64,000 nt of DNA from Candidatus Nomurabacteria bacterium (GTDB lineage: Bacteria; Patescibacteriota; Patescibacteriia; HK-STAS-PATE-3). Below are positions 1 through 64,000 of this stretch, in pieces (within the stretch, counting starts at the first letter, position 1; each line of letters opens with the position of its first letter). Where the stretch lies: positions 96,001 through 160,000 of the forward strand of contig CP060223.1 of NCBI GenBank assembly GCA_023898465.1, given 5' to 3'. A program made the position numbers and the translations under genes. The notes below the pieces were generated by a model. The model saw nothing but the letters and a program-made list of their open reading frames with translations, ran no database searches and was not told where the DNA came from.

Positions 1-728
1 TACTACGCCGCAAAGGCGTGGTCAGCATCGTGGTGTTATTGGCTCTGGCGATGAGCTACGGCGTGCTCTTAACTCAACCTTTTCTTTATCAGGCACGTGT
101 GGAGCTGCTTATTATTCAGCAGCAGTCAGAGAATCAAGATTTACTCTCTGCACTTCGCGCCACTGAACAGGTTGGTAAAGGCTTAGTTGATGTTATTAGC
201 ACCAGTTCATTCTTTGATAAGGTGCTGGCAACCGACTTTCCAATTACTGATGATTTCGGCACAAATCCGGAAGAGCGTCGCTTAGCTTGGCAAAAAACTG
301 CCCATGCATCTATTTCTCAGCAATCTGGAATCTTAACAGTCACCGTGCTGCACAAGAATAAAGAGCAGGCAGCGGTGATTGCCCGCGGCGTGGCGCAAGT
401 ACTTACCACCGAGAGTCAAGAGTTTCACGGTAAGGCAAATATCATTGTGAAGGTAGTAGATGATGTCTATACCAAGCAATGGCCTGTGCAACCAAACATT
501 CTTGGTACTACCGTAGCCGCGCTTTTCTTTGGCATCATTGCCGGTGTTGGAATTGTCGCCCTCCTTCCTTTGCCAAAAGCAAAAGAAGCCGCGCCAGCAA
601 TTCGTCGTACTGAAAATGATATGAGTGGAGCAGCGCCAAGTGCGCGAAAGACTTTGCATGAAATACGTATGAAGTCGACTCCGCCTCCGAGCCTACCGGG
701 CATCGATGAAGAGGAAGACGATCTCTAA
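1..728 (+). CDS. Polysaccharide chain-length determinant (Wzz/PCP-like) membrane protein, 5'-partial
   Basis: The reading frame is open to the window edge (frame 3), and the listed start at 18 is GTG. Two hydrophobic segments (VVSIVVLLALAMSYGVLL near the N-terminus, TTVAALFFGIIAGVGIVALL near the C-terminus) flank a soluble domain, as in Wzz-type proteins. The call rests on architecture only. Confidence 0.45.
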   Translation, partial: LRRKGVVSIVVLLALAMSYGVLLTQPFLYQARVELLIIQQQSENQDLLSALRATEQVGKGLVDVISTSSFFDKVLATDFPITDDFGTNPEERRLAWQKTAHASISQQSGILTVTVLHKNKEQAAVIARGVAQVLTTESQEFHGKANIIVKVVDDVYTKQWPVQPNILGTTVAALFFGIIAGVGIVALLPLPKAKEAAPAIRRTENDMSGAAPSARKTLHEIRMKSTPPPSLPGIDEEEDDL

Positions 729-746
729 CACGTCGTGCATTCTCAA

Positions 747-768
747 GGGATGGAAGAGCTTCCATCCC
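747..768 (+). terminator. Hairpin after the Wzz-like ORF (no T-run)
   Basis: A perfect 9-bp stem GGGATGGAA/TTCCATCCC with a 4-nt loop starts 19 nt after the stop codon. There is no U-tract, so terminator function is uncertain. It coincides with the left edge of the GC-rich island. Confidence 0.3.
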
Positions 769-861
769 GGAATGAGTGCGAGACCCGTACTCTGAACGTT
801 GACAATTGAACGTATCAGGACTGGTTCCTGCATACGACGAGATAAACTTGGAGGTTTCCGT

Positions 862-2085
862 ATGCGCTGTTTGACCATGGCGTTGTGCCTTTGGCTCATC
901 TTCGTGGCCAATGCGGCGCATGCAGGTGAGTATCAGAATCTCCGACCCGGTCCGCCGGTGTTGGAGCTGGGTGCGTTTTTCGCATCAACCTTTCCCGAAG
1001 CTCTACCACAGCTGCCAGCTGGCACGGTGGTAGCACACTTCCCGTGTCCGGTGCCGGCGACATTCGTGTTTGCCGATCGGAGTCTCCGCACCTACTCACT
1101 TCCGAGTGAGGCAAAGGTGGTGGCGACGGAGCTGCGTCGGGACGATGGTGGAGCGTACTACCAGTTGCTCTATCTCCTCTCGAATAAGCAGGCGAGCTAC
1201 GCGGAGCGATTCGCGTATCCGATCTGGCTGAATAGCGATCCGGTCTACGTCCCCAACAACACCAAACTCTTGGTATTGGAACGTGGTCCCGAGCAAGCGA
1301 CGGTTGTCACTTCTGCTCCTGTGACTGCGACACCGCAGCAGCAGGGTGAAGCGATCAAGACGACGCCGGTGGTGAGAAACACGCCCGTGTCCTCTGCGCC
1401 ATCGACTGGACGGGTTGAGGGTGAGCACATCATCCATCACCCCTTCATTCGCGGGCAGCTTGATTTGAGGACGGAGTTCCTCGGTGTGAAACCCGAGAAC
1501 ATCTTCACTCATCAAGTGATTCCATCGCTTTGGCTGAACCAACACCTTGGTTTGACCGGACGTTGGGAGCGGCACGAAGCGAAGGATCTCGATCCATCGC
1601 AGGGCTGGGGAGTCGGGCTCTGTTACCGGACAGCTCCTATACATCGATTGTCGGTCGAGTACGCTCGATTGACATTTGGTGAGATGAGTTCGTCCGGGCA
1701 AAGCATTCAGCTCGTGCATTTCGAATCCAGGCTACAAACCTGGTTCCTGCATCACGAGTTGGAAGCAGAGCAGCGGGATAACGACGCGAAGGAAGTTTGG
1801 ACTCGACTACGGTCGGGGCTTGCTTTCCAAGTCGGCTATCGTAGCCGGCTGCAGATGGGCGGAGAGTTAGCTAACCTGAACTACGAACTCGTAGCACAGG
1901 ACGGCTACTACTACGTGTCTGCACTTGGGACGCGCTTCAATCGATCTCACTACGGAGCATTTGCCAGCTTGGATACCCATCTGGGTGATCACTTCCCACT
2001 ACGACTTCTGGTCGGCGGCGGGAAGGGCAGTGTTCCAGAATGGAACTACATCAATGCCGAGCTGAGACTCGGAGTTGATTTCTGA
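862..2085 (+). CDS. Exported protein with C-terminal beta-barrel-like domain ending in Phe (barrel paralog 1)
   Basis: I moved the start to ATG 862 (GGAGG 7 nt upstream), which gives the signal peptide MRCLTMALCLWLIFVANAAHA. An N-terminal domain of about 150 aa is followed by a T/P/S-rich linker and about 220 aa ending ...LLVGGGKGSVPEWNYINAELRLGVDF. It is homologous to 4011..5207. Confidence 0.7.
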   Translation: MRCLTMALCLWLIFVANAAHAGEYQNLRPGPPVLELGAFFASTFPEALPQLPAGTVVAHFPCPVPATFVFADRSLRTYSLPSEAKVVATELRRDDGGAYYQLLYLLSNKQASYAERFAYPIWLNSDPVYVPNNTKLLVLERGPEQATVVTSAPVTATPQQQGEAIKTTPVVRNTPVSSAPSTGRVEGEHIIHHPFIRGQLDLRTEFLGVKPENIFTHQVIPSLWLNQHLGLTGRWERHEAKDLDPSQGWGVGLCYRTAPIHRLSVEYARLTFGEMSSSGQSIQLVHFESRLQTWFLHHELEAEQRDNDAKEVWTRLRSGLAFQVGYRSRLQMGGELANLNYELVAQDGYYYVSALGTRFNRSHYGAFASLDTHLGDHFPLRLLVGGGKGSVPEWNYINAELRLGVDF

Positions 2086-2335
2086 TGTACGAATCCTGGC
2101 CACTTGGTCAGTACTCATAACTCGTCGGGTGGTCAGGAGATCCGTAAGGATTTCTACAAAAGGACCTAAGGGTCCGCGACCTGTGCCGAACGCACACGGA
2201 GGACAACATGCGAAAGCGTGCTCCGCCGACTATCTGATGAGCTTGTGTAACTGACCATGCCCCAATCAACTTGTTTGGGGCTAGGGATTAACCTGCCCCG
2301 ACAACAAAAAATTGGGGCAAGCCAAGGAGGAAGCC

Positions 2336-3625
2336 TTGTTCAAGCTTCGCATCAGCGCGATCTTCGCGCTTCTCATCCTTCTGGGTGCCGGTCTCTATGG
2401 CTGCGCTCAGGAGCCCATCGTGTTCCAGCCCGATCAGGATGTGCCGACCGATCAGCTGCCGGGCGATGGCACAGCCACGCTCAGTCTGCAGATCGGCGGC
2501 GTACCGGCCCAGCACAATGGAGGCGCTTCGAGTGCTTTCATGGTGACCAATACGGTGCAGGTGATCGGCAACATCTTCCTCACCGGTGACCGACTGGACA
2601 CCGAGTGGAAGATGCAGAACTGGAGCAGCGGCGATGTCCAAATCCAGACCATGAACGGTCGTTGGTATTCGGTCGCTCCTTCGGTCGACGGCAACGTCCA
2701 GATCACCAACTTCCTCATCAACGACATCCAGCCGCAGCATTTCGTGCAGCTGGATGAGATGAAGGGGATCTTCGCCCAGGTCAAGCTGTTGCCGGATTCG
2801 TCTGGCTTCCAGTTGTATCAGCTCGAAGACAACCGGGATCAGCTGATGACGGTGCACTACCGAGTCTACGATCCTGCCCCGGCTGACTTCCAGGGACTCC
2901 AGATCGTGGGAACTTCCACGAACTGGAATCAGATGTATCCGGAGGCGATCTACAGCTCCGACTACGGTATCTGGGAGTGGTGGGGTCCGGCGTTGAAGGC
3001 GAGCGGCAACAAGGTCGCTTTCCGGATTCGCGGAAGTGGGGCTCTGCCGACCTCGTATTTGATCACTGCCCAAGGCGAAGTGAACGGTACGCCGGTTGGT
3101 GAAGAGGTCCAGCTCGACTGTACGGAGTTGGTGGAGAACGTGAATACGTACTTCGCCAGCACGACCTGGTTCACCGACCGCGGTTGGTTGGCTGGGAAGC
3201 GAGTCTACCGACTCATCATCCACGAAGATGGTGGTATCGAACAGGGATGCGGAGGCATCCCGATTCAGACGACCATCTCGATCACGAACAACCGCATTCC
3301 GCAGGATCACCACCTGATGTGTGTCTACGACGGCTACAACGACAATCAGCCGTTCGAGATTCCTCGGGTGAGCGGCAAGTGGGAAACCACGCAGATCACG
3401 CTCCATTCTGGTCCGGCGGCTCTGTCGGTCTGGGATACGAGTGACGGAGACAAGCCGATCATCACCACGGTGAAGATCGGCAGCCAGGAAGTGAAGCACC
3501 TCGAAGTGTTTCAGGATCCTGGTTCGGAGCCGACGGTTCACTTCACCTTCGTCCTTGGCGAGGGTCCGACCCTGCAACAGGGGACGGACAATCGCACTGG
3601 TACGATCGGAGGAGAGAACTACTAA
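2336..3625 (+). CDS. Lipoprotein, unknown family (lipoprotein paralog 1)
   Basis: The ORF-track start is TTG 2312. The in-frame TTG at 2336 has AAGGAGG (2324-2330) 5 nt upstream and gives FKLRISAIFALLILLGAGLYG|C (lipobox L-Y-G-C). The segment LQIVGTSTNWNQMYPE...FRIRG loosely recalls E-set/CBM-type glycan-binding domains (unverified). The C-terminus ...QGTDNRTGTIGGENY resembles that of 5222..6385. Confidence 0.7.
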   Translation: MFKLRISAIFALLILLGAGLYGCAQEPIVFQPDQDVPTDQLPGDGTATLSLQIGGVPAQHNGGASSAFMVTNTVQVIGNIFLTGDRLDTEWKMQNWSSGDVQIQTMNGRWYSVAPSVDGNVQITNFLINDIQPQHFVQLDEMKGIFAQVKLLPDSSGFQLYQLEDNRDQLMTVHYRVYDPAPADFQGLQIVGTSTNWNQMYPEAIYSSDYGIWEWWGPALKASGNKVAFRIRGSGALPTSYLITAQGEVNGTPVGEEVQLDCTELVENVNTYFASTTWFTDRGWLAGKRVYRLIIHEDGGIEQGCGGIPIQTTISITNNRIPQDHHLMCVYDGYNDNQPFEIPRVSGKWETTQITLHSGPAALSVWDTSDGDKPIITTVKIGSQEVKHLEVFQDPGSEPTVHFTFVLGEGPTLQQGTDNRTGTIGGENY

Positions 3626-3662
3626 TCGCCAGCCCTGGGAACGCTGACGATTGCACATTCTT

Positions 3663-3712
3663 GCCCCGCCCGCTACAACACTTTGTGTTGAAGCGCGGCG
3701 GGGCTTTCTTTT
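3663..3712 (+). terminator. Rho-independent terminator (island junction 1)
   Basis: The GC stem GCCCCGCCCGCT ... AGCGCGGCGGGGC is followed by TTTCTTTT. Confidence 0.8.
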
Positions 3713-3781
3713 ACCTTGGCAGGATGGAAATGTAACTAGTCTTCAAGTTCTGATGTTTGTTGAAGCAATGTTTCGTAGGGC

Positions 3782-3811
3782 TTGACAAAATAGCACTTTT
3801 CCTGCTAAAGT
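3782..3811 (+). promoter_or_regulatory. Sigma70-like promoter (TTGACA-18-TAAAGT)
   Basis: cTTGACAAAATAGCAC... lies 70 nt after the terminator. It has the same cTTGACAAAAT opening as the promoter at 7944. Confidence 0.5.
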
Positions 3812-4010
3812 TCGCCGTTAACCAATGCGTAAAACCATCTAAAAAACGAACATTTTTACCACAACGACCTTAGTCGTTTGTGCTACTTATGGACATGAAT
3901 GGCTTGAGAAATGCCTAGCATTCCTCAACCGATTCTGGACCGGAAGTACTGCAGTAATTGTCATTCTTTGACAATTGAATTCAGAAGTCATTCTCACAGA
4001 GGAGGGTCTC

Positions 4011-5207
4011 ATGCGGACCTGGTATGTGGTTCTTGCGCTACTGGCGCTCGTCTCCTTTGGGTCCGCTCGGGCCCAGGTCATCGAAATCCCGATCGACTAC
4101 GTCGCGACGGATTCGGTGATTGCGAACTGGCCGCATCTCAACATCGGGGGCAACCCGGTGTACAAGAGCGGCTACCCGGCTGATTCCTTGGCAGTACATG
4201 CTGCTCGGGACGGCTGGTTCAAGACGACCTTCAACTTTCCCGTCGGGATCTACTGTCTCGATAAGGATGGGAAGATCATCAAGGGACGTGTCGAACCCGG
4301 ACAAACCATGAAGAATGGTGCCCGGGCCGATACGCTGATCGTGTCTATTCTAGCTGAGACGCCGGAGCAGACGCTGTATCAGATCCACGTTATTCAGGCG
4401 TGCGGTAACCCCGTGCTCTGGTCAGGCGTCGGTGTGTTGAAAGCACCGAAGCCGACTGGCCCACTGCCGCCGCCAACCCTGACTGTTCCGAAGCCCCCAG
4501 CACCACCTCCCATTGCGGAGACGGAGCCGCCGATCGTAGTAGAGCCTGAAAAACACTTCAGGCTACCGATCGATGGTTGGGCTGGAGTGGCAGGAAGTAA
4601 GTCACTCGAGTCCAAGGCTTGGTCGCTCTTCGAGGGCGTCTACATCGACTTTCCGTTGATCGTGGACAAGCTCACGTTCAAGTTTGGGGCGGCAACGTCT
4701 CAGGCAAACTACGAGAAGCTCCGTGGTCGGACGAGTTACCGAGGTGTTGGCGGCGATATGAGTCGCTGGCAAGTCGGCCTCTTCTACCGGCCTTGGGACA
4801 ACATCCAGGTTACCGGCCTGATTGGTCAGCAGTATGACCATAAGGCTGGCGACTGGCAGGATGGCGTCCAGCTGGAAGGAGTGCTGGGTTTCCCCATCGG
4901 TCGCTGGTGGAACGATGAGGATGTCAGCTACGGCACTACGACCAAAGCACTTTGGTTCCGCACTCGACATGCCTACAAGCTGTCGGGTGAAGGAATGCAT
5001 TGGTGGTCGATCGGCGGCGAGTTTGTCTATGACTCGTTCATGGACAACGATGGTCGATTCTACACTTCGCGCGTTCACGTATTTGGGAAGCGAGAGTTTC
5101 CCGGATTCTGGAATCGCGAGGCTGTCTTCATCTTCGGTGGCGGAAGAGGGAGTAAAGACGAGGCTTGGGGCCTCATAGCAGAACTAGGGCAGCGGCTCTG
5201 GTTCTAG
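4011..5207 (+). CDS. Exported protein with C-terminal beta-barrel-like domain ending in Phe (barrel paralog 2)
   Basis: ATG 4011 follows AGGAGG. The signal peptide is MRTWYVVLALLALVSFGSARA. A Pro-rich linker (PKPTGPLPPPTLTVPKPPAPPP) precedes a C-terminus ending ...FIFGGGRGSKDEAWGLIAELGQRLWF, which aligns with the C-terminus of 862..2085. Confidence 0.7.
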   Translation: MRTWYVVLALLALVSFGSARAQVIEIPIDYVATDSVIANWPHLNIGGNPVYKSGYPADSLAVHAARDGWFKTTFNFPVGIYCLDKDGKIIKGRVEPGQTMKNGARADTLIVSILAETPEQTLYQIHVIQACGNPVLWSGVGVLKAPKPTGPLPPPTLTVPKPPAPPPIAETEPPIVVEPEKHFRLPIDGWAGVAGSKSLESKAWSLFEGVYIDFPLIVDKLTFKFGAATSQANYEKLRGRTSYRGVGGDMSRWQVGLFYRPWDNIQVTGLIGQQYDHKAGDWQDGVQLEGVLGFPIGRWWNDEDVSYGTTTKALWFRTRHAYKLSGEGMHWWSIGGEFVYDSFMDNDGRFYTSRVHVFGKREFPGFWNREAVFIFGGGRGSKDEAWGLIAELGQRLWF

Positions 5208-5221
5208 AAGGGAGATTCCTG

Positions 5222-6385
5222 ATGCGTTTTCTCCGTTTCATGGCCGCTGCGCTGTTGCTGCTCGGTGCCTTCGGGTGCCAGAAGCTCCCCAGCGAGCCGA
5301 TCGACACCGGTGGCAGTCAGCCGCCGCAGGAGTACAACGGACCTGAGTCTGGTCTCGCGCTCAACTTCGAGCGTGGCGCCGGACAATACGAATTCGTTTC
5401 CGACATGTTCATCCATCAGGGTGGCGTGACGGATTGGGCGACTGTAACAGTCAACCCGGATAACTTCTTCCTCACCACCTACGCTGGACACTGGTATAGC
5501 GACATGCTGACCAGGGACGGTGTGCCGGTGCTGGGAGACTACACTCTGGCCGGTTCGACTCCGTCCAACTACTGGATGGATGAGAACCGCGGTGTTTTCG
5601 CGAGCCACATGGTTCTCGTCAGCGACGCTGACAGTGCCTGGGTCTGGCAGTGGCCCTCCAATGCCAGCCAGTTGGTCGACCTCGACATCGAGGTGCTCAA
5701 CTGGTCATCGGCAACGGATCTTGGCGTGGTCGGTACGCCGACGTGTTACGTCGTGCACCCGGCCATGTTGAACCACTTGCATGACAACGTCTACGGACGC
5801 TCGCTACGCCTCCTGCCCGGTGATGCCAAAATCGCTGTGATGGATATGTACGAGCGAGTTGGTCTGGGTGATGCAGTCACGGTCCGTATCAACGGCACCG
5901 AGCTGGTCGCCTACGTCGATGACTTCACGCATGACAACCAGCCGACGGTACATCGTTACTTCCGCTTTCACGTGAACGCGGATGGGACGGTGAGCTCGAT
6001 CGGTACTGAGAACCGATTCTCGTATGGGAACACGGTCTCGGTCAGCAATTCCAATATCGATCCCAGCGCTACGGTGTATCTCAACGGCACAGGCCTCACC
6101 AACGGTGAGATGATGCCGATGACCTATGTCGGCAGCTGGACCTGGCAGCTCACCGGTCTCACGACCTGGGTGGGCGAGCAGGATTTGAGGGTGAGTATGG
6201 AAGACGGGACTGGTGTGTTTCGTACCGTTCGCTTGAACGGAACGGAGTTGCACCACCTGGCTGCCGTGCCGCTCGACCCGGATCCTCCGATCCAGGTCTT
6301 CCGATGCACGCCCATGCATGACCACACGGTGATGCAGGGCGAGGACAACCGGGCCGCTGACATCGGCATGGAGACCGGCGGATGA
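5222..6385 (+). CDS. Lipoprotein, unknown family (lipoprotein paralog 2)
   Basis: ATG 5222 has GGGAG upstream. The signal is MRFLRFMAAALLLLGAFG|C (lipobox). The C-terminus ...MQGEDNRAADIGMETGG resembles that of 2336..3625. Confidence 0.7.
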   Translation: MRFLRFMAAALLLLGAFGCQKLPSEPIDTGGSQPPQEYNGPESGLALNFERGAGQYEFVSDMFIHQGGVTDWATVTVNPDNFFLTTYAGHWYSDMLTRDGVPVLGDYTLAGSTPSNYWMDENRGVFASHMVLVSDADSAWVWQWPSNASQLVDLDIEVLNWSSATDLGVVGTPTCYVVHPAMLNHLHDNVYGRSLRLLPGDAKIAVMDMYERVGLGDAVTVRINGTELVAYVDDFTHDNQPTVHRYFRFHVNADGTVSSIGTENRFSYGNTVSVSNSNIDPSATVYLNGTGLTNGEMMPMTYVGSWTWQLTGLTTWVGEQDLRVSMEDGTGVFRTVRLNGTELHHLAAVPLDPDPPIQVFRCTPMHDHTVMQGEDNRAADIGMETGG

Positions 6386-7869
6386 GCGAAGAAGGTGATG
6401 CGACAAGTCGTGAGGTGCCTCCCCAAGTAAGAGAGGTACTTCGCCAAATGCAACGAGTCGCGAAGAGAGATCGCAAAAAGAAGGCGAAGCATCGAGCCCG
6501 CAGAGAGGAACGGAAAAAACAGGCAAAGGCAAGAGTGAAAGCTCGAACGGGTGAGCAGTCAACAGGTTCTCCAAGGAAAGGAGATGAACCTCGTCGTCCT
6601 GTTCCGCCGCCTCAGCCTGCACCAAGTGCTTCGCCGTCCTACGCATCTCTACTGGGAGATAAGCTTGGGGGAATTCCTCAAGTAAGACGAAATCCGAAGA
6701 GAGCAGAAACAAACCTGGGAGGCTCGCCGAGCTTCCCCCAAGATGAGGAGGGTCATGTAATGCCCGAGGTGTCCATGCGCGAAGAAGGAGGATCGAGGAA
6801 GCTTTTGATTGCCACTGTGGCGATCTTGTGCGTCCTCTTGGTCGGGGTGCTGATCTACACGCATCCCTGGAGTCCTCAGCAAGGTCTGACGGAGACCGAG
6901 GTGTCGGATATGATCAGGGAGTTCGCTGATCAGATGCCGGCTCCGGTCGCTGAAATCCCCGATGACGTGGTACGCAAGGGTGACCTTGCTTCGATGCAGC
7001 CGGCGGCGATCACTCTCAGCGCTTTCGACGAGACCTATCTCGATACGCTGTGGGCGACGGTCAAGGATCCGGTGACCGGGAAGATCGACTCGACGATGGT
7101 CGTGAAGACCCGGACGAGGAATCCCATCACTGATTTGCAGAAGGACGTGAAGAGTACCAATGCCGAGGCTCGTGCAGCCAAGGTTGCGGCACGGAATGCG
7201 GAGAAGCGTCTCAAGGAGACGCCGACCCAATTCGCCGTGACCGTGCCTTCGACTTCCACATCGACTTCGCTTCACCAGCCTGGTGGAGTGCAGTTGGGTG
7301 GTACCACGACCACGACGGCGCCTGTGCAGATGACGACTCGAACGAGTACGCAAGCCGGGCTGGTGGCTGGTACGATCGGAGGTGGTTCGCCGCCCCCGCC
7401 GCCGGCTAGCAACGTCGCTGTGTCCATGACTACCACGATGGTTCCGGCCGGTGAACAGGTGATGGGTGGGGACGGCTTGATGAAGCAGGGTCCGGCCGTT
7501 GCCTTTGTCTACAACGGTCAGACCTACGTTCGTCGGGATCTGGTGCAGCGCAACAAGTACGGCGACCCGATCAACCCCAGTCGAGCTGACCAGAACTTCT
7601 ACGTGATGGCCGGCGAGCAGGGGATGAACTGGAAGCTCGTCAATCCGGCCAAGCAGAAGATGACGGTCCAGGGCGACTATTTGGTCTGGCCTGGCGTGAT
7701 CAAAGGTCCTTTCCAGGTCGGCTGGGTGGATCCGAACGACCCGGCCTACATGCCTGAAAGTGGCGTAGTCTGGGCTCCGATCGCTGAGTTCTACTCCGGC
7801 TACGACGGGACCTTCTGTCGTGACCCCGACTATCAGTTGAGGGCTGTGGCGATCCAGCAGATGCCGTAG
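6382..7869 (+). CDS. Single-pass membrane protein with highly basic N-terminus and C-terminal domain shared with 8047..9225
   Basis: The ATG overlaps the upstream stop (ATGA). The N-terminal ~130 aa are Lys/Arg/Pro-rich (KKKAKHRARREERKKQAKARVKAR). There is one TM segment, LLIATVAILCVLLVGVLIY. A conserved C-terminal domain spans 7465-7866. Confidence 0.65.
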   Translation: MSEEGDATSREVPPQVREVLRQMQRVAKRDRKKKAKHRARREERKKQAKARVKARTGEQSTGSPRKGDEPRRPVPPPQPAPSASPSYASLLGDKLGGIPQVRRNPKRAETNLGGSPSFPQDEEGHVMPEVSMREEGGSRKLLIATVAILCVLLVGVLIYTHPWSPQQGLTETEVSDMIREFADQMPAPVAEIPDDVVRKGDLASMQPAAITLSAFDETYLDTLWATVKDPVTGKIDSTMVVKTRTRNPITDLQKDVKSTNAEARAAKVAARNAEKRLKETPTQFAVTVPSTSTSTSLHQPGGVQLGGTTTTTAPVQMTTRTSTQAGLVAGTIGGGSPPPPPASNVAVSMTTTMVPAGEQVMGGDGLMKQGPAVAFVYNGQTYVRRDLVQRNKYGDPINPSRADQNFYVMAGEQGMNWKLVNPAKQKMTVQGDYLVWPGVIKGPFQVGWVDPNDPAYMPESGVVWAPIAEFYSGYDGTFCRDPDYQLRAVAIQQMP

Positions 7870-7897
7870 TCCGCGACTGCAACGTTCTTTACTTCAA

Positions 7898-7936
7898 CCC
7901 CCGCTATATCTACGGATGTAGCGGGGCTTTCTTTTT
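7898..7936 (+). terminator. Rho-independent terminator (island junction 2)
   Basis: The stem CCCCCGCTA ... TAGCGGGG is followed by CTTTCTTTTT. Confidence 0.8.
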
Positions 7937-7943
7937 ACTATGC

Positions 7944-7972
7944 TTGACAAAATGCCAAAAATAGCATACTAT
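7944..7972 (+). promoter_or_regulatory. Sigma70-like promoter (TTGACA-17-TACTAT)
   Basis: cTTGACAAAATGCC... sits immediately after the terminator. Confidence 0.55.
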
Positions 7973-8046
7973 AGCCGGTTCTTTTTGCACCTCACAATCT
8001 AGTTACACAAGCGAGAGACACTACACATCCCAACCGGGAGGACTAC

Positions 8047-9225
8047 ATGCTCCAACGTTTCTTTGCGTGGTCTTTGCTGGCGCTCTTCGCCTTCGGCTGT
8101 GCCGGAGGTAGTGCCACGCTGAAGCAGCATCAGCAGCCCGTCGGGCAGGTCTACGTGGGCGACTGCGTGCCGTCGGATGGCATTCATCCGACTGGCTACC
8201 TTCGCCTGACCAAGCCGCCGGAGGACTTCAACTCGATGCTGTCGATGTGGCACGCTGTTCAGGCCGAGGGTTCATCCGAGCCCTCGAAGATCGAGGTCGA
8301 CTACATCCGGGTCTACGCCCACGTAGCCGGCCGCGATTCACTGCTCGACAGCGACGAGTACAACGACATGATCGGGGACGGAGGTCTCTATCTTCGTCAT
8401 CCCTCGTGGTTCTACAACGATGACCATACGAGTCTGCCCTGCGAGTTCGACATGGTCAACGGTTACTTGGTCTTGCGACCGAGCGACTACCCGGATCGAG
8501 TCTTTCACTGGTGGAATTCCTACCATCCAGCGGAGGATGTCTGGCGTGTCACTATTCCGGCCGGTGCTACCAACTGCTGGGCAGAGACTCGGATTCGGAT
8601 TACGGGTCCAGCCTATGTCCAGGGCGGCATTGACTACTGGCGTTCACTCACTGCTCCGTACGGCGGCGTCGAAGTGAACAACCGGGAAGCCTGCATGTCC
8701 AACTGGACTTGCTCGGCTGATCCGGGTTGGCAGACCATCGTGGTTGGTAAGGACAAGCCGCAGGGCGACAGCGCTGTGGTCGATGCCGATGAGAACGGGA
8801 AACCGAAAGTCGTCCAGGCTCCGGTCTACGATCCTTTCGAGAGCAAGGCCGACGGTCTCCTCAAGAAAGGCGCTGCTGTCTGTTTTGTACAAGACGGACG
8901 CACCTACTTCCCGAAGGAGATCGTGGCGACGAACAAGTACAGCGATCCGGCTCGCCCCAAGAATGGCAAGTACTACTTGCTGGGCGGGGTGAAGCCATGG
9001 GCTATCGCCGGCGACGATCAAGAGCTCCGGGAAAACGGGGATTACCTCTACTATCCCGGCGTGGTCGACAAGGTGTGTCAGGTGGGCTGGGAGGATCCGG
9101 CCGACGCTTCGGCCGATCCGTCCGGAACCGTATGGAGCGCTTCAGCGGAACTTTTCTCGGGTCGCCCGGGATCAGTTTCGAAGAACGGTCAGTACGGCTA
9201 CCTGCCAGTCAATCTCTCCAACTAG
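8047..9225 (+). CDS. Lipoprotein with jelly-roll-like N-domain and shared C-terminal domain
   Basis: ATG 8047 has GGGAGG 5 nt upstream. The signal is MLQRFFAWSLLALFAFG|C (lipobox). ...IEVDYIRVY... recalls lectin/GH16-type jelly rolls (unverified). The C-terminal domain at 8848-9222 is homologous to 7465-7866. Confidence 0.7.
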   Translation: MLQRFFAWSLLALFAFGCAGGSATLKQHQQPVGQVYVGDCVPSDGIHPTGYLRLTKPPEDFNSMLSMWHAVQAEGSSEPSKIEVDYIRVYAHVAGRDSLLDSDEYNDMIGDGGLYLRHPSWFYNDDHTSLPCEFDMVNGYLVLRPSDYPDRVFHWWNSYHPAEDVWRVTIPAGATNCWAETRIRITGPAYVQGGIDYWRSLTAPYGGVEVNNREACMSNWTCSADPGWQTIVVGKDKPQGDSAVVDADENGKPKVVQAPVYDPFESKADGLLKKGAAVCFVQDGRTYFPKEIVATNKYSDPARPKNGKYYLLGGVKPWAIAGDDQELRENGDYLYYPGVVDKVCQVGWEDPADASADPSGTVWSASAELFSGRPGSVSKNGQYGYLPVNLSN

Positions 9226-9240
9226 GAGAAGGTGATTCAC

Positions 9241-9274
9241 CCCGGTGCATGCAATGCGTGCGCCGGGTTTTCTT
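9241..9274 (+). terminator. Rho-independent terminator (island right edge)
   Basis: The stem CCCGGTGCATGC / GCGTGCGCCGGG (with G-U pairs) is followed by TTTTCTT. Confidence 0.7.
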
Positions 9275-9275
9275 A

Positions 9276-9304
9276 TTGACCATGGGCAATATTTTTGCTA
9301 TAGT
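9276..9304 (+). promoter_or_regulatory. Sigma70-like promoter (TTGACC-17-TATAGT)
   Basis: The promoter directly abuts the terminator and lies 30 nt upstream of ATG 9335. Confidence 0.55.
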
Positions 9305-9334
9305 CGCCTGTTCACTTTCTTTTACTGAGTTGTA

Positions 9335-11107
9335 ATGTTACGCAATATTCTTGTCATTCTCGGACTCGCCATTTCACTCACCAGCTTCACGCCAAAGCAG
9401 GAGAGTCGCGATGGCGTGTATGCGTTTACCACGCCTCCTTTAAGTATTGGTCAAGGAGTGGTGGTGACAAATGATGGCATTGTGATTGGCGATGGCGTGA
9501 CTGATTCCCGGCAAGGAATACAGGAGCTGCTTAGTGGTGATGACTTGGAACATTTTCTTGACCAAAGCTCTCAGCAGTTTGATGCCGTAGAGCTGCGTAT
9601 CTGGACATGGTTCCTGGGTCAAAACGATTTTACTATTGGCACGGTGAATAATTTCCTTGCCCGTGCTCATGCCCACGGCTTGCAAGTGTACTTAAATACT
9701 TGGGAATATCCTGGCACACATCCCGACCTTCTGCCTGCTGAGTATCAGGCATATAAACTTGCTGACACCGGACAACGCGTGCCGGCCCTAGTGAATGATG
9801 GACAAATCAGCGCGCAGCACATTGATAAAGCAAACCCCGCTGCACTGGAATGGATGAGTGGGCAACTGCGGAGTGCGCTGACTTCTTTTGACGTTTTCGA
9901 TGGATACCTCATTGTTGAGGATAGGGTTTCCGATTGGGTGCATGGGTCTTTCCCACAGTATGTACGTTATTGGGATTCACCGACCTATTCCGATGCAGCG
10001 CTTGATTCATTTCAACATTATCTCCTACTGCATGGTCAGGATGCAACACAGCGATTCCCAGTGGATCGTCCGGAGTTAGTTTCTCAATTCACCCAGTATG
10101 TTCCTTCAGCCCCAGAAAGTGCTTTATGGAAGTATTGGTATCAATGGCGCTTTGAACTTTTTGCTGACTATGTGGAGAGTCTGAGTAATGCGGTGAAGTC
10201 AGTGCAAAGGGTGCCAGTGCTTTACATGCCTTGGCAACGTGTGGTGGATGAATTTGATTACGCCTACGCTGATGATTGGTCAGCCAATCGTTGGGATGTT
10301 GGATACGGTCCGGGCAATCCCGAGAATGCCATCTTCGGCGTCTCGCTTCACACCCTGGCAAAACGCGGATCAATTGATGCCTACGTGCATGAATTTGGAG
10401 AGGATGGTACGCATGAGCTCTGGCCAATGTCTTTTAATGCGCTGCAGTTAGAAAAAGCCAAAATTGCTTTGTCAGATTCTTATGTTACCCTAGGCAGCTT
10501 TATTCAATTTTTTAATTACGAAGGTAGAGAAATAGTTTCCCCTGAACTACTTCAAGATGCCTTAGCCATCGGACGGCAAAACGAGGCAAAGATTTTTGTA
10601 GCTTACGATGTTGCCACACTGTATGATCGTTCAGGTCGCTATGATGCACATACCTCAGCGCTTTGGCAGCAAGCAAGAACACATGCATATGCCATTGATG
10701 AAGAGGAAATCCGAAACGCAAGTCAGCTAGCGCCAGCGCAGGTTTTTGCTCGAAAATTACCTGAACAGATTCCAGAAGGAGTGGCCGCCTGGACTGCCGA
10801 TGATGGGTATGTGTATGTGCGGACCGAGGCTCTGCCCGGTAACGGACCATACTATGTCGTATACGATCACTGGAATGCACCACTACTTGATGCGCAGCAC
10901 CTTATGGAATACTATCCAGAGCATGGTTTAGTCGCTATACATGCTGATGGGTTAAAAGGCGCTGCTTTTCAAATCATTACTCCGGGACCGCAGGGTAGCG
11001 TCGCGTGGTCAGAAATTCGTGAACAGCTTTGTGAGCTGGGGTATCAAGGGATCGTATGTAGCCCAAATAGTTGGCTTTATCAACCAGTGGGGCTTCATTC
11101 CATGTAG
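9335..11107 (+). CDS. Exported or anchored 590-aa protein, family not recognised
   Basis: This is a long ORF in host-like composition. The N-terminus is hydrophobic (MLRNILVILGLAISLTS). It is possibly glycosidase-like, but I could not verify that. Confidence 0.6.
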   Translation: MLRNILVILGLAISLTSFTPKQESRDGVYAFTTPPLSIGQGVVVTNDGIVIGDGVTDSRQGIQELLSGDDLEHFLDQSSQQFDAVELRIWTWFLGQNDFTIGTVNNFLARAHAHGLQVYLNTWEYPGTHPDLLPAEYQAYKLADTGQRVPALVNDGQISAQHIDKANPAALEWMSGQLRSALTSFDVFDGYLIVEDRVSDWVHGSFPQYVRYWDSPTYSDAALDSFQHYLLLHGQDATQRFPVDRPELVSQFTQYVPSAPESALWKYWYQWRFELFADYVESLSNAVKSVQRVPVLYMPWQRVVDEFDYAYADDWSANRWDVGYGPGNPENAIFGVSLHTLAKRGSIDAYVHEFGEDGTHELWPMSFNALQLEKAKIALSDSYVTLGSFIQFFNYEGREIVSPELLQDALAIGRQNEAKIFVAYDVATLYDRSGRYDAHTSALWQQARTHAYAIDEEEIRNASQLAPAQVFARKLPEQIPEGVAAWTADDGYVYVRTEALPGNGPYYVVYDHWNAPLLDAQHLMEYYPEHGLVAIHADGLKGAAFQIITPGPQGSVAWSEIREQLCELGYQGIVCSPNSWLYQPVGLHSM

Positions 11108-11135
11108 GGAGTTCTTTGTCAGAGGAGGAGTGAAT

Positions 11136-11600
11136 ATGCAGTGGAGGTTGTGGATCTACGTGTTGGCTTGCGTACTGTGCGCATCGCAGTCTGCGTACGG
11201 TCAGTCTGAGCAATTCCAGCCAATGTACAGCATAGCGCCAGAGTATCCACTTTCAGCGTGGATTGCTGGTGAGTCTGGGTCGGTGATGGTGGGAATGCAG
11301 ATTGACCCGGTCGGCCGTGTGGAGGAGGTCTGGGTTCAGTCTTCAACAAGCTCGTTGTTTGAGCGGTATGCGCTCGAGGCGGCGAAGCAGTGGGTTTTTG
11401 TACCGATCATGCCCATGGTGGATCTGATCGACGCGGTGGATGGCGTTATGGTCTTGCGTAGAATTCCGGAGCTTGAAACAGCGAGTTACCTGGAAACACA
11501 TCCGGGAATCATTGACAGTCTCGTCTACGAGTGGACGGAAAAACAGGACCAACCGTCCCCGGTCCGTAGCGTCAGTATCCCTTTCAATTTCAACCACTAA
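11136..11600 (+). CDS. TonB C-terminal-domain-like exported protein
   Basis: I moved the start to ATG 11136 (AGAGGAGGAG upstream). The signal peptide is MQWRLWIYVLACVLCASQSAYG. PEYPLSAWIAGESGSVMVGMQIDPVGRVEEVWVQSSTSSLFERYALEAAKQWVFVP matches the TonB_C pattern (P.YP..A...G.eG.V.v.f.id..G.v......SS....ld.aAl.A...w.F.P). Confidence 0.6.
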   Translation: MQWRLWIYVLACVLCASQSAYGQSEQFQPMYSIAPEYPLSAWIAGESGSVMVGMQIDPVGRVEEVWVQSSTSSLFERYALEAAKQWVFVPIMPMVDLIDAVDGVMVLRRIPELETASYLETHPGIIDSLVYEWTEKQDQPSPVRSVSIPFNFNH

Positions 11601-11634
11601 GTACGAGCCGCTTATCCTCTGGGTAGGCGGCTTT

Positions 11635-11832
11635 CTATATATTCAAATCAAGCGATTGAATCAAGACAGGCAGAAGAAGCAGTACGCCAATCAAGGGGAG
11701 TAAGAATAAGAGAAGGTTGGCAACTAAGGACCATAGGAAATATTTCCGCGTTTTTTCTGTTGACTGATAGATGGCCTTGAGTAAAGCATCTTGATCATCA
11801 AGTCGTTTTTTTAGTTCGTCGTCCATATGCAT
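11635..11832 (-). CDS. Small membrane protein
   Basis: This 65-aa ORF has a C-terminal TM segment (LLLFLLPLIGVLLLLPVLI). Its start abuts the stop of the upstream gene. Confidence 0.45.
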   Translation of the reverse strand: MHMDDELKKRLDDQDALLKAIYQSTEKTRKYFLWSLVANLLLFLLPLIGVLLLLPVLIQSLDLNI

Positions 11833-12221
11833 TAACTTAAGAAATCAAGGTAAATGCCAATAAGAATGGCCAGTGTTGAAGAGGTAAATATGACAATATA
11901 GTTCCAGCGTTCTTTCGATGAGCCAAGCGTTGTAAAGATATAACGCATTGCAGATCGCTCTTCCTCTGATAGGTTATCAAGTGATTGAATACGTTCAGCG
12001 AGCTTATATTCAGCAATGACACGCGCTCTTTTTTTCGCAACTTGGTAACGATGCAAAAAATAGAGCACAAAACCGACCGTACCAAAATACCAGACCACTT
12101 GCACCCAAACTGTTCCGATATTGTTCAGTACAATAATACTGCGATAGGCGATGGTGGCAAGTATGCCTATCCAAAAAAAGAGTAAGCGAAGTCCTGCCGA
12201 ATGAGGTTTCAAGGTTTCCAT
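11832..12221 (-). CDS. Membrane protein (129 aa)
   Basis: There are three hydrophobic segments. It is tightly packed with the flavodoxin gene. Confidence 0.5.
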   Translation of the reverse strand: METLKPHSAGLRLLFFWIGILATIAYRSIIVLNNIGTVWVQVVWYFGTVGFVLYFLHRYQVAKKRARVIAEYKLAERIQSLDNLSEEERSAMRYIFTTLGSSKERWNYIVIFTSSTLAILIGIYLDFLS

Positions 12222-12700
12222 TACTTGCTGTTTGCTTTATCTAGTACATGTGTAGCCCAGGCCTGTACACGCTGACGATTTTTATCCAAATCGTAGAAAT
12301 AATGAAGCAGCCGAAGTGTTGCGCCTATCTTTTTTCCACCTACATCAGTAACCAATTTTTCGAGGTGGTCAGCAGCCGCGCAAGTTTCTTGATACGATTC
12401 GTCACCTAATCCGTAGACAGCAAAATTTTGCTTATGCAAGGAGACGCCATGAAGTTTTTCAACCAGTTCCCGCATATGTTGTTGCAGTTGACCTTCTAGA
12501 CGTTTACCATCTTCAGTAATATGTTCCCAGGTACAGGAGCCTAGGAAAACAAAATCCGGCTGGCGAAGCTCCTCTGCTTGTACAGAATCGGCCCGGCGGA
12601 TATGTACGGTGTGTCCAGCTTCTTGCCAGACTGATGCGATTTGTTTGGCCACGTCCAGCGTGCCGCCGGAATTCGTGCCATAGACAATGAAAACCTCCAT
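12221..12700 (-). CDS. Flavodoxin
   Basis: I trimmed the start to ATG 12700 because the ORF-track start at 12919 reads through tRNA-Asn. MEVFIVYGTNSGGT is the flavodoxin FMN-phosphate loop. At 159 aa the size fits. Confidence 0.75.
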   Translation of the reverse strand: MEVFIVYGTNSGGTLDVAKQIASVWQEAGHTVHIRRADSVQAEELRQPDFVFLGSCTWEHITEDGKRLEGQLQQHMRELVEKLHGVSLHKQNFAVYGLGDESYQETCAAADHLEKLVTDVGGKKIGATLRLLHYFYDLDKNRQRVQAWATHVLDKANSK

Positions 12701-12792
12701 ATATATATAGTGTACGGTATTTTCTCGCATTCGGCTACTGTAGGATGTTGTAAAAAAGAAAAAGAACGGACACATAGCCCATTCTTTTTCTT

Positions 12793-12867
12793 TGGCTCCG
12801 GGGACAGGGATCGAACCTGCGACCAAGTGGTTAACAGCCACCTGCTCTACCACTGAGCTACCCCGGA
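12793..12867 (-). tRNA. tRNA-Asn(GTT)
   Basis: Read on the minus strand: TCCGGGGTAGCTCAGTGGTAGAGCAGGTGGCTGTTAACCACTTGGTCGCAGGTTCGATCCCTGTCCCCGGAGCCA. It forms a full cloverleaf with anticodon loop CTGTTAA and an encoded CCA. Confidence 0.95.
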
Positions 12868-13047
12868 ATACACCCACTTGAACGAAGCCTAGTGTAGCGT
12901 GCTCAGCCTTTCTTGGCAACTATAGGCTTGAAAGAATAAGGCATTGACAAATGTATCATATATAGTATGATGGAATTGCTTGTTAGCTCTTTGCATCAAC
13001 GAGACACGTTGTTCGGCAAAGCTGACATCTAGAAAAAGGAGTATGAG

Positions 13048-13230
13048 ATGAGTGAAGGTAGCTCTGGGGGCGGACTCGCTTCTTTGTTGGGCCTTCTTTT
13101 CGGCGCTCTGATTTGGCAAGGACTTGCTGAGCGAACGCACGCGAAGGACAAGCCGCCGCCCGTTCAGAAGCCTGAACCTGCACCAGCCCCAGCACCGCGT
13201 CCAGTCATTCCGTTTCGGGAGCACAAGTAA
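13048..13230 (+). CDS. Small membrane protein with Pro-rich tail (60 aa)
   Basis: It has its own promoter (TTGACA 12944 - 16 nt - TATGAT), an AAAGGAG RBS, the TM segment LASLLGLLFGALIW, and a strong terminator directly downstream. Confidence 0.55.
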   Translation: MSEGSSGGGLASLLGLLFGALIWQGLAERTHAKDKPPPVQKPEPAPAPAPRPVIPFREHK

Positions 13231-13258
13231 CCAAGGGGTAGGGAATGCGTGTCTTATC

Positions 13259-13296
13259 AAAGATCCGTCACAGGGATATGACGGATCTTTTCTTTT
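13259..13296 (+). terminator. Rho-independent terminator
   Basis: AAAGATCCGTCA-cagggata-TGACGGATCTTT is followed by a T-run. Confidence 0.85.
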
Positions 13297-13347
13297 ACAC
13301 AAAACGGAGCCCGTGAGCTCCGCTTTGCCTTCGCCTGAGTATTGCGA

Positions 13348-14580
13348 CTAGTAATCTTTGAGTTTACGCATGCCTTCATGTGACTGGATTTTTTCCAGTG
13401 CCTTAGCTTCAATCTGTCGGATACGCTCACGGGTCACGCCAAATTCCTGACCCACTTCCTCCAGGGTATGTGCGACACCGTCAGTTAGTCCGAAACGCAT
13501 CTCCAGGATTTTTTGCTCGCGAGGTTGTAGCTCGCGAATGATTTGCTGCACGTGATCTTTCAGTAGTTGCATCGCTGCAACACGATCCGGCGAAACCGAT
13601 TTCACATCTTCAATGAAATCGCCCAGGGTTGAGTCTTCGTCACCTTCACCCACGGAAGTTTCCAAGGAGACAGTGTCTTGGCTGATTTTGATGATTTGGT
13701 GAATTTTCTCAACCGGTTCACCCATTTCCGCGGCGATTTCTTCTGGCAGTGGTTCACGACCCAGATCTTGGATAAGCTGCCGTTCAATCTGCTGGAATTT
13801 ATTAATCGTTTCAACCATGTGTACCGGGATGCGGATAGTTCTTGATTGATCAGCGAGAGCGCGAGTAATGGCTTGGCGAATCCACCAAGTAGCATAGGTA
13901 GAGAATTTATATCCTTTACGATAATCGAATTTCTCTACTGCGCGGAAGAGTCCAATGTTACCCTCCTGAATGAGGTCAAGCAGAGAAAGTGATCGACCAG
14001 TAAACTTCTTCGCAATGGACACGACGAGACGTAGGTTTGCTTCAACCAAGCGACGGTGCGCTTCTTGCTCACCTCGTTCTTTACGTTTTGCTAAAGCCAC
14101 CTCTTCTTCAGTGGTTAACAAAGGCACCTTGCCGATTTCTCGAAGGTACATCTGGATAGAGTCGTTGGAGATATCACCCAGGTCGAAGTGTCGTTCCTCA
14201 GTGCTGAGGCCAATTTTTTCTCGAATGCTGGATTGATCGTCGTTGAGATTGAGAATGCTTTCTCCAGTTTCCACCACACTGATGCCTTGCATCTCGAAGC
14301 GATCAAGGAGCGTATCGTAGTAGTCCAGATACTCTTCTAATTCAGGTAGGGCAAAAAGAATCTCCGTTTCAGTTACAAAACCGCGAATACGTCCCTTGTG
14401 CACAAGCTGGTCTACTGCTGCAGCATCTGGTTCAATCGGCGCCTTAGCTTTTGCGCGTGGCTTCGTAGTGGTCTTTGCTTTGCCTGTAGTTTTTTTCTTT
14501 GCTACCGCTTTTGTGCTCTTTACTTTTTTTGTTTTTTTTACACTTTTGGTCGACTTCTTGGCAGGAGACTTTTTCTTCAT
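13348..14580 (-). CDS. rpoD: RNA polymerase sigma factor RpoD (sigma70) with Lys-rich N-terminal tail
   Basis: [21 protein letters not shown] and [23 protein letters not shown] are region 2-4 signatures. The gene lies downstream of dnaG. Confidence 0.95.
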
Positions 14581-14623
14581 ACGTAAAAAGTTGCGCTAGA
14601 GAGTGAGAAATGAGAGCGATGTC

Positions 14624-16411
14624 TTATTCAGACAAGGCGTTGCGGCGAGCGCTTAGCTCACTAAATTGTTCGAGCAAGTGCTGTACCTGCTCCTGATTTT
14701 GCTCTGTCTCTGCCTGACGAAGGGCTGCTTGGACTGTTGCGATGGACTGCTCGATGCTTCGTTTGAGGAGGAAATGTGCGCAAGTGCGCAGCTCTTTTGA
14801 GAGCTCTCCAGTTTGGCGTCCATCAAAATATTGTGCAGCGAATAATTGAAGCTGCGGAATCTCAGAAGCGAGTTCCGGTGCTCGGCGTGTTATTTCGCGT
14901 TGCAAATCGTCAAGACTGACAGAGTGGTTACTAGTATACTGATCTCGTAGTATCTTGTAAAGGGTGTGATAGGGGGGGTGAAGCAGCTCAGCCTGGAAGT
15001 CCGCTGGCAGCGAGTCAAGGAATTCTAGCTGATGGATGAGTAGGGCGGCGAGAAGTTGACTGACCTGCCAATGGCGACCTTGGCGTGGTTGCGCTACTTG
15101 CGCGGGATTTACTGTGCTTGCTTTTGGTCGAGGCGTTTTTCCTTTTTGCATTTGTTCTCGTAGCAACTCCTCATTCACCTGGACGGCCTGCGCAAGTTTC
15201 GAGAGATAGTGACTCTGCTCAACGGGATTTGCCACCATGGTAAGTAAAGGAAGGAGATTTTTTACTGCCTTCTTTTTATCATCAACCTTTGTCAGATCAA
15301 GCGGGGCAAAAGTGCTGCGAAGCGCATAGTCGAGATAAGGCTCTGCTTTTGCCACTGCCTCGGGCCAAGCTTTTGGATCTTGTCGAATTAATTCATCCGG
15401 GTCTTTGCCGCTTGGTACGCTGATGACCTTAATGGTAAATTCTTGCTGCAAGGCTAGCTCAATACCGCGACGGGTAGCTGATTGTCCGGCCATGTCAGTA
15501 TCAAAGCCGATGAGGAGAGTATCAGTGAAGCGTCGGATAAGCTTCAATTGATCAGTGGTAAGCGCTGTTCCACTAGCAGCGATCGCCTGCGTGACGCCAA
15601 CGCGATGTGAGGCAATCACGTCCAGATAGCCTTCCACAACAATTGCATAACCAGCACTTCGGATTGACTGCTTCGCCAGATGCAGGCCATAGAGCACTGT
15701 GCTTTTGTTATACACGTCGCTTTGCGGGGAGTTCACATACTTTGCCGCATCCTCAGGTGCTGGCGGCATTACGCGACCACCAAAGCCAATCACATTGCCG
15801 TGCACATCAGCAATTGGAAACATGAGTCGGTTGCGGAAGCGGTCATAATAGCGAGCGCTACCTTCTTTTTGCTGGAGTAGGCCAGCTCGGGCCATGTCGA
15901 GGTCCTTGATATTTTTTTTGGCTAAAGCGTTTTTTACATTTTCCCAGCCCTCTGGCGCAAAGCCGATTTGGAAGTTTTCAATGTCCTCGCTCGTAATACT
16001 CCTCTGCTCTATATACTGCCGCGCCGAGGCTGCTTCTTTCGCCCGCAGGAGGACTTGGTGATAAAAACGAGACGCAGTAGCCAGGATATCCAGCAGGTGC
16101 GTTCGTTGATCTTGCAGTTTGGGGTCAAAGCGAGGAATCTCGACATTGGCCTTCTTTGCCAGCAGGCGGAGTGTCTCAGGGAAGTCCATACCTTCCATCT
16201 CTTGGATAAAGGTAAAGAGATCACCACCTTTACCACAGCCAAAGCAGTGCCAGATGCCATTTGCTCGATCCACCATAAAGGAAGGTGTCTTTTCATGGTG
16301 AATAGGACACAGAGCCTTATGATACTTCCCGGATGGTTTGAGCGTGACGTACTCGCCAATCAGCTCAACCAGGTCCAGACGCTGCTTAATTTCATCGGTG
16401 ACTTGGGCCAT
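14624..16411 (-). CDS. dnaG: DNA primase DnaG
   Basis: The zinc finger CPIHHEKTPSFMVDRANGIWHCFGCGKGGD and the TOPRIM motif VVEGYLDV are present. The gene forms a dnaG-rpoD pair. Confidence 0.95.
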   Translation of the reverse strand: MAQVTDEIKQRLDLVELIGEYVTLKPSGKYHKALCPIHHEKTPSFMVDRANGIWHCFGCGKGGDLFTFIQEMEGMDFPETLRLLAKKANVEIPRFDPKLQDQRTHLLDILATASRFYHQVLLRAKEAASARQYIEQRSITSEDIENFQIGFAPEGWENVKNALAKKNIKDLDMARAGLLQQKEGSARYYDRFRNRLMFPIADVHGNVIGFGGRVMPPAPEDAAKYVNSPQSDVYNKSTVLYGLHLAKQSIRSAGYAIVVEGYLDVIASHRVGVTQAIAASGTALTTDQLKLIRRFTDTLLIGFDTDMAGQSATRRGIELALQQEFTIKVISVPSGKDPDELIRQDPKAWPEAVAKAEPYLDYALRSTFAPLDLTKVDDKKKAVKNLLPLLTMVANPVEQSHYLSKLAQAVQVNEELLREQMQKGKTPRPKASTVNPAQVAQPRQGRHWQVSQLLAALLIHQLEFLDSLPADFQAELLHPPYHTLYKILRDQYTSNHSVSLDDLQREITRRAPELASEIPQLQLFAAQYFDGRQTGELSKELRTCAHFLLKRSIEQSIATVQAALRQAETEQNQEQVQHLLEQFSELSARRNALSE

Positions 16412-16499
16412 ACCTGCATTCTGTCTTAGCTGAGCAAAAAGAACAAGTCAAGCTTCCTTGACAGCAGGGTGATGCTACAGTAGGCTCTGAATACGCACA

Positions 16500-16700
16500 T
16501 TAGTATCTCACTTCATAGATGAGGAACTCCGGTGAAAATCCGGGGCACTGCCGGTACGGTATCCTACCTTCGCTAAAGCTATGGTGGGGAGCCCGATACT
16601 CAGCTATGTTGTTTCAATCGTTCTTCCTCCGAGCAGAGGACAAGGCGTGCAAGTGCACTGTGCGTTATGACTTCTGCTCGAAACAGAAGTTTTATTCTTA
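16500..16700 (+). promoter_or_regulatory. Cobalamin (B12) riboswitch with terminator expression platform
   Basis: GAGGAACTCCGGTGAAAATCCGGGGCACTGCCGGTACGGTA matches the cobalamin aptamer core (compare AGGGAA..GGTG.GAA.TCC...GC...CGGTA). The B12-box-like AGCCCGATACTCAGC is at 16590-16604. The hairpin ACTTCTG-ctcgaaa-CAGAAGT plus TTTATTCTT is at 16670-16699. A weak promoter, TTGACA 16458 - 17 nt - TAGGCT, lies upstream. The downstream gene is DUF4430-like. Confidence 0.7.
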
Positions 16701-16712
16701 TCTCAAAAAAGT

Positions 16713-17555
16713 ATGCGAGTATTTCAGGTATTCTTGTTTGTCCTCATGATGAGTTTCAGTTTGCCCGTAGTGGCGCAGACGAGCGCTCCTCAAGTAAATG
16801 TAAGAGTTGAATCCGCGGATTCCACCTTGTTCAATAGTTCGGTGCTGGTCGACGCCTGTACGGTGACTGATACCAGTGGAGATGTGCATGAGTATGCTGC
16901 TGGCGCAGGAGTTTGTGCAATGGTGGCAGCGGCCGATCAAGCGGGAATCAGCTACAGTTTTCAAAATTTTGATTTTGGTCTTTTGTTGGCTGCGGTGAAT
17001 GGTGTAGATAATGGAACTGATGAAAACTGGATCTATTGGGTGAATGATAAGGCGGCAACAGTTGGGATGACAGACTATGTATTGCAAGAAGGTGATGAGT
17101 TTCTATTAGCGTACGTGCCCTGGACTGCCTCACCACTTCGCTTAACGCTTGAAGAAAGTGCAACACAGGCAGGTGAAGCTATCGCGCGGGTGACTGCGTA
17201 TTCGATTGATGATGATGCTTTTCTCCCAGTCGATGGAGCAAAGGTGAAGGTAGGAGAAGTCGAGGGTGTAAGCAACGCAGCTGGTGAAGTAACCCTGCGA
17301 GCAAGTGCAGCTGGTCGCTATATGGTGCAAGCGGAAAAAGAAGGATATGTCCGCAGCACTATGCAAGATTTTCATCCAGAGGATGTTGCGACAGATGCCG
17401 AATCTGATGAAGAAGGTGTAGTGGTGCTCAGCTCAGCCGATGCTACGGCCTCAGAGTCTGATCAATTCTCTACTACGCAAAGAACCGTGCTTTGGTTAGC
17501 CGGAATCGGCGTCCTACTTGCCTTTAGTATTGGCTTTTTCCGTCGAAACGGATAA
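16713..17555 (+). CDS. Exported DUF4430-like (transcobalamin-beta-domain-like) protein with C-terminal membrane anchor
   Basis: The signal peptide is MRVFQVFLFVLMMSFSLPVVAQT. FGLLLAAVNGVDNGTDENWIYWVNDKAATVGMTDYVLQEGDEFLLAY fits the DUF4430 signature. A carboxypeptidase-regulatory-like segment and the C-terminal TM segment VLWLAGIGVLLAFSIGFF follow. Confidence 0.65.
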   Translation: MRVFQVFLFVLMMSFSLPVVAQTSAPQVNVRVESADSTLFNSSVLVDACTVTDTSGDVHEYAAGAGVCAMVAAADQAGISYSFQNFDFGLLLAAVNGVDNGTDENWIYWVNDKAATVGMTDYVLQEGDEFLLAYVPWTASPLRLTLEESATQAGEAIARVTAYSIDDDAFLPVDGAKVKVGEVEGVSNAAGEVTLRASAAGRYMVQAEKEGYVRSTMQDFHPEDVATDAESDEEGVVVLSSADATASESDQFSTTQRTVLWLAGIGVLLAFSIGFFRRNG

Positions 17556-17600
17556 GGGTTTGGTCAGGGCAGTATCAACTTGATATACTGATACTGCCCT

Positions 17601-18599
17601 ATGACCACCTTATCAAAAAACGAACAGGGGATACTCGCCACCTTGGCATATTTTGATGTATTTGATTATCCTTTGCGTGAAGAGGAAATACTGCGCTGGT
17701 TTTACGTCACCTCTCCAAGCGAGCATTGGGAAAAGTCGACCGTCCAAGAAACCCTACGACACAGTCAGGCTTTGTCCGAGTATATTGAGCAGCGTGAGGG
17801 TTGGTATACCTTAAAACATCGAGGTCAGCTCATTGAACGTCGAGTTCAGCGAAGGAGGATAAGTATGCGAAAATGGCGAATCGCTCGTTTTGCTACTCGC
17901 TTGCTTCGGGTTATTCCTTTTATTCGCATGGTGGCGGTTTGCAACACGCTGGCTTTAAATAATGCCAGAGAAGAGAGTGACATTGATTTTTTCATTATTG
18001 CGCGTCAGGGTCGTATGTGGACCATGCGTTTCCTCACAACGACCCTGCTTGATTTTGCTCGCATACGGCGCAAGGGCGCGGCGATTAAGGATAAAATTTG
18101 TCTGAGTTTCTATGTAACTGACGCGGCTATGAATTTGGAGCCTTTGCGTTTGCAGCCGGTTGACCCGCACTTTGTGTATTGGGCTGATCAGTTTGTCCTG
18201 TTGTATGACACTGCCGCAGTGTTTCAGGACTACCAGCAGGCGAATGTCTGGGGCAAGCAATATTTGCCCTTTGCCTTTTCTCAGTCTTCCCAGCCACAGA
18301 TACGAGATACCTTATTGACCAGCATGATGAAGCAAAGCGCGGAGTGGATTTTAGGTGGGCGTATTGGCGATTGGTTTGAGAAGTTCTTCCGTCGCATTCA
18401 GCTGCGCAAGATGGATCGGAATGTGCATAGCCGAGCATGGGAGAATGACAGTCAGGTGATTATCTCTGACAACATCCTCAAATTTCATGAGCAAGATCGA
18501 CGCGAAGAATATCGCCGTCTTTTTGAAGGCCGCTTATGGGAAATTTTGCGCAAGCCACGACCCGTAGTAGGGGAAGAGCATAGACCGCCTTTGGAGTGA
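17601..18599 (+). CDS. Hypothetical protein (332 aa)
   Basis: This is a long ORF. ESDIDFFIIARQG is reminiscent of a nucleotidyltransferase-fold motif, but I do not recognise the family. Confidence 0.55.
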   Translation: MTTLSKNEQGILATLAYFDVFDYPLREEEILRWFYVTSPSEHWEKSTVQETLRHSQALSEYIEQREGWYTLKHRGQLIERRVQRRRISMRKWRIARFATRLLRVIPFIRMVAVCNTLALNNAREESDIDFFIIARQGRMWTMRFLTTTLLDFARIRRKGAAIKDKICLSFYVTDAAMNLEPLRLQPVDPHFVYWADQFVLLYDTAAVFQDYQQANVWGKQYLPFAFSQSSQPQIRDTLLTSMMKQSAEWILGGRIGDWFEKFFRRIQLRKMDRNVHSRAWENDSQVIISDNILKFHEQDRREEYRRLFEGRLWEILRKPRPVVGEEHRPPLE

Positions 18600-18619
18600 G
18601 TTTTCAATTATCTCTTAAC

Positions 18620-18648
18620 TTGACAGGGATTTTGCTTTTTCTTATACT
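18620..18648 (+). promoter_or_regulatory. groESL promoter (TTGACA-17-TATACT)
   Basis: This is a near-consensus sigma70 promoter directly upstream of CIRCE. Confidence 0.75.
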
Positions 18649-18661
18649 GCGAACGCAGTAT

Positions 18662-18688
18662 TTAGCACTCTATAAATTTGAGTGCTAA
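18662..18688 (+). promoter_or_regulatory. CIRCE operator (HrcA binding site)
   Basis: TTAGCACTC-N9-GAGTGCTAA is a perfect match to the CIRCE inverted repeat. It lies upstream of groES. Confidence 0.9.
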
Positions 18689-18734
18689 TTTACTCCCTTA
18701 GATACTTATCTCATTAGTAATACCGTAATCTACT

Positions 18735-19010
18735 ATGCAATTACGTCCTCTCGGAGATCGGATTGTAGTGAAGCCTTCCACCGAGGAAGAAGTCACTAAG
18801 TCCGGTATTGTCTTACCTGACACTGTTGAAAAAGAAAAAAAGGAGCAAGGTGAAATCGTTGCCATTGGCAGCGGTGAAAAAATTCAAAAGCTCGGCCTCA
18901 AAGTTGGTGATATGGTCGTCTTTGGTAAATATGCCGGAGATGAATTCGAGCATGAAGATGTCGAATACAAAATCCTCAAGGAAGAGGATGTCTTAGCCGT
19001 ACTAGAATAA
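18735..19010 (+). CDS. groES: Co-chaperonin GroES
   Basis: MQLRPLGDRIVVKP... gives a 91-aa protein immediately upstream of groEL. Confidence 0.95.
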   Translation: MQLRPLGDRIVVKPSTEEEVTKSGIVLPDTVEKEKKEQGEIVAIGSGEKIQKLGLKVGDMVVFGKYAGDEFEHEDVEYKILKEEDVLAVLE

Positions 19011-20678
<1,668 letters not shown>

Positions 20679-20703
20679 TTTTGCTCTGACGAATTGAATA
20701 GAC

Positions 20704-20740
20704 ATAGGCGAGGATGATCATCCTCGCCTATGTTGTATTT
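20704..20740 (+). terminator. Putative terminator after groEL
   Basis: There is a perfect 14-nt palindrome, ATAGGCGAGGATGA/TCATCCTCGCCTAT. The downstream T-tract (GTTGTATTT) is weak. Confidence 0.55.
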
Positions 20741-20786
20741 ACTCCTTCAAGCACTTCACGCTATACTGCAAGTGAAGCGGGGAAGT

Positions 20787-21266
20787 ATGGAACAAGCAAC
20801 ATCACAAAATACATCCGAGCAAGAAGTCTACGTAGCTGGTCTACGTTTGAGTGATTATTGGCGTATGGCTAGATGGCCAGTAGCCGCCGCAACGCTTGTG
20901 AACGCGGCGCTTCTCGCTGCCCAGCAGCCCTGGCCTTATCTCTGGGGAATAAATGTCCTAAGCTTTCTAGGTTTAGCCTATTGGCTGCAGCTAAAAAAGC
21001 GTCTTACTTTTGGCAGCGCCAGTGCGATGGGAATTGTCGCTGGTCTCAGTTTAGGTTTCTTTGTTGCGATATTCCGCTTAGTGATTGAGCGACACGCCTA
21101 CCTCTTCTTCAATCTGATTACCGAGCCGCTACTCACCGCGGCTGGCGGCTTTCTTTTTTCTACGCTACTCTATAGTCTCTTACATCGGAAGCCAAAAAAA
21201 CCGGCCACCGATGTCAAAATGCGAAAGGAGGTGAAAACGAATGAGCGAACCAATGACCAAGAATAA
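20787..21266 (+). CDS. Membrane protein (159 aa)
   Basis: I moved the start to ATG 20787 because the upstream part of the ORF overlaps the groEL terminator. There are four hydrophobic segments. Confidence 0.5.
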   Translation: MEQATSQNTSEQEVYVAGLRLSDYWRMARWPVAAATLVNAALLAAQQPWPYLWGINVLSFLGLAYWLQLKKRLTFGSASAMGIVAGLSLGFFVAIFRLVIERHAYLFFNLITEPLLTAAGGFLFSTLLYSLLHRKPKKPATDVKMRKEVKTNERTNDQE

Positions 21267-21540
21267 TAATGACGACCGACTGCTTGCTTTAGCTTCGTAT
21301 GTTTGGATACTCAGCGTGTTGATCTTATTGTTGAAGAAGGACAGTGACTTTGTACGTTTTCATGCGCGACAGGGTTTTGTTCTCTTTATTATCTCAGTAA
21401 TCTGCTCCATCTTGGCAATTTTCTGGTGGGTGAATCTTATTGTCGCCGTGATGGCGTTAATAGGTATGTACAAGGCCTACCAAGGCGAGAAATGGAAAAT
21501 GCCTTTAGTTGGCATGTTAGCAGAAAAAATAAATTTCTAA
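21241..21540 (+). CDS. DUF4870-like small membrane protein
   Basis: DRLLALASYVWILSVLILLLKKDSDFVRFHARQGFVLFI fits the DUF4870 pattern. Confidence 0.55.
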   Translation: MSEPMTKNNNDDRLLALASYVWILSVLILLLKKDSDFVRFHARQGFVLFIISVICSILAIFWWVNLIVAVMALIGMYKAYQGEKWKMPLVGMLAEKINF

Positions 21541-21687
21541 CCCAAGCTTTATCAAGGCAATCAGCGTCCTTATCGATTCTCTGTGTGCGTAGAATCGTTC
21601 GGGGCGCTTTGGGTTTGACTCCGTTGTTGCTCAAGCGATTTTCGCGTATACTAAGCATGTTTCTACTATTGAGATTATTAGGGGACT

Positions 21688-24099
21688 ATGGCACAACGCG
21701 CAAAAGAACACATCCTTTGGTTCAACCAGGTAAGTAATAAGGACGTAGGATTAGTTGGAGGCAAGAATGCAAGCTTGGGTGAAATGTATCGTCGTTTAAC
21801 CAAGAAGGGCGTGTATGTGCCAAATGGCTTCGCTATCACGGCTGAGGCCTACCAGCATTTTATTACCAAGGGCGGCATTAAGAAGGAAATTCGCCGCATT
21901 TTAAAGACCCTCAATACGCGAGATACTCGTAACTTGATGGCGCACGGTGAAAAAGTGCGTGCACTGTTACTAAAGACTCCAATGCCAGCTGACCTGGAGG
22001 AGGAGATTAAGCTAGCCTATGACAAGCTTTCGAAGGAGTTTGGGACGGCTAACGTGGATGTCGCCGTCCGTTCGTCGGCAACAGCTGAGGATTTGCCTGA
22101 TGCTTCTTTCGCTGGCCAACAAGAGACCTATTTGAATATTCGAGGTCATGAGGCTTTACTCGATGCCTGCCGCAAAGGTTTTGCCTCACTCTTCACTAAC
22201 CGTGCAATTTCTTATCGCGAAGATAAGGGCTTTGATCACTTCAAAATCTCCCTTTCCCTTGGCGTGCAAAAGATGGTCCGATCTGACTTGTCATCCTCTG
22301 GTGTGATGTTCTCGATTGATACCGAGTCTGGTTTCCGCGATGCTGTATTGGTCAGCGGTTCCTACGGTCTAGGTGAAAACATTGTCCAGGGCGCTGTGAC
22401 GCCAGATGAGTGGTATGTATTTAAGCCAACCCTAGCTCAAGGCTATCAGGCGATTATCTCCCGCAAGTTGGGCGATAAGAAGATTAAAATGATCTACACA
22501 AAGGATTTGAAAAATCCAACTAAGAATGTTCCTGTTCCAACGGTAGATCGTCCAAAATATTGTTTAACAGATAAAGAAGTCACGCAGTTGGCAAAGTGGG
22601 CCGTGCTCATTGAAAAGCACTATAAGAAGCCAATGGATATGGAGTGGGCTAAGGATGGTCAGACTGGTCAGCTCTATATTGTGCAGGCTCGACCGGAAAC
22701 GGTTATGAGTCAGCGTGATACCAGCGTGCTTGAGGAATACAGCATTGGCAAGCGTGGCCGTGTCCTAAGCGAAGGTACGAGCGTCGGCAGTAAGATCGGC
22801 GTGGGTAAAGTACGAGTCATTAAGGATGTTTCCCAAATTCACAGCTTCAAAGCCGGCGAGGTTTTGGTAACGCGCATGACAGATCCGGACTGGGAACCAA
22901 TTATGAAAATCGCCAGCGCGATTGTTACTGAAGAGGGTGGACGCACTTCGCACGCGGCAATTGTTTCTCGTGAGTTAGGTTTACCAGCTGTGGTTGGTAC
23001 AGGAAACGCCACCAAGAAGCTGAAGACCGGCCAAATGGTCACGATAAGCTGTGCGGAAGGTGAGCGTGGATATATTTACGCTGGCAAGCTTCCTTTCACG
23101 GTGAATACAACCAATTTGAAGAATCTCAAAAAGCCAAAGACCAAGATACAAATTATCTTTGGTACGCCGGAATTCGCCTTCCAGACCTCGCAGATTCCAA
23201 ACGATGGCGTGGGGTTGGCTCGTGAAGAAGTAATCACTGCTTCACACATTCAGGTCCACCCGCTTGCTTTGATTCACTTTGCGAAATTGAAGGACCAAGA
23301 GGCAAAGAAGAAAATTGAAGCGCTGACCGTAGGCTACGACAACAAGAAGCAATACTACGTTGATACTTTGGCGCAAGGTATTGCCATGATTGCGGCAGCC
23401 TTTTATCCCAAAGAAGTTATTCTACGTTTGGCTGACTTCCGATCAAACGAATATGCTGAGTTAATCGGTGGGCATGAATTTGAGCCGGAGGAGCGTAACC
23501 CGATGATTGGTTGGCGCGGCGCTTCCCGCTACTATGATCCAAAATACCGACCAGCCTTTGATCTGGAGTGTAAGGCAATTAAAAAAGTGCGTGATGAGAT
23601 GGGTCTGAAAAACCTCAAGATCATGGTGCCGTTCTGCCGTACCGTAGAAGAGGGTAAAAAGGTTATCGCTATTTTGAAGGAGAATGGCCTGGTCCAGCAC
23701 AAAGATGGTTTGGAAATCTTCGTCATGTGTGAAATTCCTTCCAACGTTGTTTTAGCTGATAAGTTTGCTGATATCTTTGATGGCTTCTCCATTGGTTCGA
23801 ACGACCTGACGCAGTTAACTCTAGGACTCGACCGTGACTCCGCCCTGATTGCGCACGTGGGGAATGAAAACAACGAGGCAGTGCATCGACTCCTCGCTCA
23901 GGTGATTGAAGTAGCGAAGCGCCGTAAGAAAAAGATCGGTATTTGCGGACAAGGTCCATCAGACTATCCGCAGCTAGCTCGCTTCCTGGTTGAGCAAGGT
24001 ATTGATGCGCTCTCGATTAACCCTGATACGGTTTTGAAGACCATGGTTGATATAACAAAGTTTGAGAAGCGCAAACGCGGGAAGCGCCGTAAGAAGTAA
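21688..24099 (+). CDS. ppsA: Phosphoenolpyruvate synthase
   Basis: The protein is 803 aa. It has an ATP-grasp N-domain, the phosphohistidine motif GGRTSHAAIVSRELGLPAVVG, and a PEP-utilising C-terminal TIM domain. Confidence 0.9.
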   Translation: MAQRAKEHILWFNQVSNKDVGLVGGKNASLGEMYRRLTKKGVYVPNGFAITAEAYQHFITKGGIKKEIRRILKTLNTRDTRNLMAHGEKVRALLLKTPMPADLEEEIKLAYDKLSKEFGTANVDVAVRSSATAEDLPDASFAGQQETYLNIRGHEALLDACRKGFASLFTNRAISYREDKGFDHFKISLSLGVQKMVRSDLSSSGVMFSIDTESGFRDAVLVSGSYGLGENIVQGAVTPDEWYVFKPTLAQGYQAIISRKLGDKKIKMIYTKDLKNPTKNVPVPTVDRPKYCLTDKEVTQLAKWAVLIEKHYKKPMDMEWAKDGQTGQLYIVQARPETVMSQRDTSVLEEYSIGKRGRVLSEGTSVGSKIGVGKVRVIKDVSQIHSFKAGEVLVTRMTDPDWEPIMKIASAIVTEEGGRTSHAAIVSRELGLPAVVGTGNATKKLKTGQMVTISCAEGERGYIYAGKLPFTVNTTNLKNLKKPKTKIQIIFGTPEFAFQTSQIPNDGVGLAREEVITASHIQVHPLALIHFAKLKDQEAKKKIEALTVGYDNKKQYYVDTLAQGIAMIAAAFYPKEVILRLADFRSNEYAELIGGHEFEPEERNPMIGWRGASRYYDPKYRPAFDLECKAIKKVRDEMGLKNLKIMVPFCRTVEEGKKVIAILKENGLVQHKDGLEIFVMCEIPSNVVLADKFADIFDGFSIGSNDLTQLTLGLDRDSALIAHVGNENNEAVHRLLAQVIEVAKRRKKKIGICGQGPSDYPQLARFLVEQGIDALSINPDTVLKTMVDITKFEKRKRGKRRKK

Positions 24100-24104
24100 G
24101 GGTT

Positions 24105-24809
24105 ATGCCAACTCAATCTGAACATATTCATGAGCGATACGGGGATGACTCGTATCGCTCAGTGGAATTACGAAACCCGGAAGAACTTCGAGAGTTTGCA
24201 TTAGCATTTCGTCAGTACTACGGTAAGTCTATAGCGGATGTGACACAGGAAGAGAAAGAGGTAGATGCTTTGACTGAGCGTTTACTTGAGCAGCAAAAGG
24301 ATTCGGCGGCGAGTGTGCGTTTCTATGGTATGCGATACGGCACGAAGTTGGTTGCTACTGGACGCTTAAAAGTGAGCACTGATCCAAGTACTGGAGAGCG
24401 AGTTGCTTTACTTTCGCATTTGTCAGTTGATCCAGATCATCGTGGCAAAAAAATAAGCACTCGATTAAGTGTTGAACGTATTGCAGAAGCGCAGCACCTA
24501 GGGGCAAGTCGTATCCTGGCTCATGTAGCGCAGCATAATGTTGCCTCACTAAGCTTGAAGCTGCGTGAAGGATTTCAGGTGACCGGATTTGTCTATTATG
24601 ATGCAGCGAAGCAGCACGGTCGTTTTGAGCTATCGCAAAACCTTCCCAGCAATAAGGCCGGCTCAGTTTCATTTGAACAACGTGAAGTGTTGCTGAGCGA
24701 CACAAAAACGCTTGATGAGCTATTACACTCGGACTGGGTGGGGATTGCGCTTAGGGGCACTAGAGAGGAACCAAGCCTGGAGATTCGCAAACATCTCTCT
24801 TCCCAATAG
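24105..24809 (+). CDS. GNAT-family acetyltransferase-like protein
   Basis: LSHLSVDPDHRGKKISTRLSVERIAEAQHLGASRI resembles GNAT motif A. Confidence 0.55.
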   Translation: MPTQSEHIHERYGDDSYRSVELRNPEELREFALAFRQYYGKSIADVTQEEKEVDALTERLLEQQKDSAASVRFYGMRYGTKLVATGRLKVSTDPSTGERVALLSHLSVDPDHRGKKISTRLSVERIAEAQHLGASRILAHVAQHNVASLSLKLREGFQVTGFVYYDAAKQHGRFELSQNLPSNKAGSVSFEQREVLLSDTKTLDELLHSDWVGIALRGTREEPSLEIRKHLSSQ

Positions 24810-24812
24810 ATA

Positions 24813-24902
24813 TGGCGGAGAGGGGGAGATTCGAACTCCCGAAGGGCTTTCACCCTTACTTGCTTTCCAAGCAAGCGCACTAGGCCACTATGCGACCTCT
24901 CC
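24813..24902 (-). tRNA. tRNA-Ser(GGA)
   Basis: Read on the minus strand: GGAGAGGTCGCATAGTGGCCTAGTGCGCTTGCTTGGAAAGCAAGTAAGGGTGAAAGCCCTTCGGGAGTTCGAATCTCCCCCTCTCCGCCA. It has a long variable arm, anticodon loop TTGGAAA and an encoded CCA. Confidence 0.95.
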
Positions 24903-25168
24903 ACGAATTATTTTTTTCTTATCGTGCCGTTCAGTAAGGCGTGAAATTGCACACCGCCTTTGTATTTCTTTATTCTTAACTCTGCTTTTCGTGCCTCGCT
25001 CCTTGTTCCATACTTTTCCGCATATATTATTTCCAGGGAACTCCAGACTTCGTTGATCGAACACGAGACGCATTGTGCTCAATTATTCTTGTGGATATAT
25101 TTTCACAATGGCCTATATAATACCTTCCTGTTTTTTCGCTTTGTAGAATATATGTTATAAACATACAT

Positions 25169-25242
25169 TTTGCTTTCTGCCGCGGAGCGGCATCCCGCCC
25201 CGCGGGACAAGCAAGCGCACTAGGCCACTATGCGACCTCTCC
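25169..25242 (-). pseudogene. tRNA-Ser(GGA) 5'-half fragment interrupted in the anticodon by a 30-nt GC-rich palindromic insert
   Basis: 25208-25242 is identical (35 nt) to 24868-24902, tRNA positions 1 to the first anticodon base. Next comes TCCCGCGGGGCGGGATGCCGCTCCGCGGCA (25178-25207). Then GAAAGCAAA (25169-25177) compares with GAAAGCAAG in the intact gene. There is no variable arm, T arm or 3' acceptor. Confidence 0.8.
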
Positions 25243-25267
25243 AGGTTGCGTGATTTGTAACGGGACA

Positions 25268-25296
25268 ATCCTAGCGAAAAATTACCTATTTGGCAA
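25268..25296 (-). promoter_or_regulatory. Candidate promoter (TTGCCA-17-TAGGAT) upstream of the tRNA-Ser fragment
   Basis: On the minus strand, TTGCCA and TAGGAT are separated by a 17-nt spacer. The -10 element ends 25 nt before the fragment's 5' end. Confidence 0.4.
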
Positions 25297-25346
25297 GGCG
25301 AAAATACAGAGTAAAATTCGACAAACAGGTCCCGCTCGGCTAGGAT

Positions 25347-25922
25347 ATGGATATGCGCGTAGAAGCAAGTCCAGAAACCCAGGTAGTAAAAAAGAAAAAA
25401 GGGAGCTGGCGGAAACTCGTCCTTTCGCTCTTTGTGTTGACCGCTCTAGTAGTAATCGTGCAGCAAGCTTTTGACACTTCCACATCCTCAAGCGAAACAG
25501 ACACTCAGGAGCAAAACGTCTTAGGTGAGAGTACGAGTCAACCCGAAAATACTGTTCGAGTACGTTTGAGTGAGGAAGAATTGAATAACCGTTTACAAGA
25601 ACAGATTGGACAGAGTAGTCAGGGAAATACTTTAGCTGATGCACATATAGAGATCCAAGACAGCCTCGGCATTTTACGTATGCGCTGGGAGGGAGGACAA
25701 ACTCTCGAAGCGCAAATTGTGGTAGGTGATTCTCAAAAGGAATTAGTTGTACGTAATGCGAGAGTTGAGGGTGCCGGAATTCTCAATAGCGTTTTTGAAA
25801 CGCTGGCCAAAAGTACGATTGATCAAGCATTGAAGATTATTACCAATAAGCAGGGAGATCGATTGGTTTCTCTGGCGATGGTGGATGGTGCACTTCACGC
25901 GTATTATCGCTTAGCACAATAA
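25347..25922 (+). CDS. Membrane-anchored hypothetical protein
   Basis: The protein is 191 aa with the N-terminal TM segment LVLSLFVLTALVVIV. I do not recognise the family. Confidence 0.5.
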   Translation: MDMRVEASPETQVVKKKKGSWRKLVLSLFVLTALVVIVQQAFDTSTSSSETDTQEQNVLGESTSQPENTVRVRLSEEELNNRLQEQIGQSSQGNTLADAHIEIQDSLGILRMRWEGGQTLEAQIVVGDSQKELVVRNARVEGAGILNSVFETLAKSTIDQALKIITNKQGDRLVSLAMVDGALHAYYRLAQ

Positions 25923-26185
25923 TGCCTCGCACATTGCCGAAGGACGTGTTGCTAGAAATCCCCGGTGTAGGAAAAAGTATTGCAAAGGATTTACACGAAT
26001 TAAACATCCATAAGGTAGAAGATTTGCGCCGGCAAAACCCGGAACAACTTTATGAAAACCTGCAGCGTCAGCAAGGAGCGCCAATTGATCGTTGTATACT
26101 CTATGTATTTCGTTGTGCAGTGTATTACGCGAGTCATACTCGTCACGATGTAGAAAAATTGAAATGGTGGAATTGGAAAGATTAA
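25922..26185 (+). CDS. Helix-hairpin-helix domain protein (Cdd1/pathogenicity-locus-like)
   Basis: LLEIPGVGKSIAKDLHELNIHKVEDLRRQNPEQLYENL fits an HhH motif. The protein is 87 aa. Confidence 0.45.
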   Translation: MPRTLPKDVLLEIPGVGKSIAKDLHELNIHKVEDLRRQNPEQLYENLQRQQGAPIDRCILYVFRCAVYYASHTRHDVEKLKWWNWKD

Positions 26186-26189
26186 AAAT

Positions 26190-27395
26190 ATGTGGAAGCA
26201 TTCATTTATAGTTATCCTTACCTGCCTCTTCTTCCTTTTCGGTGTAGGTTTTGCAATACAAACTTCTACCTTTAACGCCCCAGATGAGCGAGGGCATTAT
26301 TTATATGTGCAATACGTGCATGAGACCGGGTTATTGCCGGTGCTCTCGGCTGATTCACCAAATAAGGAGGCGCATCAACCACCCTTGTACTATTGGCTGA
26401 GTCAGCCAGTCTTTTCTTTGACCCAGCATTGGTCAGAGCGGGCGCAGGTACTAGCACTTCGTTTTTGGTCGCTTATACTCAGTAGTGGTGTGGTCTTGCT
26501 GACCTATGCGGCAATTCGCCGACTCCTCCCAACCCGTCGACTCCTTGCCTACCTCGCCACGGTTTTTGTGGCCCTAAATCCTCAGTTTCTTTTCATGAGC
26601 AGCGTGATTAATAATGATGCGCTCACAAATCTTCTGGGTGCAGCATGGGTCTTTGCCATTGTTTTTCTTTTTACGCGACAAAGTGTTTTATTAAAAAAAT
26701 CTACCAATGTTTGGATGGTGCTTTTAGCTGCGGCAATGTTTCTCACAAAAGCATCACTCTGGCCATTAGTCGCGCTTCTTGGTCTTGTGCATTTTTTCCG
26801 AGTGCCCATCTCAGAGCGTAAACGTGTAGCGTTGTATTGGATACCCGCCCTTCTGATTATGCTTTGGTGGCTGACTCGAAATACTCTTATCTACGGTGAT
26901 CCGACGGTACATCAAGTGCAGCATGATTTGTGGTATGCTGAGCAGCATCGAAATTTTCTTAGCCCTTCAGGTGTATGGCAGTGGCTAGTTACCCTGGTTG
27001 AAAGTTTTTGGGCGAGATTTGCCTATTTTAATATTGCCCTGCCTGGGATTTTTTATCTTTTTATCAAGCTAGGTCTCATGATGGGGGCGATTGGTTTTCT
27101 GCGCTACACCTTCCAGCATTGGAGTGAAAAATGGCAGCCTCGAATGCAAGCGATCTGGATACTTTGTTTGGGCGCGCTGAGTGTTTTTGTCGGTGTGTTC
27201 TGGTATAGCTTGAGTTTTTATCAGCCACAAGGGCGTTATCTCTTTGCTGTCCTGCCCGTTTTTAGTGCGCTGCTTAGTCTGGGTCTCCTGGTATGGTTGC
27301 CAAAAAAACTTCAATGGTTAGTATTTGCTCTTATCGTTGTTGCTCTCGTCCTGGCTGATGTGAAGAGCTATGCATTGCTCAGTAAGTACGGATAA
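26190..27395 (+). CDS. GT-C-fold glycosyltransferase-like polytopic membrane protein (ArnT/PMT-like)
   Basis: There are many TM helices and an N-terminal loop motif (APDERGHY...HQPPLYYW) typical of the GT39/83 families. Confidence 0.55.
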   Translation: MWKHSFIVILTCLFFLFGVGFAIQTSTFNAPDERGHYLYVQYVHETGLLPVLSADSPNKEAHQPPLYYWLSQPVFSLTQHWSERAQVLALRFWSLILSSGVVLLTYAAIRRLLPTRRLLAYLATVFVALNPQFLFMSSVINNDALTNLLGAAWVFAIVFLFTRQSVLLKKSTNVWMVLLAAAMFLTKASLWPLVALLGLVHFFRVPISERKRVALYWIPALLIMLWWLTRNTLIYGDPTVHQVQHDLWYAEQHRNFLSPSGVWQWLVTLVESFWARFAYFNIALPGIFYLFIKLGLMMGAIGFLRYTFQHWSEKWQPRMQAIWILCLGALSVFVGVFWYSLSFYQPQGRYLFAVLPVFSALLSLGLLVWLPKKLQWLVFALIVVALVLADVKSYALLSKYG

Positions 27396-27423
27396 ACTTC
27401 GAAACCTCAATACCGAAATACTA

Positions 27424-27520
27424 AGCAAATTCTAAATAAGAACTTCAAAATACGCCAAATTACTTTGGGAAGCATGTTTAGATATAGTTTTTGTTTCGAG
27501 ATTCGAACTTAGAATTTAGG
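27424..27520. repeat. AT-rich intergenic element with 9-bp terminal inverted repeat (copy 1)
   Basis: AAATTCTAA (27427-27435) pairs with TTAGAATTT (27509-27517). The element shares AAATAAGAAcTTcAAAAtacg and TTTGTTT..GA.TTCGA words with 48961-49055. It lies between convergent genes. Confidence 0.35.
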
Positions 27521-27525
27521 AATTA

Positions 27526-28725
27526 TTATTCGCATTCCGGATCGTCGTAGCGATGTACGATTCCATGAATAACTTGTCCCAGCATGAGTAGGCTAAGTGC
27601 GAGAAGGAAGAAAGTGGCACCAAGTCGTGGAGCAAAAGTTCCTACGAGGATAATAAGCAGTGCGCCACCAAAGCGAATGCCGCGATCGCTTTTTTTATGC
27701 TCAACATCGTGTTGGTCAGGCACCAGAGTCAGCTCTAGTAAGCCATTAAAGAGGAGAGTAATAGCTGCTCCGCCACAGAGGAGCCATATGATTTCGCTGC
27801 GCAGGAGATTAGCCCCATTTGCAATGATGGCTAACATGGCAGCTCCAATTGCGCCAGTGCCGATATGCAAGGGCAAATGTCCATAGCCCCAAGCTGCCTT
27901 AACCCATTCGTTCTGTCTCACTCGGCGTACCGGTATGGTATTGAAGTAGAGCCACCATAATCCAAATGCGAGTAACATTCCTAGACCGCCAATGAGGAGA
28001 GAGTGAGTAGTCATAACAGGAAGGTCAGCAATTTTTTCTGCTGTTGCGATAATGGTCTCACCTAGGACAATAATCACTAATAAACCAAAACGTTCAGGTA
28101 GATGAGAGTTGCTGAAGCGTGGAAGCTTGCTTTGCTCTCCAAAGGTAAGCGCTGGAGTAAACAGGTCGATAGCGAGTCCAAGTCCTCGTAATATAAGTTG
28201 GAGTGGGGCTGGGACAAAGAGTGAAATGGTCCACAGGATAACTGAGGTGCTGAAGCCAATGGAATAGATACCGGTAGTTTTTCGGATTTCTGGATTATGA
28301 TATCCGCCCCGTATCCAAAGGAAGATGAGTACAAGTCGGGCAAGAATATATGAGACCCCGAAGCCAAATGCGGTACTATCGAGTCCATCGCGTGCAAATA
28401 TTGCCAATCCAGCGATCGGCAGCATCATCAGGAAGGTCAGGAGCTTGTGACTCACATCGTCTGTCTCAAAGCGATCGTTGTAGAGCGTGTGTCCAATCCA
28501 AACCCACCAGATTGGGATAAAGAGTAAAACAAAGCGAAGTACGCCGCTCCAGTCTGGCTGGTCAGCGAGAGCATGGATAAGCTCTCTGATTGCCGCAACA
28601 AAAACAAGGTCAAAAAATAGCTCTAATCACGTTGCTCGACGCTCTTGATTTTCATCTTCATCACGCCGTAAAACCGGATGTTGCCACCAGTGTTTGTGAG
28701 GATTCCATTCGTGTCCCGTATGCAT
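27526..28725 (-). pseudogene. LtrA-like (low temperature requirement A family) membrane protein with in-frame TGA at codon 33
   Basis: From ATG 28725 the frame reads MHTGHEWNPHKHWWQHPVLRRDEDENQERRAT-TGA(28627-28629)-LELFFDLVFVAAIRELI... and continues in the same frame into ORF 27526..28455. ELFFDLVFV is the LtrA N-terminal signature. A promoter-like ATGACA-17-TACAAT lies just upstream. Confidence 0.6.
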
Positions 28726-28807
28726 TGCGCGCCGATTGTAGCACATATTTTTAAGCTTGTCATGGCTGGCCTGAGCGATAAAAATGTGTTAAAGTTGTGA
28801 TGAAAAT

Positions 28808-29194
28808 ATGCCACGAGTCATTCATTTTGAAATTCATGCCAGTGATCCAGAACGAGCTGCGCAGTTTTATGCACGCGTTTTTGATTGGGATATACAGAAG
28901 TGGGATGGTCCAGAAGAGTACTGGCTAGTAAACACCGGTGCAGATACGCAAGCCGGTATCAATGGCGCAATTTTTAGGCGTCAGGGTGAATTAAGCCAGC
29001 ATGATGCGGTGATCGCCTTTGTGTGTACTATTGATGTGCCGAATGTTGATGCGTATATAGAGAAAGTGAAGCAACATGGTGGACATGTCGAATTGCAAAA
29101 AATGGCCGTGCCCGGAGTGGGCTGGATGGCATATTGCAAAGACACCGAAGGAAATATTTTTGGGATGATGCAAGCTGACCCGGAGGCAGTTTAA
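28808..29194 (+). CDS. VOC (glyoxalase/bleomycin-resistance) family protein
   Basis: MPRVIHFEIHASDPERAAQFYARVFDW... gives 128 aa with a typical VOC fold pattern. Confidence 0.7.
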   Translation: MPRVIHFEIHASDPERAAQFYARVFDWDIQKWDGPEEYWLVNTGADTQAGINGAIFRRQGELSQHDAVIAFVCTIDVPNVDAYIEKVKQHGGHVELQKMAVPGVGWMAYCKDTEGNIFGMMQADPEAV

Positions 29195-29195
29195 G

Positions 29196-29659
29196 ATGCA
29201 ACACGAACTACTCGATATTATCAATGAAGAGGACGAGGTAATAGGCCAAGCAACTCGGCAAGAGTTGTATGATAAGGGCCTTACTTGTCGCATCGTGCAT
29301 GTGTTTGTGCAAAATAGCCAAGGCCAGTTTGCCATTCAGAAACGCAGTGAAGTGGTGAGCTTTCTCCCGGGCCACTGGAGCTCCTCGGCCAGTGGACATG
29401 TCAAAAAAGGCGAGTCATATGACGAAGCGGCTGCACGTGAACTGCAAGAAGAGTTAGGCATTGAAGCACCTTTAGAAAATGCCTTAACAACTTGGTACAC
29501 CGTGCCAGACCGAAATATCCGCCGTCGTATTGGCGTTTACCTTGCTAAGCACGAGGGACCTTTTGAGCTTGAGGCAATTGAAGTGGCTGAAGTTGTTTGG
29601 CATGAGCCTGAAGAAGTCTTAGCAATGGCCAAGAAAGGCGAGCCATTCCAACCGGAATT
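29196..29659 (+). repeat. Direct repeat, copy 1 (464 nt) of the Nudix gene
   Basis: It aligns with 30597-31061. It starts at the ATG and ends at ...GAGCCATTCCAACC(G/A)GAATT. Confidence 0.9.
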
Positions 29660-29774
29660 GGCAATTAGGAAATCATATTCACCCTATCGAAAGAGTATCT
29701 GGTCATTACATTGCTTTATTGCTCGTAATTGTCAGAAGGCAGGCGAACCACAATTGGACGGGGGAGAAAAATAG
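29196..29774 (+). CDS. Nudix hydrolase (copy 1, intact Nudix box, C-terminus replaced by insert-derived sequence)
   Basis: The Nudix box GHVKKGESYDEAAARELQEELGI fits GX5EX7REUXEEXGU. Homology with copy 2 ends at 29659, and the last ~38 codons read into the AT-rich insert. Confidence 0.75.
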   Translation: MQHELLDIINEEDEVIGQATRQELYDKGLTCRIVHVFVQNSQGQFAIQKRSEVVSFLPGHWSSSASGHVKKGESYDEAAARELQEELGIEAPLENALTTWYTVPDRNIRRRIGVYLAKHEGPFELEAIEVAEVVWHEPEEVLAMAKKGEPFQPELAIRKSYSPYRKSIWSLHCFIARNCQKAGEPQLDGGEK

Positions 29775-30596
29775 AAGACCAGCTTATTACTTTTGAAGAC
29801 TTCTCGCGTGTAATGATTATGTTTACTGAGCGCGAGACTTGTTCCAGGTTTTACCAGATGCGACTGGATCCACAGAAGAAGAAAGAATTCTATAAGATTC
29901 TTTTAATACCTAAAATGGAAGAATCCGGAAATATTAAAATATTCGGCATGGATTGGCTGAAATTTGCACGATCTTTTAATTTTCACTTGCAGGGGCTGGG
30001 TGTGATGTTATTTTACAATCAAAAACTCATAAAGATAAACGATTGAATATTGATTTTTATCTCCATCAATTCTTTTTAACATTAAACATTCATTAGAGTT
30101 GTTTGTAAAAATGACAATGGAGATATTAGATCAAAAAGTTAAAAGACAACACAATACATTAAGCAATTTAATAATAGTCGAAGGTGTTATAAGGAAGTTG
30201 GATAATATCGTTTGTAGATATTTGGCTTCAAAGCAGACTAAGTAAATCAAAAGGTAAGTATGATACGTATTATCTAGACACATGGAGGAACGGATGGAGG
30301 GAAATTCGAGTGATGGTGGAGTACTACAGCAATTTAAACTTTTGAAAGATCGTGGACTTTCTCAAAAATTATTAAAAGATACTGAGAACACCTTATTTCG
30401 ATATCCTGATTCCAGCATGATAAAGAAGTTGAAGTATAATGAGGTTTTTGCAAAAATTAATATTCTTGACGTTAAAAACTTTAAGAAAGACGTTAATAAT
30501 TCCGGAACACTATTTACAGATCTTTTTCTCATACTTTTATTTTTTCGATACGAGATAGTCGAAGGTGTTGATTAGAGAGTTATTATATAAATATGT
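29660..30596. other. AT-rich 937-bp segment inserted between the Nudix repeats
   Basis: The composition drops abruptly to strongly AT-rich. The segment is bounded exactly by the two repeat copies. No terminal inverted repeats or recombinase gene were seen. Confidence 0.6.
30282..30575 (+). CDS. Hypothetical 97-aa ORF inside the AT-rich insert
   Basis: An uninterrupted ORF in very AT-rich DNA is unusual in itself. GGAGGA precedes the second in-frame ATG (30294). I recognise no family. Confidence 0.3.
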   Translation: MEERMEGNSSDGGVLQQFKLLKDRGLSQKLLKDTENTLFRYPDSSMIKKLKYNEVFAKINILDVKNFKKDVNNSGTLFTDLFLILLFFRYEIVEGVD

Positions 30597-31110
30597 ATGC
30601 AACATGAACTACTCGATATTATCAACGAAAGGACGAAATGTCAGGCCAAACAACTCGGCAAGAGTTGTATGATAAGGAGCCTTACTTGTCGTATCGTGCA
30701 TGTGTTTGTGCAAAATAGCCAAGGCCAGTTTGCCATTCAGAAACGCAGTGAAGTGGTGAGAGCTTTCTCCCGGGCCACTGGAGCTCCTCGGCCAGTGGAC
30801 AGTCAAAAAGGCGAGTCATATGACGATGCGGCTGCACGTGGAGTGCAAGAAAGAGCTAGGCATTGAAGCACCTTTAGAAAATGCCTTAACAACTTGGTAC
30901 ACCGTGCCAGATCGAGATATTCGTCGTCGTATTGGTGTTTATCTTGCCAAGCACGAGGGACCATTTGAGCTTGAGGCAATTGAAGTGGCCGAAGTTGTTT
31001 GGCATAAGCCCGAAGAAGTCTTAGCAATGGCTAAGAAAGGTGAGCCATTCCAACCAGAATTTCTCGACATGTTTAAGCTTGTTATTGAGAGGGACACCAA
31101 TGAAAATTAA
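30597..31110 (+). pseudogene. Nudix hydrolase copy 2, frameshifted 5' half with native 3' end
   Basis: It is the same gene as 29196. It carries several indels relative to copy 1 (for example aagggcctt versus aaggagcctt, and ggacatgtcaaaaaagg versus ggacagtcaaaaagg) that destroy the Nudix box. From ELGIEAP onward the frame is intact through the native end ...FLDMFKLVIERDTNEN. Confidence 0.8.
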
Positions 31111-31750
31111 AAAGTATCTTCATTCCTGTCTCCTCATTGAAGAAAATGGAAAGCGCTTGTTGATTGATCCGGGCAAGTTTTCTTTTGGAGATGAGGGGAT
31201 AAAAGCTGAAGAAGTAGGTGCAGTGGATGCAATACTAATCACGCACGAACATCAGGATCATTACTTTCCCGAAGCACTACGCGCTTTTAAAAACCTAGGC
31301 GATTGCGAGATTATCACCCATGCAGCAATTGGTAAGCTGCTTGATGAGGAAGGAATCGCTCATACACTTCTACAGGATGGTGAAGAAAGGGAGGTGGTTG
31401 GTTTTCATGTAAAGGGCTTTGCACGAAGTCACGGTCCTCTACCTTTACCTGTGCCAGACAACTTTGCATATCTTATTAATAGTAGATTATTGCATCCAGG
31501 TGATTCCTATGAGGCAAGTGATATTAGCTGCGAAGTGCTCGCCTTACCAGTCGTCGCGCCCTGGGCCAAGCTGACCGAAACAGTGGAATATGCAAAAGCG
31601 GTTGGCGCAAAAACAGTTATTCCAATTCACGACGCCTTTCTCAAAGACTTTATGCGTCACGGCGTGTACTACAATGTAGCAAAGATGAAGCTTGAGGAGC
31701 AGCATATTGCTTTTCAGGTTTTAGAAAGCGGCGACGAATTCGAGATCTAA
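31100..31750 (+). CDS. MBL-fold metallo-hydrolase
   Basis: I moved the start to ATG 31100 (MKIKKYLHSCLLIE). ITHEHQDH is the HxHxDH motif. Confidence 0.75.
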   Translation: MKIKKYLHSCLLIEENGKRLLIDPGKFSFGDEGIKAEEVGAVDAILITHEHQDHYFPEALRAFKNLGDCEIITHAAIGKLLDEEGIAHTLLQDGEEREVVGFHVKGFARSHGPLPLPVPDNFAYLINSRLLHPGDSYEASDISCEVLALPVVAPWAKLTETVEYAKAVGAKTVIPIHDAFLKDFMRHGVYYNVAKMKLEEQHIAFQVLESGDEFEI

Positions 31751-32042
31751 AATGAGTTAAAAAGACGGCAGTTGAGACAAGCCCAACTGCCGCGTGGACG
31801 CCTTCTCTGTGTTTCAGAGATGGTGTGGACCTGTTTGGTCCAACTCGACTGTAGTACAGTTGAGGGGATTTGTATAGCGGCATTTTTATTAGAAAAAGTC
31901 CCATACCACACTGGAATGTAAGGTATCTTTTTAAGCGGGACAGGAAACGCTGACATTTTTGCTTGACGACTTCCTTCTTAAGGAGTATGTAAAGAAGGCT
32001 AGTTTTTTGTTCTTTGCATTTCAGAGTAACAGGAGGTTGGGG

Positions 32043-32369
32043 ATGCATATATGTGGGGTACGTCCGGCAGCTCAAGTTGTGAGAGAGGCTCCTGGAGCAC
32101 GAGTGCCTGTTGGTCGGAGCGTTTACTACTATTCTCAGCTGAAAGTAGCGGCGCTTTCCTTGGATCCAGGTGCTATGGTCAAGGTTGGTGATGTGATCGA
32201 ATTCGAGGCGAGCAGGAGACGAAGGTTGTGTATTGTGGTTGGAGAAATGGAGGTCAACGGAAGACGTGTCGAGGAAGTTTCAGGCCCTTGCGAGGTCGGT
32301 GTCCAGGTCGGAAGGTGGATTCGCTGGGGTCAGCATCCGATTTACCGTATCGATGCTCCCTCCGCATGA
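32043..32369 (+). CDS. Small GC-rich ORF, EF-Tu-domain-2-like beta-barrel pattern (108 aa)
   Basis: ATG 32043 is preceded by AGGAGG (32031-32036). KVGDVIEFE...IVVGEMEVNGRRVEEVSGPCEVGVQV resembles translation-factor domain 2 barrels (unverified). A terminator-like hairpin plus T-run follows at about 32380-32410. Confidence 0.4.
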   Translation: MHICGVRPAAQVVREAPGARVPVGRSVYYYSQLKVAALSLDPGAMVKVGDVIEFEASRRRRLCIVVGEMEVNGRRVEEVSGPCEVGVQVGRWIRWGQHPIYRIDAPSA

Positions 32370-32446
32370 AGCGCGTACGAGCCGTCAGCATTTTGTTGGC
32401 GGCTTTTTCATTGACTAAGCTTAGGGAAAACTGCTAGCGTGCACAT

Positions 32447-34192
32447 ATGGAAATTTTCTTTCGTGCCCTCAAACAATACAAAAAGATTGCTATTAGCGCG
32501 CTTGTGCTTGCAGCTATTAATCAGGTTTTTTCCTTACTTGATCCCCAGATATTCAGAATCCTAGTTGATCGCTATGCCAGTCGACCAGAGGAATATAGTT
32601 CACCTGACTTTTTCCGAGGAGCTTTCCTGTGGGCGCTCGGCATTATCGGCGTTGCGTTTATTTCTCTAGTCGCGAGAAGCTTCCAGGATTATTACGTCAA
32701 TGTTATTAGTCAGAGAGTAAGTACCAATCTTTACGCACAGAGTGTAGGATATGCCTTTGCATTGCCTTTTGCCGTGTTTGAGGACCAGCGTTCCGGTGAG
32801 CTGCTTCAAAAGATGCAGAAGGCAAAGACCGACATTGAAAAGGTGATTCGTAGTTTTGTAAATGTGGTTTTCTTGTCAGTCATCGGAATGCTCTTTGTAC
32901 TTGTCTATGCCTTTTTTGTGCATTGGCTGGTTGGTTTGGTCTATACGCTCATTATTCCGACGATTGCTTTCTCTGTGTTAACGCTTAGTCGTCGTATTAA
33001 GAAGGCGCAGTCAGCTATTGTGACAGAGACCGCCGCATTATCTGGGTCCACCACGGAAACATTGCGCAATGTTGAGTTAGTAAAGAGCTTGGGATTGGAA
33101 GAGCAAGAAGTGAGTCGATTGAATCAAGTGAATGATCGCATTCTTGATTTGGAGCTTAAAAAAGTGCGCCTCGTCCGAGCGCTGAGTTTTGTGCAAGGCA
33201 CTTTATTGAATGCTTTACGATCCGGACTCATCCTGCTTATGCTTTGGCTTATCTACCAAGGCAACATTTCCATTGGCGAATTTCTAAGTTTATTTATTTA
33301 TTCCTTCTTTGTATTTCAACCGTTGACTGAGCTTGGCACTGTTATAACTGATTTCCAAGAAGCTCGGGCCAGCAGTGAAAAGCTGCAGGAGATTCTAGCC
33401 ATGCCCGAGGCGCCTAAGCCCGAGCAGCCGGTTTCACTGAATGCGCTGCAGTCAATTATTTTTGACAATGTAGTATTTCAATATCAATCTAATAGCGTGA
33501 GTTCAGTCGAGCATATTCACGCGGAGGTTCACTCGGGTGAAACCATTGCTTTTGTCGGTCCGTCTGGCTCGGGTAAGACGACGCTCATGAAATTAGTCTT
33601 GGGTTTATACCAACCAAGCCAAGGACAACTTCGTTATAATGATATACCCGGATCGGCTATTCAGATTGATGAGCTGCGGAAGAAAATTGGTTTTGTCGGG
33701 CAGGAGACGCAACTTTTTGCCGGGACCATCCGTGAGAATTTGCAGTTTGTCCAGCCCGAGGCTGATGAGGTTACGTGTTTGGAGGCGCTTAAAAAAGCCG
33801 CGGCCATGAATATTATTGAGCGAGGCAAGCAAGGGCTAGACACAAAGATCGGCGAAGGTGGTTTGAAACTTTCCGGTGGCGAGCGTCAACGTCTAGCCAT
33901 TGCACGGGCACTGTTGCGTAATCCAGAGCTCCTCATTTTTGATGAAGCTACCAGCAGCCTTGATTCCCTGACTGAAAAAGAAATCACCCAGACTATCCAG
34001 GAGCTCGGAAAAGAAAATAATCAGCGCATGACTTTATTGATTGCGCATCGACTCTCAACAGTTGCTCACGCTGATCGCATTTATGTTTTAGAGAAGGGGA
34101 AGATTGTTGAGCAGGGTAAGCATGAGGAATTGGTCCAAGCTGGCGGATTGTATGCAGCGTTGTGGCGTCAGCAAAGCGGCGCGACTGAATAA
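32447..34192 (+). CDS. ABC transporter, fused permease/ATPase (exporter type)
   Basis: An N-terminal domain of six TM helices is followed by Walker A GPSGSGKTT, the signature LSGGERQR and Walker B LLIFDEATSSLD. Confidence 0.9.
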   Translation: MEIFFRALKQYKKIAISALVLAAINQVFSLLDPQIFRILVDRYASRPEEYSSPDFFRGAFLWALGIIGVAFISLVARSFQDYYVNVISQRVSTNLYAQSVGYAFALPFAVFEDQRSGELLQKMQKAKTDIEKVIRSFVNVVFLSVIGMLFVLVYAFFVHWLVGLVYTLIIPTIAFSVLTLSRRIKKAQSAIVTETAALSGSTTETLRNVELVKSLGLEEQEVSRLNQVNDRILDLELKKVRLVRALSFVQGTLLNALRSGLILLMLWLIYQGNISIGEFLSLFIYSFFVFQPLTELGTVITDFQEARASSEKLQEILAMPEAPKPEQPVSLNALQSIIFDNVVFQYQSNSVSSVEHIHAEVHSGETIAFVGPSGSGKTTLMKLVLGLYQPSQGQLRYNDIPGSAIQIDELRKKIGFVGQETQLFAGTIRENLQFVQPEADEVTCLEALKKAAAMNIIERGKQGLDTKIGEGGLKLSGGERQRLAIARALLRNPELLIFDEATSSLDSLTEKEITQTIQELGKENNQRMTLLIAHRLSTVAHADRIYVLEKGKIVEQGKHEELVQAGGLYAALWRQQSGATE

Positions 34193-34314
34193 GCTTGCCT
34201 CACTATAGGTATCTTGCTAGGCTCTAGATACCGTTCTTTCGTATTGAGTGATGATCAGCTCAGATTCTGGCTTTCTTCCCCGAGCCGTTCAGAGTCAGCT
34301 TATCATTACTCATA

Positions 34315-34387
34315 CCGCGCAGTCTCAACTTGCACCTCCTCATGCGGCTCCCGCCCATGTCGCAAGAACCAGACTGCGCGGTTTTTT
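34315..34387 (+). repeat. Terminator-like extended hairpin with CCGCGCAG/CTGCGCGG arms (copy 1)
   Basis: CCGCGCAGTCT (34315-34325) pairs perfectly with AGACTGCGCGG (34371-34381) and is followed by TTTTTT. The inner CTTGC/GCAAG pairing extends the rod. Confidence 0.5.
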
Positions 34388-34686
34388 CATACACCAAAGA
34401 AGAAGAGGCGGCTGAATCTAGGAGATCCAGCCGCCGAGAGAAGCTCGCACAGATCTGCGCGAGCGCCATTGTTCCCCGTACGTAGGGGAGTTAGGCGCTA
34501 TTGCAGAACCGACGAGCCAGTTTCGGGATCTTCATCGTGCGTCTCCTTGTGGATTGCATCGAGTCTTGTCCCTCGCTTTTGTTCAGAGAACGCAAGCGGT
34601 AGTGCCTAAGGTACACTGCATAAAAGTAGGTGTCAAGTGTGGGTGTGTTTCTTGACTACACCTCTTTTTTCAACTAGAGTAGCACA

Positions 34687-34855
34687 GCACATTAATCAAC
34701 GTGGGACTGCGTCATGGTGGAACGGGTGTTGAGTCCACTGCCGCCAGCTCAGCGCCTTGTTACGCAGTCCCACCCCTTTCCCGCCGCGCAGCTTGTTGTG
34801 AGTCTACCTACCGACACGCTCCTTAGACTCATGACACTGCGCGGCTTTTTCTTTT
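34687..34855 (+). ncRNA. Candidate structured small RNA or 5' leader
   Basis: The promoter is TTGACT (34652) - 17 nt - TAGAGT (34675-34680). A perfect 12-bp helix pairs GTGGGACTGCGT (34701-34712) with ACGCAGTCCCAC (34762-34773). A terminator hairpin follows: CCGCGCAG (34784-34791) ... TGAGTCTA/TAGACTCA ... CTGCGCGG (34837-34844) plus a T-run. I recognise no known RNA family. Confidence 0.4.
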
Positions 34856-34907
34856 CCACTTGAATTATTGCGTCGGAGTGCTATACCAAAAGAGTTAGGA
34901 AAACATT

Positions 34908-35975
34908 ATGCGCCAAGTACTACTTCTCCTCACTTTGATTTTATTATGTACAGGAGGATTGTATCTAGCGAATACTGCGCAAGCCCAGGAAAAGCCCGAG
35001 CTGTTGTTTTTTTACGGCCAAGGTTGTCCGCACTGCGCTGTAGTTGAGCAATATATTGAGGATGAAAATCTTGACGAGCGTTTTCGTATTATAGCGAAAG
35101 AGGTGTATGGAGACCCGGAAAATGCTCGCGACCTTACCCAGCAGTTTCAAGTTTTTCACGTGCCAGAGTCAAAGCAAGGAGTTCCCTTTATGGTGCTTGG
35201 GGCTAAATATTATGTTGGGGACGTGTATATTATTGAGGCAATAGAAAACTATGCGGATTCGGAAATTATTCATACCGAAGCGCCGAATGTTGCTGAAGAG
35301 CAAGGAGACGATCAGCTTCATTTTTTTCCGGTAGTTGGCGCCGCCTTGGTTGATGCTATCAATCCATGCGCTTTTGCTGTTCTGATTATTCTTATGGCTA
35401 CAGTGATTGCCTCGCAAGACAGGCGACGAGCCTTGCTGGCTGGCTTAAGTTTTTCTTTCGCTATATTCCTTTCATATTTGGCAATGGGCTTTGGTCTGTA
35501 TTCAGCAATTGCCGCAGCCAGTGCGACGACTTGGGTCACAAAGCTGGCCGCCGGGATGGCAATCTTGCTCGGGTTATTCAATCTCAAAGATGCGCTTTGG
35601 TATGGAAAAGGTGTGTTGATGGAAGTGCCAATGTCATGGCGACCTCGGATGAAAAAATTAATTCGCTCAGTCACGCATCCGCTGAGCGCCTTTGGAGCAG
35701 GCATTTTGGTAAGCTTATTTCTCTTACCCTGCACCTCTGGTCCCTACATTGTTATTATTGGTATGTTGAGCTCTACGGAATCAATAAACGCGGCAGTCCT
35801 TTGGTTGATACTCTACAATGTTATTTTTATCTTACCGATGTTGGGATTAACCTTAGCAGTATATTTCGGATTACAACCGAGTCGGCTTGAAGAAATACGG
35901 CAAAGTCGCCTGCGCCTACTTCATGCCATTGCCGGAATCATTTTACTAAGCTTAGGTTTGTATTTGTTGTTGTAG
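34908..35975 (+). CDS. Thioredoxin-like domain fused to CcdA/DsbD-type thiol-disulfide transporter
   Basis: A signal/TM segment is followed by FFYGQGCPHCAVV (CPHC). The polytopic domain carries DAINPCAFAVLI and LLPCTSGPY, the conserved Cys motifs of the CcdA/DsbD family. Confidence 0.75.
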   Translation: MRQVLLLLTLILLCTGGLYLANTAQAQEKPELLFFYGQGCPHCAVVEQYIEDENLDERFRIIAKEVYGDPENARDLTQQFQVFHVPESKQGVPFMVLGAKYYVGDVYIIEAIENYADSEIIHTEAPNVAEEQGDDQLHFFPVVGAALVDAINPCAFAVLIILMATVIASQDRRRALLAGLSFSFAIFLSYLAMGFGLYSAIAAASATTWVTKLAAGMAILLGLFNLKDALWYGKGVLMEVPMSWRPRMKKLIRSVTHPLSAFGAGILVSLFLLPCTSGPYIVIIGMLSSTESINAAVLWLILYNVIFILPMLGLTLAVYFGLQPSRLEEIRQSRLRLLHAIAGIILLSLGLYLLL

Positions 35976-36023
35976 ATAAACCAAAACCGACCTGAGCGGC
36001 CGGCTTTAGTTTTGACGCGAGAC

Positions 36024-36203
36024 TTAGTAGAGCCCAGCCAAATGGAGCAGGAGGATGAAGACTCCGATAGAGATCAGAAAGAGTCCGAGCCCCGTGGCTG
36101 ATCCCCAACTGTACCAGGAGCCCCAGGCGCGCCAGGGGAGTTGCGGGTAAGCCTCTCGGTAGCGCTTCCAGTCCTCGAGTTGCTCTTCTTGTTTTTTATC
36201 CAT
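36024..36203 (-). CDS. Small Trp-rich membrane protein
   Basis: The ORF-track start is TTG 36212, and the first ATG is at 36203. The C-terminal TM segment is GLGLFLISIGVFILLLHLAGL. There is no clear RBS. Confidence 0.35.
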   Translation of the reverse strand: MDKKQEEQLEDWKRYREAYPQLPWRAWGSWYSWGSATGLGLFLISIGVFILLLHLAGLY

Positions 36204-36393
36204 AGTTGCCAATGTTTGCTTGATAAGTCGACCTTTGGCAACCCATCTGTGCGGAATGATGTGCCCGTCTGTATGTTCAGGGTTGGAGAACGCGGGCGTG
36301 GTGTCAGTTCGCGCATTCGGAGTATAGCGGATGGCAATATTCTGTCAAAAAAGGATAGTAGCGCAGAAGGGGAAATAAGGCTATGCTTCAATC

Positions 36394-37086
36394 ATGAGCT
36401 ACTATGCTGAGCAAAAAAAGGCTTTTGAAAGGGTAGAAAATGCTGTAAAAAAAGGAAAGGCAGAAGGATCGGTAGTTGACCCGGTACAAGACTATGTTCA
36501 GGATAAGCGCTTATCGCTTACGAGCTTGAGTTTTTTGCCTCCGGCAGTGCAGCAAAAAATCTATCATACACTCATTATTCCGCTTCAGGTGGTAGACTCG
36601 CAGCAGGCGTATTTTGAAGCACGTAGTCTCCATGTCACGGTGCAAAATATTCGGACAGTCGCTGATCCGCCTCTGTATACTTCAGCTGACATAGAAAAAG
36701 CACGCGAGATATTTCATAACATAGTTCCTAAATACCCATTGCTAAAATGTCGACTTGAAGGTTTAAATATCTTTCCTGCAAGCGTTGCGATCCGTGCATT
36801 CGTGAGCGAGGAGTTTCGGGATCTGGTGCTTGAGCTGCGCGAAGCTCTACGACGTAATGGTGTGCCAGATAATAAAGTGTATGCTTCTGGAAATGTTATT
36901 TTTGGTAATGTTACTTTTGTTCGTTTTACGACTACTCCTAACAAGGATTTTTTTGCCAAAGTCGAGGAGTTAAAAGAGTGTTCATTTGGCGAAGTGCATT
37001 TAGAAAAAGTTTCCCTCATGGAGGTCAATGCGCTGTGTCATCCGAGCAGTATGCGGGTCATTGATACTTATTCTTTCCAGAAATAA
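36394..37086 (+). CDS. Hypothetical protein, possibly 2H-phosphoesterase-like
   Basis: The protein is 230 aa. One HxTx motif (LHVTVQ) is present, but I could not find a second canonical HxTx. Confidence 0.45.
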   Translation: MSYYAEQKKAFERVENAVKKGKAEGSVVDPVQDYVQDKRLSLTSLSFLPPAVQQKIYHTLIIPLQVVDSQQAYFEARSLHVTVQNIRTVADPPLYTSADIEKAREIFHNIVPKYPLLKCRLEGLNIFPASVAIRAFVSEEFRDLVLELREALRRNGVPDNKVYASGNVIFGNVTFVRFTTTPNKDFFAKVEELKECSFGEVHLEKVSLMEVNALCHPSSMRVIDTYSFQK

Positions 37087-37090
37087 ATAC

Positions 37091-37624
37091 ATGCTATATA
37101 TCACATACTTTGTTCATGGCACCACAACTGACAATGAGCATGATCTTTGTATGGGTTGGGCGCCGGGTCAACTGTCTGAATTAGGGAAGCGGCAAGCAAA
37201 AGATCTTGGAGAGCAGGTTGACGCGTCACAGTTTGCAGTCATGTTTTGTTCTGATTTGCAACGGGCAGTTGATTCAGCTGAGCTAGGTTTTGGAGGGATG
37301 TTGAAGATAATTCAAGATCAGCGTTTGCGTGAATGCAACTATGGTGACTTAACACAGAGGTCTGAGGATCTTGTGGACTACGCCAAGCATATTGCAGAAC
37401 CATTTCCAAATGGTGAGAGCTTACATGACGTTGAGCAGCGGATGCGGGAATTTTTAGAAATGCTTAACACTGGCTATGCAGATAAACATGTGGCCCTTAT
37501 GGCCCACAAGGCACCTCAACTTGCGCTCGAAGTGCTCCTGAATGGAAAAACGTGGGAGCAAGCGATTACGGAAGACTGGCGTAAAAAGAAAGCTTGGCAA
37601 CCGGGGTGGAGCTATTTGTTTTAG
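37091..37624 (+). CDS. Histidine phosphatase (PGAM-like) family protein
   Basis: I moved the start to ATG 37091. YITYFVHGTTTDNE has VHG where RHG is canonical. SDLQRAVDSAE and the distal ALMAHKAP fit the family pattern. Confidence 0.5.
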   Translation: MLYITYFVHGTTTDNEHDLCMGWAPGQLSELGKRQAKDLGEQVDASQFAVMFCSDLQRAVDSAELGFGGMLKIIQDQRLRECNYGDLTQRSEDLVDYAKHIAEPFPNGESLHDVEQRMREFLEMLNTGYADKHVALMAHKAPQLALEVLLNGKTWEQAITEDWRKKKAWQPGWSYLF

Positions 37625-37672
37625 TTGCTATTTTTTTCATAGAGCGCATAATAACATAAGGAGGAAAATTAT

Positions 37673-38026
37673 ATGGAAAAAATATTTGGGGTCGACCCGA
37701 AAAGTAAGTTCACAGCAGAAGATGTTCGAGACGCTATTGTGGAGTGTTTCTATCAAGCCCATAAAGAGGTGGCTGAGAAGCAATTCCAATTTGCAGGCGA
37801 GGATTTTGGTGAAGAAGCATTGAAGAAGATGACCTCTAATTTCACTGAAGGCATAGTACGCCGCGCGTTTACAGAAACAAGTGGTGACTTTTCCCAGCCT
37901 ACTAAGGCATCTCTACAGAAGGCCATAGATTATATGAAGGAGTTTGCTATGGAATTTCGCACTAAGGAAATTATTGACGCGAATTATCAACAGATTAAAA
38001 GCTTGATAGACGGGTTGTCGGAGTAG
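37673..38026 (+). CDS. Hypothetical protein (117 aa)
   Basis: There is a strong AAGGAGG RBS. I recognise no family. Confidence 0.55.
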   Translation: MEKIFGVDPKSKFTAEDVRDAIVECFYQAHKEVAEKQFQFAGEDFGEEALKKMTSNFTEGIVRRAFTETSGDFSQPTKASLQKAIDYMKEFAMEFRTKEIIDANYQQIKSLIDGLSE

Positions 38027-38091
38027 CCTTGGGAGCTTGCGAAAAAAGGAAAAACAAGTATACTTCGCATACGTAGTGTTCTGATTTTGCT

Positions 38092-39075
38092 ATGCCATAT
38101 TTTTTCCGTGGACCATTTCTCATAATGATTGCGGCTATGCTGTGGGCCTTAGACGGTTTACTGCGCTCACAGCTTACTGCGTCAATTCCCTCCACCGCCA
38201 TTGTTTTTTATGAGCACCTGGTAGGCTTTGTCCTTCTTCTCCCTTTTTTCTGGAGAGCTCTACCTAAAGTAAAAACATTGCATCGAGCTGATTGGTTTCG
38301 ACTCATTTTACTTACCATAGTGAGTAGTGTGCTTGGCACTATTCTTTTTACCGAGGCATTTGCCCGGAGCGCTGTTTCTTATGACTTCATCACTCCAACC
38401 TTACTGCAAAAACTCCAACCAGTTTTTGTGGTGCTACTCTCAGCTATTCTCTTACGCGAGCGAGTGACATGGCGTTTCATTGGTTTAGCCATACTCGCTT
38501 TAGTAGGTAGCTATATGGTTACTTTTGGATCCGAATCTGTTTCGCTAAGCTGGAGCGGTAAAGAGATAGTGTTTCTCTTATCTATCGGCGCTGCCTTAGC
38601 CTGGGGATCGGGTACTATTTTGAGCAAGAAGATTTTAGAGAAGCTTTCATTTAGCGAGGCGACTTCCTTGCGTTTCTTATTAGCCATTCCTATTAGTGCT
38701 ATCGCGATGCTAACACTTAATCATGGCTATAGTCCGGTGGAAATTTCCGGGGCTTCTTGGCTCCGCTTCGTCGCTATTGGTTTGACTACTGGAGCAGCGG
38801 CGATTCTTATCTACTACCGTGGCTTGCGAATTACACCAGCGAAAGTCTCCACTTTTGCTGAGTTGATGTTTCCCGTCACAAGTATTCTCATAGCCGTGAC
38901 AGCGCTTAATCCCTTTGGCGCGCCGCAGCCCATTAGCTTTGGCCAGGGCCTAGGTATTCTTATCCTCATCGTTTCCATTTTACTTATTGGAACGAGTGAG
39001 CTACCCGCGCCTAAAGTAAAAGAGAGTGAAGCATATGAAGGAGCTACCCAGTCCGAGCCAGTATCTACAACATAA
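38092..39075 (+). CDS. EamA/DMT-family transporter
   Basis: There are ten hydrophobic helices in two EamA-like halves. Confidence 0.7.
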   Translation: MPYFFRGPFLIMIAAMLWALDGLLRSQLTASIPSTAIVFYEHLVGFVLLLPFFWRALPKVKTLHRADWFRLILLTIVSSVLGTILFTEAFARSAVSYDFITPTLLQKLQPVFVVLLSAILLRERVTWRFIGLAILALVGSYMVTFGSESVSLSWSGKEIVFLLSIGAALAWGSGTILSKKILEKLSFSEATSLRFLLAIPISAIAMLTLNHGYSPVEISGASWLRFVAIGLTTGAAAILIYYRGLRITPAKVSTFAELMFPVTSILIAVTALNPFGAPQPISFGQGLGILILIVSILLIGTSELPAPKVKESEAYEGATQSEPVSTT

Positions 39076-40078
39076 ACTTGAAACCTGCGGTCAGTATACA
39101 TTGACCGAGTCTGATCACGCTCTTCTCAAAGAAAAAGGCATGGAGGAGTTTTTGTACGCAAAACTTACTTCCAAGAAATTTCGGAAGTGGAGAATAACTC
39201 AAAAAGCAGAAGACCGCATCCGTAATGCACTTTCTGTCACGGTGCCAAAGAATAAGCCACTACAGTTACGTTTTCCCTTTGGGGCATATAAACTTTGGCG
39301 CTTGCCATCAAGTCCAGAAGTGGACTGGGCTGAGTTTTTTACCTTGGCGTATTTCTCAGAGTTCCTCGCACCAATTTTAGCCGCATATCAACCGGGGGTG
39401 GAGTTGTATTTTTCTTCAGATGAGGTAATTGTCGAACCTATGAACAATGTATCTCGAGAAGAAACAGATGCATACCAAGAATCATTCAGGCGTTTGTTGG
39501 CAGAATTTAAAAAGTATTGGCCAAATAATTTCATTGTTGATATTCGACCTGTGCGCAATCTCTATAACAATGCAGAAGAAATTTTCAATGAAGCTCAGCA
39601 AATGATTCCGATAATTGAAGAAAGATATGCGGCCATGTCAAAAGAGGAAGTCGCTTCTGCTGAAAAAACCTCAGCCATGAATATTCGCTGGGATGGAGTT
39701 CAGGATTGGCAGAAGCTTACTGAGGATGAAAAGAAGGAAAAAATTCACTACGGCACAATATTACACGATGCCTATTGCGCGATTAGCAAACGACAACAAT
39801 TCATGCGTAGTGACGATACGATTTTACTTTTTGTAAATAGACAAGTTTCTGATGGTATTCCACTAGGTAGCACTAAGAATTCAATTGCGAAGTTTTGGCC
39901 GGGCTACGGAGTGTTGGAACAAAAAGAAGCAGGCTATATAGAGAGAGTGCTGACCCCGCAACAACTTACTTCATTGCAGCATGAGAAAGCTCAAATTGAA
40001 GCAATCGATTGGCTGCCAATGAAAAACTTTCACGAGATCCAAGTGTATCCTGAGCTGAATTTTACGCTTACTAAATAG
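39035..40078 (+). CDS. Conserved hypothetical protein, tandem paralog A
   Basis: The ORF-track start is GTG 39026. ATG 39035 gives MKELPSPSQYLQ..., colinear with paralog B (MSHFSPSQYLQ...). The pair is homologous throughout. I do not recognise the family. Confidence 0.7.
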   Translation: MKELPSPSQYLQHKLETCGQYTLTESDHALLKEKGMEEFLYAKLTSKKFRKWRITQKAEDRIRNALSVTVPKNKPLQLRFPFGAYKLWRLPSSPEVDWAEFFTLAYFSEFLAPILAAYQPGVELYFSSDEVIVEPMNNVSREETDAYQESFRRLLAEFKKYWPNNFIVDIRPVRNLYNNAEEIFNEAQQMIPIIEERYAAMSKEEVASAEKTSAMNIRWDGVQDWQKLTEDEKKEKIHYGTILHDAYCAISKRQQFMRSDDTILLFVNRQVSDGIPLGSTKNSIAKFWPGYGVLEQKEAGYIERVLTPQQLTSLQHEKAQIEAIDWLPMKNFHEIQVYPELNFTLTK

Positions 40079-40140
40079 TTCTAGACAGGATCCATCAGAA
40101 CACTTAGTATGCACTAGGAGAACTTTCTTATTGCAGTCGT

Positions 40141-41181
40141 ATGTCACATTTTAGTCCGAGTCAGTATTTACAACATAGACTCGAAAGTTGTGGTCACTAC
40201 GAGTTGACCGCGTCAGACCATGTTCTACTCAAAGAAAAAGGCATGGAAGAGTTCTTGTACGCCAAGCTTACTTCCAAGAAATTTCGGAAGTGGAGAATTC
40301 AAGAAAGTTACCAAAAAGAGATTCGTGAACAGATTCGCTATTGTGTAGAAAAAAATATTCCAATAGAGCCAACTTGGTTTTTTGGTGGATATAAATTATG
40401 GAGCTTACCCGGCTCGCCTGAACCAAACTGGGCTGAGTTTTTTACTATCGCATATTTTCTACAATTTATTTCTCCAATCGCGGCGGCTTATTCTCCCGGT
40501 GTGACTTTCAAATTTTGGGTTGCTCATGCTTCAATTATGCTGCAGCAAAGCAATATACCCATTAAAGAGTGTATAAAATATAGAGAGGAATTTAATCGAT
40601 TGCTTTCCTTTTTTAGAAAGTACCTTCCCTCAAATATTGTTGTAGAGCTTCATGACTATTCTGAACTTTATCCAGATCAAAACGAATACGAGCAAGAATT
40701 AGAGCAATGTATCCTAAATACAGAAAGAAAATATCACGAAGAATGGACTGAGGATAGAAAAAGAATTAAGAGAACAACTTCAGAATTAAATATACAGTGG
40801 TCTGGAGCAGAGGATTGGACCAAGTTGGGTGAAAGTGAAAGAGAAGAAAAGATTTTTCGTGGACCATTGGTTCATGATGGGTATTGTGCTTTATCAAGAG
40901 TGAACGAAGCATTACGCGGGTCAGGTAAACTTGACTTGAGTGCTACGCCTTTGCCTTCAGGATCAATTCCAGTTGGCACAAGTGCAAGTTCCGTGACTAA
41001 ATTCTGGACCGGAGTTGGTGTGCTTGAAAAACATGATAGTCGCTATGTGGAGCGAATTTTATCCCCTCAGCAATGGAATGCTGTTCAGGGTCTATCTGTT
41101 CAAATTGAAGCAATCGATTGGCTGCCAATGAAAAACTTTCACGAGATCCAAGTGTATCCTGAGCTGAATTTTTCTCGCTAG
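40141..41181 (+). CDS. Conserved hypothetical protein, tandem paralog B
   Basis: The protein is 346 aa. It shares GxYKLWxLPxSPEPxWAEFFTxAYF, AAYxPGV, HDxYCAxS and KFWxGxGVLE with paralog A. Confidence 0.7.
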   Translation: MSHFSPSQYLQHRLESCGHYELTASDHVLLKEKGMEEFLYAKLTSKKFRKWRIQESYQKEIREQIRYCVEKNIPIEPTWFFGGYKLWSLPGSPEPNWAEFFTIAYFLQFISPIAAAYSPGVTFKFWVAHASIMLQQSNIPIKECIKYREEFNRLLSFFRKYLPSNIVVELHDYSELYPDQNEYEQELEQCILNTERKYHEEWTEDRKRIKRTTSELNIQWSGAEDWTKLGESEREEKIFRGPLVHDGYCALSRVNEALRGSGKLDLSATPLPSGSIPVGTSASSVTKFWTGVGVLEKHDSRYVERILSPQQWNAVQGLSVQIEAIDWLPMKNFHEIQVYPELNFSR

Positions 41182-41237
41182 ATAAGACTGGACAATTTTA
41201 TCCTCTCTACGTACTATGCAAGTAGTCCGTCTTCAGA

Positions 41238-41966
41238 ATGGCTGTACACAATATTAAGGGGCATAGCATGTTTTCTCGTAATATCTTGATCGCCCTTTCT
41301 CAACCTGAGGATGGGGACATGCGGGCGCAAGCGTCCGATGGAAACGGCCTAGAACGCCGTAGGATTTTTTTGGAGTCCGAGGGCTTTAGGTCTGATCAGG
41401 CTGTCTACGCTGGACTTGATCATGGCACGAATGTGATTGCAGTCCGCGGGACAGACGCTGGTCAAACTGTTCCAGACGTGGACGGTTTAGTAACGAACGA
41501 AGCAGGTCTAGTCCTGGGTCTGACCGTAGCTGATTGTTTGCCAGTTTATTTGTATGACCCAAGGACCGAGGCGATTGGACTCCTCCATGCCGGGTGGCGC
41601 GGCTTGGAGCAAGGTGTGCTGAGGCAGGGGATTGAACGAATGCAGCAAAGCTTCCGAGTGCACCCAGAGGATGTATTCGCAGCAATTGGTCCGAGTATCC
41701 GATCCTGCCACTATCAAGTAGGCGAGGAAGTGGCGAGACGATTTCGGGCACGCTATTCACTAGCTTTGGAACAGCGGGGACTCGAAACAAGACTGGATCT
41801 TACCAGGGTTGCTCGTATGCAGCTCGGTGAGGTAGGAGTCATTGCGCGTCACATCGAGGTTCATCCTCATTGCACCTACTGTCGGCCGGGTTTGTACTTT
41901 TCTCGTCGGAGGCAGGGCACAGGCTTTGGTCTGATGCTTGCTACAATCGCACGCTTACCAAGTTAG
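41238..41966 (+). CDS. pgeF: YfiH/PgeF-family (DUF152, purine nucleoside phosphorylase/laccase-domain) protein
   Basis: VADCLPVYLYD and LLHAGWRGL are hallmark motifs. An alternative start is ATG 41268. Confidence 0.8.
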   Translation: MAVHNIKGHSMFSRNILIALSQPEDGDMRAQASDGNGLERRRIFLESEGFRSDQAVYAGLDHGTNVIAVRGTDAGQTVPDVDGLVTNEAGLVLGLTVADCLPVYLYDPRTEAIGLLHAGWRGLEQGVLRQGIERMQQSFRVHPEDVFAAIGPSIRSCHYQVGEEVARRFRARYSLALEQRGLETRLDLTRVARMQLGEVGVIARHIEVHPHCTYCRPGLYFSRRRQGTGFGLMLATIARLPS

Positions 41967-41977
41967 TCCACCTCAGG

Positions 41978-42005
41978 TAAAAGCAATCCTTCGGGATTGC
42001 TTTTC
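41978..42005 (+). terminator. Rho-independent terminator
   Basis: AAAAGCAATCC-ttcg-GGATTGCTTTT. Confidence 0.8.
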
Positions 42006-42188
42006 GCTAATCCTAGCAGAATTTTTTTGGCGTCTTTTCCATTTTGCTCTTTTATTTTTGCACTCTCTTGACAAAGTTTCGTACCGTAGAGGGGCTGTGG
42101 ATGATTTTACCCCTATAAACATTGGCGGAAATTAACTTTTCGGTTATACTATCTCAAGAACTTTCGATAATTAATTTAAGGAGATGCT

Positions 42189-42470
42189 ATGGCAAAAATG
42201 ACCAAATCTCAACTCCTCACCATGTTGGCTGAAAAGAGCAACATGTCAAAGAAGGATGTTGGCGAGTTTCTCGACATGCTGGCCCAGATGGCCTATGACG
42301 AGACCAAGCGAAATGGCGAGTTTACCCTCCCAGGTCTTGGTAAGCTGGTGAAGAAGCACCGTGCTGCTCGTTCCGGTCGTAACCCTGCTACTGGCGAAAC
42401 GATCCAGATCCCGGCCAAGACCGTGGTGAAGTTCCGTGTTGCCAAGGCAGCCAAAGAAGCAATTCTGTAA
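42189..42470 (+). CDS. hup: HU/IHF-family DNA-binding protein
   Basis: SGRNPATGETIQIPAKTVVKF is the HU arm motif. The protein is 93 aa with an AAGGAG RBS. Confidence 0.9.
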   Translation: MAKMTKSQLLTMLAEKSNMSKKDVGEFLDMLAQMAYDETKRNGEFTLPGLGKLVKKHRAARSGRNPATGETIQIPAKTVVKFRVAKAAKEAIL

Positions 42471-42496
42471 TTTCAACAAGATAGTTTCTGATCAAG

Positions 42497-42515
42497 ATCC
42501 CCGCGAGGGGATTTT
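42497..42515 (+). terminator. Rho-independent terminator after hup
   Basis: ATCCCC-gcga-GGGGAT is followed by TTT. Confidence 0.65.
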
Positions 42516-42532
42516 GGTTATGTAGAATAAAC

Positions 42533-42561
42533 TTGATACAAAGGAATTTTTGTGGTATACT
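42533..42561 (+). promoter_or_regulatory. Sigma70 promoter (TTGATA-17-TATACT, TG-extended)
   Basis: The spacing is good, and a TGn lies immediately 5' of the -10 element. Confidence 0.6.
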
Positions 42562-42659
42562 TTATGTGAAATAAAAATATGCGGGGGATTTGCAGCTAAC
42601 AATCAAAACTTCCGAACTCACCAAATGGTGGGGTTTTCGTTCTGTGATAGTAATTTTTT

Positions 42660-44894
42660 ATGCCAAATAAATCATTAAAAAAATCTATGCCAAGTACAAA
42701 AGGATCACGCACGGAGGAGGTTGGAGTAAAGACTCGCACTCGAGTTGATACCGCATTTGGTTTGTTGTTGATAGGTGGAGCACTTAGCGTTGGTATGTTT
42801 GCCTTTTTCTTCTTTAGCCAGGGATTCTCAAAGGAAGCTACTTCATTTGGCAATAAGGTGAACGAGCAACATCGCGCATCAAGCCTTTGGCCACATGTGA
42901 GAACGGCGATTCACTTCAATCATCGGCCTGTAAATAGCACAACAGAGGCAAATTTCTTAGCCACGCACTTTGACTATTATGTTGGTCAAGTCGGTACTTA
43001 TGCAAATTATTTACGTCAGGTTAATCCAAACATCAATCTGGCCTTTATGCGCAGCGTACGAGCTATTAACAGCGTGCCGGAATTAGAAACTTGGCTGGCA
43101 GATCATCCTGAATATGATGAGGAAGAATTTTTCTTGCACTACACCCAAGATACCTTGGTTGGACCTAGTGGAAATCAGATTCTCGTAAAGGGTTGGCGAG
43201 AGGAGTGCTCACCAAATTGTGAGCCAGCCGCAACGGCAACTACACGTGAAGAGAGTCGAGTGCCAGATTCTGGTGAGTTTGCCCGGGGTTGGTATGTGCC
43301 AAATCCAAACTATGAAGGTCTGCCTGTTTTTCAAGCTGACATGCTTGCTTTGCGACAAAGTTGGTACGGAATTGATGGCACTTTCTTTGATTGGTGTGCT
43401 GGAGCATCTGTACAAAGCGAGAATCACCTGAGTCGCACTGCTGAGTATGCCGACATAGATGATTCAGATAATTTTCGCCATCCTTTTGTAGGTGATTCAA
43501 TCGCTATCATGGATAAGGTTTTGGATCGCTATAACGAGGAATATGCCGATCAGTATGGATCAATTGATTGGATTCCTTGTAACACGGTAGCTGGATATTG
43601 GACCTATGATCACGGCAACATTGAAAACAATGACTACCGAGACGCTTTACTTGCCAGCGAGTCAAACAGCGAGTTTTTCTGGGAAGTGTGGATGCAATAT
43701 AATGATACTTATCCACTTACCTCAGGGCCAAGTCGAGATGTGCATTTGAAGTATCTCAAAGATACCATTGCGCTATCAAACCAGAAACAAACTGGACTCG
43801 AATTGGTTGCCCTGGGTGATCAGGCTAGCGATCGAACAAACACCTTCTTACTCGGCTTAGCGTATCTCGTCCAAACACCTGATCGCTCGGTAGTGTCATA
43901 TCGACTTGATGTGCCAGCTCATAATTCAGATGAGCATCTACAAAATTGGGCCTGGTTACCACAGTTAGCTTACGACATTGGCCAACCTGCTCAGAACCCA
44001 GCTGGTATTCGAGATGTCTTTGGCAATCAAAACACCAGTGAATTCTATGAATGGGCGACCGGAGCTGATCCGGGAAATTCAGGACATACCTATTCGATTT
44101 ATGCTCGACAATACGAGAATGCATTGGTGCTTACCAAAATGCGTCAGGCTCGTGAGGATGCTTGGGGAGATGCAACCGCGACCACGCATGAGCTTGATCA
44201 GCCATATCGAGTCTTACGGGCAGATGGAAGTGTAGGAGATGAAGTGAGTCAAGTTACTTTGCGTGATAACGAAGCAGTTATCCTCATTCGTACAGAAGCT
44301 CCATTAATCCAAAATGTGCAGACCGACCGTGTCTGGAGCACCCGAGCTTTAATTAGCGCTAAGGTGCAGGACGCACAATCAGTTGTTGTGCAGTACGGTA
44401 AGACCACCCAGTATGGCAATGAACTGGTTTTGAAGCGCTCACGGGTTGATGGTACTTACTCCGTCAATATTAATCGCCTCACTCAAGGCACGCTCTATCA
44501 CTATCGAATAAAGGCAACGGGTCAAAACGGCGCGACAGTGTATTCAAACGATTACAACTTCCGCACGCTGCAGAATTCCTTATCTTTGAAAGATGTTATT
44601 CATGTTTTACGAGATGATGGGACCATCGATGTCACCGTGGAATCGCCAAATGCGGATTTAGTCCAGCTGACGTATAACTCAAAGAAAACACCAAACGTTA
44701 CTGTTACCCTTGAGGAAGCGAGTGAGGGCGTCTTCACCACAACACTTTCTGGATTATTGCCTAATGAGCAATATACCTACAAGGTGCTCACACAACAGGG
44801 AAAAACAAAAGCGTATGCCTCGGGCAGTTTTACCCCTCGGAAGATAGATGAAGATATGTTCCCCAGCATCACACGCACGACAGTAGAAGAATAA
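42660..44894 (+). CDS. Membrane-anchored 744-aa extracellular protein with two C-terminal FN3-like domains
   Basis: The N-terminal TM segment is FGLLLIGGALSVGMFAFFFF. VQYGKTTQYGNE...GTLYHYRIKATG... fits an FN3/PAP-N-type domain pattern. I do not recognise the catalytic-looking central domain. Confidence 0.6.
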   Translation: MPNKSLKKSMPSTKGSRTEEVGVKTRTRVDTAFGLLLIGGALSVGMFAFFFFSQGFSKEATSFGNKVNEQHRASSLWPHVRTAIHFNHRPVNSTTEANFLATHFDYYVGQVGTYANYLRQVNPNINLAFMRSVRAINSVPELETWLADHPEYDEEEFFLHYTQDTLVGPSGNQILVKGWREECSPNCEPAATATTREESRVPDSGEFARGWYVPNPNYEGLPVFQADMLALRQSWYGIDGTFFDWCAGASVQSENHLSRTAEYADIDDSDNFRHPFVGDSIAIMDKVLDRYNEEYADQYGSIDWIPCNTVAGYWTYDHGNIENNDYRDALLASESNSEFFWEVWMQYNDTYPLTSGPSRDVHLKYLKDTIALSNQKQTGLELVALGDQASDRTNTFLLGLAYLVQTPDRSVVSYRLDVPAHNSDEHLQNWAWLPQLAYDIGQPAQNPAGIRDVFGNQNTSEFYEWATGADPGNSGHTYSIYARQYENALVLTKMRQAREDAWGDATATTHELDQPYRVLRADGSVGDEVSQVTLRDNEAVILIRTEAPLIQNVQTDRVWSTRALISAKVQDAQSVVVQYGKTTQYGNELVLKRSRVDGTYSVNINRLTQGTLYHYRIKATGQNGATVYSNDYNFRTLQNSLSLKDVIHVLRDDGTIDVTVESPNADLVQLTYNSKKTPNVTVTLEEASEGVFTTTLSGLLPNEQYTYKVLTQQGKTKAYASGSFTPRKIDEDMFPSITRTTVEE

Positions 44895-44901
44895 GCTAAT
44901 C

Positions 44902-44934
44902 AAAAAAACGCCTCGGTCATCCGGGGCGTTTTTC
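44902..44934. terminator. Bidirectional terminator between convergent genes
   Basis: AAAAAACGCCTCGG-tcat-CCGGGGCGTTTTT has an A-run on the 5' side and a T-run on the 3' side. Confidence 0.8.
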
Positions 44935-44937
44935 GTA

Positions 44938-45465
44938 TCAAACTTTGGGAAGAATGCGTAGAGCGAGTAATACTAAACCTAGACTCAGACTTACAAAAAG
45001 CAATTGATCAATGAACCCACCAGTACGAATCCGCAGCATTTTTGGTGGACGCACCCGTAACTTCCATGGATAAAAAAGTGGAATGCCTGATGGCGTAACT
45101 CCATCAAGAAGTAGGTGGCTTGCATATCCTATGGCAACCGCAATGATGATAGCAATGGGTGGCTGCCAGAGGCTTGTCAGCGCGATAACTATGCCGAGGG
45201 CGAGAAGTGAATGCAGTAGGCCACGATGACCAAAAAGCGCATGGAGGAGCATTCCAAGAGGTCGCAAAAGTGGCAGACGTGGTCCTCGTCGACCAAGCTG
45301 AATACTGCTTTGTTGGAGCATTGAATTCGAGGCATCGAGATCAGGCAGGAGTGCGGCCACCCCTCCTATCAGCGTAATGAGAGCGACCTCCTGGCCAGGA
45401 AGGCTTGCAGCAAAAGTCCAGGCCGCTGCATTCGCGCCAGCTAAGAAGTGCGTTTTACCGGTCAT
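44938..45465 (-). CDS. Membrane-bound metal-dependent hydrolase-like protein (DUF457/YdjM-like)
   Basis: MTGKTHFLAGA..., DLD and HRGLLHS lie within a polytopic membrane protein. Confidence 0.5.
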   Translation of the reverse strand: MTGKTHFLAGANAAAWTFAASLPGQEVALITLIGGVAALLPDLDASNSMLQQSSIQLGRRGPRLPLLRPLGMLLHALFGHRGLLHSLLALGIVIALTSLWQPPIAIIIAVAIGYASHLLLDGVTPSGIPLFYPWKLRVRPPKMLRIRTGGFIDQLLFVSLSLGLVLLALRILPKV

Positions 45466-45467
45466 AC

Positions 45468-46412
45468 TTATTCGTGAGAAAGATTGTTGAGGTAACTCAC
45501 GGCTGAGAGGGCGGCGGCAACTCCTTGACCAACTGCCACGCCGATTTGCTTGTACGGAGTATTTGTTACATCACCAGCAGCAAAAATGCCAGGCACGCTT
45601 GTTTTCGCAGCCATGTCGGTGATAATCTCTCCGGCCTTATTTTTCTCAATATCCTGGATAAAGTCAGCATTAGGAATAGTGCCGATGTGAATAAAGACGC
45701 CATCAGCCTCAACGGTTTTTTCCTCACCACTTGCACTGTCTGTATAGCGTACACTTTTTACCTGAGCGTCACCTTCAATTGCCTGAGTAAGTGCGTTATA
45801 GCGAATATCTACATTTTGACATTTACTAAGCTTATCAATGAGGACTTGCTCACCTTTAAAGTGGTCGTTCTTATTAATAACAGTAACCTGACTGGCTAGT
45901 TCGCTCATCATCAGTCCTGACTCAAGGGCTGAGTTGCCGCCGCCAATAGTTACGACGCGCTTACCTTTAAACAGTGGGCCATCGCAGGTGGTGCAATAGG
46001 TTACCCCTTTGCCGCGCAGTTCAGTTTCACCTGCCACACCGAGATGCCGTGGATGAGCTCCTGTGGCAATAATAATTGCTTTGACTTGCCACTGAGCTGG
46101 GCCCTGTAGAGTGTCTGCTTCAACTAGGAATCCTTTATCCTGTTTTTGGATGGATTTCACTGTCACGCCTTCTTGTACAGGAATATTGTTATGCTGCAGC
46201 TGTTTACGAAATTGTTCAGTCAGAGTGAATCCGTCTGTCGAAGGGAATCCGGTATAGTTTTCAATCTCGCCACTAGTAAAAACCTCACCGCCAATATCCA
46301 AACTGACATGAGTGAATTTTAGAGAACGTCGAGCAGCATAGACTGCCGCGGTCACGCCGGCGGCTGATCCGCCAATAATCAAAAGGTCGCTTTGGGTTGG
46401 GGTTGAGCTCAT
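45468..46412 (-). CDS. trxB: Thioredoxin reductase
   Basis: The FAD motif IIGGSAAG, the redox-active CTTC within VTYCTTCDG, and the NADPH motif GGGNSA are all present. Confidence 0.9.
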   Translation of the reverse strand: MSSTPTQSDLLIIGGSAAGVTAAVYAARRSLKFTHVSLDIGGEVFTSGEIENYTGFPSTDGFTLTEQFRKQLQHNNIPVQEGVTVKSIQKQDKGFLVEADTLQGPAQWQVKAIIIATGAHPRHLGVAGETELRGKGVTYCTTCDGPLFKGKRVVTIGGGNSALESGLMMSELASQVTVINKNDHFKGEQVLIDKLSKCQNVDIRYNALTQAIEGDAQVKSVRYTDSASGEEKTVEADGVFIHIGTIPNADFIQDIEKNKAGEIITDMAAKTSVPGIFAAGDVTNTPYKQIGVAVGQGVAAALSAVSYLNNLSHE

Positions 46413-46558
46413 ACAGGGTAAAACTAAGGAATGAAGCAGTAGGAGTATAGCAGATACTTCCCACCTAATCGAGCGAAAGCAGCACTTTCACTAGTAAAGT
46501 AAGGCTTTTTCTGCTATACTACTTATATCAATCATTGATTTTAAAGGTAAGGAACGAT

Positions 46559-46918
46559 ATGGACAGCGCAACTCTTGAACAAATCAAAGCCAAATTATTG
46601 CAACAAAAGGAGCAGCTACAATCTGAGTTACAGCGAGAATCTTCGCCAACTCCGGATGAGGTAGATGGTCGCACCGCATCTTTCCCTGACTATGGCGATC
46701 ATGATGATGAAAACGCCTCTGAGGTAGCAGATTATGCGACCAATATGCAGGTGGAGGAAAACCGGGAGGAATTGCTTGCTTCGATAGAAAAAAGCTTGAC
46801 CGAAATTGAGCAGGGTAGCTATGGGAAGTGTCAGAGCTGCGGCAAAGAAATTGCAGCTGAACGGCTCTTAGCAAATCCAACCGCGCAAACGTGTCTGAGC
46901 TGCGCCAATCAAGCTTAA
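46559..46918 (+). CDS. DksA/TraR-family C4 zinc-finger protein
   Basis: I moved the start to ATG 46559. A coiled-coil N-terminal region is followed by CQSCGKEIAAERLLANPTAQTCLSC. Confidence 0.75.
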   Translation: MDSATLEQIKAKLLQQKEQLQSELQRESSPTPDEVDGRTASFPDYGDHDDENASEVADYATNMQVEENREELLASIEKSLTEIEQGSYGKCQSCGKEIAAERLLANPTAQTCLSCANQA

Positions 46919-47376
46919 GTCTCTTTAGCAGCACACATCGGTTTAGCATAGTACTAGGCCTTTGCCTTTTGGTGCTTGATCGTTTTTTTAAAGCCCTAGT
47001 GCTGCATGGGTTTACTTGGCCAAACCCTGATGCTTGGTTAAGTATTGGATATTATCCAAATCCAAATTTTTTTGCAGATACTAATTTAGCTTACCCGCTC
47101 ATCATTGGTATTACCACAGTTGTTCTCTTGTTCGTCATTGGACTATTTGTGTATGGCATACGCTATCGTTATCCAGGGATTGTGGCAGCTGGTGTGTGGA
47201 TTATTCTGGGAGGAATGAGCAATTTTTGGGATCGACTCAAGTATCAGCACGTGCTTGATTATGTTGGTGTCGCACATTGGCCGGTATTTAACATTGCCGA
47301 TATCCTTATTTTTATCGGCGTGATTTGGTATGGTGTGATTATCCTACGTAGTTGGAAAAGTCAGGGGATGCGTTGA
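46891..47376 (+). CDS. lspA: Lipoprotein signal peptidase (signal peptidase II)
   Basis: GGMSNFWDRL...LDYV...WPVFNIADILIFIGV matches the LspA motifs. The start is GTG and overlaps the upstream gene by 28 nt, so it is uncertain. Confidence 0.8.
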   Translation: MSELRQSSLSLFSSTHRFSIVLGLCLLVLDRFFKALVLHGFTWPNPDAWLSIGYYPNPNFFADTNLAYPLIIGITTVVLLFVIGLFVYGIRYRYPGIVAAGVWIILGGMSNFWDRLKYQHVLDYVGVAHWPVFNIADILIFIGVIWYGVIILRSWKSQGMR

Positions 47377-47442
47377 CATCCTCGCCAAGTTAAGGTTAAT
47401 GTATAGACAGACAAGACGGTGGCGCAAAAAGGCCATCGTATT

Positions 47443-48957
47443 ATGTTTCAGAGGATTCGTAGCGCCGCGGTCTATGGTTTAGACGCAGAGTTGGTTGAGG
47501 TAGAAGCGTATATTGCGGCAGGGTTGCCGAAATTTTTAGTTGTGGGCTTGCCTGATGCCGCGGTGCAGGAAGCTCGTGAGCGAGTCCGATCAGCAATACT
47601 GAGCTCGGGTTTTGATTTTCCCAATCATCATGTGATTGTGAATTTGGCGCCGGCTGATATGCGTAAGGCAGGACCGGCCTATGATTTACCGATTGCTCTG
47701 GCTATTCTCTTAGCCTCAGGTCAGATTCCAGCACCTGAGGGTGAGTTGTGCTTTATAGGTGAGCTTGCGCTGGATGGTAGTCTCCGCTCAGTACGAGGCG
47801 CTTTACCGATTGCTGAACATATATCTCGCTCAGGTATTCGTGAATTGTTTTTACCAGCTTGTAATGCCCGAGAGGCATCAATCATCTCCGGTTTTGCTAT
47901 CCGGCCGGTTACAACACTTCAAGACATTGTCGCACATATTCGTGGACAAAAAGAGCTTCCGGTACTACGCGAGCATCTCGACTTTGCTCAGATTCGGAGT
48001 GAAGAAAGTTTCCCAGTTGACTTTAGTGAAATACGCGGTCAGCAATTTGGTAAACGAGCCCTAGAGGTCGCGGCAGCCGGCGGCCACAATGTGCTCTTCA
48101 CCGGTCCACCAGGGTCTGGAAAAACTATGTTGGCCCGCGCTTTACCGAGCATCCTCCCGCCCTTAGAATTTACCGAAGCACTGGAAGTAACCAAGCTCTA
48201 TAGCGTTGCCGGATTACTCGACGAAAAAGAGCCGCTCAAAATTACCCGGCCATTTCGCCAACCGCATCATACGGCTTCCTCAGCAGCAATTGTAGGTGGA
48301 GGGAGGATTCCTAAGCCCGGTGAGATTTCCTTAGCGCATCGGGGAGTGTTATTTCTTGACGAGTTGCCTGAATTTCCTCGACCCGTTTTAGAAACTTTGC
48401 GACAGCCCCTAGAAGAAGGTCGAGTTACTATTGCACGTGTTTCAGCGACCTTACAATATCCAGCTGCACATATCTTCTTAGCAGCTCGTAATCCTTGTCC
48501 CTGCGGTTTTGCCGGTGATCCTGAGCGTGCGTGTACTTGTCATCCTAGTGCTCGTGTACGATATGCCAAGAGAATTTCCGGCCCATTACTCGATAGGATA
48601 GATTTGCACGTGACTATTCCCCGCTTACCAGTTGAGGAGCTTCTCCACACTGAAAAAGGTGAGTCATCGTCAATTATTCGTTCGAGGGTAATAAATGCCC
48701 GGAAACGGCAGCTTCATCGGGCTGCGCGCACGCAGGTACAAACAAACAGTGAGCTTCGAAACCGACAGCTAGAAAAGCTCGTGCAGGTAGATGCAGATGC
48801 TCGCGCTTTACTTGAAACGGCGGTACAGCGTTTCCAACTATCAGCTCGGGCTTATTACCGCCTCTTAAAAGTAGCACTCACCATTGCAGATTTAGCCAGC
48901 AGTGATGAAATAAAAAGTGAACACGTAGCAGAAGCGGTGCAATATAGAGGAAATTAA
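47443..48957 (+). CDS. YifB/ComM-family Mg-chelatase-like ATPase
   Basis: I moved the start to ATG 47443, which is colinear with YifB N-termini. A Lon-like N-domain is followed by Walker A GPPGSGKT and GVLFLDEL. Confidence 0.85.
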   Translation: MFQRIRSAAVYGLDAELVEVEAYIAAGLPKFLVVGLPDAAVQEARERVRSAILSSGFDFPNHHVIVNLAPADMRKAGPAYDLPIALAILLASGQIPAPEGELCFIGELALDGSLRSVRGALPIAEHISRSGIRELFLPACNAREASIISGFAIRPVTTLQDIVAHIRGQKELPVLREHLDFAQIRSEESFPVDFSEIRGQQFGKRALEVAAAGGHNVLFTGPPGSGKTMLARALPSILPPLEFTEALEVTKLYSVAGLLDEKEPLKITRPFRQPHHTASSAAIVGGGRIPKPGEISLAHRGVLFLDELPEFPRPVLETLRQPLEEGRVTIARVSATLQYPAAHIFLAARNPCPCGFAGDPERACTCHPSARVRYAKRISGPLLDRIDLHVTIPRLPVEELLHTEKGESSSIIRSRVINARKRQLHRAARTQVQTNSELRNRQLEKLVQVDADARALLETAVQRFQLSARAYYRLLKVALTIADLASSDEIKSEHVAEAVQYRGN

Positions 48958-48960
48958 ATG

Positions 48961-49055
48961 AGAAATAAGAATTTACAAATGCGAAACAAGCACTAATGAC
49001 ACAATCACTAAATTCAAAACTCCTATTTGTTTAGGAATTCGATTTTCTTATTTAG
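48961..49055. repeat. AT-rich intergenic element with 9-bp terminal inverted repeat (copy 2)
   Basis: AAATAAGAA (48963-48971) pairs with TTCTTATTT (49045-49053). The element is related to 27424-27520. It lies between convergent genes. Confidence 0.35.
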
Positions 49056-49058
49056 AGC

Positions 49059-50402
49059 TTAGAAGTAGTTGAACGGATTGGTGCGTCGGCCGTTTACCCA
49101 GACTTCGAAGTGCAGGTGGTCGCCAGTACACCAGCCAGTACAACCGGAAATGCCGATAGTTTCGCCCTTGCTCACTGTTTGGCCTACGCTGACATAGGAC
49201 TTGCTTAGGTGAGCATAGAGGGTTTGCAGACCATTACCGTGGTCGATGATGATGTTATTGCCGTAGCCAGTTCCCCAGTTTGTGCGGACAACTCGTCCTC
49301 CATCTGATGCATAAATAGGTGAGGTGCGAGTATGAATATCAATACCGGTGTGACGTGCGCTATAACCCTGGTTAATTTTGTGACTGACCGTAGGCCAGAA
49401 CATTCCAGCACCAACGTTGGTGGCGGAGGCTGGTCGAGGACCACTGCTGACGCTGCTGGCAACTTGAGTGGAACTAACAGTTGTTTTAGGCGCTGGAGGA
49501 GGTTCAATTTTACCGCCCGGAATGATGAGTTGCTGCCCAACTTCAATAGCACTTGCATCAGCCAATTGGTTAAACTCTAGGATATCATCAGCGTTTGCTT
49601 CGTACTTCTTTGCGAGCGATGCAATGGTATCGCCGCTTTGTACTGAGTGGACAACACCGCTGACCGGAGGGATTTTTAATGTTTGACCAGGCTTAATGAC
49701 TGAGGAGTCGTTAAGGTTATTTGCCCAGAGGAGCGTGTTGGTGCTGACAGAAAATTGTGAGGCAATGATACTGATAGTATCGCCACCCTCAACGACATAT
49801 TCACGGACCTGGTCGCGGGGCACTCCTAATTCGCTGGTGCTTGGGATATTTGCCTTGGCTAGCGCTTCACCACTTCCTTCATTTCGGGCGATAGCTAAGA
49901 GCTGACGCTGCTGTTCAGATTCCTCGGTATTTCGATGATAGCGGTCAATTGCTCCGTCGCGGGTGATTGAGCTCAGTGCAGAATTCGGCGCCACCACCGC
50001 GTACTCGACATATTCTTCGTCAGTTTCTTGATTATGCAGAATAGTATTTACTAAAGTGCCACTGGCAAAGTCTTCAATAGCGGCTTCTCGAGCTAATACA
50101 TTATTAGTAAGTACTCCGAAGATTACGACAATAACGACCACGTGAAGCAAATAGCGCGTGGTGATTGGATACCACCATGAGGACTTACTTCCGGCAAGAG
50201 ATTTCTCAAGCCGTTGGGTTACACGTAAATATTGTCGATAGATTGGAACTGCCAATACCATAAAGGTGGCATTCCAAAACCACGCCAGAGGTTTAAAAAT
50301 TCCGTAGATAACAATAAGCACGACCAACTTCCAAAGATAGCGGACGAGATGGTAGACGCCAAAAGCTAATTTGAGTACCTGCGATTTGAGCTGTAAACTC
50401 AC
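49059..50402 (-). CDS. LysM-domain M23 peptidase (murein endopeptidase-like)
   Basis: The start is GTG. An N-terminal TM region is followed by two LysM repeats (YVVEGGDTISIIASQFSV..., HSVQSGDTIASLAKKYEA...). The M23 motifs HTGIDI and GDHLHFEV are present. Confidence 0.9.
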   Translation of the reverse strand: MSLQLKSQVLKLAFGVYHLVRYLWKLVVLIVIYGIFKPLAWFWNATFMVLAVPIYRQYLRVTQRLEKSLAGSKSSWWYPITTRYLLHVVVIVVIFGVLTNNVLAREAAIEDFASGTLVNTILHNQETDEEYVEYAVVAPNSALSSITRDGAIDRYHRNTEESEQQRQLLAIARNEGSGEALAKANIPSTSELGVPRDQVREYVVEGGDTISIIASQFSVSTNTLLWANNLNDSSVIKPGQTLKIPPVSGVVHSVQSGDTIASLAKKYEANADDILEFNQLADASAIEVGQQLIIPGGKIEPPPAPKTTVSSTQVASSVSSGPRPASATNVGAGMFWPTVSHKINQGYSARHTGIDIHTRTSPIYASDGGRVVRTNWGTGYGNNIIIDHGNGLQTLYAHLSKSYVSVGQTVSKGETIGISGCTGWCTGDHLHFEVWVNGRRTNPFNYF

Positions 50403-50613
50403 GCGGGGCCTATGTGCCGATCCAGTGTCGACTTGCTTGCAACCGTTTTTTTTCTGCGCAAGGATTAAGGGAACAGCTTACGGGAAAACGCAAAGAACTA
50501 TACCAGTCTAGGCAATAACTGTCAATCGTATATCGTATGACCTTTTTCCTAAGTTTAGCAGCCGTACTATATAGTTGCGAAAACAGGGGATTTTCAGGTA
50601 GACTGAGCCTAGT

Positions 50614-53600
50614 ATGAGTATGAAAAACGTTGTACCGGAAGGGGAATACAACCCAGCAAGTATTGAAGCAAAATGGCAGGAGCACTGGAACAAAAAACCA
50701 GATCAGGCTAAGGATTTTGCGCATGATCCAAAGCGCTATCTTCTCATTGAATTTCCTTACCCCTCAGGTGATGGACTGCATGTGGGGCATGTGCGAAGCT
50801 ATGCCGCTCTCGATGTGTTGGCGCGTTATTCTCGCTTAAAGGGTTTTAATGTGCTTTACCCCATCGGCTGGGATGCTTTTGGTTTACCCACCGAGAATTA
50901 TGCGATTAAGACTGGCGTACACCCACGTGTTGCGACTGATAAGAATATTGCCACCTTTCGCCGCCAGCTTAAGGCGCTAGGCCTTTCATTTGATTGGTCT
51001 CGAGAAGTGGATACAACAGATCCAAAATACTATCGATGGACACAGTGGATTTTTTTGCAGTTCTATAAGGCAGGCTTAGCCTATCAGGCAGAGATTCCTA
51101 TTAACTGGTGTCCAAAAGATAAAATCGGTTTGGCCAATGAAGAAGTGGTTGATGGCAAATGCGAACGCTGCGGCACTGAAGTAACGCGTAAAATGCAAAA
51201 GCAGTGGATGTTAAAAATCACCGCCTATGCAGATCGCTTACTACGTGATCTCGATACAGTTGAGTACGTTGAAAAAATTAAAACACAGCAGAAAAACTGG
51301 ATAGGTAAGAGCGAGGGTGCTGAAATATCTTTTCAAATAGCTAGTAAGGAGTCGCAAAAACCTCGCTTCGTACTTCTCCATGGTTTTCAGGGCTCAGCTA
51401 AAGGTAACTTTTTCCCATGGCTAAAAGATGAGTTGGTCGCAAAGGGCTATGAGGTGGAAGTACCTGAATTACCAAACAGCGCTCATCCGACTGAAGAGGA
51501 ACAGGTAAGTTATGTACTTGAACATTGTCGCTTTGATGAAAACACCATCGTGTTTGGTCATTCGCTTGGTACAGTCGTGGCCATGAAGGTTATAGAAAAG
51601 CTTCCCACAAAAGTAGCTGGCTTGGTTATGGCCGGTGGATTTACCCAGGCTGATTTTTCTGATCACGATCGACCATTCCGCGATACCTTTACATGGAATT
51701 TTGATTTCCAGGCGATTCGAGATAAAGCAGGTTTTATAAAAGTGCTACATGACGTGCATGATGATGCCGTGCCCGAGGGAGCTGGAGAGGCTTTAGCAAA
51801 AGCGCTCGAAGTGCCGTGCTACAAGGTGACCGCAAATGAAGAGCATTTCTGCGCAAAGCAAGAGCCTTATCTATTAGCGCATCTCATGCCAAACACACTT
51901 TTGGTTGGTACGCAAAATCAGGCAAAGGTGGAAATGCTTCGACGAGCATTGGCCCCTTACCCAAATATTCACCTCATCAGTTTAAGTGATATTGGTAAGG
52001 TCGATGATCAGGCTTTAGTAGAGGGCGATGACTTTCGTGCTAATGCAAAAATGAAAGCAGATTTTTATCACCGAGCCACAGGTTTACCAACCATATCGAC
52101 GGATCATATTCTTTGGATAGAGAAATGGCCTGAGGATAATGGCTTCATTACGCATATTCGCAAATTAGCAAATCCGAAATCTGGACGAGCAACAGATGAA
52201 GAACTAGCAGAATGGATAAAAAAATTTATCGATAAAAATGGTGAGTCGCGTACAGCCTTTCATTATGCTATTGGTTATGCCGATGAGAAGGGAGTGCAGG
52301 GCTTTGTGAGTATTCAGCGCGAATACATGTTGAAGGCTAATCCGGCTAAAGCACGATGGGAAGGCTATGCGGTCGGTGCATTTTTGCGTGACCCCGTGAC
52401 TGATGCGTATCGAGAAGAGATGCCCGCAGAGATCGCTTTTGATCGCTTCTTCGCCACAGTGCGCAATGAAATTGTGCCGCAGGTTTTCGATATGAGCACC
52501 TTGACGGTCTTTACCACACGACCCGATACCATCTTCGGTGTCACGTATATGGTTGTAGCCCCTGAACATGAACTCCTTGCCAAGTATCAATCACACATTA
52601 CAAATTGGGATGAAGTTCAAAAGTATGTGCGAGAGGCCGCCAAGAAATCCGATATGGAGCGGACCGAGTTGGCCAAAGAAAAAAGTGGCGTTGAGCTCAA
52701 AGGTATTCAGGCAGTAAATCCGGCAAATGGTGAAGTAATCCCGATTTGGGTAGCTGACTATGTGCTGAGTTCTTATGGCACCGGAGCGATAATGGCTGTG
52801 CCGGCGCATGATCAGCGAGACAATGAGTTTGCAAAAAAGTACTCCCTGCAAATAAGAGAAGTAGTAAGAGGTTTTAATCGTGTAGGAGAGAAAAAAGATA
52901 TTGTATATTCTGGCGAGGGGGTCCTAGTAAATTCTCAGGACTTTGATGGAGAAAAAAGCGAAGACGCAAAAAAGAACATTGTAAGGTGGTTAGAAGAAAA
53001 AGGACTCGGTCATTCAGCAGTCAATTTTAAACTTCGCGACTGGGTATTTTCACGTCAGCACTACTGGGGCGAGCCGATTCCGATTATTCATTGTCCTAAG
53101 TGCGGAGCTGTTCCAGTGCCGGAGAAAGACCTACCAGTGGAATTGCCTCATGTAGAAAAATACCAACCCACTAATACTGGGGCTTCACCATTAGCTGCGA
53201 TCGAGGATTGGGTGCAGGTGAAATGTCCGAAGTGTAAGGGCGAAGCGAGTCGAGAAACCGACACCATGCCGAATTGGGCCGGGAGCTCGTGGTATTTCCT
53301 GCGCTATTCGGATCCGCACAATAGTAAAGCCTTTGCTGATAAGAAAAAGCTAGAGTATTGGCTGCCGGTGGATATTTACAATGGTGGCAATGAGCACACC
53401 ACCCTCCATTTACTCTACTCGCGTTTCTGGCATAAGTTTTTATTTGATCAGGGCTTGGTACCAACTCCAGAACCATACCAGCATCGTCATTCGCATGGGA
53501 TTGTGTTAGCTGAGGATAATCGCAAGATGTCAAAGAGTTGGGGGAACGTGGTCAATCCGGATGATTATGTGCAGGAGTACGGTGCAGATAGCGTGCGCAT

Positions 53601-54198
53601 GTACGAGTTATTTATGGGACCATTTGAGGATATGATTCCGTGGTCAACCAAGGGTATCGTGGGTGTGCATCGCTTCTTAAATCGTGTGTGGGAACTTTAT
53701 CGTAAAGTTACAGAAGAGACGGCCCAAGTAACAGAAGAGAGGGACATTCACAAAGCTGTGAAAAAGGTTGGGGAAGACCTCGAGGCTTTTCGTTTCAACA
53801 CCGCGGTGAGCACTTTGATGGAATATTTTAATCACTTCCGTGATGAAGTGCAGCAGGGTAGGCTCGATAAAGAAGCAGCAGAAAAGTTTCTCGTGATCCT
53901 TTTCCCATTTGCGCCGCACCTTGCCTCAGAGCTCTGGGAGCAGTTAGGAAAGAAGAGCGATATTCGCGAACAATCATGGCCAAACTTTGATCCAAACGCT
54001 TTACAAGCGGAGACCGTCACGATCGGTGTGCAGATTAATGGCAAAGTGCGCGCCTCCATAAGCCTTTCACCAGAAGCAAGCGAAGCAGAAGCGCTGGAGC
54101 TAGCCTTAGCCGAAGAAAATATTCAACGCTATCTTCAAAAGGGACAGCCCAAGAAGGTTATTTATCGTGCAGGAAAAATTCTCAATCTGATCGCCTGA
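50614..54198 (+). CDS. leuS: Leucyl-tRNA synthetase with ~387-aa two-domain insertion before CP1
   Basis: HIGH (HVGH), KMSKS, the Zn-knuckle CPKD...CERCG, the CP1 start TTRPDT and AHDQRDNEFA are all present. At 1194 aa it is far longer than E. coli LeuRS (860 aa). Confidence 0.95.
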   Translation: MSMKNVVPEGEYNPASIEAKWQEHWNKKPDQAKDFAHDPKRYLLIEFPYPSGDGLHVGHVRSYAALDVLARYSRLKGFNVLYPIGWDAFGLPTENYAIKTGVHPRVATDKNIATFRRQLKALGLSFDWSREVDTTDPKYYRWTQWIFLQFYKAGLAYQAEIPINWCPKDKIGLANEEVVDGKCERCGTEVTRKMQKQWMLKITAYADRLLRDLDTVEYVEKIKTQQKNWIGKSEGAEISFQIASKESQKPRFVLLHGFQGSAKGNFFPWLKDELVAKGYEVEVPELPNSAHPTEEEQVSYVLEHCRFDENTIVFGHSLGTVVAMKVIEKLPTKVAGLVMAGGFTQADFSDHDRPFRDTFTWNFDFQAIRDKAGFIKVLHDVHDDAVPEGAGEALAKALEVPCYKVTANEEHFCAKQEPYLLAHLMPNTLLVGTQNQAKVEMLRRALAPYPNIHLISLSDIGKVDDQALVEGDDFRANAKMKADFYHRATGLPTISTDHILWIEKWPEDNGFITHIRKLANPKSGRATDEELAEWIKKFIDKNGESRTAFHYAIGYADEKGVQGFVSIQREYMLKANPAKARWEGYAVGAFLRDPVTDAYREEMPAEIAFDRFFATVRNEIVPQVFDMSTLTVFTTRPDTIFGVTYMVVAPEHELLAKYQSHITNWDEVQKYVREAAKKSDMERTELAKEKSGVELKGIQAVNPANGEVIPIWVADYVLSSYGTGAIMAVPAHDQRDNEFAKKYSLQIREVVRGFNRVGEKKDIVYSGEGVLVNSQDFDGEKSEDAKKNIVRWLEEKGLGHSAVNFKLRDWVFSRQHYWGEPIPIIHCPKCGAVPVPEKDLPVELPHVEKYQPTNTGASPLAAIEDWVQVKCPKCKGEASRETDTMPNWAGSSWYFLRYSDPHNSKAFADKKKLEYWLPVDIYNGGNEHTTLHLLYSRFWHKFLFDQGLVPTPEPYQHRHSHGIVLAEDNRKMSKSWGNVVNPDDYVQEYGADSVRMYELFMGPFEDMIPWSTKGIVGVHRFLNRVWELYRKVTEETAQVTEERDIHKAVKKVGEDLEAFRFNTAVSTLMEYFNHFRDEVQQGRLDKEAAEKFLVILFPFAPHLASELWEQLGKKSDIREQSWPNFDPNALQAETVTIGVQINGKVRASISLSPEASEAEALELALAEENIQRYLQKGQPKKVIYRAGKILNLIA

Positions 54199-55385
54199 TG
54201 TCACATCATTTTCCACATACGCAAAGTTTAGAGTATTCGCTTCGACGAGAAGTGACCGAAATTTATCTCAGCGTGACAATCAAGCACTTTGGCTTGGCGC
54301 TTTTGTCAGTCTTCGAGGTCATTTATCTTTTCGAGTGGTTTGGATCTTCTCTAGCTTTATTGCTCTTATTCTACGGCATGAATTATGTGCTGCACGCGCT
54401 TTTTACTCCTTTTGCTGCCATGCTCGTAAATCGGATTGGCGTGAAAAAGAGTATCCTCCTGGCCAATCCATTTATTATACTGTTTTTCGTTTCATTACTT
54501 TTTCTACCTAGCTGGCCCTGGTTAATTATTCCTGCATTACTCAGTATCGCGATTTATCACGCGATTTTTTGGTTGGCCTTTCACATTGATTTTTCGCGAT
54601 TTGCCAATCCAGAGCACCGAGGTCGGCAGACGAGCATGCTCCTTGCTATACCAATGATTGCGCACGCCATTGGGCCTTTGCTCGGGGGCTTTCTTATTAC
54701 AGAGTTCGGCTTCTCAGTGCTTTTTCTCGTTGTCATTATTTGTTTAGGAGTTTCCGTTCTTCCGCTTTTCTTTTCTCGAGAGGTACATGAGCCATTTCAC
54801 TTACACTGGCGACAGACTTTTCACTACGCTTTTTCTTTTCGTCATTGGCGCCGGAATCTTGTTTTTATAGGCGATGGCATTAGCGGAAAGATTAGCGTTG
54901 TTGTGTGGCCGGTTTTTCTTTTTCTCGCCATTACAAATTTTGTTGACTTAGGTGTTATTAATTCCGTAGCCTTTTTACTCACGCTATTGATGGGTTTATA
55001 TATTGGACATTTGACTGATTCGCCACGTCGCCGAGTGGTTTTGACTCTTGGGGCAATTTTTACTTCCTTTGGCTGGCTTGCCCGAATTTTACTCAAAACA
55101 CCTTGGCAACTTTTTGCCTTTGACGCATATGGTCGGGTTTCTCGCCGGATCATTGATGTACCCTATAATGCACTTTTTTATAAAAGCGCCTATGAACATG
55201 GCGAAAATAAAGCAGCTTTTATTGCTTCCTACGAAATAGTAACAAATCTTTTCGGTGGATTTTTCCTTATTCTCCTCGCGGCATTAGCAAATATGGTGGA
55301 TCCCTTTATTGCCGCTTTTGTTACCGCTGGTATTTTTACGGCCTTTTTCCCAATTATGCCTGACAGTAATAAGAAGGAAAAATAA
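54198..55385 (+). CDS. MFS-like polytopic transporter
   Basis: There are about 11-12 hydrophobic helices. The ATG overlaps the leuS stop (TGATG). Confidence 0.55.
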   Translation: MSHHFPHTQSLEYSLRREVTEIYLSVTIKHFGLALLSVFEVIYLFEWFGSSLALLLLFYGMNYVLHALFTPFAAMLVNRIGVKKSILLANPFIILFFVSLLFLPSWPWLIIPALLSIAIYHAIFWLAFHIDFSRFANPEHRGRQTSMLLAIPMIAHAIGPLLGGFLITEFGFSVLFLVVIICLGVSVLPLFFSREVHEPFHLHWRQTFHYAFSFRHWRRNLVFIGDGISGKISVVVWPVFLFLAITNFVDLGVINSVAFLLTLLMGLYIGHLTDSPRRRVVLTLGAIFTSFGWLARILLKTPWQLFAFDAYGRVSRRIIDVPYNALFYKSAYEHGENKAAFIASYEIVTNLFGGFFLILLAALANMVDPFIAAFVTAGIFTAFFPIMPDSNKKEK

Positions 55386-55999
55386 TGCGACGCTTGCTAA
55401 TCCATGACCCAGAAGCATTATCTACTGCTGTTCGTGCGCTCAAAAACGGACAACTTATTATCTATCCTACTGACACTGCCTATGCTATTGGCGCAGATGC
55501 GACAAATGCGGCGGCTGTCCGGGCAGTCCAACAAGTGAAACAGCGTAGCGAGGCAAAACCACTTCCATTAATTGCTGCTGATAGTGCCCAAGTTGCTCAG
55601 GTGGCTATTTTACACCCTGATGAAGAGCTGCTGGCGAAGAAACATTGGCCCGGTCCGCTCAGCCTCTTACTTGACCGGAAAGGTGGATTACCAGAAGAAG
55701 TCACGTTAGGCCTGCCAAAAGTAGCCATTCGAGTACCACATATGCCGTTTGCTCGTGAGTTAGCCTTGCGACTCGGTCATCCAGTTGTGGCAACTTCAGC
55801 AAATATGGCTGGCATGGGCCCAAAGTATGATCCTGATGAGGTGCTGCATGAGCTAGTAAATAATAACCACAGCCCGGTCGTACTGATAGACGGAGGAGTA
55901 TTAGCAGAAGTACCGCCCTCAACCATTGCGGAGTGCCATAACGGAGAAGTGAAGATACATCGTCAGGGGCCAATTGTGATCCCGGGCGCCACAATATGA
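55385..55999 (+). CDS. tsaC: L-threonylcarbamoyladenylate synthase (YrdC/Sua5 domain)
   Basis: IIYPTDTAYAIGADA and ATSAN are YrdC-domain motifs. The protein is 204 aa. Confidence 0.85.
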   Translation: MRRLLIHDPEALSTAVRALKNGQLIIYPTDTAYAIGADATNAAAVRAVQQVKQRSEAKPLPLIAADSAQVAQVAILHPDEELLAKKHWPGPLSLLLDRKGGLPEEVTLGLPKVAIRVPHMPFARELALRLGHPVVATSANMAGMGPKYDPDEVLHELVNNNHSPVVLIDGGVLAEVPPSTIAECHNGEVKIHRQGPIVIPGATI

Positions 56000-56823
56000 G
56001 CGTGTATTCGCCAACTCAGTTGCAAGCCCTTTGCCGTCAATTTGGCATACGGCCTCAGCGACGTCGCGGGCAAAACTTTGTTATTGATCAACATTTGATT
56101 GATCGTATGCTGCAAGCGGCTGAAATAGACTCCGAGCATCCGATATTAGAAATTGGGCCGGGTTTTGGCGTTTTAACAGAAGCATTAGTGCAAAAAGCGT
56201 CTCAGGTAATAGCAATTGAACTAGAAAAAAAGCTAGCTGAACATTTGCAAAAGCGTTTTTCTTCCCAAAAAAATTTGACCATAGTGCAGAATGATTTTCG
56301 TTTTACTGATCTTGCTGCGCTGGGTCTCCAAGAGGCGGCATATGATGTAGTGGCTAATTTGCCGTATCAAATAACCTCCTTAGTTATTCGGCGTTTATGT
56401 AGCACGCATCCTCGTCCACGTCGTATCACCCTGCTCGTGCAAAAAGAAGTAGCTGAAAGGATTATTGCGCCATCAGGAGAGGCAAGCACGTTAAGTATTG
56501 CGGTGGCTTTTTATGCTCAGGCAAAGCTGGTCAGAACCGTTTCTCCGGCAGCTTTTTGGCCGCGGCCTCAGGTGAAATCAGCTATTCTGCGTCTTGATTT
56601 GCATAGTACCATTCCAAATGTTGACGAAAAACGCTTTTTCTCCATTGTGCGTTCGGCCTTTCAAGGTAAGCGCAAAAAATTGCGCAATTCACTTGCTTCA
56701 GTACTCGGAGTTGAACCAATAAAAGTCGAGGAAATATTGAGAAAACAGGGTATAAATCCAGAAGTACGAGCTCAAGATCTCTCACTTGAGAACTGGTTGA
56801 CAATCGCACAAGAAAAGCTTTGA
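55996..56823 (+). CDS. rsmA: 16S rRNA (adenine1518/1519-N6)-dimethyltransferase
   Basis: RRGQNFV, the SAM motif EIGPGFGVLT, and ANLPYQITS are present. Confidence 0.9.
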   Translation: MSVYSPTQLQALCRQFGIRPQRRRGQNFVIDQHLIDRMLQAAEIDSEHPILEIGPGFGVLTEALVQKASQVIAIELEKKLAEHLQKRFSSQKNLTIVQNDFRFTDLAALGLQEAAYDVVANLPYQITSLVIRRLCSTHPRPRRITLLVQKEVAERIIAPSGEASTLSIAVAFYAQAKLVRTVSPAAFWPRPQVKSAILRLDLHSTIPNVDEKRFFSIVRSAFQGKRKKLRNSLASVLGVEPIKVEEILRKQGINPEVRAQDLSLENWLTIAQEKL

Positions 56824-56839
56824 CGTAGCGGGACGAAAG

Positions 56840-56848
56840 TGCTATAAT
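56840..56848 (+). promoter_or_regulatory. Extended -10 promoter element (TGCTATAAT)
   Basis: A TGn plus perfect TATAAT lies 17 nt after the rsmA stop and about 40 nt upstream of the next ORF. Confidence 0.5.
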
Positions 56849-56886
56849 GATGGGGATTTCAAAAGGATTTTTTTCACTACACGATT

Positions 56887-57759
56887 TTGGCTTTTCAGGG
56901 GGAACAACCAGGGGAGAATGACAATACAAAGCTTTTCAATAATGCCCCAGAGCAAGGTAATCAGGTTCCGCCTGAGCAAAGTGGCTCGCGGGGCTTTTTT
57001 ATTGCGTTAATTTCCTTTGGCGCAGTTGGGCTTTTGCTCGGAATTGTGAGCTTGGCAAAGAATATTCAGTCACCTTTTGTACCAAATGCCAACCTCATTG
57101 CGGTGCAGCAGGACACCAATCAAGAAAACATCTCTGATTTGCAGCAAAGAGACACGGATGGAGATGGGTTAAGTGATTACGAAGAACTTTATCAATACAA
57201 CACTAGCCCGTATTTAGCTGATTCTGACTCGGATACCATTGATGATAAGAAAGAAATCGAGAGTGGAAACGATCCGAATTGTCCAAGTGGCCAGGATTGT
57301 ACCGGATTAGGCGTAAATACAAACACGAGTACAGTTGACGATGCATTGGGGCTTACTAATAGCTCCACCAATACATCCGCGACAAATACCAGTACGAGCA
57401 CGAGTGCGGTTGATATGGCACAGTTGCGTGAAGTGTTAAAGGCCTCGGGTGCTCCTGCCTACGTCGTGGATTCAACCGATGATGCTACTTTGCTTGAGCT
57501 TTACAACGAATTAGTAGCTGAGCAGGGTGGTGACTCGCTTGATACCAACTCGACAGATACAAATGCGAGTAACACGTCGACTGTTGATGACGCTACCACC
57601 TTACAACTTCTGCAAAGCTTATCAGCCAGCGAGATACGCGCACTTCTCATTCAAAGTGGCGTTGATCAATCATTAATCGATCAAGTAGACGATTCTGAGC
57701 TGCAGCAAATATTCCTTGATGCAGTGCAATCCGAGTTTTCCTCTGACTCCTCATCATGA
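56887..57759 (+). CDS. Membrane-anchored protein with thrombospondin-type-3-like Ca-binding repeats and S/T/N-rich tail
   Basis: The start is TTG (uncertain). The TM segment is FFIALISFGAVGLLLGIVSL. DTDGDGLSDYEE and DSDSDTIDDKKE are TSP3-like aspartate repeats. Confidence 0.6.
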   Translation: MAFQGEQPGENDNTKLFNNAPEQGNQVPPEQSGSRGFFIALISFGAVGLLLGIVSLAKNIQSPFVPNANLIAVQQDTNQENISDLQQRDTDGDGLSDYEELYQYNTSPYLADSDSDTIDDKKEIESGNDPNCPSGQDCTGLGVNTNTSTVDDALGLTNSSTNTSATNTSTSTSAVDMAQLREVLKASGAPAYVVDSTDDATLLELYNELVAEQGGDSLDTNSTDTNASNTSTVDDATTLQLLQSLSASEIRALLIQSGVDQSLIDQVDDSELQQIFLDAVQSEFSSDSSS

Positions 57760-60700
57760 TTCTGCCTTCTGAGCAATCAAAGAAGAAAAAGAGCGTGCGA
57801 GCAATCGCTAGTTTTCTGTTGCCAATGGTTTTACTGGTGACAGTGTTGGGAGTTGCCTTACCACGAGAAAGCAAAGCTCAAATTGGCGCAGTTGGCAGTT
57901 TGGCGGGATTTATTTGGAAGGAAGTAAAAGATTCAGCCCGTTATATTGCCACGCAGGCAAAAGCTGCTTTTGAAAAAGCTCAGGATACCAGTTACGCCAT
58001 TGCGTTTAAGAATAGCTTACGAGTTTTCTTAGGTAAGGTGGCAGAAGATACCGCCGTGTGGGTTTCCAGTGCCGGGACGGGCCAAAAGCCGCTCTTCATC
58101 ACTGATCCGCATTATTGGCGAAATTTGACCGATGCGGCTGGCGGCGACTTTTTGGATTCTATTTCCAAAGATGTTTTTGGAGTAAGTCTGTGTGAGCCGC
58201 TCGATGTGCAAAAGAAGGTTCAACTAGAAATTGCCACCCGCAATCTTATCAATCCTTTAAACGTGTGTGAGAACAGTTGTAACACGACATACAACAATAC
58301 AGCCGAGCAGCTAGGGAACATGAAATCGTATCTTGATCTTCAAGAACGTAAATCACAAGCAAGTCCGAATGCGCTTACCTATTGTCCTGATGAAGAGTTT
58401 CTGCTTGGCATTAGCACTCCAGACAATCCGAATGATCCCTCAACCTATGGCACACAGATGTCAGAGCTTGAGTGTTTTCAACTCATCTCAAACAACTACA
58501 ATCGTCGAAGGCAGCAGGCGACTTCAGAATTGACCTCATGTTTGCAAGATTGTAATCGCGGATCTCGTAAGTCATCCTGTACCGCAACCGCAGTATGGGG
58601 AAACATTCGAGACATTCAGGATTTCTCAGTAGAATTTCAAACTTACTTTAAGCCTGAGCAAAATGATATTGGTCAGATTCTTACCCTTTTCGGCTTGACT
58701 CAGCAAGCAGAAGAAGAGGCGAAGATTGCCGAAGAGACAATTCAGAATAGTAAGTTAGGCGCGGTAACTTCAACGCTTCGTACAGACATCCTTACCCCGG
58801 CCAGCTTGGTAGAAGAAAAAGCAGCCCAGCCTATTCGAGAGTCTTCAACAATTGATACTACGCAAACCGGATCCTTACTCGCTGATGTGGGTAATATTTT
58901 TGCGAACACCTTAACGCAGCGTTTAATGGAGAGATTCTTCCGCAGTAAGTGTGGATTAAATCCAAGCGCATGCGAGGGCCCAGGCCAAACAGACTCCAAA
59001 CTCGGCTCCTTACTCTTTAGCACACGGACTCCAAGCGGTCTGGCAGCTGCGCGACTCCAGTTCGCCAGCTTAGCTCGAATCGATTACACAACAGGAGATC
59101 CAGGTCGTTCACAAATAGCAGTATCAAATCAATTAGAAGCGCAAGGTATAATTAATTCCGGTTTCCGACAGGCTATTGATGAGCACATGACAGTGCGAGA
59201 AGCGTTGAACGCCGGCTTGCTAAATGCCAGCGCAACCTTTGGCTACGACGAAACAGACAATGAAGCGGAAAATGGAATTCCATACCGCTCCATCCTTTAT
59301 CTGCGTAAATATCGAGTCGTCCCTGTTGGCTGGGAGTTGGCCGCTGTGTATATCGGTTCAGATGCAGATAGACAGTCACATGGCTTAGGCGAACTCGTCG
59401 ACCTCTATGATTGGTGTGGACAGGACGCTGCACATGGTTTACCAAATCCAGATGATCCAGAGACACCATTGCCTTCACCATTCTGCGGATTGGTTGACCC
59501 GAGTTGGGTATTAAAAGCTCCTGACACGTACTGTCGACGTCAGGGCGCTGGTGATGAAATTATCCAACGTCGCTATGTGTGTGACACTGATACCAATGGC
59601 GATGGTCGAATTAATTGTAGCCTGAGCGATTTGGGTGGAGGGGATATTGGCTCCTGGATTATTTCACGAAATCAAGATACCTGCGTTGATGAGCCTAGCT
59701 GTGTGGCCGAAGATAGTGATGGGAATTGTCTCGCCTATGGATATTGCTATGAAGAAAAGCCGATTTGGCGTTTCGGCGGTGAAACCTGTAACGGGTACTA
59801 TGCTTCTTGTCGATCTTATACAAATTCAAGTGGCATTCAACTCGCTTACTTAAAAGATACCCTTGATGAGGGCGATTGTAATCCAGAGAATGCCGGTTGT
59901 CGCGCGTACTGCAGCGATGGCGAATACAATGCCGTAAATCAGACCTGGAGTTGTCGCTCTGATTCAGGTGATACTATATACTTTGATCGGGACGCGAGCT
60001 CATGTCCAGATGGTGCGGTTGGATGTACTGAATTAATTCGCACCGAAGCTGGATCAAACGTTTTAGCAAACGCTGGATTTGAATACTATACAGGTACCAG
60101 CGATGACGGCACTCGAGATACTTTTGGCTTCTGCAGTAATAATGGCGCTGCCTGTCAAACCAATGGAGACTGTGGACTCGGGGCAAGTTGTGAAGGTTGG
60201 AAAACTGATAACGGTGCCGTCCAACTACAAGCAGTCAGCGATGATGTGAGTGGCGTTGGTTCACCAGACACCATTGCAGTGCAAATGAGCGCCGGGGTTG
60301 GCAAGCTCATTCACGAAGCTGATGCCTATCAAGATTTGAGCGGCATGCAGATGACTTTCTCATACTACGCAAAAGCGCTTGGAGCAAGTTGTAGCGGCAC
60401 CTTTGGCGTACAAAGCGCTGATGCAATTTATGTGCCAGCCGCTGATGAAGAGGGTAGCGCTGAGTACACCGATCTCTGGCAGCAATATGCTGGAGTCTTC
60501 ACCTTCCCAGAATCAGCTTATACTAAGAGTAAGGTGCAGGCGTACATAAATAATCCGGGCTGCGGTATTTTGGTTGACTCAGCTAAATTAGAATTTAGTG
60601 CTGCGCAAACAGTGTACTCGGATTATCAGACGGTGAATGAAATTTCCATGCAAGTTCCACAGACCACTCTGCTGTCCAACGGAGACTTCAGCTTAGATGA

Positions 60701-63700
60701 TGGAACTGACTTCTTTAGCTACCCAGCCCCAGTTGATGGAGATAACTCTACCGCAGATGACAATATTCCAGACGGCTGGACACCACGAGCAGTAGGAAGT
60801 ATCGCAATTGATCGCACGCAAGGCCACTTTGATGATGAATCACTTCGGATTGACGCTAGTGGAGTGCGTAGCTATGCGGGCCAGCTTGTTCCAGTTGAAC
60901 AAGGTAAAACCTATGAAGTGAGCGGTTGGGTAAAGAGTCAATTGACTCCAAGTGGTGGTGATACTCCATTTGGCGCACTCATGACCGAATGTGTGTACAG
61001 TGCCAGCCATCCAAATGCTTACGAAACATTTAATCCTTCGGCTGATGAGCCAAGCGAGTGTCTCTTGTCTAACTTCGAAACCTACATTCGTCCTTCAGTT
61101 GAAGACGGTAACAATTATTATGTAACAACTGGGACGAGCGACTGGACTTATCTCCGCTATACCGTGACCGCAAATAATCCTGATATCGGCTTTATGCGAG
61201 TTGCTTGTACAAATGTGTCTCAGGATACAGGAGGCATTCAAGCTGATGGTTCTGGTACGGTTTGGTGTGATGATGTGAAGGTGGTGGAAACTCCACTAAG
61301 TTGTGACCGCGAAGAAGTTGGTTGTCAAAAATATCGACCAGTTGGGGCTGGTGATGCCGTAAATGGCGTAGTGCGTTCCAGCGACATTTGTCCGCTTGAT
61401 CAGGTTGGTTGCCGCCAATTCCGTGAAATGCCGATTGAACATGTGCCTCAGCGTGATGGCATTGATCCAGTCTACATTATTGAAAGTTCGGGAAACCAAT
61501 GTACAGCTGCCAGTGTGGGTTGTGAGGAATACACTAACCTTGACCTGGGTGAGTCAGGCGGAGAAGCCTTAGCGTACTTCTCACAAATTAAACAGTGTGT
61601 GAAGCCGACAGATCCAAACGCAGGTAACTTCTATACTTGGGAAGGTAGCGAACAAGCTGGTTATAACCTTCGTGCATACAAACTTCTCACGAGTAATGTT
61701 GATCAAGGTCCATGTACAAATCTTTCGGTCGGTACAACTACCAGCGATCCAATCTGTGAAGACGATAGCAATCCAATCGCTGAGTGTAGTGTGGATGACC
61801 TAGGCGTGAACCCTGATTGTACTGAATACTTTAACGATTCCGGCGAAGTCTTTTATCGCTTGAAGAGTCGAACAGTCACCGTCTCCAATGATTGTCACCC
61901 ATTCCGTAATTCAATTGACGCAGCTGCAGGTGAGGATAGTGTGTATCACGTGATTCCGAGCGAAGCAGTCACTTGTTCCGCCGCTGCAGCTGGTTGTCGT
62001 CAGTACAAGGGAACAACTGCAGATAGTAGCCGTACCGTCTACAATGAGAATTTTGAAAACGGCTCGGTGAACGGTTGGAGTGGGGGCGTGACCTATTCAA
62101 ATGAGTCAGTTAACTTAGGCGGTCACTCCATGCGCACGAGCGACGACACTCTTTTCTCAATCGATCTCTCAAACACCATTACTAACGGCCGAACCTACAG
62201 TATTCAGTTCTCCTATAAGGCTCGGCAGACCGGTGACCTAGCCTTTCAAATTCGCGATGAGCTAGGCGAGAGCTTTGGCAGCACGGTAGCTATTCGGCCG
62301 GGTGAAGAATGGGCGCAGTATGAGCTCGGACCAGTCTTTGTGAATTCAACCGGCGACCCGACCGAGTTTATCTTAGAATTTACCACTCCTTCAAGCCTAC
62401 CAGGCGGGTGGATCGATAATATTAAATTACGCGAATCAGTTGACAGTATTTATCGTATCAAGGGTACGACCTCGTCCTGTGATCCAGCAAATGCCGGATG
62501 TCGCCTCTATGTTGATAGCGCAAATAGCCCGGTGGCAGTTACCTCATTTAGTCATCTCTGCTCTGATCGGGCAGTCGGCTGTGAGGCAATGACAGTGACG
62601 CAAAATTCAGATTATCCTTTTGTGCAGGATGTACAAGATAATCCTGATAAGTTTATTCAAGGTGATCTGACTCTCGCGTATGTAAACTCCTCAAGCGCTT
62701 ATTGTCGGGCAGAGTACCAGGGCTGTACTGAGTATGGCGTTGCTTCCTATGATCAAAATAATGAAGTACTTGCATGGTCAAGCACGAATTTGATTAATGA
62801 TCCAGACACTTATCCGGTAGCACTTTGTCATCCGAGTCAGAATCGCTGTGAAGAGTACACCGAGAGTATTAGTGGCAGTAAGGCCTATTTCCGCGATCCA
62901 GGCAATCAAACCTGTGAATATCGTGAATCAGCTGCCTATGCTGGATTATTAGTAGACGGTTGGTTTATCACGGGCACAAATGAGCCATGTCCATCACAGT
63001 CGTTGACTTGCTTCGGCGGCACTCTGGCTGGTGAACCGTGTATGACGTCGGATCAGCAGCAAGCTTGTCTAAACAATAATGGCTACTGTATCGCCTATCC
63101 ATTAGACGGAGAAGTGAAAGAGGTAAATCTTATCTGTGGTTCAACCTGTTCAACTGGTGGATCAGTTGGTCAGGCTTGTGTGAATAATGGTCAATGCTCG
63201 AATGTGTGTGTAGGCGGCACGAATGCTGGTGCATCTTGTCTACGCAATGATGATTGTGGTGGAGGTGGTACCTGTGAGATAGGGCAGTGCGGTGATGGTG
63301 GTGTGCGGCCTTTCTGTGATGGTCGTCAAACCGGATCAACTCGACAAGATCAGGAAAATTGTTTGGCTGATGATGGGCTCTGTACGGCCATTCCTCAGGT
63401 AGGTCAGCCAGGGCGAACCTGTCAGGGTGGTCCAAACGACGGCCTGTCTTGTGCCAATGATGCATACTGTTCCAGTGTTTGTGCTGGTGGTACAAATGCT
63501 GATAACGCTTGCTTTAACGATAGCGATTGTCCAGGGAGTACCTGTGGCGTGGAAGCGAGTTGTGCAAATTACTGGGTTGGCACCTGCGAGCCGGCCGCTG
63601 CGGGATGTACGGAATTCCGTGACCCTCTTGATCCGCCGCAACAAGGAGCCTATCCAAATGGTTGTCAGGTGAATTGTACGCTGGCCACTGACCGTAATGA

Positions 63701-63896
63701 TAATCTCATTGAGGTAGATGCTGAGTGTCGACCTGGCTCAACAGCAGCGTCACAACCTGGCTGTCAGCCTTACTACATCTTGCGGCAAAGTATTACTTCG
63801 CAAGTTTCCGAATGTAATTCAACTATTGATTTCACTACCGGGTGTCAGCCATTCTATGACACCGCTAATCCAAATGCTAATTTTATAGGGGGTTAA
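57756..63896 (+). CDS. Giant (2046 aa) Cys-rich surface protein with three CBM/jelly-roll-like modules
   Basis: The ATG overlaps the upstream stop (ATGA). The N-terminal TM segment is AIASFLLPMVLLVTVLGVAL. There are at least 12 copies of a GC-x-x-[YF] motif. The jelly-roll-like modules lie at about 60055-60600, 60669-61292 and 62040-62440. A duplicated C-terminal Cys module lies at about 63195-63275 and 63468-63546. Confidence 0.85.
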   Translation: MILPSEQSKKKKSVRAIASFLLPMVLLVTVLGVALPRESKAQIGAVGSLAGFIWKEVKDSARYIATQAKAAFEKAQDTSYAIAFKNSLRVFLGKVAEDTAVWVSSAGTGQKPLFITDPHYWRNLTDAAGGDFLDSISKDVFGVSLCEPLDVQKKVQLEIATRNLINPLNVCENSCNTTYNNTAEQLGNMKSYLDLQERKSQASPNALTYCPDEEFLLGISTPDNPNDPSTYGTQMSELECFQLISNNYNRRRQQATSELTSCLQDCNRGSRKSSCTATAVWGNIRDIQDFSVEFQTYFKPEQNDIGQILTLFGLTQQAEEEAKIAEETIQNSKLGAVTSTLRTDILTPASLVEEKAAQPIRESSTIDTTQTGSLLADVGNIFANTLTQRLMERFFRSKCGLNPSACEGPGQTDSKLGSLLFSTRTPSGLAAARLQFASLARIDYTTGDPGRSQIAVSNQLEAQGIINSGFRQAIDEHMTVREALNAGLLNASATFGYDETDNEAENGIPYRSILYLRKYRVVPVGWELAAVYIGSDADRQSHGLGELVDLYDWCGQDAAHGLPNPDDPETPLPSPFCGLVDPSWVLKAPDTYCRRQGAGDEIIQRRYVCDTDTNGDGRINCSLSDLGGGDIGSWIISRNQDTCVDEPSCVAEDSDGNCLAYGYCYEEKPIWRFGGETCNGYYASCRSYTNSSGIQLAYLKDTLDEGDCNPENAGCRAYCSDGEYNAVNQTWSCRSDSGDTIYFDRDASSCPDGAVGCTELIRTEAGSNVLANAGFEYYTGTSDDGTRDTFGFCSNNGAACQTNGDCGLGASCEGWKTDNGAVQLQAVSDDVSGVGSPDTIAVQMSAGVGKLIHEADAYQDLSGMQMTFSYYAKALGASCSGTFGVQSADAIYVPAADEEGSAEYTDLWQQYAGVFTFPESAYTKSKVQAYINNPGCGILVDSAKLEFSAAQTVYSDYQTVNEISMQVPQTTLLSNGDFSLDDGTDFFSYPAPVDGDNSTADDNIPDGWTPRAVGSIAIDRTQGHFDDESLRIDASGVRSYAGQLVPVEQGKTYEVSGWVKSQLTPSGGDTPFGALMTECVYSASHPNAYETFNPSADEPSECLLSNFETYIRPSVEDGNNYYVTTGTSDWTYLRYTVTANNPDIGFMRVACTNVSQDTGGIQADGSGTVWCDDVKVVETPLSCDREEVGCQKYRPVGAGDAVNGVVRSSDICPLDQVGCRQFREMPIEHVPQRDGIDPVYIIESSGNQCTAASVGCEEYTNLDLGESGGEALAYFSQIKQCVKPTDPNAGNFYTWEGSEQAGYNLRAYKLLTSNVDQGPCTNLSVGTTTSDPICEDDSNPIAECSVDDLGVNPDCTEYFNDSGEVFYRLKSRTVTVSNDCHPFRNSIDAAAGEDSVYHVIPSEAVTCSAAAAGCRQYKGTTADSSRTVYNENFENGSVNGWSGGVTYSNESVNLGGHSMRTSDDTLFSIDLSNTITNGRTYSIQFSYKARQTGDLAFQIRDELGESFGSTVAIRPGEEWAQYELGPVFVNSTGDPTEFILEFTTPSSLPGGWIDNIKLRESVDSIYRIKGTTSSCDPANAGCRLYVDSANSPVAVTSFSHLCSDRAVGCEAMTVTQNSDYPFVQDVQDNPDKFIQGDLTLAYVNSSSAYCRAEYQGCTEYGVASYDQNNEVLAWSSTNLINDPDTYPVALCHPSQNRCEEYTESISGSKAYFRDPGNQTCEYRESAAYAGLLVDGWFITGTNEPCPSQSLTCFGGTLAGEPCMTSDQQQACLNNNGYCIAYPLDGEVKEVNLICGSTCSTGGSVGQACVNNGQCSNVCVGGTNAGASCLRNDDCGGGGTCEIGQCGDGGVRPFCDGRQTGSTRQDQENCLADDGLCTAIPQVGQPGRTCQGGPNDGLSCANDAYCSSVCAGGTNADNACFNDSDCPGSTCGVEASCANYWVGTCEPAAAGCTEFRDPLDPPQQGAYPNGCQVNCTLATDRNDNLIEVDAECRPGSTAASQPGCQPYYILRQSITSQVSECNSTIDFTTGCQPFYDTANPNANFIGG

Positions 63897-63897
63897 T

Positions 63898-64000
63898 ATG
63901 CATAATGCGCAGAAAGGAATTTTTACTCGATTCTCGATAAGCTTGGTTGCGGTTGCTACCCTCGCATTATTTGGAATTATAGGGTGGAGTGCGCCTACGC
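63898..64000 (+). CDS. Membrane-anchored protein, 3'-partial
   Basis: The ATG lies 1 nt after the giant gene's stop. MHNAQKGIFTRFSISLVAVATLALFGIIGW is an N-terminal TM segment. The ORF runs off the window. Confidence 0.45.
   Translation, partial: MHNAQKGIFTRFSISLVAVATLALFGIIGWSAPT

Follow-up and report, generated by a model that had tools for sequence, protein, structure and literature searches.

The GC-rich block at positions 862-9225 of the window (the whole 64-kb stretch of DNA analysed here, from the 1.08-Mb MAG of a 'Candidatus Nomurabacteria') is a cluster of functional envelope genes restricted to a small clade of Patescibacteria; it sits at a fixed chromosomal slot and is not newly inserted. 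The genes are taken as functional because comparison with the sister strain L016, at dS of 0.20-0.56, gives dN/dS values of 0.05-0.11 in genes C, D and F (0.11 in D, 0.05 in F) and of 0.35 in E, and because LspA is encoded in the window. The best explanation of the whole, to which we give a probability of around 0.6, is that of a clade-specific envelope module with a trans-envelope role, whose alleles have been recurrently exchanged among related lineages.

Composition, edges and gene content

A compositional island had been claimed in an earlier note on this DNA, and its existence was supported by 1-kb G+C, GC3, tetranucleotide and RSCU measurements, the composition of the window being clearly not uniform. 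The G+C content of the block is 56-60% versus around 46% in the backbone; in 1-kb windows it is 0.57-0.59 throughout positions 1001-9000, except for a lower value of 0.53 at 3001-4000, which includes an AT-rich spacer, and 0.37-0.51 in the remainder of the 64 kb. The shift was located between positions ~800-900 on the left and ~9200-9300 on the right, and it is carried by the third codon positions, with GC3 of 0.61-0.76 in the six block genes versus 0.33-0.51 in 33 backbone genes. Within the block A-ending codons are strongly avoided (A3 of 0.09-0.12), and G3 and C3 are raised equally. The tetranucleotide L1 distance between block and backbone is 0.45, the reference being that backbone 4-kb windows lie mostly at 0.13-0.20 (maximum 0.25) from the backbone mean, and the RSCU correlation of the block with its own backbone is -0.02. 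Such a bias is absent from backbone genes like those for GroEL (GC3 0.45), RpoD (0.46), protein G (0.42) and a 2046-aa surface protein (0.40).

The block is filled by six plus-strand ORFs (A-F). Its features and those of its edges are given below, the hairpins at 747 and 3664 being read from the sequence.

1-728, plus strand: 3' part of a Wzz/CpsC-like co-polymerase gene, 254 aa in full, with its start upstream of the window; GC3 0.44
747-768, plus strand: hairpin, a perfect 10-bp inverted repeat (GGGATGGAAG/CTTCCATCCC) just 3' of the Wzz-like stop codon, without T-run
799-810, plus strand: 12-mer TTGACAATTGAA, 63 nt 5' of the A start; the same sequence recurs at 3968-3979, 43 nt 5' of the C start
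862-2085, plus strand: gene A, 407 aa, USN53622; signal peptide, N-domain of ~180 aa, C-terminal barrel domain of ~210 aa (by homology to C) ending in AELRLGVDF
2336-3625, plus strand: gene B, 429 aa, USN53623; lipoprotein, paralogue of D, GC3 0.76; the NCBI call is 437 aa, from 2312
3664-3712, plus strand: terminator-like structure after B, an imperfect GC hairpin followed by CTTTCTTTT
3782-3811, plus strand: promoter-like site in the B-C spacer, TTGACA, 18 nt, TAAAGT, with TG; 10 of 12 positions match
4011-5207, plus strand: gene C, 398 aa; signal peptide, N-domain, linker and barrel, C-terminus ELGQRLWF
4128-4439, plus strand: C N-domain (residues 40-143), alpha+beta in the model
within C, plus strand: Pro-rich linker (residues 144-187), disordered in the model
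4572-5201, plus strand: 12-stranded beta-barrel of C (residues 188-397), from the model
5222-6385, plus strand: gene D, 387 aa, USN53625; lipoprotein with an AFGC lipobox, paralogue of B, GC3 0.74-0.75
6386-6759, plus strand: variable A-rich spacer, formally open as a Lys/Arg-rich N-terminal extension of E (ATG at 6382)
6760-7869, plus strand: gene E, 369 aa, USN53626; N-terminal TM anchor, charged Thr/Pro-rich linker, C-domain of ~130 aa (nt 7444-7866)
7899-7935, plus strand: intrinsic-terminator-like hairpin and T-run after E
7944-7972, plus strand: promoter-like site before F, TTGACA, 17 nt, TACTAT
8047-9225, plus strand: gene F, 392 aa; lipoprotein, N-domain at residues ~51-231 (nt 8197-8739), C-domain at nt 8812-9222
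9241-9277, plus strand: terminator-like hairpin of 12 bp (9 GC; hairpin 9241-9267) followed by the T-run TTTTCTTATT, the right edge of the block
9276-9304, plus strand: promoter-like site before G, a strong TTGACA-type match
9335-11107, plus strand: gene G, 590 aa, USN53628; secreted protein of no known family, GC3 0.42, right flank

The six ORFs had already been called in the earlier note, with starts that were corrected here for A, B, C and D; the TTG at 799 that it took as the start of A belongs to a TTGACA box, and A starts at 862, with a GGAGG 7 nt 5' of its ATG and a GC3 of 0.61-0.63. Its claim that every ORF carries an export signal or an anchor holds, with signal peptides in A and C, lipoboxes in B, D and F and one TM anchor in E. 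The lipobox of B (LYGC) is atypical, its orthologues carrying VGC or AGC. The description of these families as unrecognised was likewise borne out, in that searches with Pfam and NCBIfam profiles gave nothing at E<=1 beyond noise for the six proteins, PHROGs and PDB sequences gave no match, and NCBI annotates USN53622-USN53628 all as 'hypothetical'. For E, the most likely start is at 6760, because the spacer at 6386-6759 diverges far more from L016 than the genes do (~64-66% nucleotide identity versus ~90-95% in most flanking gene windows). The start lies downstream of this spacer in the NCBI annotation, in the Logan call on L002 and in L016, and the E orthologue of L004 starts straight at the TM anchor.

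The genes apparently form three transcription units (A-B, C-D-E and F). The 12-mer TTGACAATTGAA has just these two matches in the 64 kb, even with one mismatch allowed, and the copy 5' of C is conserved in L016. The tail of the terminator after B is repeated in that after E, as the direct repeat D11 (3698-3712 and 7921-7935), and the B-C spacer is AT-rich (G+C 0.45). Of the TTGACA-type promoters that had been proposed for the block, strong matches were found before C, F and G, but the count of promoter-like sites in the region as a whole (11) shows no excess over shuffled sequences (7.8 +/- 3.0). Both edge structures that had been described, the hairpin at 747-768 and the terminator-like hairpin at 9241-9267 with its T-run, are present. 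The block ORFs include no recombinase, as had been stated, nor any integrase or transposase; no tRNA was detected at the block edges, and a search for flanking att-like or direct repeats at these edges found none.

Position and conservation in related lineages

The slot and order of the cluster are the same in L004, L010, L012, L013 and L016, and its core module occupies that slot in L014, so that the cluster or its core is found at a conserved position in five or more further Patescibacteria-type lineages. On the left side, a pilin-like (TSP3-repeat) gene and the Wzz-like gene precede the module in L004, L010, L013 and L014, the Wzz-like orthologues directly before the cluster showing 51-55% identity in the first three and 38% in L014. 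The Wzz-like protein of the window matches TIGR01006 (E 5.6e-8) and GNVR (E 0.005), each below the curated cut-off. In L004, L010 and L013 these two genes are followed by A, B, C, D and further genes. On the right side, the cluster of L012 and L013 is followed, as in the window, by G (38-40% identity), a gene for a 129-aa protein and a flavodoxin gene; L013 has in addition a lipoprotein paralogue of G. At L014 the order is pilin-like, Wzz-like, barrel, lipoprotein, TM-anchored protein, Wzy_C, MurJ/MatE, GT4, a G-like gene (27% identity) and GHL15. Judging from the distant L014, the minimal conserved core consists of a barrel, a lipoprotein and an anchored protein (C-D-E). Wzz is found at the loci of all lineages; Wzy, Wzx and GT genes are found at L014 alone. 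The earlier note had considered that the six genes might be well-annotated, syntenic core genes in relatives: they are syntenic, but they are not annotated.

The cluster is rare. The barrel profile matched 14 proteins among 1.84e9 representative proteins, all of them in this clade, so that a donor from another phylum is unsupported, and word-index searches with block proteins gave 1, 11 and 1 matches, with 11 homologues found for F. Pairwise identities between the clusters of different lineages are star-like, and therefore no donor lineage can be named. An exception is seen between L012 and L013, where the module histories disagree: B and G are each 61% identical, C and D only 38-42%, and the C and D proteins of L012 are 42-47% identical to those of the window and of L010.

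Origin of the GC3 signature

The cluster has a GC3 of 0.61-0.84 in every lineage, while that of the flanking genes is mostly 0.33-0.49 in low-GC genomes and 0.55-0.75 in GC-rich relatives; even in the GC-rich genomes the cluster lies above its flanks, by +0.03 to +0.16. The presence of this signature in the low-GC L014 and, in a milder form, in the GC-rich relatives supports that it is a clade-wide property of the module, rather than the scar of a recent insertion. Codon usage shows a similar pattern: the RSCU of the window cluster correlates at 0.90 with the clusters of relatives and at 0.72 with their flanks, and that of the L014 module at 0.73 with the window cluster versus 0.20 with its own flanks. 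The GC-rich state is older than the split between the window and L016 (dS 0.20-0.56), whose substitution counts are unpolarised and do not separate amelioration from equilibrium. The signature most probably arose as related lineages, the majority of them GC-rich, repeatedly exchanged module alleles by homologous recombination, an effect that GC-biased conversion may have strengthened, and the 'island' would be visible in low-GC genomes alone. The G+C of the spacers does not discriminate between exchange and an intrinsic bias.

Module-allele exchange or a locus-specific bias is favoured over a single acquisition. The latter would be a xenologous replacement in which the low-GC ancestor of the window and L016 took in, through the conserved flanks, the allele of an unsampled GC-rich relative, which would now be ameliorating. 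The sharp boundaries at the cluster ends, between orthologous flanks of native composition, would be explained in this way, as would the codon usage like that of GC-rich relatives (r 0.72-0.90) and the GC3 of the window cluster (~0.70), slightly under that of relatives (~0.75) as expected from partial amelioration. We consider it unlikely, as the same contrast arises independently in the distant low-GC L014, the clusters exceed their flanks even in GC-rich genomes, the RSCU of the window cluster is nearer to the clusters of relatives than to their flanks, and no sampled lineage is a close donor (26-47% identity). Strictly vertical descent, with a locus-specific force on synonymous sites (codon or mRNA selection in very highly expressed genes) holding GC3 at ~0.7, appears more doubtful still. 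It agrees with a cluster GC3 that is nearly constant while that of the flanks spans 0.43 to 0.69, with the common RSCU signature and its avoidance of A-ending codons, and with the persistence of the state over dS of 0.2-0.56; against it, GroEL, RpoD and other secreted proteins of the window lack the bias, the equal rise of G3 and C3 resembles a mutational or donor-type shift and not a choice of preferred codons, and the histories of the A-B and C-D modules are incongruent.

The self-contained, horizontally acquired system suggested in the earlier note is not supported in that form, in view of the syntenic slot, the restriction of the families to the clade and the clade-wide signature. A recent acquisition from an unrelated GC-rich diderm is very improbable: typical diderm features can be recognised in the outer-membrane-type barrels, the lipoproteins and a GC-rich TonB_C gene close by, and a relative of the F N-domain with 43% identity is encoded in a Competibacter MAG of 64.5% GC, but position and order are conserved in the clade, no homologues of A to E were found outside it, the F N-domain occurs elsewhere as an isolated single gene, and the block has neither mobility genes and att repeats nor plasmid or phage relatives. 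It resembles classical genomic islands in its abrupt G+C, GC3 and tetranucleotide shift over 8.4 kb with accessory surface proteins, and differs from them in the lack of integrase, edge tRNA and direct repeats and in its presence at the same site in all the relatives found. The abrupt change of composition could also suggest that a GC-rich fragment of another organism was joined into the MAG. This can be practically dismissed, in agreement with the earlier note, since the window is matched at 100% identity by Logan contigs from three sequencing runs, which are independent short-read assemblies, two of them crossing the right junction and one of 20.5 kb crossing both; moreover, the 90%-identical sister strain L016 keeps the same F/G junction, and the synteny with relatives extends over the cluster and its two flanks. 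As this cluster illustrates, a 'GC island' can be a persistent, clade-wide property of a locus, which matters for composition-based island callers, and the cluster could be a tractable case in which to study how alleles are exchanged, or how GC-biased conversion acts, when genomes are reduced.

Predicted barrels, their putative partners and a proposed trans-envelope role

A and C are paralogous, belonging to the same family over their C-terminal domain, and an outer-membrane-type 12-stranded beta-barrel is predicted for the last ~210 residues of each. The AF2 model of C (pLDDT 78.7) has 12 long antiparallel strands, and a Foldseek search of this model against the PDB likewise points to a barrel; that of A is deduced from its homology to C. 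The A/C family combines a Sec signal peptide with a C-terminal aromatic beta-signal, as bona fide outer-membrane proteins do: the terminal residue is F or W in 11 of the 14 members, and ELGQRLWF of C fits, in our reading of the motif, zeta-x-G-x-x-Phi-x-Omega. Some members, of 239-242 aa, consist of the barrel without N-domain. The outer-membrane-style features pointed out in the earlier note would thus correspond to the predicted barrel of C with its terminal Phe, to that of A by homology, and to three lipoproteins.

The lipoprotein genes B and D each lie directly 3' of a barrel gene, B after A and D after C, and this adjacency of barrel and lipoprotein is conserved in all lineages. B and D are related to each other (BLASTP E 1e-9), with a 10-sequence alignment that spans both subfamilies, and the extreme C-terminus of B holds a conserved QGxDNRxxxIG motif. 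Two B orthologues match CBM_48 at an equivalent segment, below its cut-off (20.5 and 15.7 bits versus 22.4); the window's own B and D do not match this Pfam family, and hhalign against the CBM_48-bearing protein of the window was negative.

From gene order and sequence architecture, B and D would be partners of the barrels and E a connector. In the trans-envelope surface module that we propose, the barrel would be inserted into an outer lipid layer and have its cognate lipoprotein as partner, and E, anchored in the cytoplasmic membrane, would link the pair to that membrane, its long flexible linker bearing the 130-aa C-domain. The gene neighbourhood suggests a link to polysaccharide synthesis, in which the module may act with the adjacent Wzz/Wzy/Wzx-type machinery to export, anchor or bind a surface glycan, or may mediate host contact.

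A large part of bacterial diversity belongs to the Patescibacteria (CPR), which are treated as monoderms whose outer membrane was lost, although their envelopes and host contact are little known. The conserved cluster under purifying selection (USN53622-USN53626 and the neighbouring F) offers a concrete gene set for testing this assumption. Neither the 64-kb window nor ~200 kb of related loci showed any Bam, Lol or LPS genes, and the group is regarded as having no outer membrane (PMC10160955, PMC12102498), so that the site of barrel insertion is unexplained. We propose only tentatively, as a possibility that is itself rather doubtful, that this clade makes genuine outer-membrane-type barrels of new families, paired with lipoproteins and linked by the anchored protein, which insert in an outer lipid layer or in the outer membrane of a host. 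If true, either a CPR lineage would have a second outer lipid layer (diderm or 'toga-like'), contrary to the current view that CPR have lost the outer membrane, or an epibiont living on a Gram-negative host would place its own barrels in the host's outer membrane, where they would serve for attachment or as a nutrient conduit; both options would imply new protein families, and barrel assembly might be BAM-independent.

We compared the cluster with known barrel systems. The C model shares a C-terminal 12-stranded barrel with the beta-domains of type Va autotransporters (BrkA 3qq2, Hbp 3aeh, AIDA-I 4mee, NalP 1uyo, EspP), whereas the N-domain here is only ~110-180 aa, absent in some members, with no large passenger, the linker is Pro-rich and disordered with no helix in the barrel pore, and the present host is not a known diderm; PF03797 was not matched by A or C at E<=1 nor by five barrel domains at E<=10. 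As a monomeric 12-stranded barrel of ~210 residues, C also resembles the oligosaccharide-specific porins KdgM and NanC (4pr7, 8xua, 2wjr), from which A and C differ by their extra N-terminal domains and their constant pairing with a lipoprotein gene; PF06178 gave no profile match with A, C or five barrel domains. In Neisseria and further Proteobacteria, the Slam (DUF560) barrels are 14-stranded and carry a TPR N-domain. They and their surface lipoproteins are similar to the present pairs in having a soluble N-domain and a C-terminal barrel beside the gene of a lipoprotein, here a putative cognate one, in paralogous pairs whose two members diversify jointly (A with B, C with D), and in a conserved C-terminal motif shared by the lipoproteins; here no DUF560 match was found, and in the C model the barrel is 12-stranded and the N-domain alpha+beta rather than TPR. 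Outer-membrane exporters of Wzx/Wzy-dependent pathways comprise Wza/OPX and composite OPX and beta-barrel translocons, with barrels of 16-18 strands. In contrast, the present cluster has no OPX (Poly_export) domain and 12 predicted strands, and its Wzz-like protein resembles the Gram-positive CpsC type.

E and F have a C-terminal domain in common (BLASTP E 1e-20, and alignment). E is like the TonB family in overall layout alone (anchor, linker and C-domain); neither E nor F matches TonB_C in Pfam or NCBIfam, and hhalign of their C-domain against the neighbouring TonB_C protein gave a probability of 0.05%. The N-domain of F is a sporadically distributed extracellular domain, which elsewhere appears without the rest of the block, its relatives including a Planctomycete-type dockerin protein, proteins apparently with a T9SS-like tail and a protein from an Ignavibacteriales MAG.

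Composition, integrity and host of the block

An earlier note on this DNA had suggested a horizontally acquired, GC-rich surface island, and its compositional part proved to be real. In 1-kb windows, the G+C content was 0.57-0.59 over 1001-9000, with a dip to 0.53 at 3001-4000, where an AT-rich spacer is found, and 0.37-0.51 (typically 0.45-0.48) in the remaining 55 kb. At 200-nt resolution, G+C goes up at around 800-900 and down at around 9200-9300, and dips were detected within the island in the spacers between genes B and C (3700-3900, 0.39) and E and F (7900-8100, 0.48). The shift lies at third codon positions, GC3 being 0.61-0.76 in the six island genes (A-F) versus 0.33-0.51 in 33 backbone genes, with slight differences only in GC1 and GC2. 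The strand-symmetric tetranucleotide distance between island and backbone was 0.45, against values of mostly 0.13-0.20 (maximum 0.25) for 4-kb backbone windows compared with the backbone mean, and the codon usage (RSCU) of island and backbone was uncorrelated (r = -0.02). Both hairpins previously placed at the island edges were confirmed, one at 747-768 and the other, terminator-like and with a T-run, at 9241-9267. The lowest-GC kilobase of the window is 30001-31000 (0.365, largely intergenic), within a stretch (29775-31039, G+C 0.37) that holds no ORF of at least 150 aa.

An assembly chimera was rejected, as Logan assemblies of three sequencing runs gave contigs 100% identical to the window. 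Two of these contigs cross the right junction, and one of 20.5 kb, which begins 1.95 kb upstream of the window, crosses both. Samples SRR12358675, SRR12358676 and SRR23493594 contain this organism. By exact-sequence look-up, backbone and island proteins were found on a single NCBI contig of 1,082,586 bp with locus tags H6760_*, which belongs to a MAG of "Candidatus Nomurabacteria bacterium" (Patescibacteria group, Parcubacteria group) and where A-E and G, the secreted protein gene directly 3' of the island, correspond to USN53622-USN53626 and USN53628, every one annotated "hypothetical protein". The backbone encodes GroEL, PEP synthase, RpoD, DnaG, LeuRS and an M23/LysM peptidase, a content consistent with a small CPR genome. 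A tRNA gene lies at 12796-12867 (-), and two independent Logan contigs (L001 and L002) both end inside it, at 12848, which suggests a repeat or strain break point.

Genes and proteins of the island

The block is filled by six plus-strand ORFs, the long antisense ORFs being the usual by-product of GC-rich coding sequence. Starts were corrected through independent gene calls and comparison with relatives:

862-2085 (+), A, predicted barrel protein, paralogue of C; GGAGG precedes the ATG at 862, and the TTG at 799 belongs to a TTGACA box
2336-3625 (+), B, lipoprotein, paralogue of D
4011-5207 (+), C, predicted barrel protein
5222-6385 (+), D, lipoprotein
6760-7869 (+), E, TM-anchored protein; orthologues start at the TM anchor, and 6386-6759 is poorly conserved
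8047-9225 (+), F, lipoprotein

A longer, 495-aa version of E starting at 6382 was rejected on the basis of these orthologue starts and of the D-E interval (6386-6759), which is around 65% identical, with indels, to the sister strain L016, compared with around 90-95% for the genes, and is the most divergent segment in that comparison. This A-rich interval of 374 nt contains no stop in the frame of E, in which it would specify a Lys/Arg-rich peptide. Terminator-like hairpins 3' of B, E and F, together with promoter-like TTGACA sites 5' of C, F and G, suggest three putative transcription units, A-B, C-D-E and F. An identical 12-mer, TTGACAATTGAA, is found at 799-810 and 3968-3979 (+), 63 nt 5' of A and 43 nt 5' of C; these are its only matches in the 64 kb, both upstream of barrel genes, and the copy upstream of C is kept in the sister strain. 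No good -10 box was found 17 nt past the 12-mer, which could be a shared promoter or operator of A and C.

All six proteins are exported or membrane-bound, as had been noticed: A and C carry cleavable signal peptides, B, D and F lipoboxes, and E one TM anchor; a signal peptidase II is encoded in the window. Their families are likewise unrecognized, with no Pfam or NCBIfam match at E<=1 beyond noise and none in PHROGs or PDB sequences. Used as queries against PDB, by sequence or profile, the families of F and of B/D (the latter with 4 and 10 sequences), the C-terminal domain shared by E and F, and G returned noise only, and five barrel domains had no Pfam match at E<=10. In a word-index search of 5.8 billion proteins, A had one homologue, F eleven, and B a single match, its own 98%-identical variant, while a profile of the A/C C-terminal domain retrieved 14 proteins at E<=1e-3 from 1.84 billion cluster representatives (HMMER). 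Metagenomes scanned with the E/F C-domain gave no match, and a scan with the flanking pilin-like protein gave one 1.7-kb contig only. A phage or plasmid origin was rejected, with no PHROG match, none in viral contigs scanned with the E/F C-domain and none in plasmids (tblastn with C and F).

Within the block, the similarity of A to C covers the C-terminal ~210 residues, B is a paralogue of D (E 1e-9), and E and F have in common a C-terminal domain of ~130 aa (E 1e-20). AlphaFold2 produced a usable model of C (mean pLDDT 78.7) from a 14-sequence family alignment, a 3-sequence alignment giving an unusable one (pLDDT 34). The model shows an alpha+beta N-domain (residues 40-143, pLDDT 84-92), a Pro-rich disordered linker (144-187) and twelve long antiparallel strands (188-397, pLDDT about 90). 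The barrel domain has 11-18% aromatics, 8-14% Gly and amphipathic beta periodicity, and the terminal residue is F or W in 11/14 family members. Since some members consist of the barrel only (239-242 aa), the barrel is probably the functional core of the A/C family. All B/D members keep a QGxDN motif at the extreme C-terminus. In two B orthologues, an equivalent segment scored 20.5 and 15.7 bits for CBM_48, below the cut-off of 22.4, which is at most a lead; hhalign of B/D against the window's CBM_48-bearing protein was negative. E resembles TonB in its overall plan, with an anchor followed by a long linker (Thr/Pro/charged) and a C-terminal domain, but neither Pfam nor an hhalign comparison of the E/F C-domain with the TonB_C protein showed TonB_C homology.

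No part of A-E was found outside the clade in profile and contig searches, and an origin of the complete block in another phylum was therefore rejected. Only the N-domain of F (residues ~51-231) has relatives elsewhere, and in every case it is a solitary extracellular domain: a Planctomycete-type protein combines it with a dockerin, other proteins carry it along with an apparent T9SS-like C-terminal tail (read from the alignment), and it is encoded in a Competibacter MAG (43% identity) and an Ignavibacteriales MAG. A genome-contig profile scan with a 4-sequence alignment recovered only the last two and missed the source genome itself.

Conservation of the locus and origin of its GC-rich signature

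Contigs encoding family members were collected from other samples; the assemblies of L012 and L014 are GCA_964637345.1 and GCA_043817315.1. Gene orders were as follows.

Gene order at the locus in the window and in relatives
Window: pilin-like (196 aa), Wzz-like, A-F, G, TonB_C, 65 aa, 129 aa, flavodoxin
L004 (G+C 0.57): pilin-like TSP3 gene (65% identity), Wzz-like (51%), A-F orthologues in the same order (26-47%)
L010 (groundwater, G+C 0.58): same eight genes as L004
L013 (G+C 0.53): pilin-like, Wzz-like, A-D, G-paralogue lipoprotein, G, PHP, 66 aa, 129 aa, flavodoxin
L012 (G+C 0.58): A, B, C, D, E-like, 161 aa, DUF4832 protein, G, 129 aa, flavodoxin
L016 (sister strain, ~90% identical; G+C 0.57 over the cluster): C, D, E, F, start of G
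L014 (distant, G+C 0.45): pilin-like (34%), Wzz (38%), C-type barrel, 285-aa lipoprotein, 336-aa TM-anchored protein, then Wzy_C, MurJ/MatE flippase, GT4, G-like protein, GHL15, GT4

The cluster is thus syntenic in L004, L010, L012, L013 and L016, with a core module in L014, and this retained gene order indicates that it occupies a conserved slot with orthologous flanks. The L014 lipoprotein ends in CGGDNRLGET and matches the B/D profile weakly, and the TM-anchored protein has an E-like layout; the minimal core of the cluster is a barrel, a lipoprotein and an anchored protein, equivalent to the C-D-E unit. Against L016 (dS 0.20-0.56), dN/dS was 0.08 for C, 0.11 for D, 0.05 for F and 0.35 for E, and the cluster genes are under purifying selection.

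A single replacement of the cluster from a GC-rich relative would explain the window, as the sampled close relatives are all GC-rich throughout (flank GC3 0.55-0.84), but four results tie the signature to the module itself. In the independent low-GC genome L014, three module genes have GC3 of 0.62-0.68 beside pilin-like, Wzz, Wzy, flippase and GT neighbours at 0.41-0.49. In GC-rich genomes, the cluster still exceeds its flanks in GC3, by about +0.03 (L004), +0.08 (L010), +0.12 (L013) and +0.16 (L012). The RSCU of the window cluster correlates better with the relatives' clusters (r 0.90) than with their flanks (0.72), and that of the L014 module with the window cluster (0.73) rather than with its own flanks (0.20). 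Finally, GC3 in the L016 cluster is just as high (0.65-0.76), next to a fragment of G that is low in GC, and the GC3-rich state is therefore older than a synonymous divergence of 0.2-0.56. Together these data argue that the signature belongs to the module and travels with the locus. Ordinary translational selection on the cluster genes is disfavoured because highly expressed or secreted backbone genes lack this bias (GC3 0.45 for GroEL, 0.42 for G and 0.40 for a 2046-aa surface protein).

The histories of the two barrel-lipoprotein modules differ. B and G each show 61% identity between L012 and L013, against only 38-42% for C and D, in which L012 groups with the window and L010 (42-47%). Given this discordance and the module-bound signature, the favoured explanation is that related lineages repeatedly exchanged alleles of the module, possibly with GC-biased conversion; a single replacement and pure codon selection are kept as rivals. 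Spacer G+C (0.45-0.54 in the cluster, 0.45-0.61 in relatives, 0.44 in backbone intergenic regions) does not discriminate recent transfer from intrinsic bias, and the unpolarised third-position differences between window and L016, being necessarily symmetric, carry no direction. The idea of a horizontally acquired, self-contained island is thus not supported in its simple form, given the conserved slot, orthologous flanks and locus-bound signature. Its reading as a cell-surface system is supported.

The pilin-like gene (~195 aa; L001 1326-1916, shortly before the start of the window) is found ahead of the Wzz-like gene in every case (L004, L010, L013, L014) and is the best-conserved gene of the neighbourhood, with 60-67% identity among closer relatives; its product has a hydrophobic N-terminal helix and C-terminal Ca-binding TSP3-type repeats (DxDNDGxxD). 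On the other side, 11136-11600 (+) encodes a small exported protein of 154 aa with a TonB_C domain (E 3e-11), odd for a presumed monoderm, and is associated with a terminator-like hairpin at 11605-11633. Its GC3 is high (0.63-0.65), although the composition of the preceding G is that of the backbone. L012 has nothing in the slot between G and the 129-aa gene, L013 carries an AT-rich PHP gene there, and the slot looks like a variable insertion point.

Putative function and other features of the window

We infer a trans-envelope surface module working with polysaccharide machinery: the cluster invariably follows a Wzz-type co-polymerase gene, its L014 core lies between Wzz and Wzy/Wzx/GT genes, some neighbours are glycoside-hydrolase-like (GHL15, DUF4832), there is a weak CBM_48 signal, and the F N-domain has a lectin-like distribution. 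The predicted barrel would sit in an outer lipid layer with its cognate lipoprotein as partner, and E would bridge to the cytoplasmic membrane. Alternative working models are KdgM-like oligosaccharide porins, Slam-like lipoprotein translocons formed by the barrel-lipoprotein pairs, and a display of the small N-domains in the manner of autotransporters. The main objection to an outer-layer barrel comes from the view that Patescibacteria have no outer membrane (PMC10160955; PMC12102498; PMC8871954); no OM-biogenesis genes were found in the 64-kb window or related loci, and full-text searches retrieved no report of OM-type barrels in CPR. As some Patescibacteria parasitise diderm hosts (bioRxiv 10.1101/2024.03.08.584096), insertion of the barrel into a host membrane is possible. 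These new protein families make up an envelope module, conserved within the clade and specific to it, through which a CPR bacterium encodes a predicted OM-type barrel, a finding of high interest for CPR envelope biology.

Other features were detected in the backbone:

13348-14580 (-), RpoD, with a Lys/Ala-rich N-terminal tail of ~50 residues of histone-like look
39026-41181 (+), a tandem pair of paralogues (350 and 346 aa) with near-identical N-termini, located where the coding sequence of the window is most AT-rich (G+C 0.39-0.42); the first has a weak DIT1_PvcA match (isonitrile/dityrosine synthase-like)
50614-54198 (+), leucyl-tRNA synthetase of 1194 aa, with an alpha/beta-hydrolase domain (Abhydrolase_1, Ser_hydrolase) inserted in the catalytic core at residues ~250-450
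56887-63896 (+), a 290-aa bacterial TSP3-repeat protein followed by the 2046-aa secreted protein, which has a CBM_4_9 domain and backbone-like composition and may be a giant surface protein

Follow-up and report, generated by a model that had tools for sequence, protein, structure and literature searches.

A duplicated gene pair for a predicted barrel and a lipoprotein in a Candidatus Nomurabacteria genome lies within a putative Patescibacteria-specific envelope cluster

Outer-membrane-type beta-barrels are treated as characteristic of diderm bacteria and of the organelles that descend from them, and the known systems closest to the genes described here include several such proteins. Among them are the KdgM/NanC 12-stranded oligosaccharide-specific outer-membrane porins (PDB 4pr7, 2wjr, 8xua), the beta-domains of type Va autotransporters (BrkA 3qq2, Hbp 3aeh, NalP 1uyo) and the barrels of type Ve proteins (5g26, 4e1t). 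The diderm exporters AlgE/AlgK, PgaA/PgaB, PelB/PelC and BcsC combine barrels of 16-18 strands with TPR partners, and in capsule export by Wzc (PCP) and Wza (OPX) the Wza barrel is alpha-helical. The OmpM/SlpA-type tethers of diderm Terrabacteria carry a wall-proximal N-terminal domain, a linker and a C-terminal barrel. In contrast, the Patescibacteria are considered to be monoderm and to have neither an outer membrane nor BAM (PMC12102498; bioRxiv 10.1101/2021.05.31.446380), which leaves such a barrel in this phylum with no membrane to sit in and no machinery to assemble it, as far as is known.

Here we analysed a Candidatus Nomurabacteria locus within a window of 64 kb, which is the whole stretch of DNA under study. 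All four plus-strand open reading frames that the original prediction had described as a duplicated module are present in the ORF list (Table 1), and each barrel gene is closely followed by a lipoprotein gene, with gaps of 250 nt between A1 and L1 and 14 nt between A2 and L2. The architecture ascribed to both barrel genes was likewise recovered, with cleavable-looking signal peptides (AHA/G in A1, ARA/Q in A2), an N-terminal domain of ~110-150 aa, a Pro-rich linker, a C-terminal domain of ~210-220 aa and a final Phe. A1 corresponds to NCBI USN53622.1, annotated 'hypothetical protein', and profile searches with it returned no Pfam or NCBIfam match. The stop codon of L2 overlaps the start of C1, which is probably co-transcribed with A2 and L2. 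Orthologues of C2 occur in L009, L003 and L004, and D shares 38-49% identity with its orthologues in L003 and L004, but matched nothing in Pfam or the PDB. GC content is higher in the cluster than in the sequence on either side of it, as could result from lateral acquisition.

Table 1. Features of the cluster and of the window, with positions counted from the first nucleotide of the window.
Feature	Position	Strand	Description
Wzz/PCP-like (polysaccharide co-polymerase-like) membrane protein, 3' part	1..728	+	full gene 254 aa, starts 36 nt before the window
A1	862..2085	+	ORF; signal peptide, N-terminal domain, Pro/Thr-rich linker, predicted C-terminal 12-strand barrel domain, end ...LRLGVDF
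L1	2336..3625	+	lipoprotein with LYGC lipobox and conserved QGxDNR tail; beta-rich, with a possible CBM48-like module
Promoter-like site ahead of A2	3782..3811	+	TTGACA, 18 nt spacer, TAAAGT, with TG; from a consensus scan only
A2	4011..5207	+	signal peptide; conserved Cys-containing N-terminal domain ~34-145; Pro-rich linker 146-187; predicted 12-strand barrel 188-396; end ...ELGQRLWF
L2	5222..6385	+	lipoprotein, lipobox AFGC; paralogue of L1; NCBI USN53625.1
C1	6382..7869	+	membrane-anchored; Lys/Arg-rich N-terminus, one hydrophobic segment, conserved 130-aa C-terminal domain
Terminator-like hairpin after C1	7899-7926
C2	8047..9225	+	lipoprotein (AFGC); C1-type C-terminal domain, 38% identity over 130 aa, E=1e-21
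D	9335..11107	+	secreted, 590 aa, no assigned family; conserved at cluster end
Secreted TonB_C-like-domain-only protein	11136..11600	+	Pfam TonB_C E=3.2e-11; without TonB anchor or linker
Terminator-like hairpin after the TonB_C-like gene	11605-11633
LspA (signal peptidase II)	46891..47376	+	Pfam Peptidase_A8 E=1.7e-17; lipoprotein maturation machinery, outside the cluster

Direct BLASTP comparison of A1 with A2 is weak (E=0.11), and the description of their C-termini as clearly homologous therefore overstated what the two sequences alone can carry. The homology itself is firm, since the two proteins are bridged by orthologues (E=5e-6 and 2e-4) and hhalign comparison of the A1 and A2 subfamilies gave a probability of 99.1% (E=7.9e-19 over 298 columns). 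Similarity extends beyond the termini in both pairs: profile-profile comparison identifies A1 and A2 as full-length homologues, and L1 and L2 are homologous across 345 residues (E=1e-10, and down to 6e-20 between orthologues). The match between the lipoprotein tails is also real, residing in a QGxDNR motif whose Q and N are invariant in six sequences. Four other assemblies (L003, L004, L009, L015) carry the duplicated barrel-lipoprotein pair with an unchanged gene order, indicating that the duplication is old and maintained and not a product of chance. Sequence comparison points to an ancient tandem duplication of the pair in the clade of the window, followed by divergence into A1/L1 and A2/L2. 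The barrel family is tiny, with 20 matches among 1.84 billion representatives and a presence in two of 185,579 species genomes; it includes barrel-only homologues (P0015 and P0017, 239-242 aa) and two distant members with a weak LysM-like N-domain (E=1.2e-3, below the curated cut-off).

Structure prediction upheld the proposed barrel-like fold with high confidence. Run on a shallow 22-sequence alignment, AF2 placed 12 strands at residues 188-396 of A2 with a pLDDT of 83.5; all five models agreed (pLDDT 81-83.5), and Foldseek comparison with the PDB was consistent with a 12-strand outer-membrane-type barrel. Strand dyads across the 22 sequences alternate between 62% and 30% hydrophobic residues, a value that none of 5000 within-strand shuffles reached. 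Because the strands of the soluble N-domain alternate equally (0.31), this pattern alone is no proof of membrane insertion. The hydrophobic face of the barrel is variable and the polar face conserved, with invariant Arg-x-Arg, Trp, Glu and Gly, and all 12 of the most conserved strand positions lie on the polar side. Together with the alternation, this would fit an OMP with a hydrophobic, variable exterior and a polar, conserved interior. The family proteins end at the last barrel strand, and the terminal aromatic residue that had been read as a beta-signal recurs in 19 of the 22 members (15 Phe, three Trp, one Tyr). The A1 subfamily carries hydrophobic residues at positions -1, -3 and -5, and the A2 subfamily ends in E-x-G-x-R-L-W(F). 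Of the 22 members, 21 carry a signal peptide.

A rival explanation is that the organism has no membrane barrel of its own. The protein could be a soluble wall or secreted beta-protein, or oligomerisation or lipoprotein acyl chains could cover the hydrophobic face of a barrel, in either case with AlphaFold defaulting to an OMP-like fold; alternatively, the epibiont could deliver the barrel to the outer membrane of its diderm host. The presumed monoderm status of the phylum (PMC12102498), the shallow alignment and the limited specificity of the alternation all favour such explanations. In addition, one metagenome-assembled genome with the module is labelled Gammaproteobacteria, which could reflect co-binning of host and epibiont. 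We nevertheless regard this group of explanations as unlikely, given that the five models are concordant, that a 12-strand barrel is too wide for its core to be filled by hydrophobic side chains, that conservation is strongest on the polar face, contrary to what a soluble fold would show, and that the C-terminal aromatic signature is conserved.

No sequence similarity between the A family and KdgM/NanC was detected, with 7-9% identity in structural alignments and no Pfam KdgM match, and in place of a barrel-only architecture A1 and A2 have an extra N-terminal domain and a Pro-rich tether, an obligate neighbouring lipoprotein gene and a PCP-like gene, in a host phylum thought to be without an outer membrane. 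We also considered the suggestion of a miniature type V autotransporter, in which the N-terminal ~110-150 aa would be a passenger threaded through its own 12-strand barrel. The predicted C-terminal 12-stranded beta-barrel is a trait of classical (type Va) autotransporters, but unlike type Va and type Ve proteins the family is predicted to have no helical or extended pore segment and no passenger beyond the barrel: residues 146-187 of A2 are Pro-rich, with pLDDT below 50 and no predicted helix. None of the 22 members matches the Autotransporter beta-domain (Pfam PF03797) at E<=0.1. Barrel-only homologues and the weak LysM-like N-domains of other members also argue against threading, BAM is not expected in the host, and the conserved PCP and lipoprotein neighbours would be left unexplained, making this reading very improbable. 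An inverse autotransporter of the intimin/invasin kind (type Ve) does not fit either, as a passenger C-terminal to the barrel is absent.

Both lipoproteins carry lipoboxes after the signal-peptide h-region, as does C2, and a G-C lipobox is found in all ten L1/L2 orthologues. LspA is encoded in the window; no Lgt gene was seen in the same 64 kb. The only family matches of the lipoproteins are to CBM_48, a beta-sandwich module, in two L1 orthologues (E=6e-4 and 0.019, below cut-off). The pairing of barrel and lipoprotein had been likened to Slam or SusC/D systems, an analogy that did not hold up. Slam would be expected to show a DUF560 14-strand barrel with N-terminal TPR, and no DUF560 or TPR match was obtained and the predicted barrel has 12 strands; SusC/SusD would be expected to show a 22-strand TonB-dependent barrel with a helical SusD, and there was no TonB_dep_Rec, Plug, SusD or helical-repeat match. 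A looser Sus-like scheme of nutrient uptake, with the surface lipoprotein capturing environmental or host oligosaccharide and handing it to the barrel channel, and with D as a glycan-processing enzyme, would be in keeping with the CBM_48 matches, with a DUF4832 gene in the L003 cluster and with giant CBM-bearing proteins elsewhere in the window. We consider it rather improbable, since the TonB_C protein has no TonB anchor, D belongs to no recognisable hydrolase family, and the invariant neighbour is PCP-like, and proteins of that family are associated with the assembly and export of polymers, not with uptake.

This neighbour is the third element of a conserved core. The Wzz/PCP-like gene directly upstream of A1 matches Wzz (E=8.7e-4, 20.0 bits versus a cut-off of 25.5) and GNVR (E=4.8e-3, 17.2 versus 27.7) below the curated cut-offs, as well as the CpsC family of TIGR01006 (E=5.6e-8, 32.5 versus 296), and a two-TM topology is visible in its sequence. 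Orthologues with 41-60% identity immediately precede the barrel gene in L004, L009, L010, L012, L013/14 and L015, where the Wzz match is weak in L004 and L010, the GNVR match is weak in L012 and both are faint in L013/L014. The order of PCP-like gene, barrel gene and partner gene is kept in every locus examined, distant members included. The anticipated co-occurrence of barrel and lipoprotein genes as neighbours is thus borne out: the partner always directly follows the barrel gene and is a lipoprotein in the window's clade. A Wzy_C gene lies downstream in L012.

The reading we favour, at a probability of about 0.45, is a Patescibacteria-specific envelope cluster of a PCP-like protein, a barrel protein and a lipoprotein that handles a surface glycan. 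Its core would consist of a Wzz/PCP-like bitopic membrane protein, a Sec-exported protein with a C-terminal 12-stranded antiparallel barrel of ~210 residues, and a surface-anchored, beta-rich partner. The signal peptides, the lipoboxes and the LspA gene in the window indicate that both barrel proteins and both lipoproteins are exported. The polar, conserved face of the barrel would line the lumen, and together with the PCP-like protein and the glycan-binding-like lipoprotein the barrel may pass or hold a surface poly- or oligosaccharide across the outermost envelope layer, by analogy with KdgM/NanC-type 12-strand sugar channels and with barrel-plus-lipoprotein exopolysaccharide exporters. The link to glycans is weak, running through PCP, CBM48 and LysM assignments that all fall below curated cut-offs. 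Unlike the diderm exporters, the barrel is predicted to have 12 strands; unlike Wza, it is predicted to be a beta-barrel; and compared with Wzc the PCP-like protein is short (254 aa) with below-cut-off matches. No Poly_export, TPR or synthase genes are present here.

The even number of strands would place the N-terminal domain and its Pro-rich tether on the cell-proximal side, with the C-terminus, and the N-domain thus looks like an anchor to the wall and not a passenger. This arrangement recalls the OmpM/SlpA-type tethers, and CPR belong to the Terrabacteria (bioRxiv 10.1101/2021.05.31.446380), where loss of the outer membrane is inferred. It could suit a purely structural staple in the style of OmpM, OmpA or intimin-LysM, in which a wall-binding N-domain would be joined to a barrel embedded in an outer lipid layer that this small CPR clade has kept or re-evolved, with the lipoprotein as a second tether and no transport. 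The placement of both termini on the same side in the AF2 models, the LysM-like N-domain of the two distant members and the adjacent TSP3 (Ca-binding) repeat proteins fit such a role. We judge it quite unlikely, as no SLH or OmpA_C domain is present, barrel-only members exist, and very few genomes carry the family, which would be odd for a core structural element. Moreover, the conserved Arg, Trp and Glu on the lumen face suggest contact with a ligand, and to our knowledge no outer membrane has ever been reported in Patescibacteria.

The window's GroEL is 100% identical to a 'Candidatus Nomurabacteria' protein (1,082,586-bp contig), and its next matches are all from Patescibacteria; a 38-kb contig of a second genome carries the module together with a CPR-type rpoD-dnaG-groES-groEL block. 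Within the 64 kb and its flanks, out of a genome of 1.08 Mb, no Omp85, Lpt or Lol gene was found. It is somewhat doubtful that a small Patescibacteria clade makes genuine membrane-embedded OMP-type 12-stranded barrels with a C-terminal aromatic signal, anchored to the cell wall and partnered by lipoproteins and a PCP-like protein. If it does, the finding would imply an outer lipid layer, whether inherited from the diderm Terrabacteria ancestor as a relic or newly invented, or else beta-barrel assembly without BAM in a monoderm envelope, or barrels installed in the outer membrane of the epibiont's host.

Taken together, the presence in a closed-looking 1.08-Mb CPR genome of an OMP-like barrel family that is conserved, duplicated, evidently under selection and equipped with a beta-signal clashes with reconstructions of envelope evolution in which the CPR lost the outer membrane. 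Even on a modest reading, these genes, all annotated as 'hypothetical proteins', would establish a protein family and a conserved envelope module of three genes that are both new. The barrel offers a concrete protein for the study of the barely characterised CPR envelope, and may shed light on the ways in which episymbionts anchor or export glycans at their surface or make contact with their hosts.

The cluster at positions 1-11,600 is a single run of plus-strand genes that begins with the 3' part of a gene for a Wzz-like polysaccharide co-polymerase (PCP-like protein) and includes the barrel-like proteins A1 and A2, their lipoprotein partners L1 and L2 and the further genes C1, C2 and D (see the table). 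The original prediction had read the two barrel-lipoprotein pairs as a duplicated module, and this observation was borne out, since the two barrel genes are homologous to each other, as are the two lipoprotein genes, and their order is kept in other assemblies. L1 follows A1 after 250 nt and L2 follows A2 after 14 nt, in line with the spacing it gave, and A1 and A2 both begin, as it stated, with typical signal peptides. Because of the positions of the promoter-like site and the terminator-like hairpins, A2-L2-C1 looks, from sequence, like one transcription unit. A1 (USN53622.1) and L2 (USN53625.1) are both annotated at NCBI as 'hypothetical protein'. A2 is annotated there as a protein of 288 aa (USN53624.1, H6760_00415), which falls into the same 90% cluster as A2; the form backed by orthologues has 398 aa and includes the signal peptide and N-terminal domain. 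Searches of all cluster proteins against Pfam, NCBIfam, PHROGs, PADLOC and PDB sequences returned nothing above cut-offs.

Features of the barrel-lipoprotein cluster and of the remainder of the window
Feature	Position	Strand	Remark
PCP-like, 3' part of Wzz/PCP-like gene	1-728	+	
A1, barrel protein	862-2085	+	
L1, lipoprotein	2336-3625	+	lipobox LYGC
Promoter-like site	3782-3811		consensus scan, pattern matching only
A2, barrel protein	4011-5207	+	
L2, lipoprotein	5222-6385	+	lipobox AFGC
C1, membrane-anchored	6382-7869	+	Lys/Arg-rich N-terminus
Terminator-like hairpins	7899-7926, 9241-9267, 11605-11633		consensus scan, pattern matching only
C2, lipoprotein	8047-9225	+	lipobox AFGC
D, secreted	9335-11107	+	family not recognised
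TonB_C-only small secreted protein	11136-11600	+	TonB_C-like domain, E=3e-11
Secreted protein, 744 aa	42660-44894		CBM_48, fn3, Pur_ac_phosph_N
Signal peptidase II	46891-47376		
LeuRS, 1194 aa	50614-54198		hydrolase insert at residues ~250-450
TSP3-repeat protein, then 2046-aa secreted protein	56887-63896		CBM_4_9 in the 2046-aa protein

Several further features were observed in and around the cluster. The TonB_C-only protein at its end has 154 aa, lacks the membrane anchor and proline-rich spacer of TonB, and is kept at the cluster end in the source organism. Another TSP3-repeat protein is encoded upstream of the PCP-like gene. The insert in LeuRS is an alpha/beta-hydrolase (Ser_hydrolase/Abhydrolase) that separates the catalytic core from the editing domain; in a related genome (L017), comparable hydrolases are separate genes.

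Homology of the lipoprotein pair, as originally predicted, is direct: L1 can be aligned with L2 over 345 residues (E=1e-10), and the same relation between orthologues of other genomes reaches down to E=6e-20. The C-termini of the barrel proteins had likewise been called clearly homologous. Homologous these proteins are, because orthologues bridge the A1 and A2 groups (E=5e-6 and 2e-4) and because a profile-profile alignment of the A1 and A2 types gave a probability of 99.1% (E=7.9e-19) over 298 columns, extending into the N-terminal domain; from the pair alone this is not clear, A1 and A2 being barely similar in direct BLASTP (E=0.11). The order A1-L1-A2-L2-C-...-D is repeated in GCA_964637345.1 (locus L003), in GCA_043800725.1 and GCA_043827125.1 (L004/L005), in a Logan contig (L009) and in a groundwater scaffold (L015). 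This recurring order, together with the only 42-46% identity between A2 and its orthologues, leads us to conclude from the sequences that the duplication is old and that both copies were kept. C1 and C2 have in common a C-terminal domain of 130 residues whose family was not recognised (38% identity, E=1e-21) and thus represent a third duplicated element in the cluster. L009 likewise has a pair of proteins with this domain, and it occurs in L003 and L004.

To define the barrel family, an exhaustive HMM search with the C-terminal domain was run over 1.84 billion representatives, and it recovered 20 proteins. Predicted by AF2 from its single sequence, A2 gave a pLDDT of 35.7; the model built on an alignment of 22 family members had a mean pLDDT of 83.5 (81-83.5 over the five models), with the C-terminal domain mostly above 90, and 12 antiparallel strands were predicted at residues 188-396. 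Foldseek was consistent with a 12-strand barrel, and a fold search of BFVD returned generic outer-membrane barrel proteins (OMPs) only. The barrel reading of the original prediction is therefore backed by structure prediction. Across the family, residues on the two strand faces alternate in hydrophobicity (62% versus 30%), a value that none of 5000 within-strand shuffles reached. The strands of the soluble N-domain alternate equally strongly, so alternation by itself is no proof of a membrane barrel. More telling is the distribution of conservation, since all of the 12 most conserved strand positions (G256, G272, W315, R317, R319, G335, G376, G378, E391, R252, D302 and P215) lie on the polar face and the hydrophobic face is variable, as would be seen in a protein whose exterior faces lipid and whose lumen is functional; in a soluble fold the opposite would hold. 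A terminal F, W or Y is found in 19 of the 22 members and a signal peptide in 21, and no member matched a Pfam OMP family or a PDB sequence. On these models, the fold of the barrels is a known one, and their sequence family is new.

The family is small, and its neighbourhood is constant. A scan of 185,579 species genomes with an A2-only alignment returned just the two genomes already known. In every locus that could be read, a Wzz/GNVR-like gene with two membrane segments lies directly 5' of the barrel gene and a partner gene of 346-487 residues directly 3', and this order holds also for the most distant members (L010, L012 and L013/14). The PCP-like proteins are 32-60% identical among themselves and match Wzz, GNVR and TIGR01006 below curated cut-offs; in L012 a Wzy_C gene follows downstream. 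Weak CBM_48 matches (E=6e-4 and 0.019) fall at corresponding positions of two L1 orthologues, and by eye a 'GDWNGW'-type motif is similar in the partners of distant loci. Among the barrel proteins, the N-domain of two distant ones is weakly LysM-like (E=1.2e-3), and a further two consist of the barrel alone. The QGxDNR tail of the lipoproteins was considered as a C-terminal sorting signal, which is unlikely given that the motif is internal in the partner from L012.

The cluster differs in composition from its surroundings, with a GC content of 53-58% (window 1-10000) versus 45-48% in the remainder. This contrast recurs at L003 (1-10000) and at L010, where positions 7000-14000 have 0.49-0.57 versus 0.38-0.43 in the flanks. 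Lateral movement of the cluster among the candidate phyla radiation (CPR) is possible; alternatively, a constraint on composition could account for the GC contrast. No donor outside the tiny barrel family was found among the 1.84 billion representatives and the species genomes. The L1 and A2 orthologues of L004 are separated by an IS element (rve integrase, 4487-5365), and a serine recombinase and a Toprim protein are encoded just downstream of the cluster.

Patescibacteria are reported to lack an outer membrane (PMC12102498), and literature searches returned no earlier description of OMP-like barrels in this group. Neither BamA nor Lol or Lpt components were found in the 64-kb window or the fetched flanks. 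We considered whether the module derives from a diderm contaminant through mis-binning. The GroEL of the window is identical to USN53638.1, 'MAG: chaperonin GroEL [Candidatus Nomurabacteria bacterium]', on a contig of 1,082,586 bp, and all GroEL matches with an organism name are Patescibacteria or Parcubacteria, a few others being labelled 'bacterium' only. In GCA_043800725.1, the module shares one 38-kb contig with an rpoD-dnaG-groES-groEL-ppsA block that is syntenic with the window. Contamination is rejected because, in both the window and contig JAZDMR010000020.1, CPR-type rpoD, dnaG, groES and groEL form one contiguous stretch with the module, and because its junctions in the source organism are covered by three assemblies. 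The MAG GCA_964637345.1 (L003/L007, CAZWTD010000006.1) bears the title 'uncultured Gammaproteobacteria bacterium'. P0026, a GroEL of Patescibacteria type with 83% identity to that of the window, is listed on an NCBI contig of 46,069 bp, which is as long as the contig with the module; should the two be one contig, this would point to a mislabel or to co-binning of epibiont and host.

The functional analogies fared less well. A miniature autotransporter is not supported, since the proteins lack a helical pore segment and any family match, some members are barrel-only and the conserved partners would be left unexplained. An inverse autotransporter was dropped because nothing lies C-terminal to the barrel, and the likeness to Slam or SusC/D falls for want of any defining domain. 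A phage or defence role was also dropped, with no PHROG or PADLOC matches to the barrel or lipoprotein genes. With twelve strands, the N-domain and the C-terminus would share one side of the barrel, and for this reason we read it, on the model, as a cell-proximal anchor on a proline-rich tether rather than as a passenger. The model with the best support is that of an envelope complex specific to this lineage, in which the PCP-like protein, the barrel and a surface lipoprotein would together handle surface glycan. Such a complex may conduct or hold the glycan, in a direction (export versus uptake) that we infer, as we do the layer that would host the barrel. KdgM/NanC sugar channels have charged tracks, which the conserved Arg-x-Arg/Trp/Glu lumen face of the family recalls.

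Taken together, what is new here is a protein family and a module of three genes, the fold on which they are built being known, and the unexpected host adds to the interest. That the module points to a fundamental surprise in the envelope of the CPR is conceivable, and we think it rather unlikely.

Follow-up and report, generated by a model that had tools for sequence, protein, structure and literature searches.

Direct repeats of a Nudix gene segment around resident gene remnants in a Candidatus Nomurabacteria genome

Two copies of the first part of one Nudix hydrolase gene, lying in the same orientation on either side of 937 bp of AT-rich DNA, raise the question whether a mobile element has entered the gene and duplicated its target or whether genes already resident at the locus have been rearranged. 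The locus lies in a Candidatus Nomurabacteria genome, within a stretch of 64,000 nucleotides (contig CP060223.1, positions 96,001 to 160,000) that is called the window throughout and whose source is a single 1.08-Mb MAG contig.

The direct repeat, its two copies and their junctions

The features of the locus are listed below; NudixA and NudixB are two different Nudix families, and B1 and B2 are the upstream and downstream copies of NudixB.

28808..29194, + strand: VOC/glyoxalase-family gene (Pfam PF00903), with an orthologue upstream of NudixA in the relatives L002 and L082
29196..29659, + strand: B1, a second copy of NudixB nt 1-464, intact (PF00293, E=2e-18); NudixB is a YfcD/IDI-like Nudix gene (170 aa in its native form)
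29196..29774, + strand: chimeric ORF of 192 aa (USN53647.1), 154 NudixB codons followed by 38 NudixA-derived codons
29657..29659, + strand: novel junction of NudixB nt 464 with NudixA nt ~314, from comparison of B1, B2 and the NudixA genes of L082 and L002
29660..29913, + strand: NudixA 3' end, an apparent pseudogene remnant with several frameshifts (codons ~106-192 of a NudE/ADP-ribose-pyrophosphatase-like Nudix of ~190 aa)
29915..30575, + strand: apparent ORF219 pseudogene, an AT-rich orphan with an intact counterpart in the sister haplotype L082
30576..30596, + strand: native 21-nt spacer between ORF219 and NudixB, identical in L082 (1366-1386)
30597..31110, + strand: B2, NudixB at its native position, 5' half apparently pseudogenised (5 indels in the alignment to B1)
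30820..31110, + strand: 96-aa ORF (USN53648.1, H6760_00555), the intact 3' part of B2, its stop 11 nt inside the MBL gene
31100..31750, + strand: MBL-fold hydrolase gene (PF13483), the conserved downstream neighbour, its start overlapping the NudixB end

The segments 29196-29659 and 30597-31061 form a direct repeat with 432 of 463 aligned bases identical (93.3%; BLAST E=0), and no further copy was found by BLAST in the 64-kb window. When the L002 orthologue is included, B1 and B2 are 93.5% identical to each other, compared with identities to L002 of 87.9% for B1 and 85.4% for B2. The left edge of the repeat is the ATG, preceded by the VOC stop codon in copy 1 and by unrelated AT-rich sequence in copy 2. 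In B1 the Nudix box is perfect (GHVKKGESYDEAAARELQEELGI; consensus GX5EX7REUXEEXGU) and the top NCBIfam match, which stays below the cut-off, is YfcD. The VOC stop codon is separated from the B1 ATG by 1 nt, and the VOC 3' end holds a GGAGG (29182-29186) that is predicted to serve B1 as Shine-Dalgarno sequence.

In B2, on the other hand, five indels were located, all in the 5' half (-1 at 30629/30, +1 at 30678, +2 at 30758-9, -2 after 30801 and +1 at 30850), and the Nudix box is destroyed by a change of RE to RG followed by a +1 frameshift. No indel lies in the 3' half, which keeps the native C-terminus together with the 11-nt overlap with the MBL start (31100) and may still be translated as the 96-aa ORF. 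An independent short-read contig (L001) matches the window from 30882 to 32478 at 100%, the MBL gene included, and the NudixB-MBL arrangement was also found in L002. These alignments bear out what had been described from the letters alone: a repeat starting at the Nudix ATG, a first copy with intact box that reads about 38 codons into the intervening DNA, and a second copy with native C-terminus, MBL overlap and 5' frameshifts, the two being decayed in complementary parts.

The right end of B1 is joined to NudixA at a 3-nt microhomology (ATT), a few bases ahead of which both parental genes also have CGGA. B1 takes the place of the VOC-NudixA spacer and of the beginning of NudixA (~313 nt). At the left junction (stop codon, 1 nt, ATG), which is highly precise, no microhomology is evident. 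A 1-nt deletion at 29668 sets the NudixA-derived tail of the chimeric ORF into the NudixA reading frame; when this deletion is undone in silico, an unrelated 25-codon tail is obtained. The stop codon TAG of the chimera arises from an A6 to A5 deletion at 29767.

Origin of the intervening DNA and ancestral gene order

The DNA between the repeats (29660-30596) has a GC content of 32.7% compared with 47.9% for the window. The sequence-only reading had accordingly spoken of an AT-rich insert; the richness in AT stands but the single insert does not, as the composition is uneven (~41-43% GC in 29660-29900, 25-35% in 29900-30600) and, judged from comparison with relatives, the 937 bp are two gene remnants, the NudixA 3' end and ORF219, both resident DNA. 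Positions 29657-30655 align with L082 439-1446 at 96.6% identity, with differences that are nearly all small indels. The NudixA remnant is 70% identical in nucleotides to L002 710-954 and ~99% identical to L082 once indels are set aside, and tblastn recovers NudixA residues 110-142 and 141-189 in two separate frames of it. ORF219, an intact 219-aa gene in L082, carries ~14 small indels in the window and is broken into three frames, resulting in ORFs of 105, 48 and 97 codons.

In L082, a sister haplotype from the same sample as the organism of the window, the genes follow the order VOC end, NudixA, ORF219, 21 nt, NudixB start, and in L002 the order VOC, NudixA, 62 nt, NudixB, MBL; there is no duplication in either. 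Sequence comparison with these two database relatives, both short contigs of which L082 includes only 60 nt of NudixB, shows the ancestral order to be VOC-NudixA-(ORF219)-NudixB-MBL. Over those 60 nt L082 matches B1, with 1 difference, and not B2. A search anchored on the MBL gene in genome representatives and metagenome contigs returned MBL identities of at most 43% and no Nudix neighbours, while the 90% protein clusters at the locus were all singletons and yielded no more of the L082 haplotype. Tandem Nudix genes, considered beforehand as a possible normal state of the locus, do exist in the relatives, but as members of the different families A and B and not as two copies of NudixB.

These gene orders bear directly on the insertion of a mobile or foreign 937-bp element into a Nudix gene with a 464-bp target duplication. 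Such an insertion would agree with the AT-rich spacer and with ORF219, a gene of foreign composition (31% GC) that L002 lacks, and transposons likewise place direct repeats around a compositionally distinct segment. However, the target-site duplications of transposable elements are 2-14 bp long whereas this repeat measures 464 bp, and the segment consists of resident genes, the NudixA 3' end and ORF219, in the position and order that they have in relatives lacking the duplication. The spacer yielded no transposase, recombinase, terminal repeats, phage or plasmid similarity or RNA element, in agreement with the earlier failure to see a recombinase or terminal inverted repeats, and the spacer occurs only once in the window. 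Contradicted by L082 and L002, in which this DNA belongs to intact genes of the locus ahead of just one NudixB, a mobile-element insertion is highly improbable. The previous proposal of an insertion with a long target duplication and a cargo of unknown nature is not supported, the same DNA being present at the same place in both relatives without duplication; the new element of the locus is copy 1 and not the DNA between the copies.

The ORFs of the spacer gave no Pfam, PHROG or PADLOC match, and neither its DNA nor its proteins showed similarity to phage or plasmid records. No exact-protein records were found for the VOC protein or for spacer ORF proteins of 97, 93 and 105 aa. Rfam covariance models gave no match in 29000-32600 even at E<=1 and, at the gathering threshold, only 2 tRNAs in the whole window; a self-splicing intron or structured RNA in the spacer is rejected on this absence of matches.

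On account of its composition and its absence from L002, ORF219 may be an earlier acquisition that came to lie between the two Nudix genes. Neither end of the ORF219 region is significantly similar to the spacer between these genes in L002, and only the composition (31% GC) favours a gain of ORF219 over its loss from L002. Fold prediction points to an all-helical protein resembling HEPN domains, with N55, K57, H58 and E61 as invariant residues; ORF219 represents a very rare orphan family, possibly HEPN-like. In comparison with HEPN toxins (HEPN-MNT, abortive infection), it lacks the canonical Rx4-6H motif (no Arg 4-6 residues ahead of the His), a sequence match to HEPN families and an MNT partner, and its 219 aa exceed the size of one HEPN domain. 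The family has no match in Pfam or NCBIfam and ORF219 has no sequence match in PDB and no viral fold match. In PADLOC, a weak BrxB match was obtained for a distant relative only (P0129), and none for P0127 and P0128.

Selection, indels and the possibility of consensus error

Changes derived in B1 fall at codon position 3 in 7 of 9 cases and are synonymous in 8 of 9, showing, as far as codon patterns can, that this intact copy evolves under purifying selection. Substitutions derived in B2 lie at codon position 3 in 4 of 12 cases in the 5' part, where every codon position is affected, vs 7 of 8 in the 3' part (Fisher p=0.028; binomial p=0.0026). All ~19 indels of the locus are confined to 29657-30850 and none is found in B1 (P=6.5e-4 under a uniform rate). 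Of the six simple substitutions by which the window departs from the sister haplotype, five are G/C to A/T, the bias that relaxed sequence would show. It is somewhat probable, as part of the whole reading proposed below, that the NudixA tail, ORF219 and the B2 5' half are decaying, with long-read consensus error possible for the indels since, in 1 kb of the window compared with L082, indel events outnumber point substitutions by 18 to 8 (~2:1).

The artefact explanation has a weak form, in which the ~19 indels are long-read errors and ORF219 and B2 are in fact intact, and a strong form, in which two co-occurring haplotypes were mis-joined; taken together we consider it unlikely. Natural decay does not usually produce an indel excess of about 2:1; long-read consensus error typically does, and several of the indels are homopolymer contractions (A6 to A5, T6 to T5, T5 to T4 twice, G3 to G2). 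The single 1.08-Mb contig suggests long reads, closed Patescibacteria MAGs from such samples are known (Nanopore plus Illumina-polished), and the same sample holds a haplotype with intact genes and >99% of aligned bases identical in this region. On the other hand, B1 is as repeat-like as B2 but indel-free, the 1.6 kb downstream match short-read data at 100%, and no split genes occur elsewhere in the window. Frameshift noise across the window is ruled out, since elsewhere each overlapping pair of ORFs consists of two separate, complete genes. Many of the indels lie outside homopolymers, two complex multi-base replacements are present (29810-29818 and 30637-30642), one indel restores the frame of the fusion and, in B2, two pairs of indels are mutually compensating. 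Regarding the strong form, the junction of NudixB nt 464 with NudixA nt 314 joins non-homologous sequence, a link that an overlap-based assembler would not make. Moreover, three Logan contig ends from an independent read set (k=31) lie at a distance of precisely 30 nt (k-1) from a variant base, suggesting de Bruijn forks between two haplotypes or copies, and these forks fit the presence of the B1 variant T at 29225.

Proposed history of the locus and its meaning

The locus is an ordinary case of genome rearrangement and microevolution and not a mobile-element insertion. As to the order and mechanism of events, we favour, with slightly better than even confidence, a segmental duplication with replacement that was mediated by microhomology and after which redundant parts were lost. 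The initial 464 nt of NudixB would have been copied over the VOC-NudixA spacer and the beginning of NudixA (~313 nt), either through a single microhomology-mediated double template switch or through tandem duplication of the segment from NudixA nt 314 to NudixB nt 464 and subsequent deletion of the upstream NudixA-ORF219 unit. The outcome would have been an intact NudixB catalytic domain right behind VOC, provided with a good ribosome-binding site and fused to a NudixA tail, which a 1-nt deletion would then have put in frame and a second deletion truncated. B1, probably the functional NudixB copy, would have taken over the function and stayed under purifying selection, while the sequences left redundant or headless decay: ORF219, the end of NudixA and the 5' half of native NudixB. 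What is preserved of the original NudixB is its 3' end, where the ribosome-binding site of the MBL gene and the overlap with the MBL start lie.

This history shares with segmental duplications that create chimeric genes (MMBIR/FoSTeS-type) a new junction between non-homologous sites of neighbouring genes at a 3-nt microhomology, a duplicated segment that is closest to a paralogue in its own genome, and the selection of one copy while the others decay. It differs from them in that the full upstream NudixA-ORF219 unit is missing, which calls for either a double template switch or a further deletion, in the precision of the left junction to the start codon, and in the mosaic divergence of B1 and B2. 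Third-position differences between the copies affect 7 of 105 codons in the first 314 nt vs 12 of 50 in the last 150 nt (p=0.0035); a simple recent duplication predicts otherwise, and allelic recombination or gene conversion is therefore needed too.

Recombination of a resident with an incoming gene copy, which the sequence-only reading had offered as its second option, may have taken place, the mosaic divergence and a Campbell-type topology being compatible with it. Under a Campbell-type insertion-duplication, a circularised 1.4-kb fragment of an L082-like donor (NudixA nt 314, ORF219, NudixB nt 464) would have entered a VOC-NudixB-MBL recipient by a single crossover in NudixB, duplicating the 464-nt fragment on both sides of the incoming DNA; this we consider rather unlikely. 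The topology agrees exactly, with the left edge of the repeat at the ATG, where upstream homology of donor and recipient ends, and the right edge at the circle junction. As in known Campbell insertions, gene-fragment direct repeats flank incoming DNA, one truncated at its 3' end and the other with the native 3' end. An L082-like donor is present in the same sample, nearly all differences of B1 from B2 in the 3' part are silent, as between alleles of two strains, and at the VOC end 4 synonymous changes within 16 nt separate the window from L082. Against this, no "empty" VOC-NudixB haplotype was found in a very thinly sampled database, NudixA standing between VOC and NudixB in both relatives, and the few silent differences in the first 314 nt disagree with the uniform donor-recipient divergence predicted along the repeat. 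With a crossover near nt 314, likeness to B2 is predicted for the start of L082 NudixB, but B1 is what its first 60 nt resemble. Furthermore, there is no vector, replicon or selectable element here, and the "incoming" DNA is chromosomal and from the same locus. It is doubtful that the locus records a Campbell-type integration of chromosomal DNA, 1.4 kb long and circularised, taken up from a sister strain living alongside; if it does, the locus would directly show from genome sequence that natural transformation, with illegitimate circle formation, occurs in an uncultured population of Patescibacteria, and the indel-dominated decay would report the neutral mutation spectrum of the lineage.

The value of the locus lies first in a correction, an apparent cargo insertion with a giant target duplication being a local rearrangement of resident genes. 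It also offers a clean, datable case in a reduced Patescibacteria genome of the birth of a chimeric gene, the fast decay of redundant DNA and the loss of NudixA, a widely conserved Nudix of the Patescibacteria (689 homologues, mostly from this group). Provided that the indels are genuine, a relaxed stretch of 1.2 kb set beside an intact co-occurring haplotype would give a rare view of the neutral mutation spectrum in an uncultured lineage, a spectrum that then appears indel-rich and biased from GC to AT.

The direct repeat and its spacer

The direct repeat at 29196-29659 and 30597-31061 (432/463 identities, 93.3%; BLAST E=0) had no third copy in a BLAST search of the 64-kb window. The ORF of copy 1 (B1) continues 38 codons past the repeat to a TAG at 29772-29774, giving a 192-aa ORF (PF00293, E=2e-18). 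Copy 2 (B2), at the native position of the gene NudixB, contains five indel events (-1, +1, +2, -2, +1), every one before 30851, retains the native C-terminus and overlaps the start of the downstream MBL-fold hydrolase gene (MBL) at 31100. The GC content of the 937-nt spacer between them is 32.7% compared with 47.9% for the whole window. Annotated proteins from both copies (USN53647.1, USN53648.1 (H6760_00555) and USN53649.1) are found in the Candidatus Nomurabacteria MAG, a single contig of 1,082,586 bp. The sequence-only reading was accurate in all its descriptive points. The locus comprises:

29196-29659, B1, the 5' 464 nt of NudixB with a perfect Nudix box
29660-29913, 3' third of NudixA, a different neighbouring Nudix gene, by similarity to NudixA of the relatives L002 and L082
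29915-30575, ORF219, a 219-aa gene split over three frames, by alignment to L082
30597-31110, B2, NudixB at its native position

L001, a Logan short-read contig of run SRR12358676, is 100% identical to window 30882-32478, and therefore the window's organism is present in that independent read set. L082, from the same run and sample, carries the 3' end of the upstream glyoxalase-family gene (VOC) and, beyond a spacer, NudixA (192 aa) and ORF219, both intact, with NudixB starting 21 nt further on and represented by its initial 60 nt; L082 positions 439-1446 match window 29657-30655 at 96.6% identity, with differences that are nearly all small indels. L002, from another run and at about 79-88% nucleotide identity to the window, has the order VOC, NudixA (195 aa), 62 nt, NudixB and MBL, and its NudixA 3' end is 70% identical to window 29657-29893. 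Since the spacer DNA is found upstream of NudixB in these genomes without the duplication, it is resident, and its three-frame ORF219 accounts for the 105-, 48- and 97-codon ORFs of the window. Both relatives therefore contradict an insertion with a 464-nt target duplication, and the reading of the spacer as inserted unknown cargo should be dropped. On gene order, the new element of the window is B1, which has taken the place of the spacer that follows VOC and of NudixA up to nt ~313.

In NCBIfam, the best-fitting Nudix models are of YfcD/IDI type for NudixB and of NudE/ADP-ribose-pyrophosphatase type for NudixA, both below cut-offs. The NudixA family is large (689 matches at E<=1e-3, mostly Patescibacteria among the source names shown), and neither NudixA nor ORF219 was found a second time in the window. 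ORF219 comes close to being an orphan: among 1.84 billion representatives searched exhaustively, three clusters were found (itself, one at 41% and one at 31% identity), a word-indexed search matched only itself, and no Pfam or NCBIfam match was obtained. Its AlphaFold model, from a 3-sequence alignment, is all-helical (pLDDT 74, pTM 0.74). With a GC content of 31% against 42-49% in its neighbours, and absent from L002, ORF219 probably entered between NudixA and NudixB prior to the rearrangement, a loss being the alternative to this insertion. ORF219 contains the 15-nt sequence ATAGTCGAAGGTGTT twice as an exact direct repeat (30174-30188 and 30555-30569, 381 nt apart), also in L082; the repeat encodes IVEGV each time (residues ~86-90 and 214-218), has a chance expectation of ~2e-4 per 700-nt segment and may be an internal duplication or recombination scar. 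Two distant ORF219 relatives, P0128 (L085:4272-4946), positioned after NrdR and a class II ribonucleotide reductase, and P0129, give no functional context; PADLOC gave no match for the family proteins P0127 and P0128, and a weak match to BrxB (E=2e-5) in P0129 alone.

Two further observations concern L002. Its native NudixB (L002:1009-1561) is damaged too, with ATG changed to AAG (possible upstream start at 1009) and a 2-nt deletion near 1165 splitting it into 53-aa and 145-aa ORFs, so that the NudixB N-terminal region seems to be degenerating independently in the two lineages. Between MBL and an ABC transporter gene, ~650 nt (window 31751-32446, L002:2202-2795) are without detectable similarity between homologous flanks. 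The window interval is rich in GC (50-55%), has a strongly positive GC skew and no Rfam match, and contains a 136-aa ORF without Pfam match (31959-32369) ending at a terminator-like hairpin (32379-32405); the L002 interval also holds a 136-aa ORF, but on the other strand and unrelated.

Junctions and support for the rearrangement

At the right junction, NudixB nt 464 is joined to NudixA nt ~314 at a common ATT, with CGGA slightly upstream in both parents. The joined positions are non-equivalent in the Nudix fold, which rules out a paralogue crossover and implies illegitimate, microhomology-type joining. At the left junction, the VOC stop codon and one base precede the NudixB ATG, and a GGAGG in the VOC 3' end lies nine bases upstream of it. 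Overlap assemblers do not invent junctions joining non-homologous sequence, and as this one does so, it counts for a real structure. Moreover, L082 starts exactly 30 nt ahead of the first base at which it departs from the window, its final 31-mer opens with the single base that distinguishes it from B1, and L001 starts exactly 30 nt ahead of the first B2-specific base; these three contig ends are de Bruijn forks at k=31, which shows that the SRR12358676 read set contains both variants. The rearrangement is very probably real.

Three facts speak against the structure and the indels being real: indel events (18 per kb) outnumber point substitutions (8 per kb), a near-identical intact haplotype co-occurs in the sample, and the source is a single-contig MAG, suggesting long reads. 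In favour, the indels are limited to 29657-30850 and absent from the equally repeat-like B1 (P=6.5e-4), many lie outside homopolymers, two are complex replacements, and the 1.6 kb downstream matches short-read data perfectly. Elsewhere in the window, ORFs that overlap in pairs proved to be separate, complete genes, and 5/6 simple substitutions are G/C to A/T. The indels are likely genuine, at a lower confidence than the rearrangement.

Divergence and selection in the two copies

Third-position differences between B1 and B2 number 7 per 105 codons in nt 1-314 versus 12 per 50 in nt 315-464 (Fisher p=0.0035); 29292-29509 is almost identical between them, and silent divergence in the last 150 nt far exceeds window-L082 substitution divergence in the relaxed spacer (<1%). 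A single recent duplication is insufficient for such a mosaic: either allelic recombination later exchanged one 3' segment for that of a more divergent strain, or the copies descend from different alleles. The last six VOC codons (29179-29194 versus L082:31-46) display four differences, all synonymous (including TAA versus TGA), after at least 30 identical bases, and this sharp jump beside a rearrangement junction suggests a recombination tract boundary.

Derived changes were polarised with L002 as outgroup. Of nine in B1, seven are at codon position 3 and eight are synonymous (binomial p=0.008). The first 254 nt of B2 carry 12 derived substitutions over all codon positions (4 at position 3) and the five indels, the first four of which form two compensating pairs; its last 210 nt carry eight derived changes, seven at position 3 (p=0.0026), and zero indels. 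NudixB as a whole has been constrained between lineages, with 39/56 differences between B1 and L002 NudixB at position 3. On these patterns, B1 looks functional and the 5' half of B2 looks dead; the B2 3' part looks constrained or recently so. A 1-nt deletion at 29668, nine bases beyond the junction, returns the tail to the NudixA frame and an A6 to A5 deletion at 29767 produces the stop codon of the chimeric ORF, frame effects which point to selection on that ORF.

Possible routes from the ancestral gene order

The favoured reading starts from an L082-like ancestor (VOC-A-ORF219-B-MBL), from which the order VOC-B1::A3'-ORF219-B2-MBL could be reached in two ways. In the first, a single double template switch would jump from the VOC end ahead to the start of B and, once B had been copied as far as nt 464, return to A nt 314. 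In the second, [A314...B464] would be duplicated in tandem and the A-ORF219 unit lying upstream would then be deleted. B1 would thereby acquire a strong ribosome-binding site and keep its catalytic domain, NudixA would be destroyed, and ORF219 with the old NudixB 5' half would turn dispensable and then decay. The 3' end of the old NudixB would be kept on account of the MBL ribosome-binding site and start overlap that it contains, and may be translated as a 96-aa ORF. In the main rival, Campbell-type integration, a circularised donor fragment enters a VOC-NudixB recipient; this accounts elegantly for the repeat edges, but it matches the allele pattern poorly and no recipient haplotype was found.

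Taken together, the locus shows a chimeric gene forming and pseudogenes decaying in a Patescibacteria genome; the case is real and well resolved, yet ordinary.
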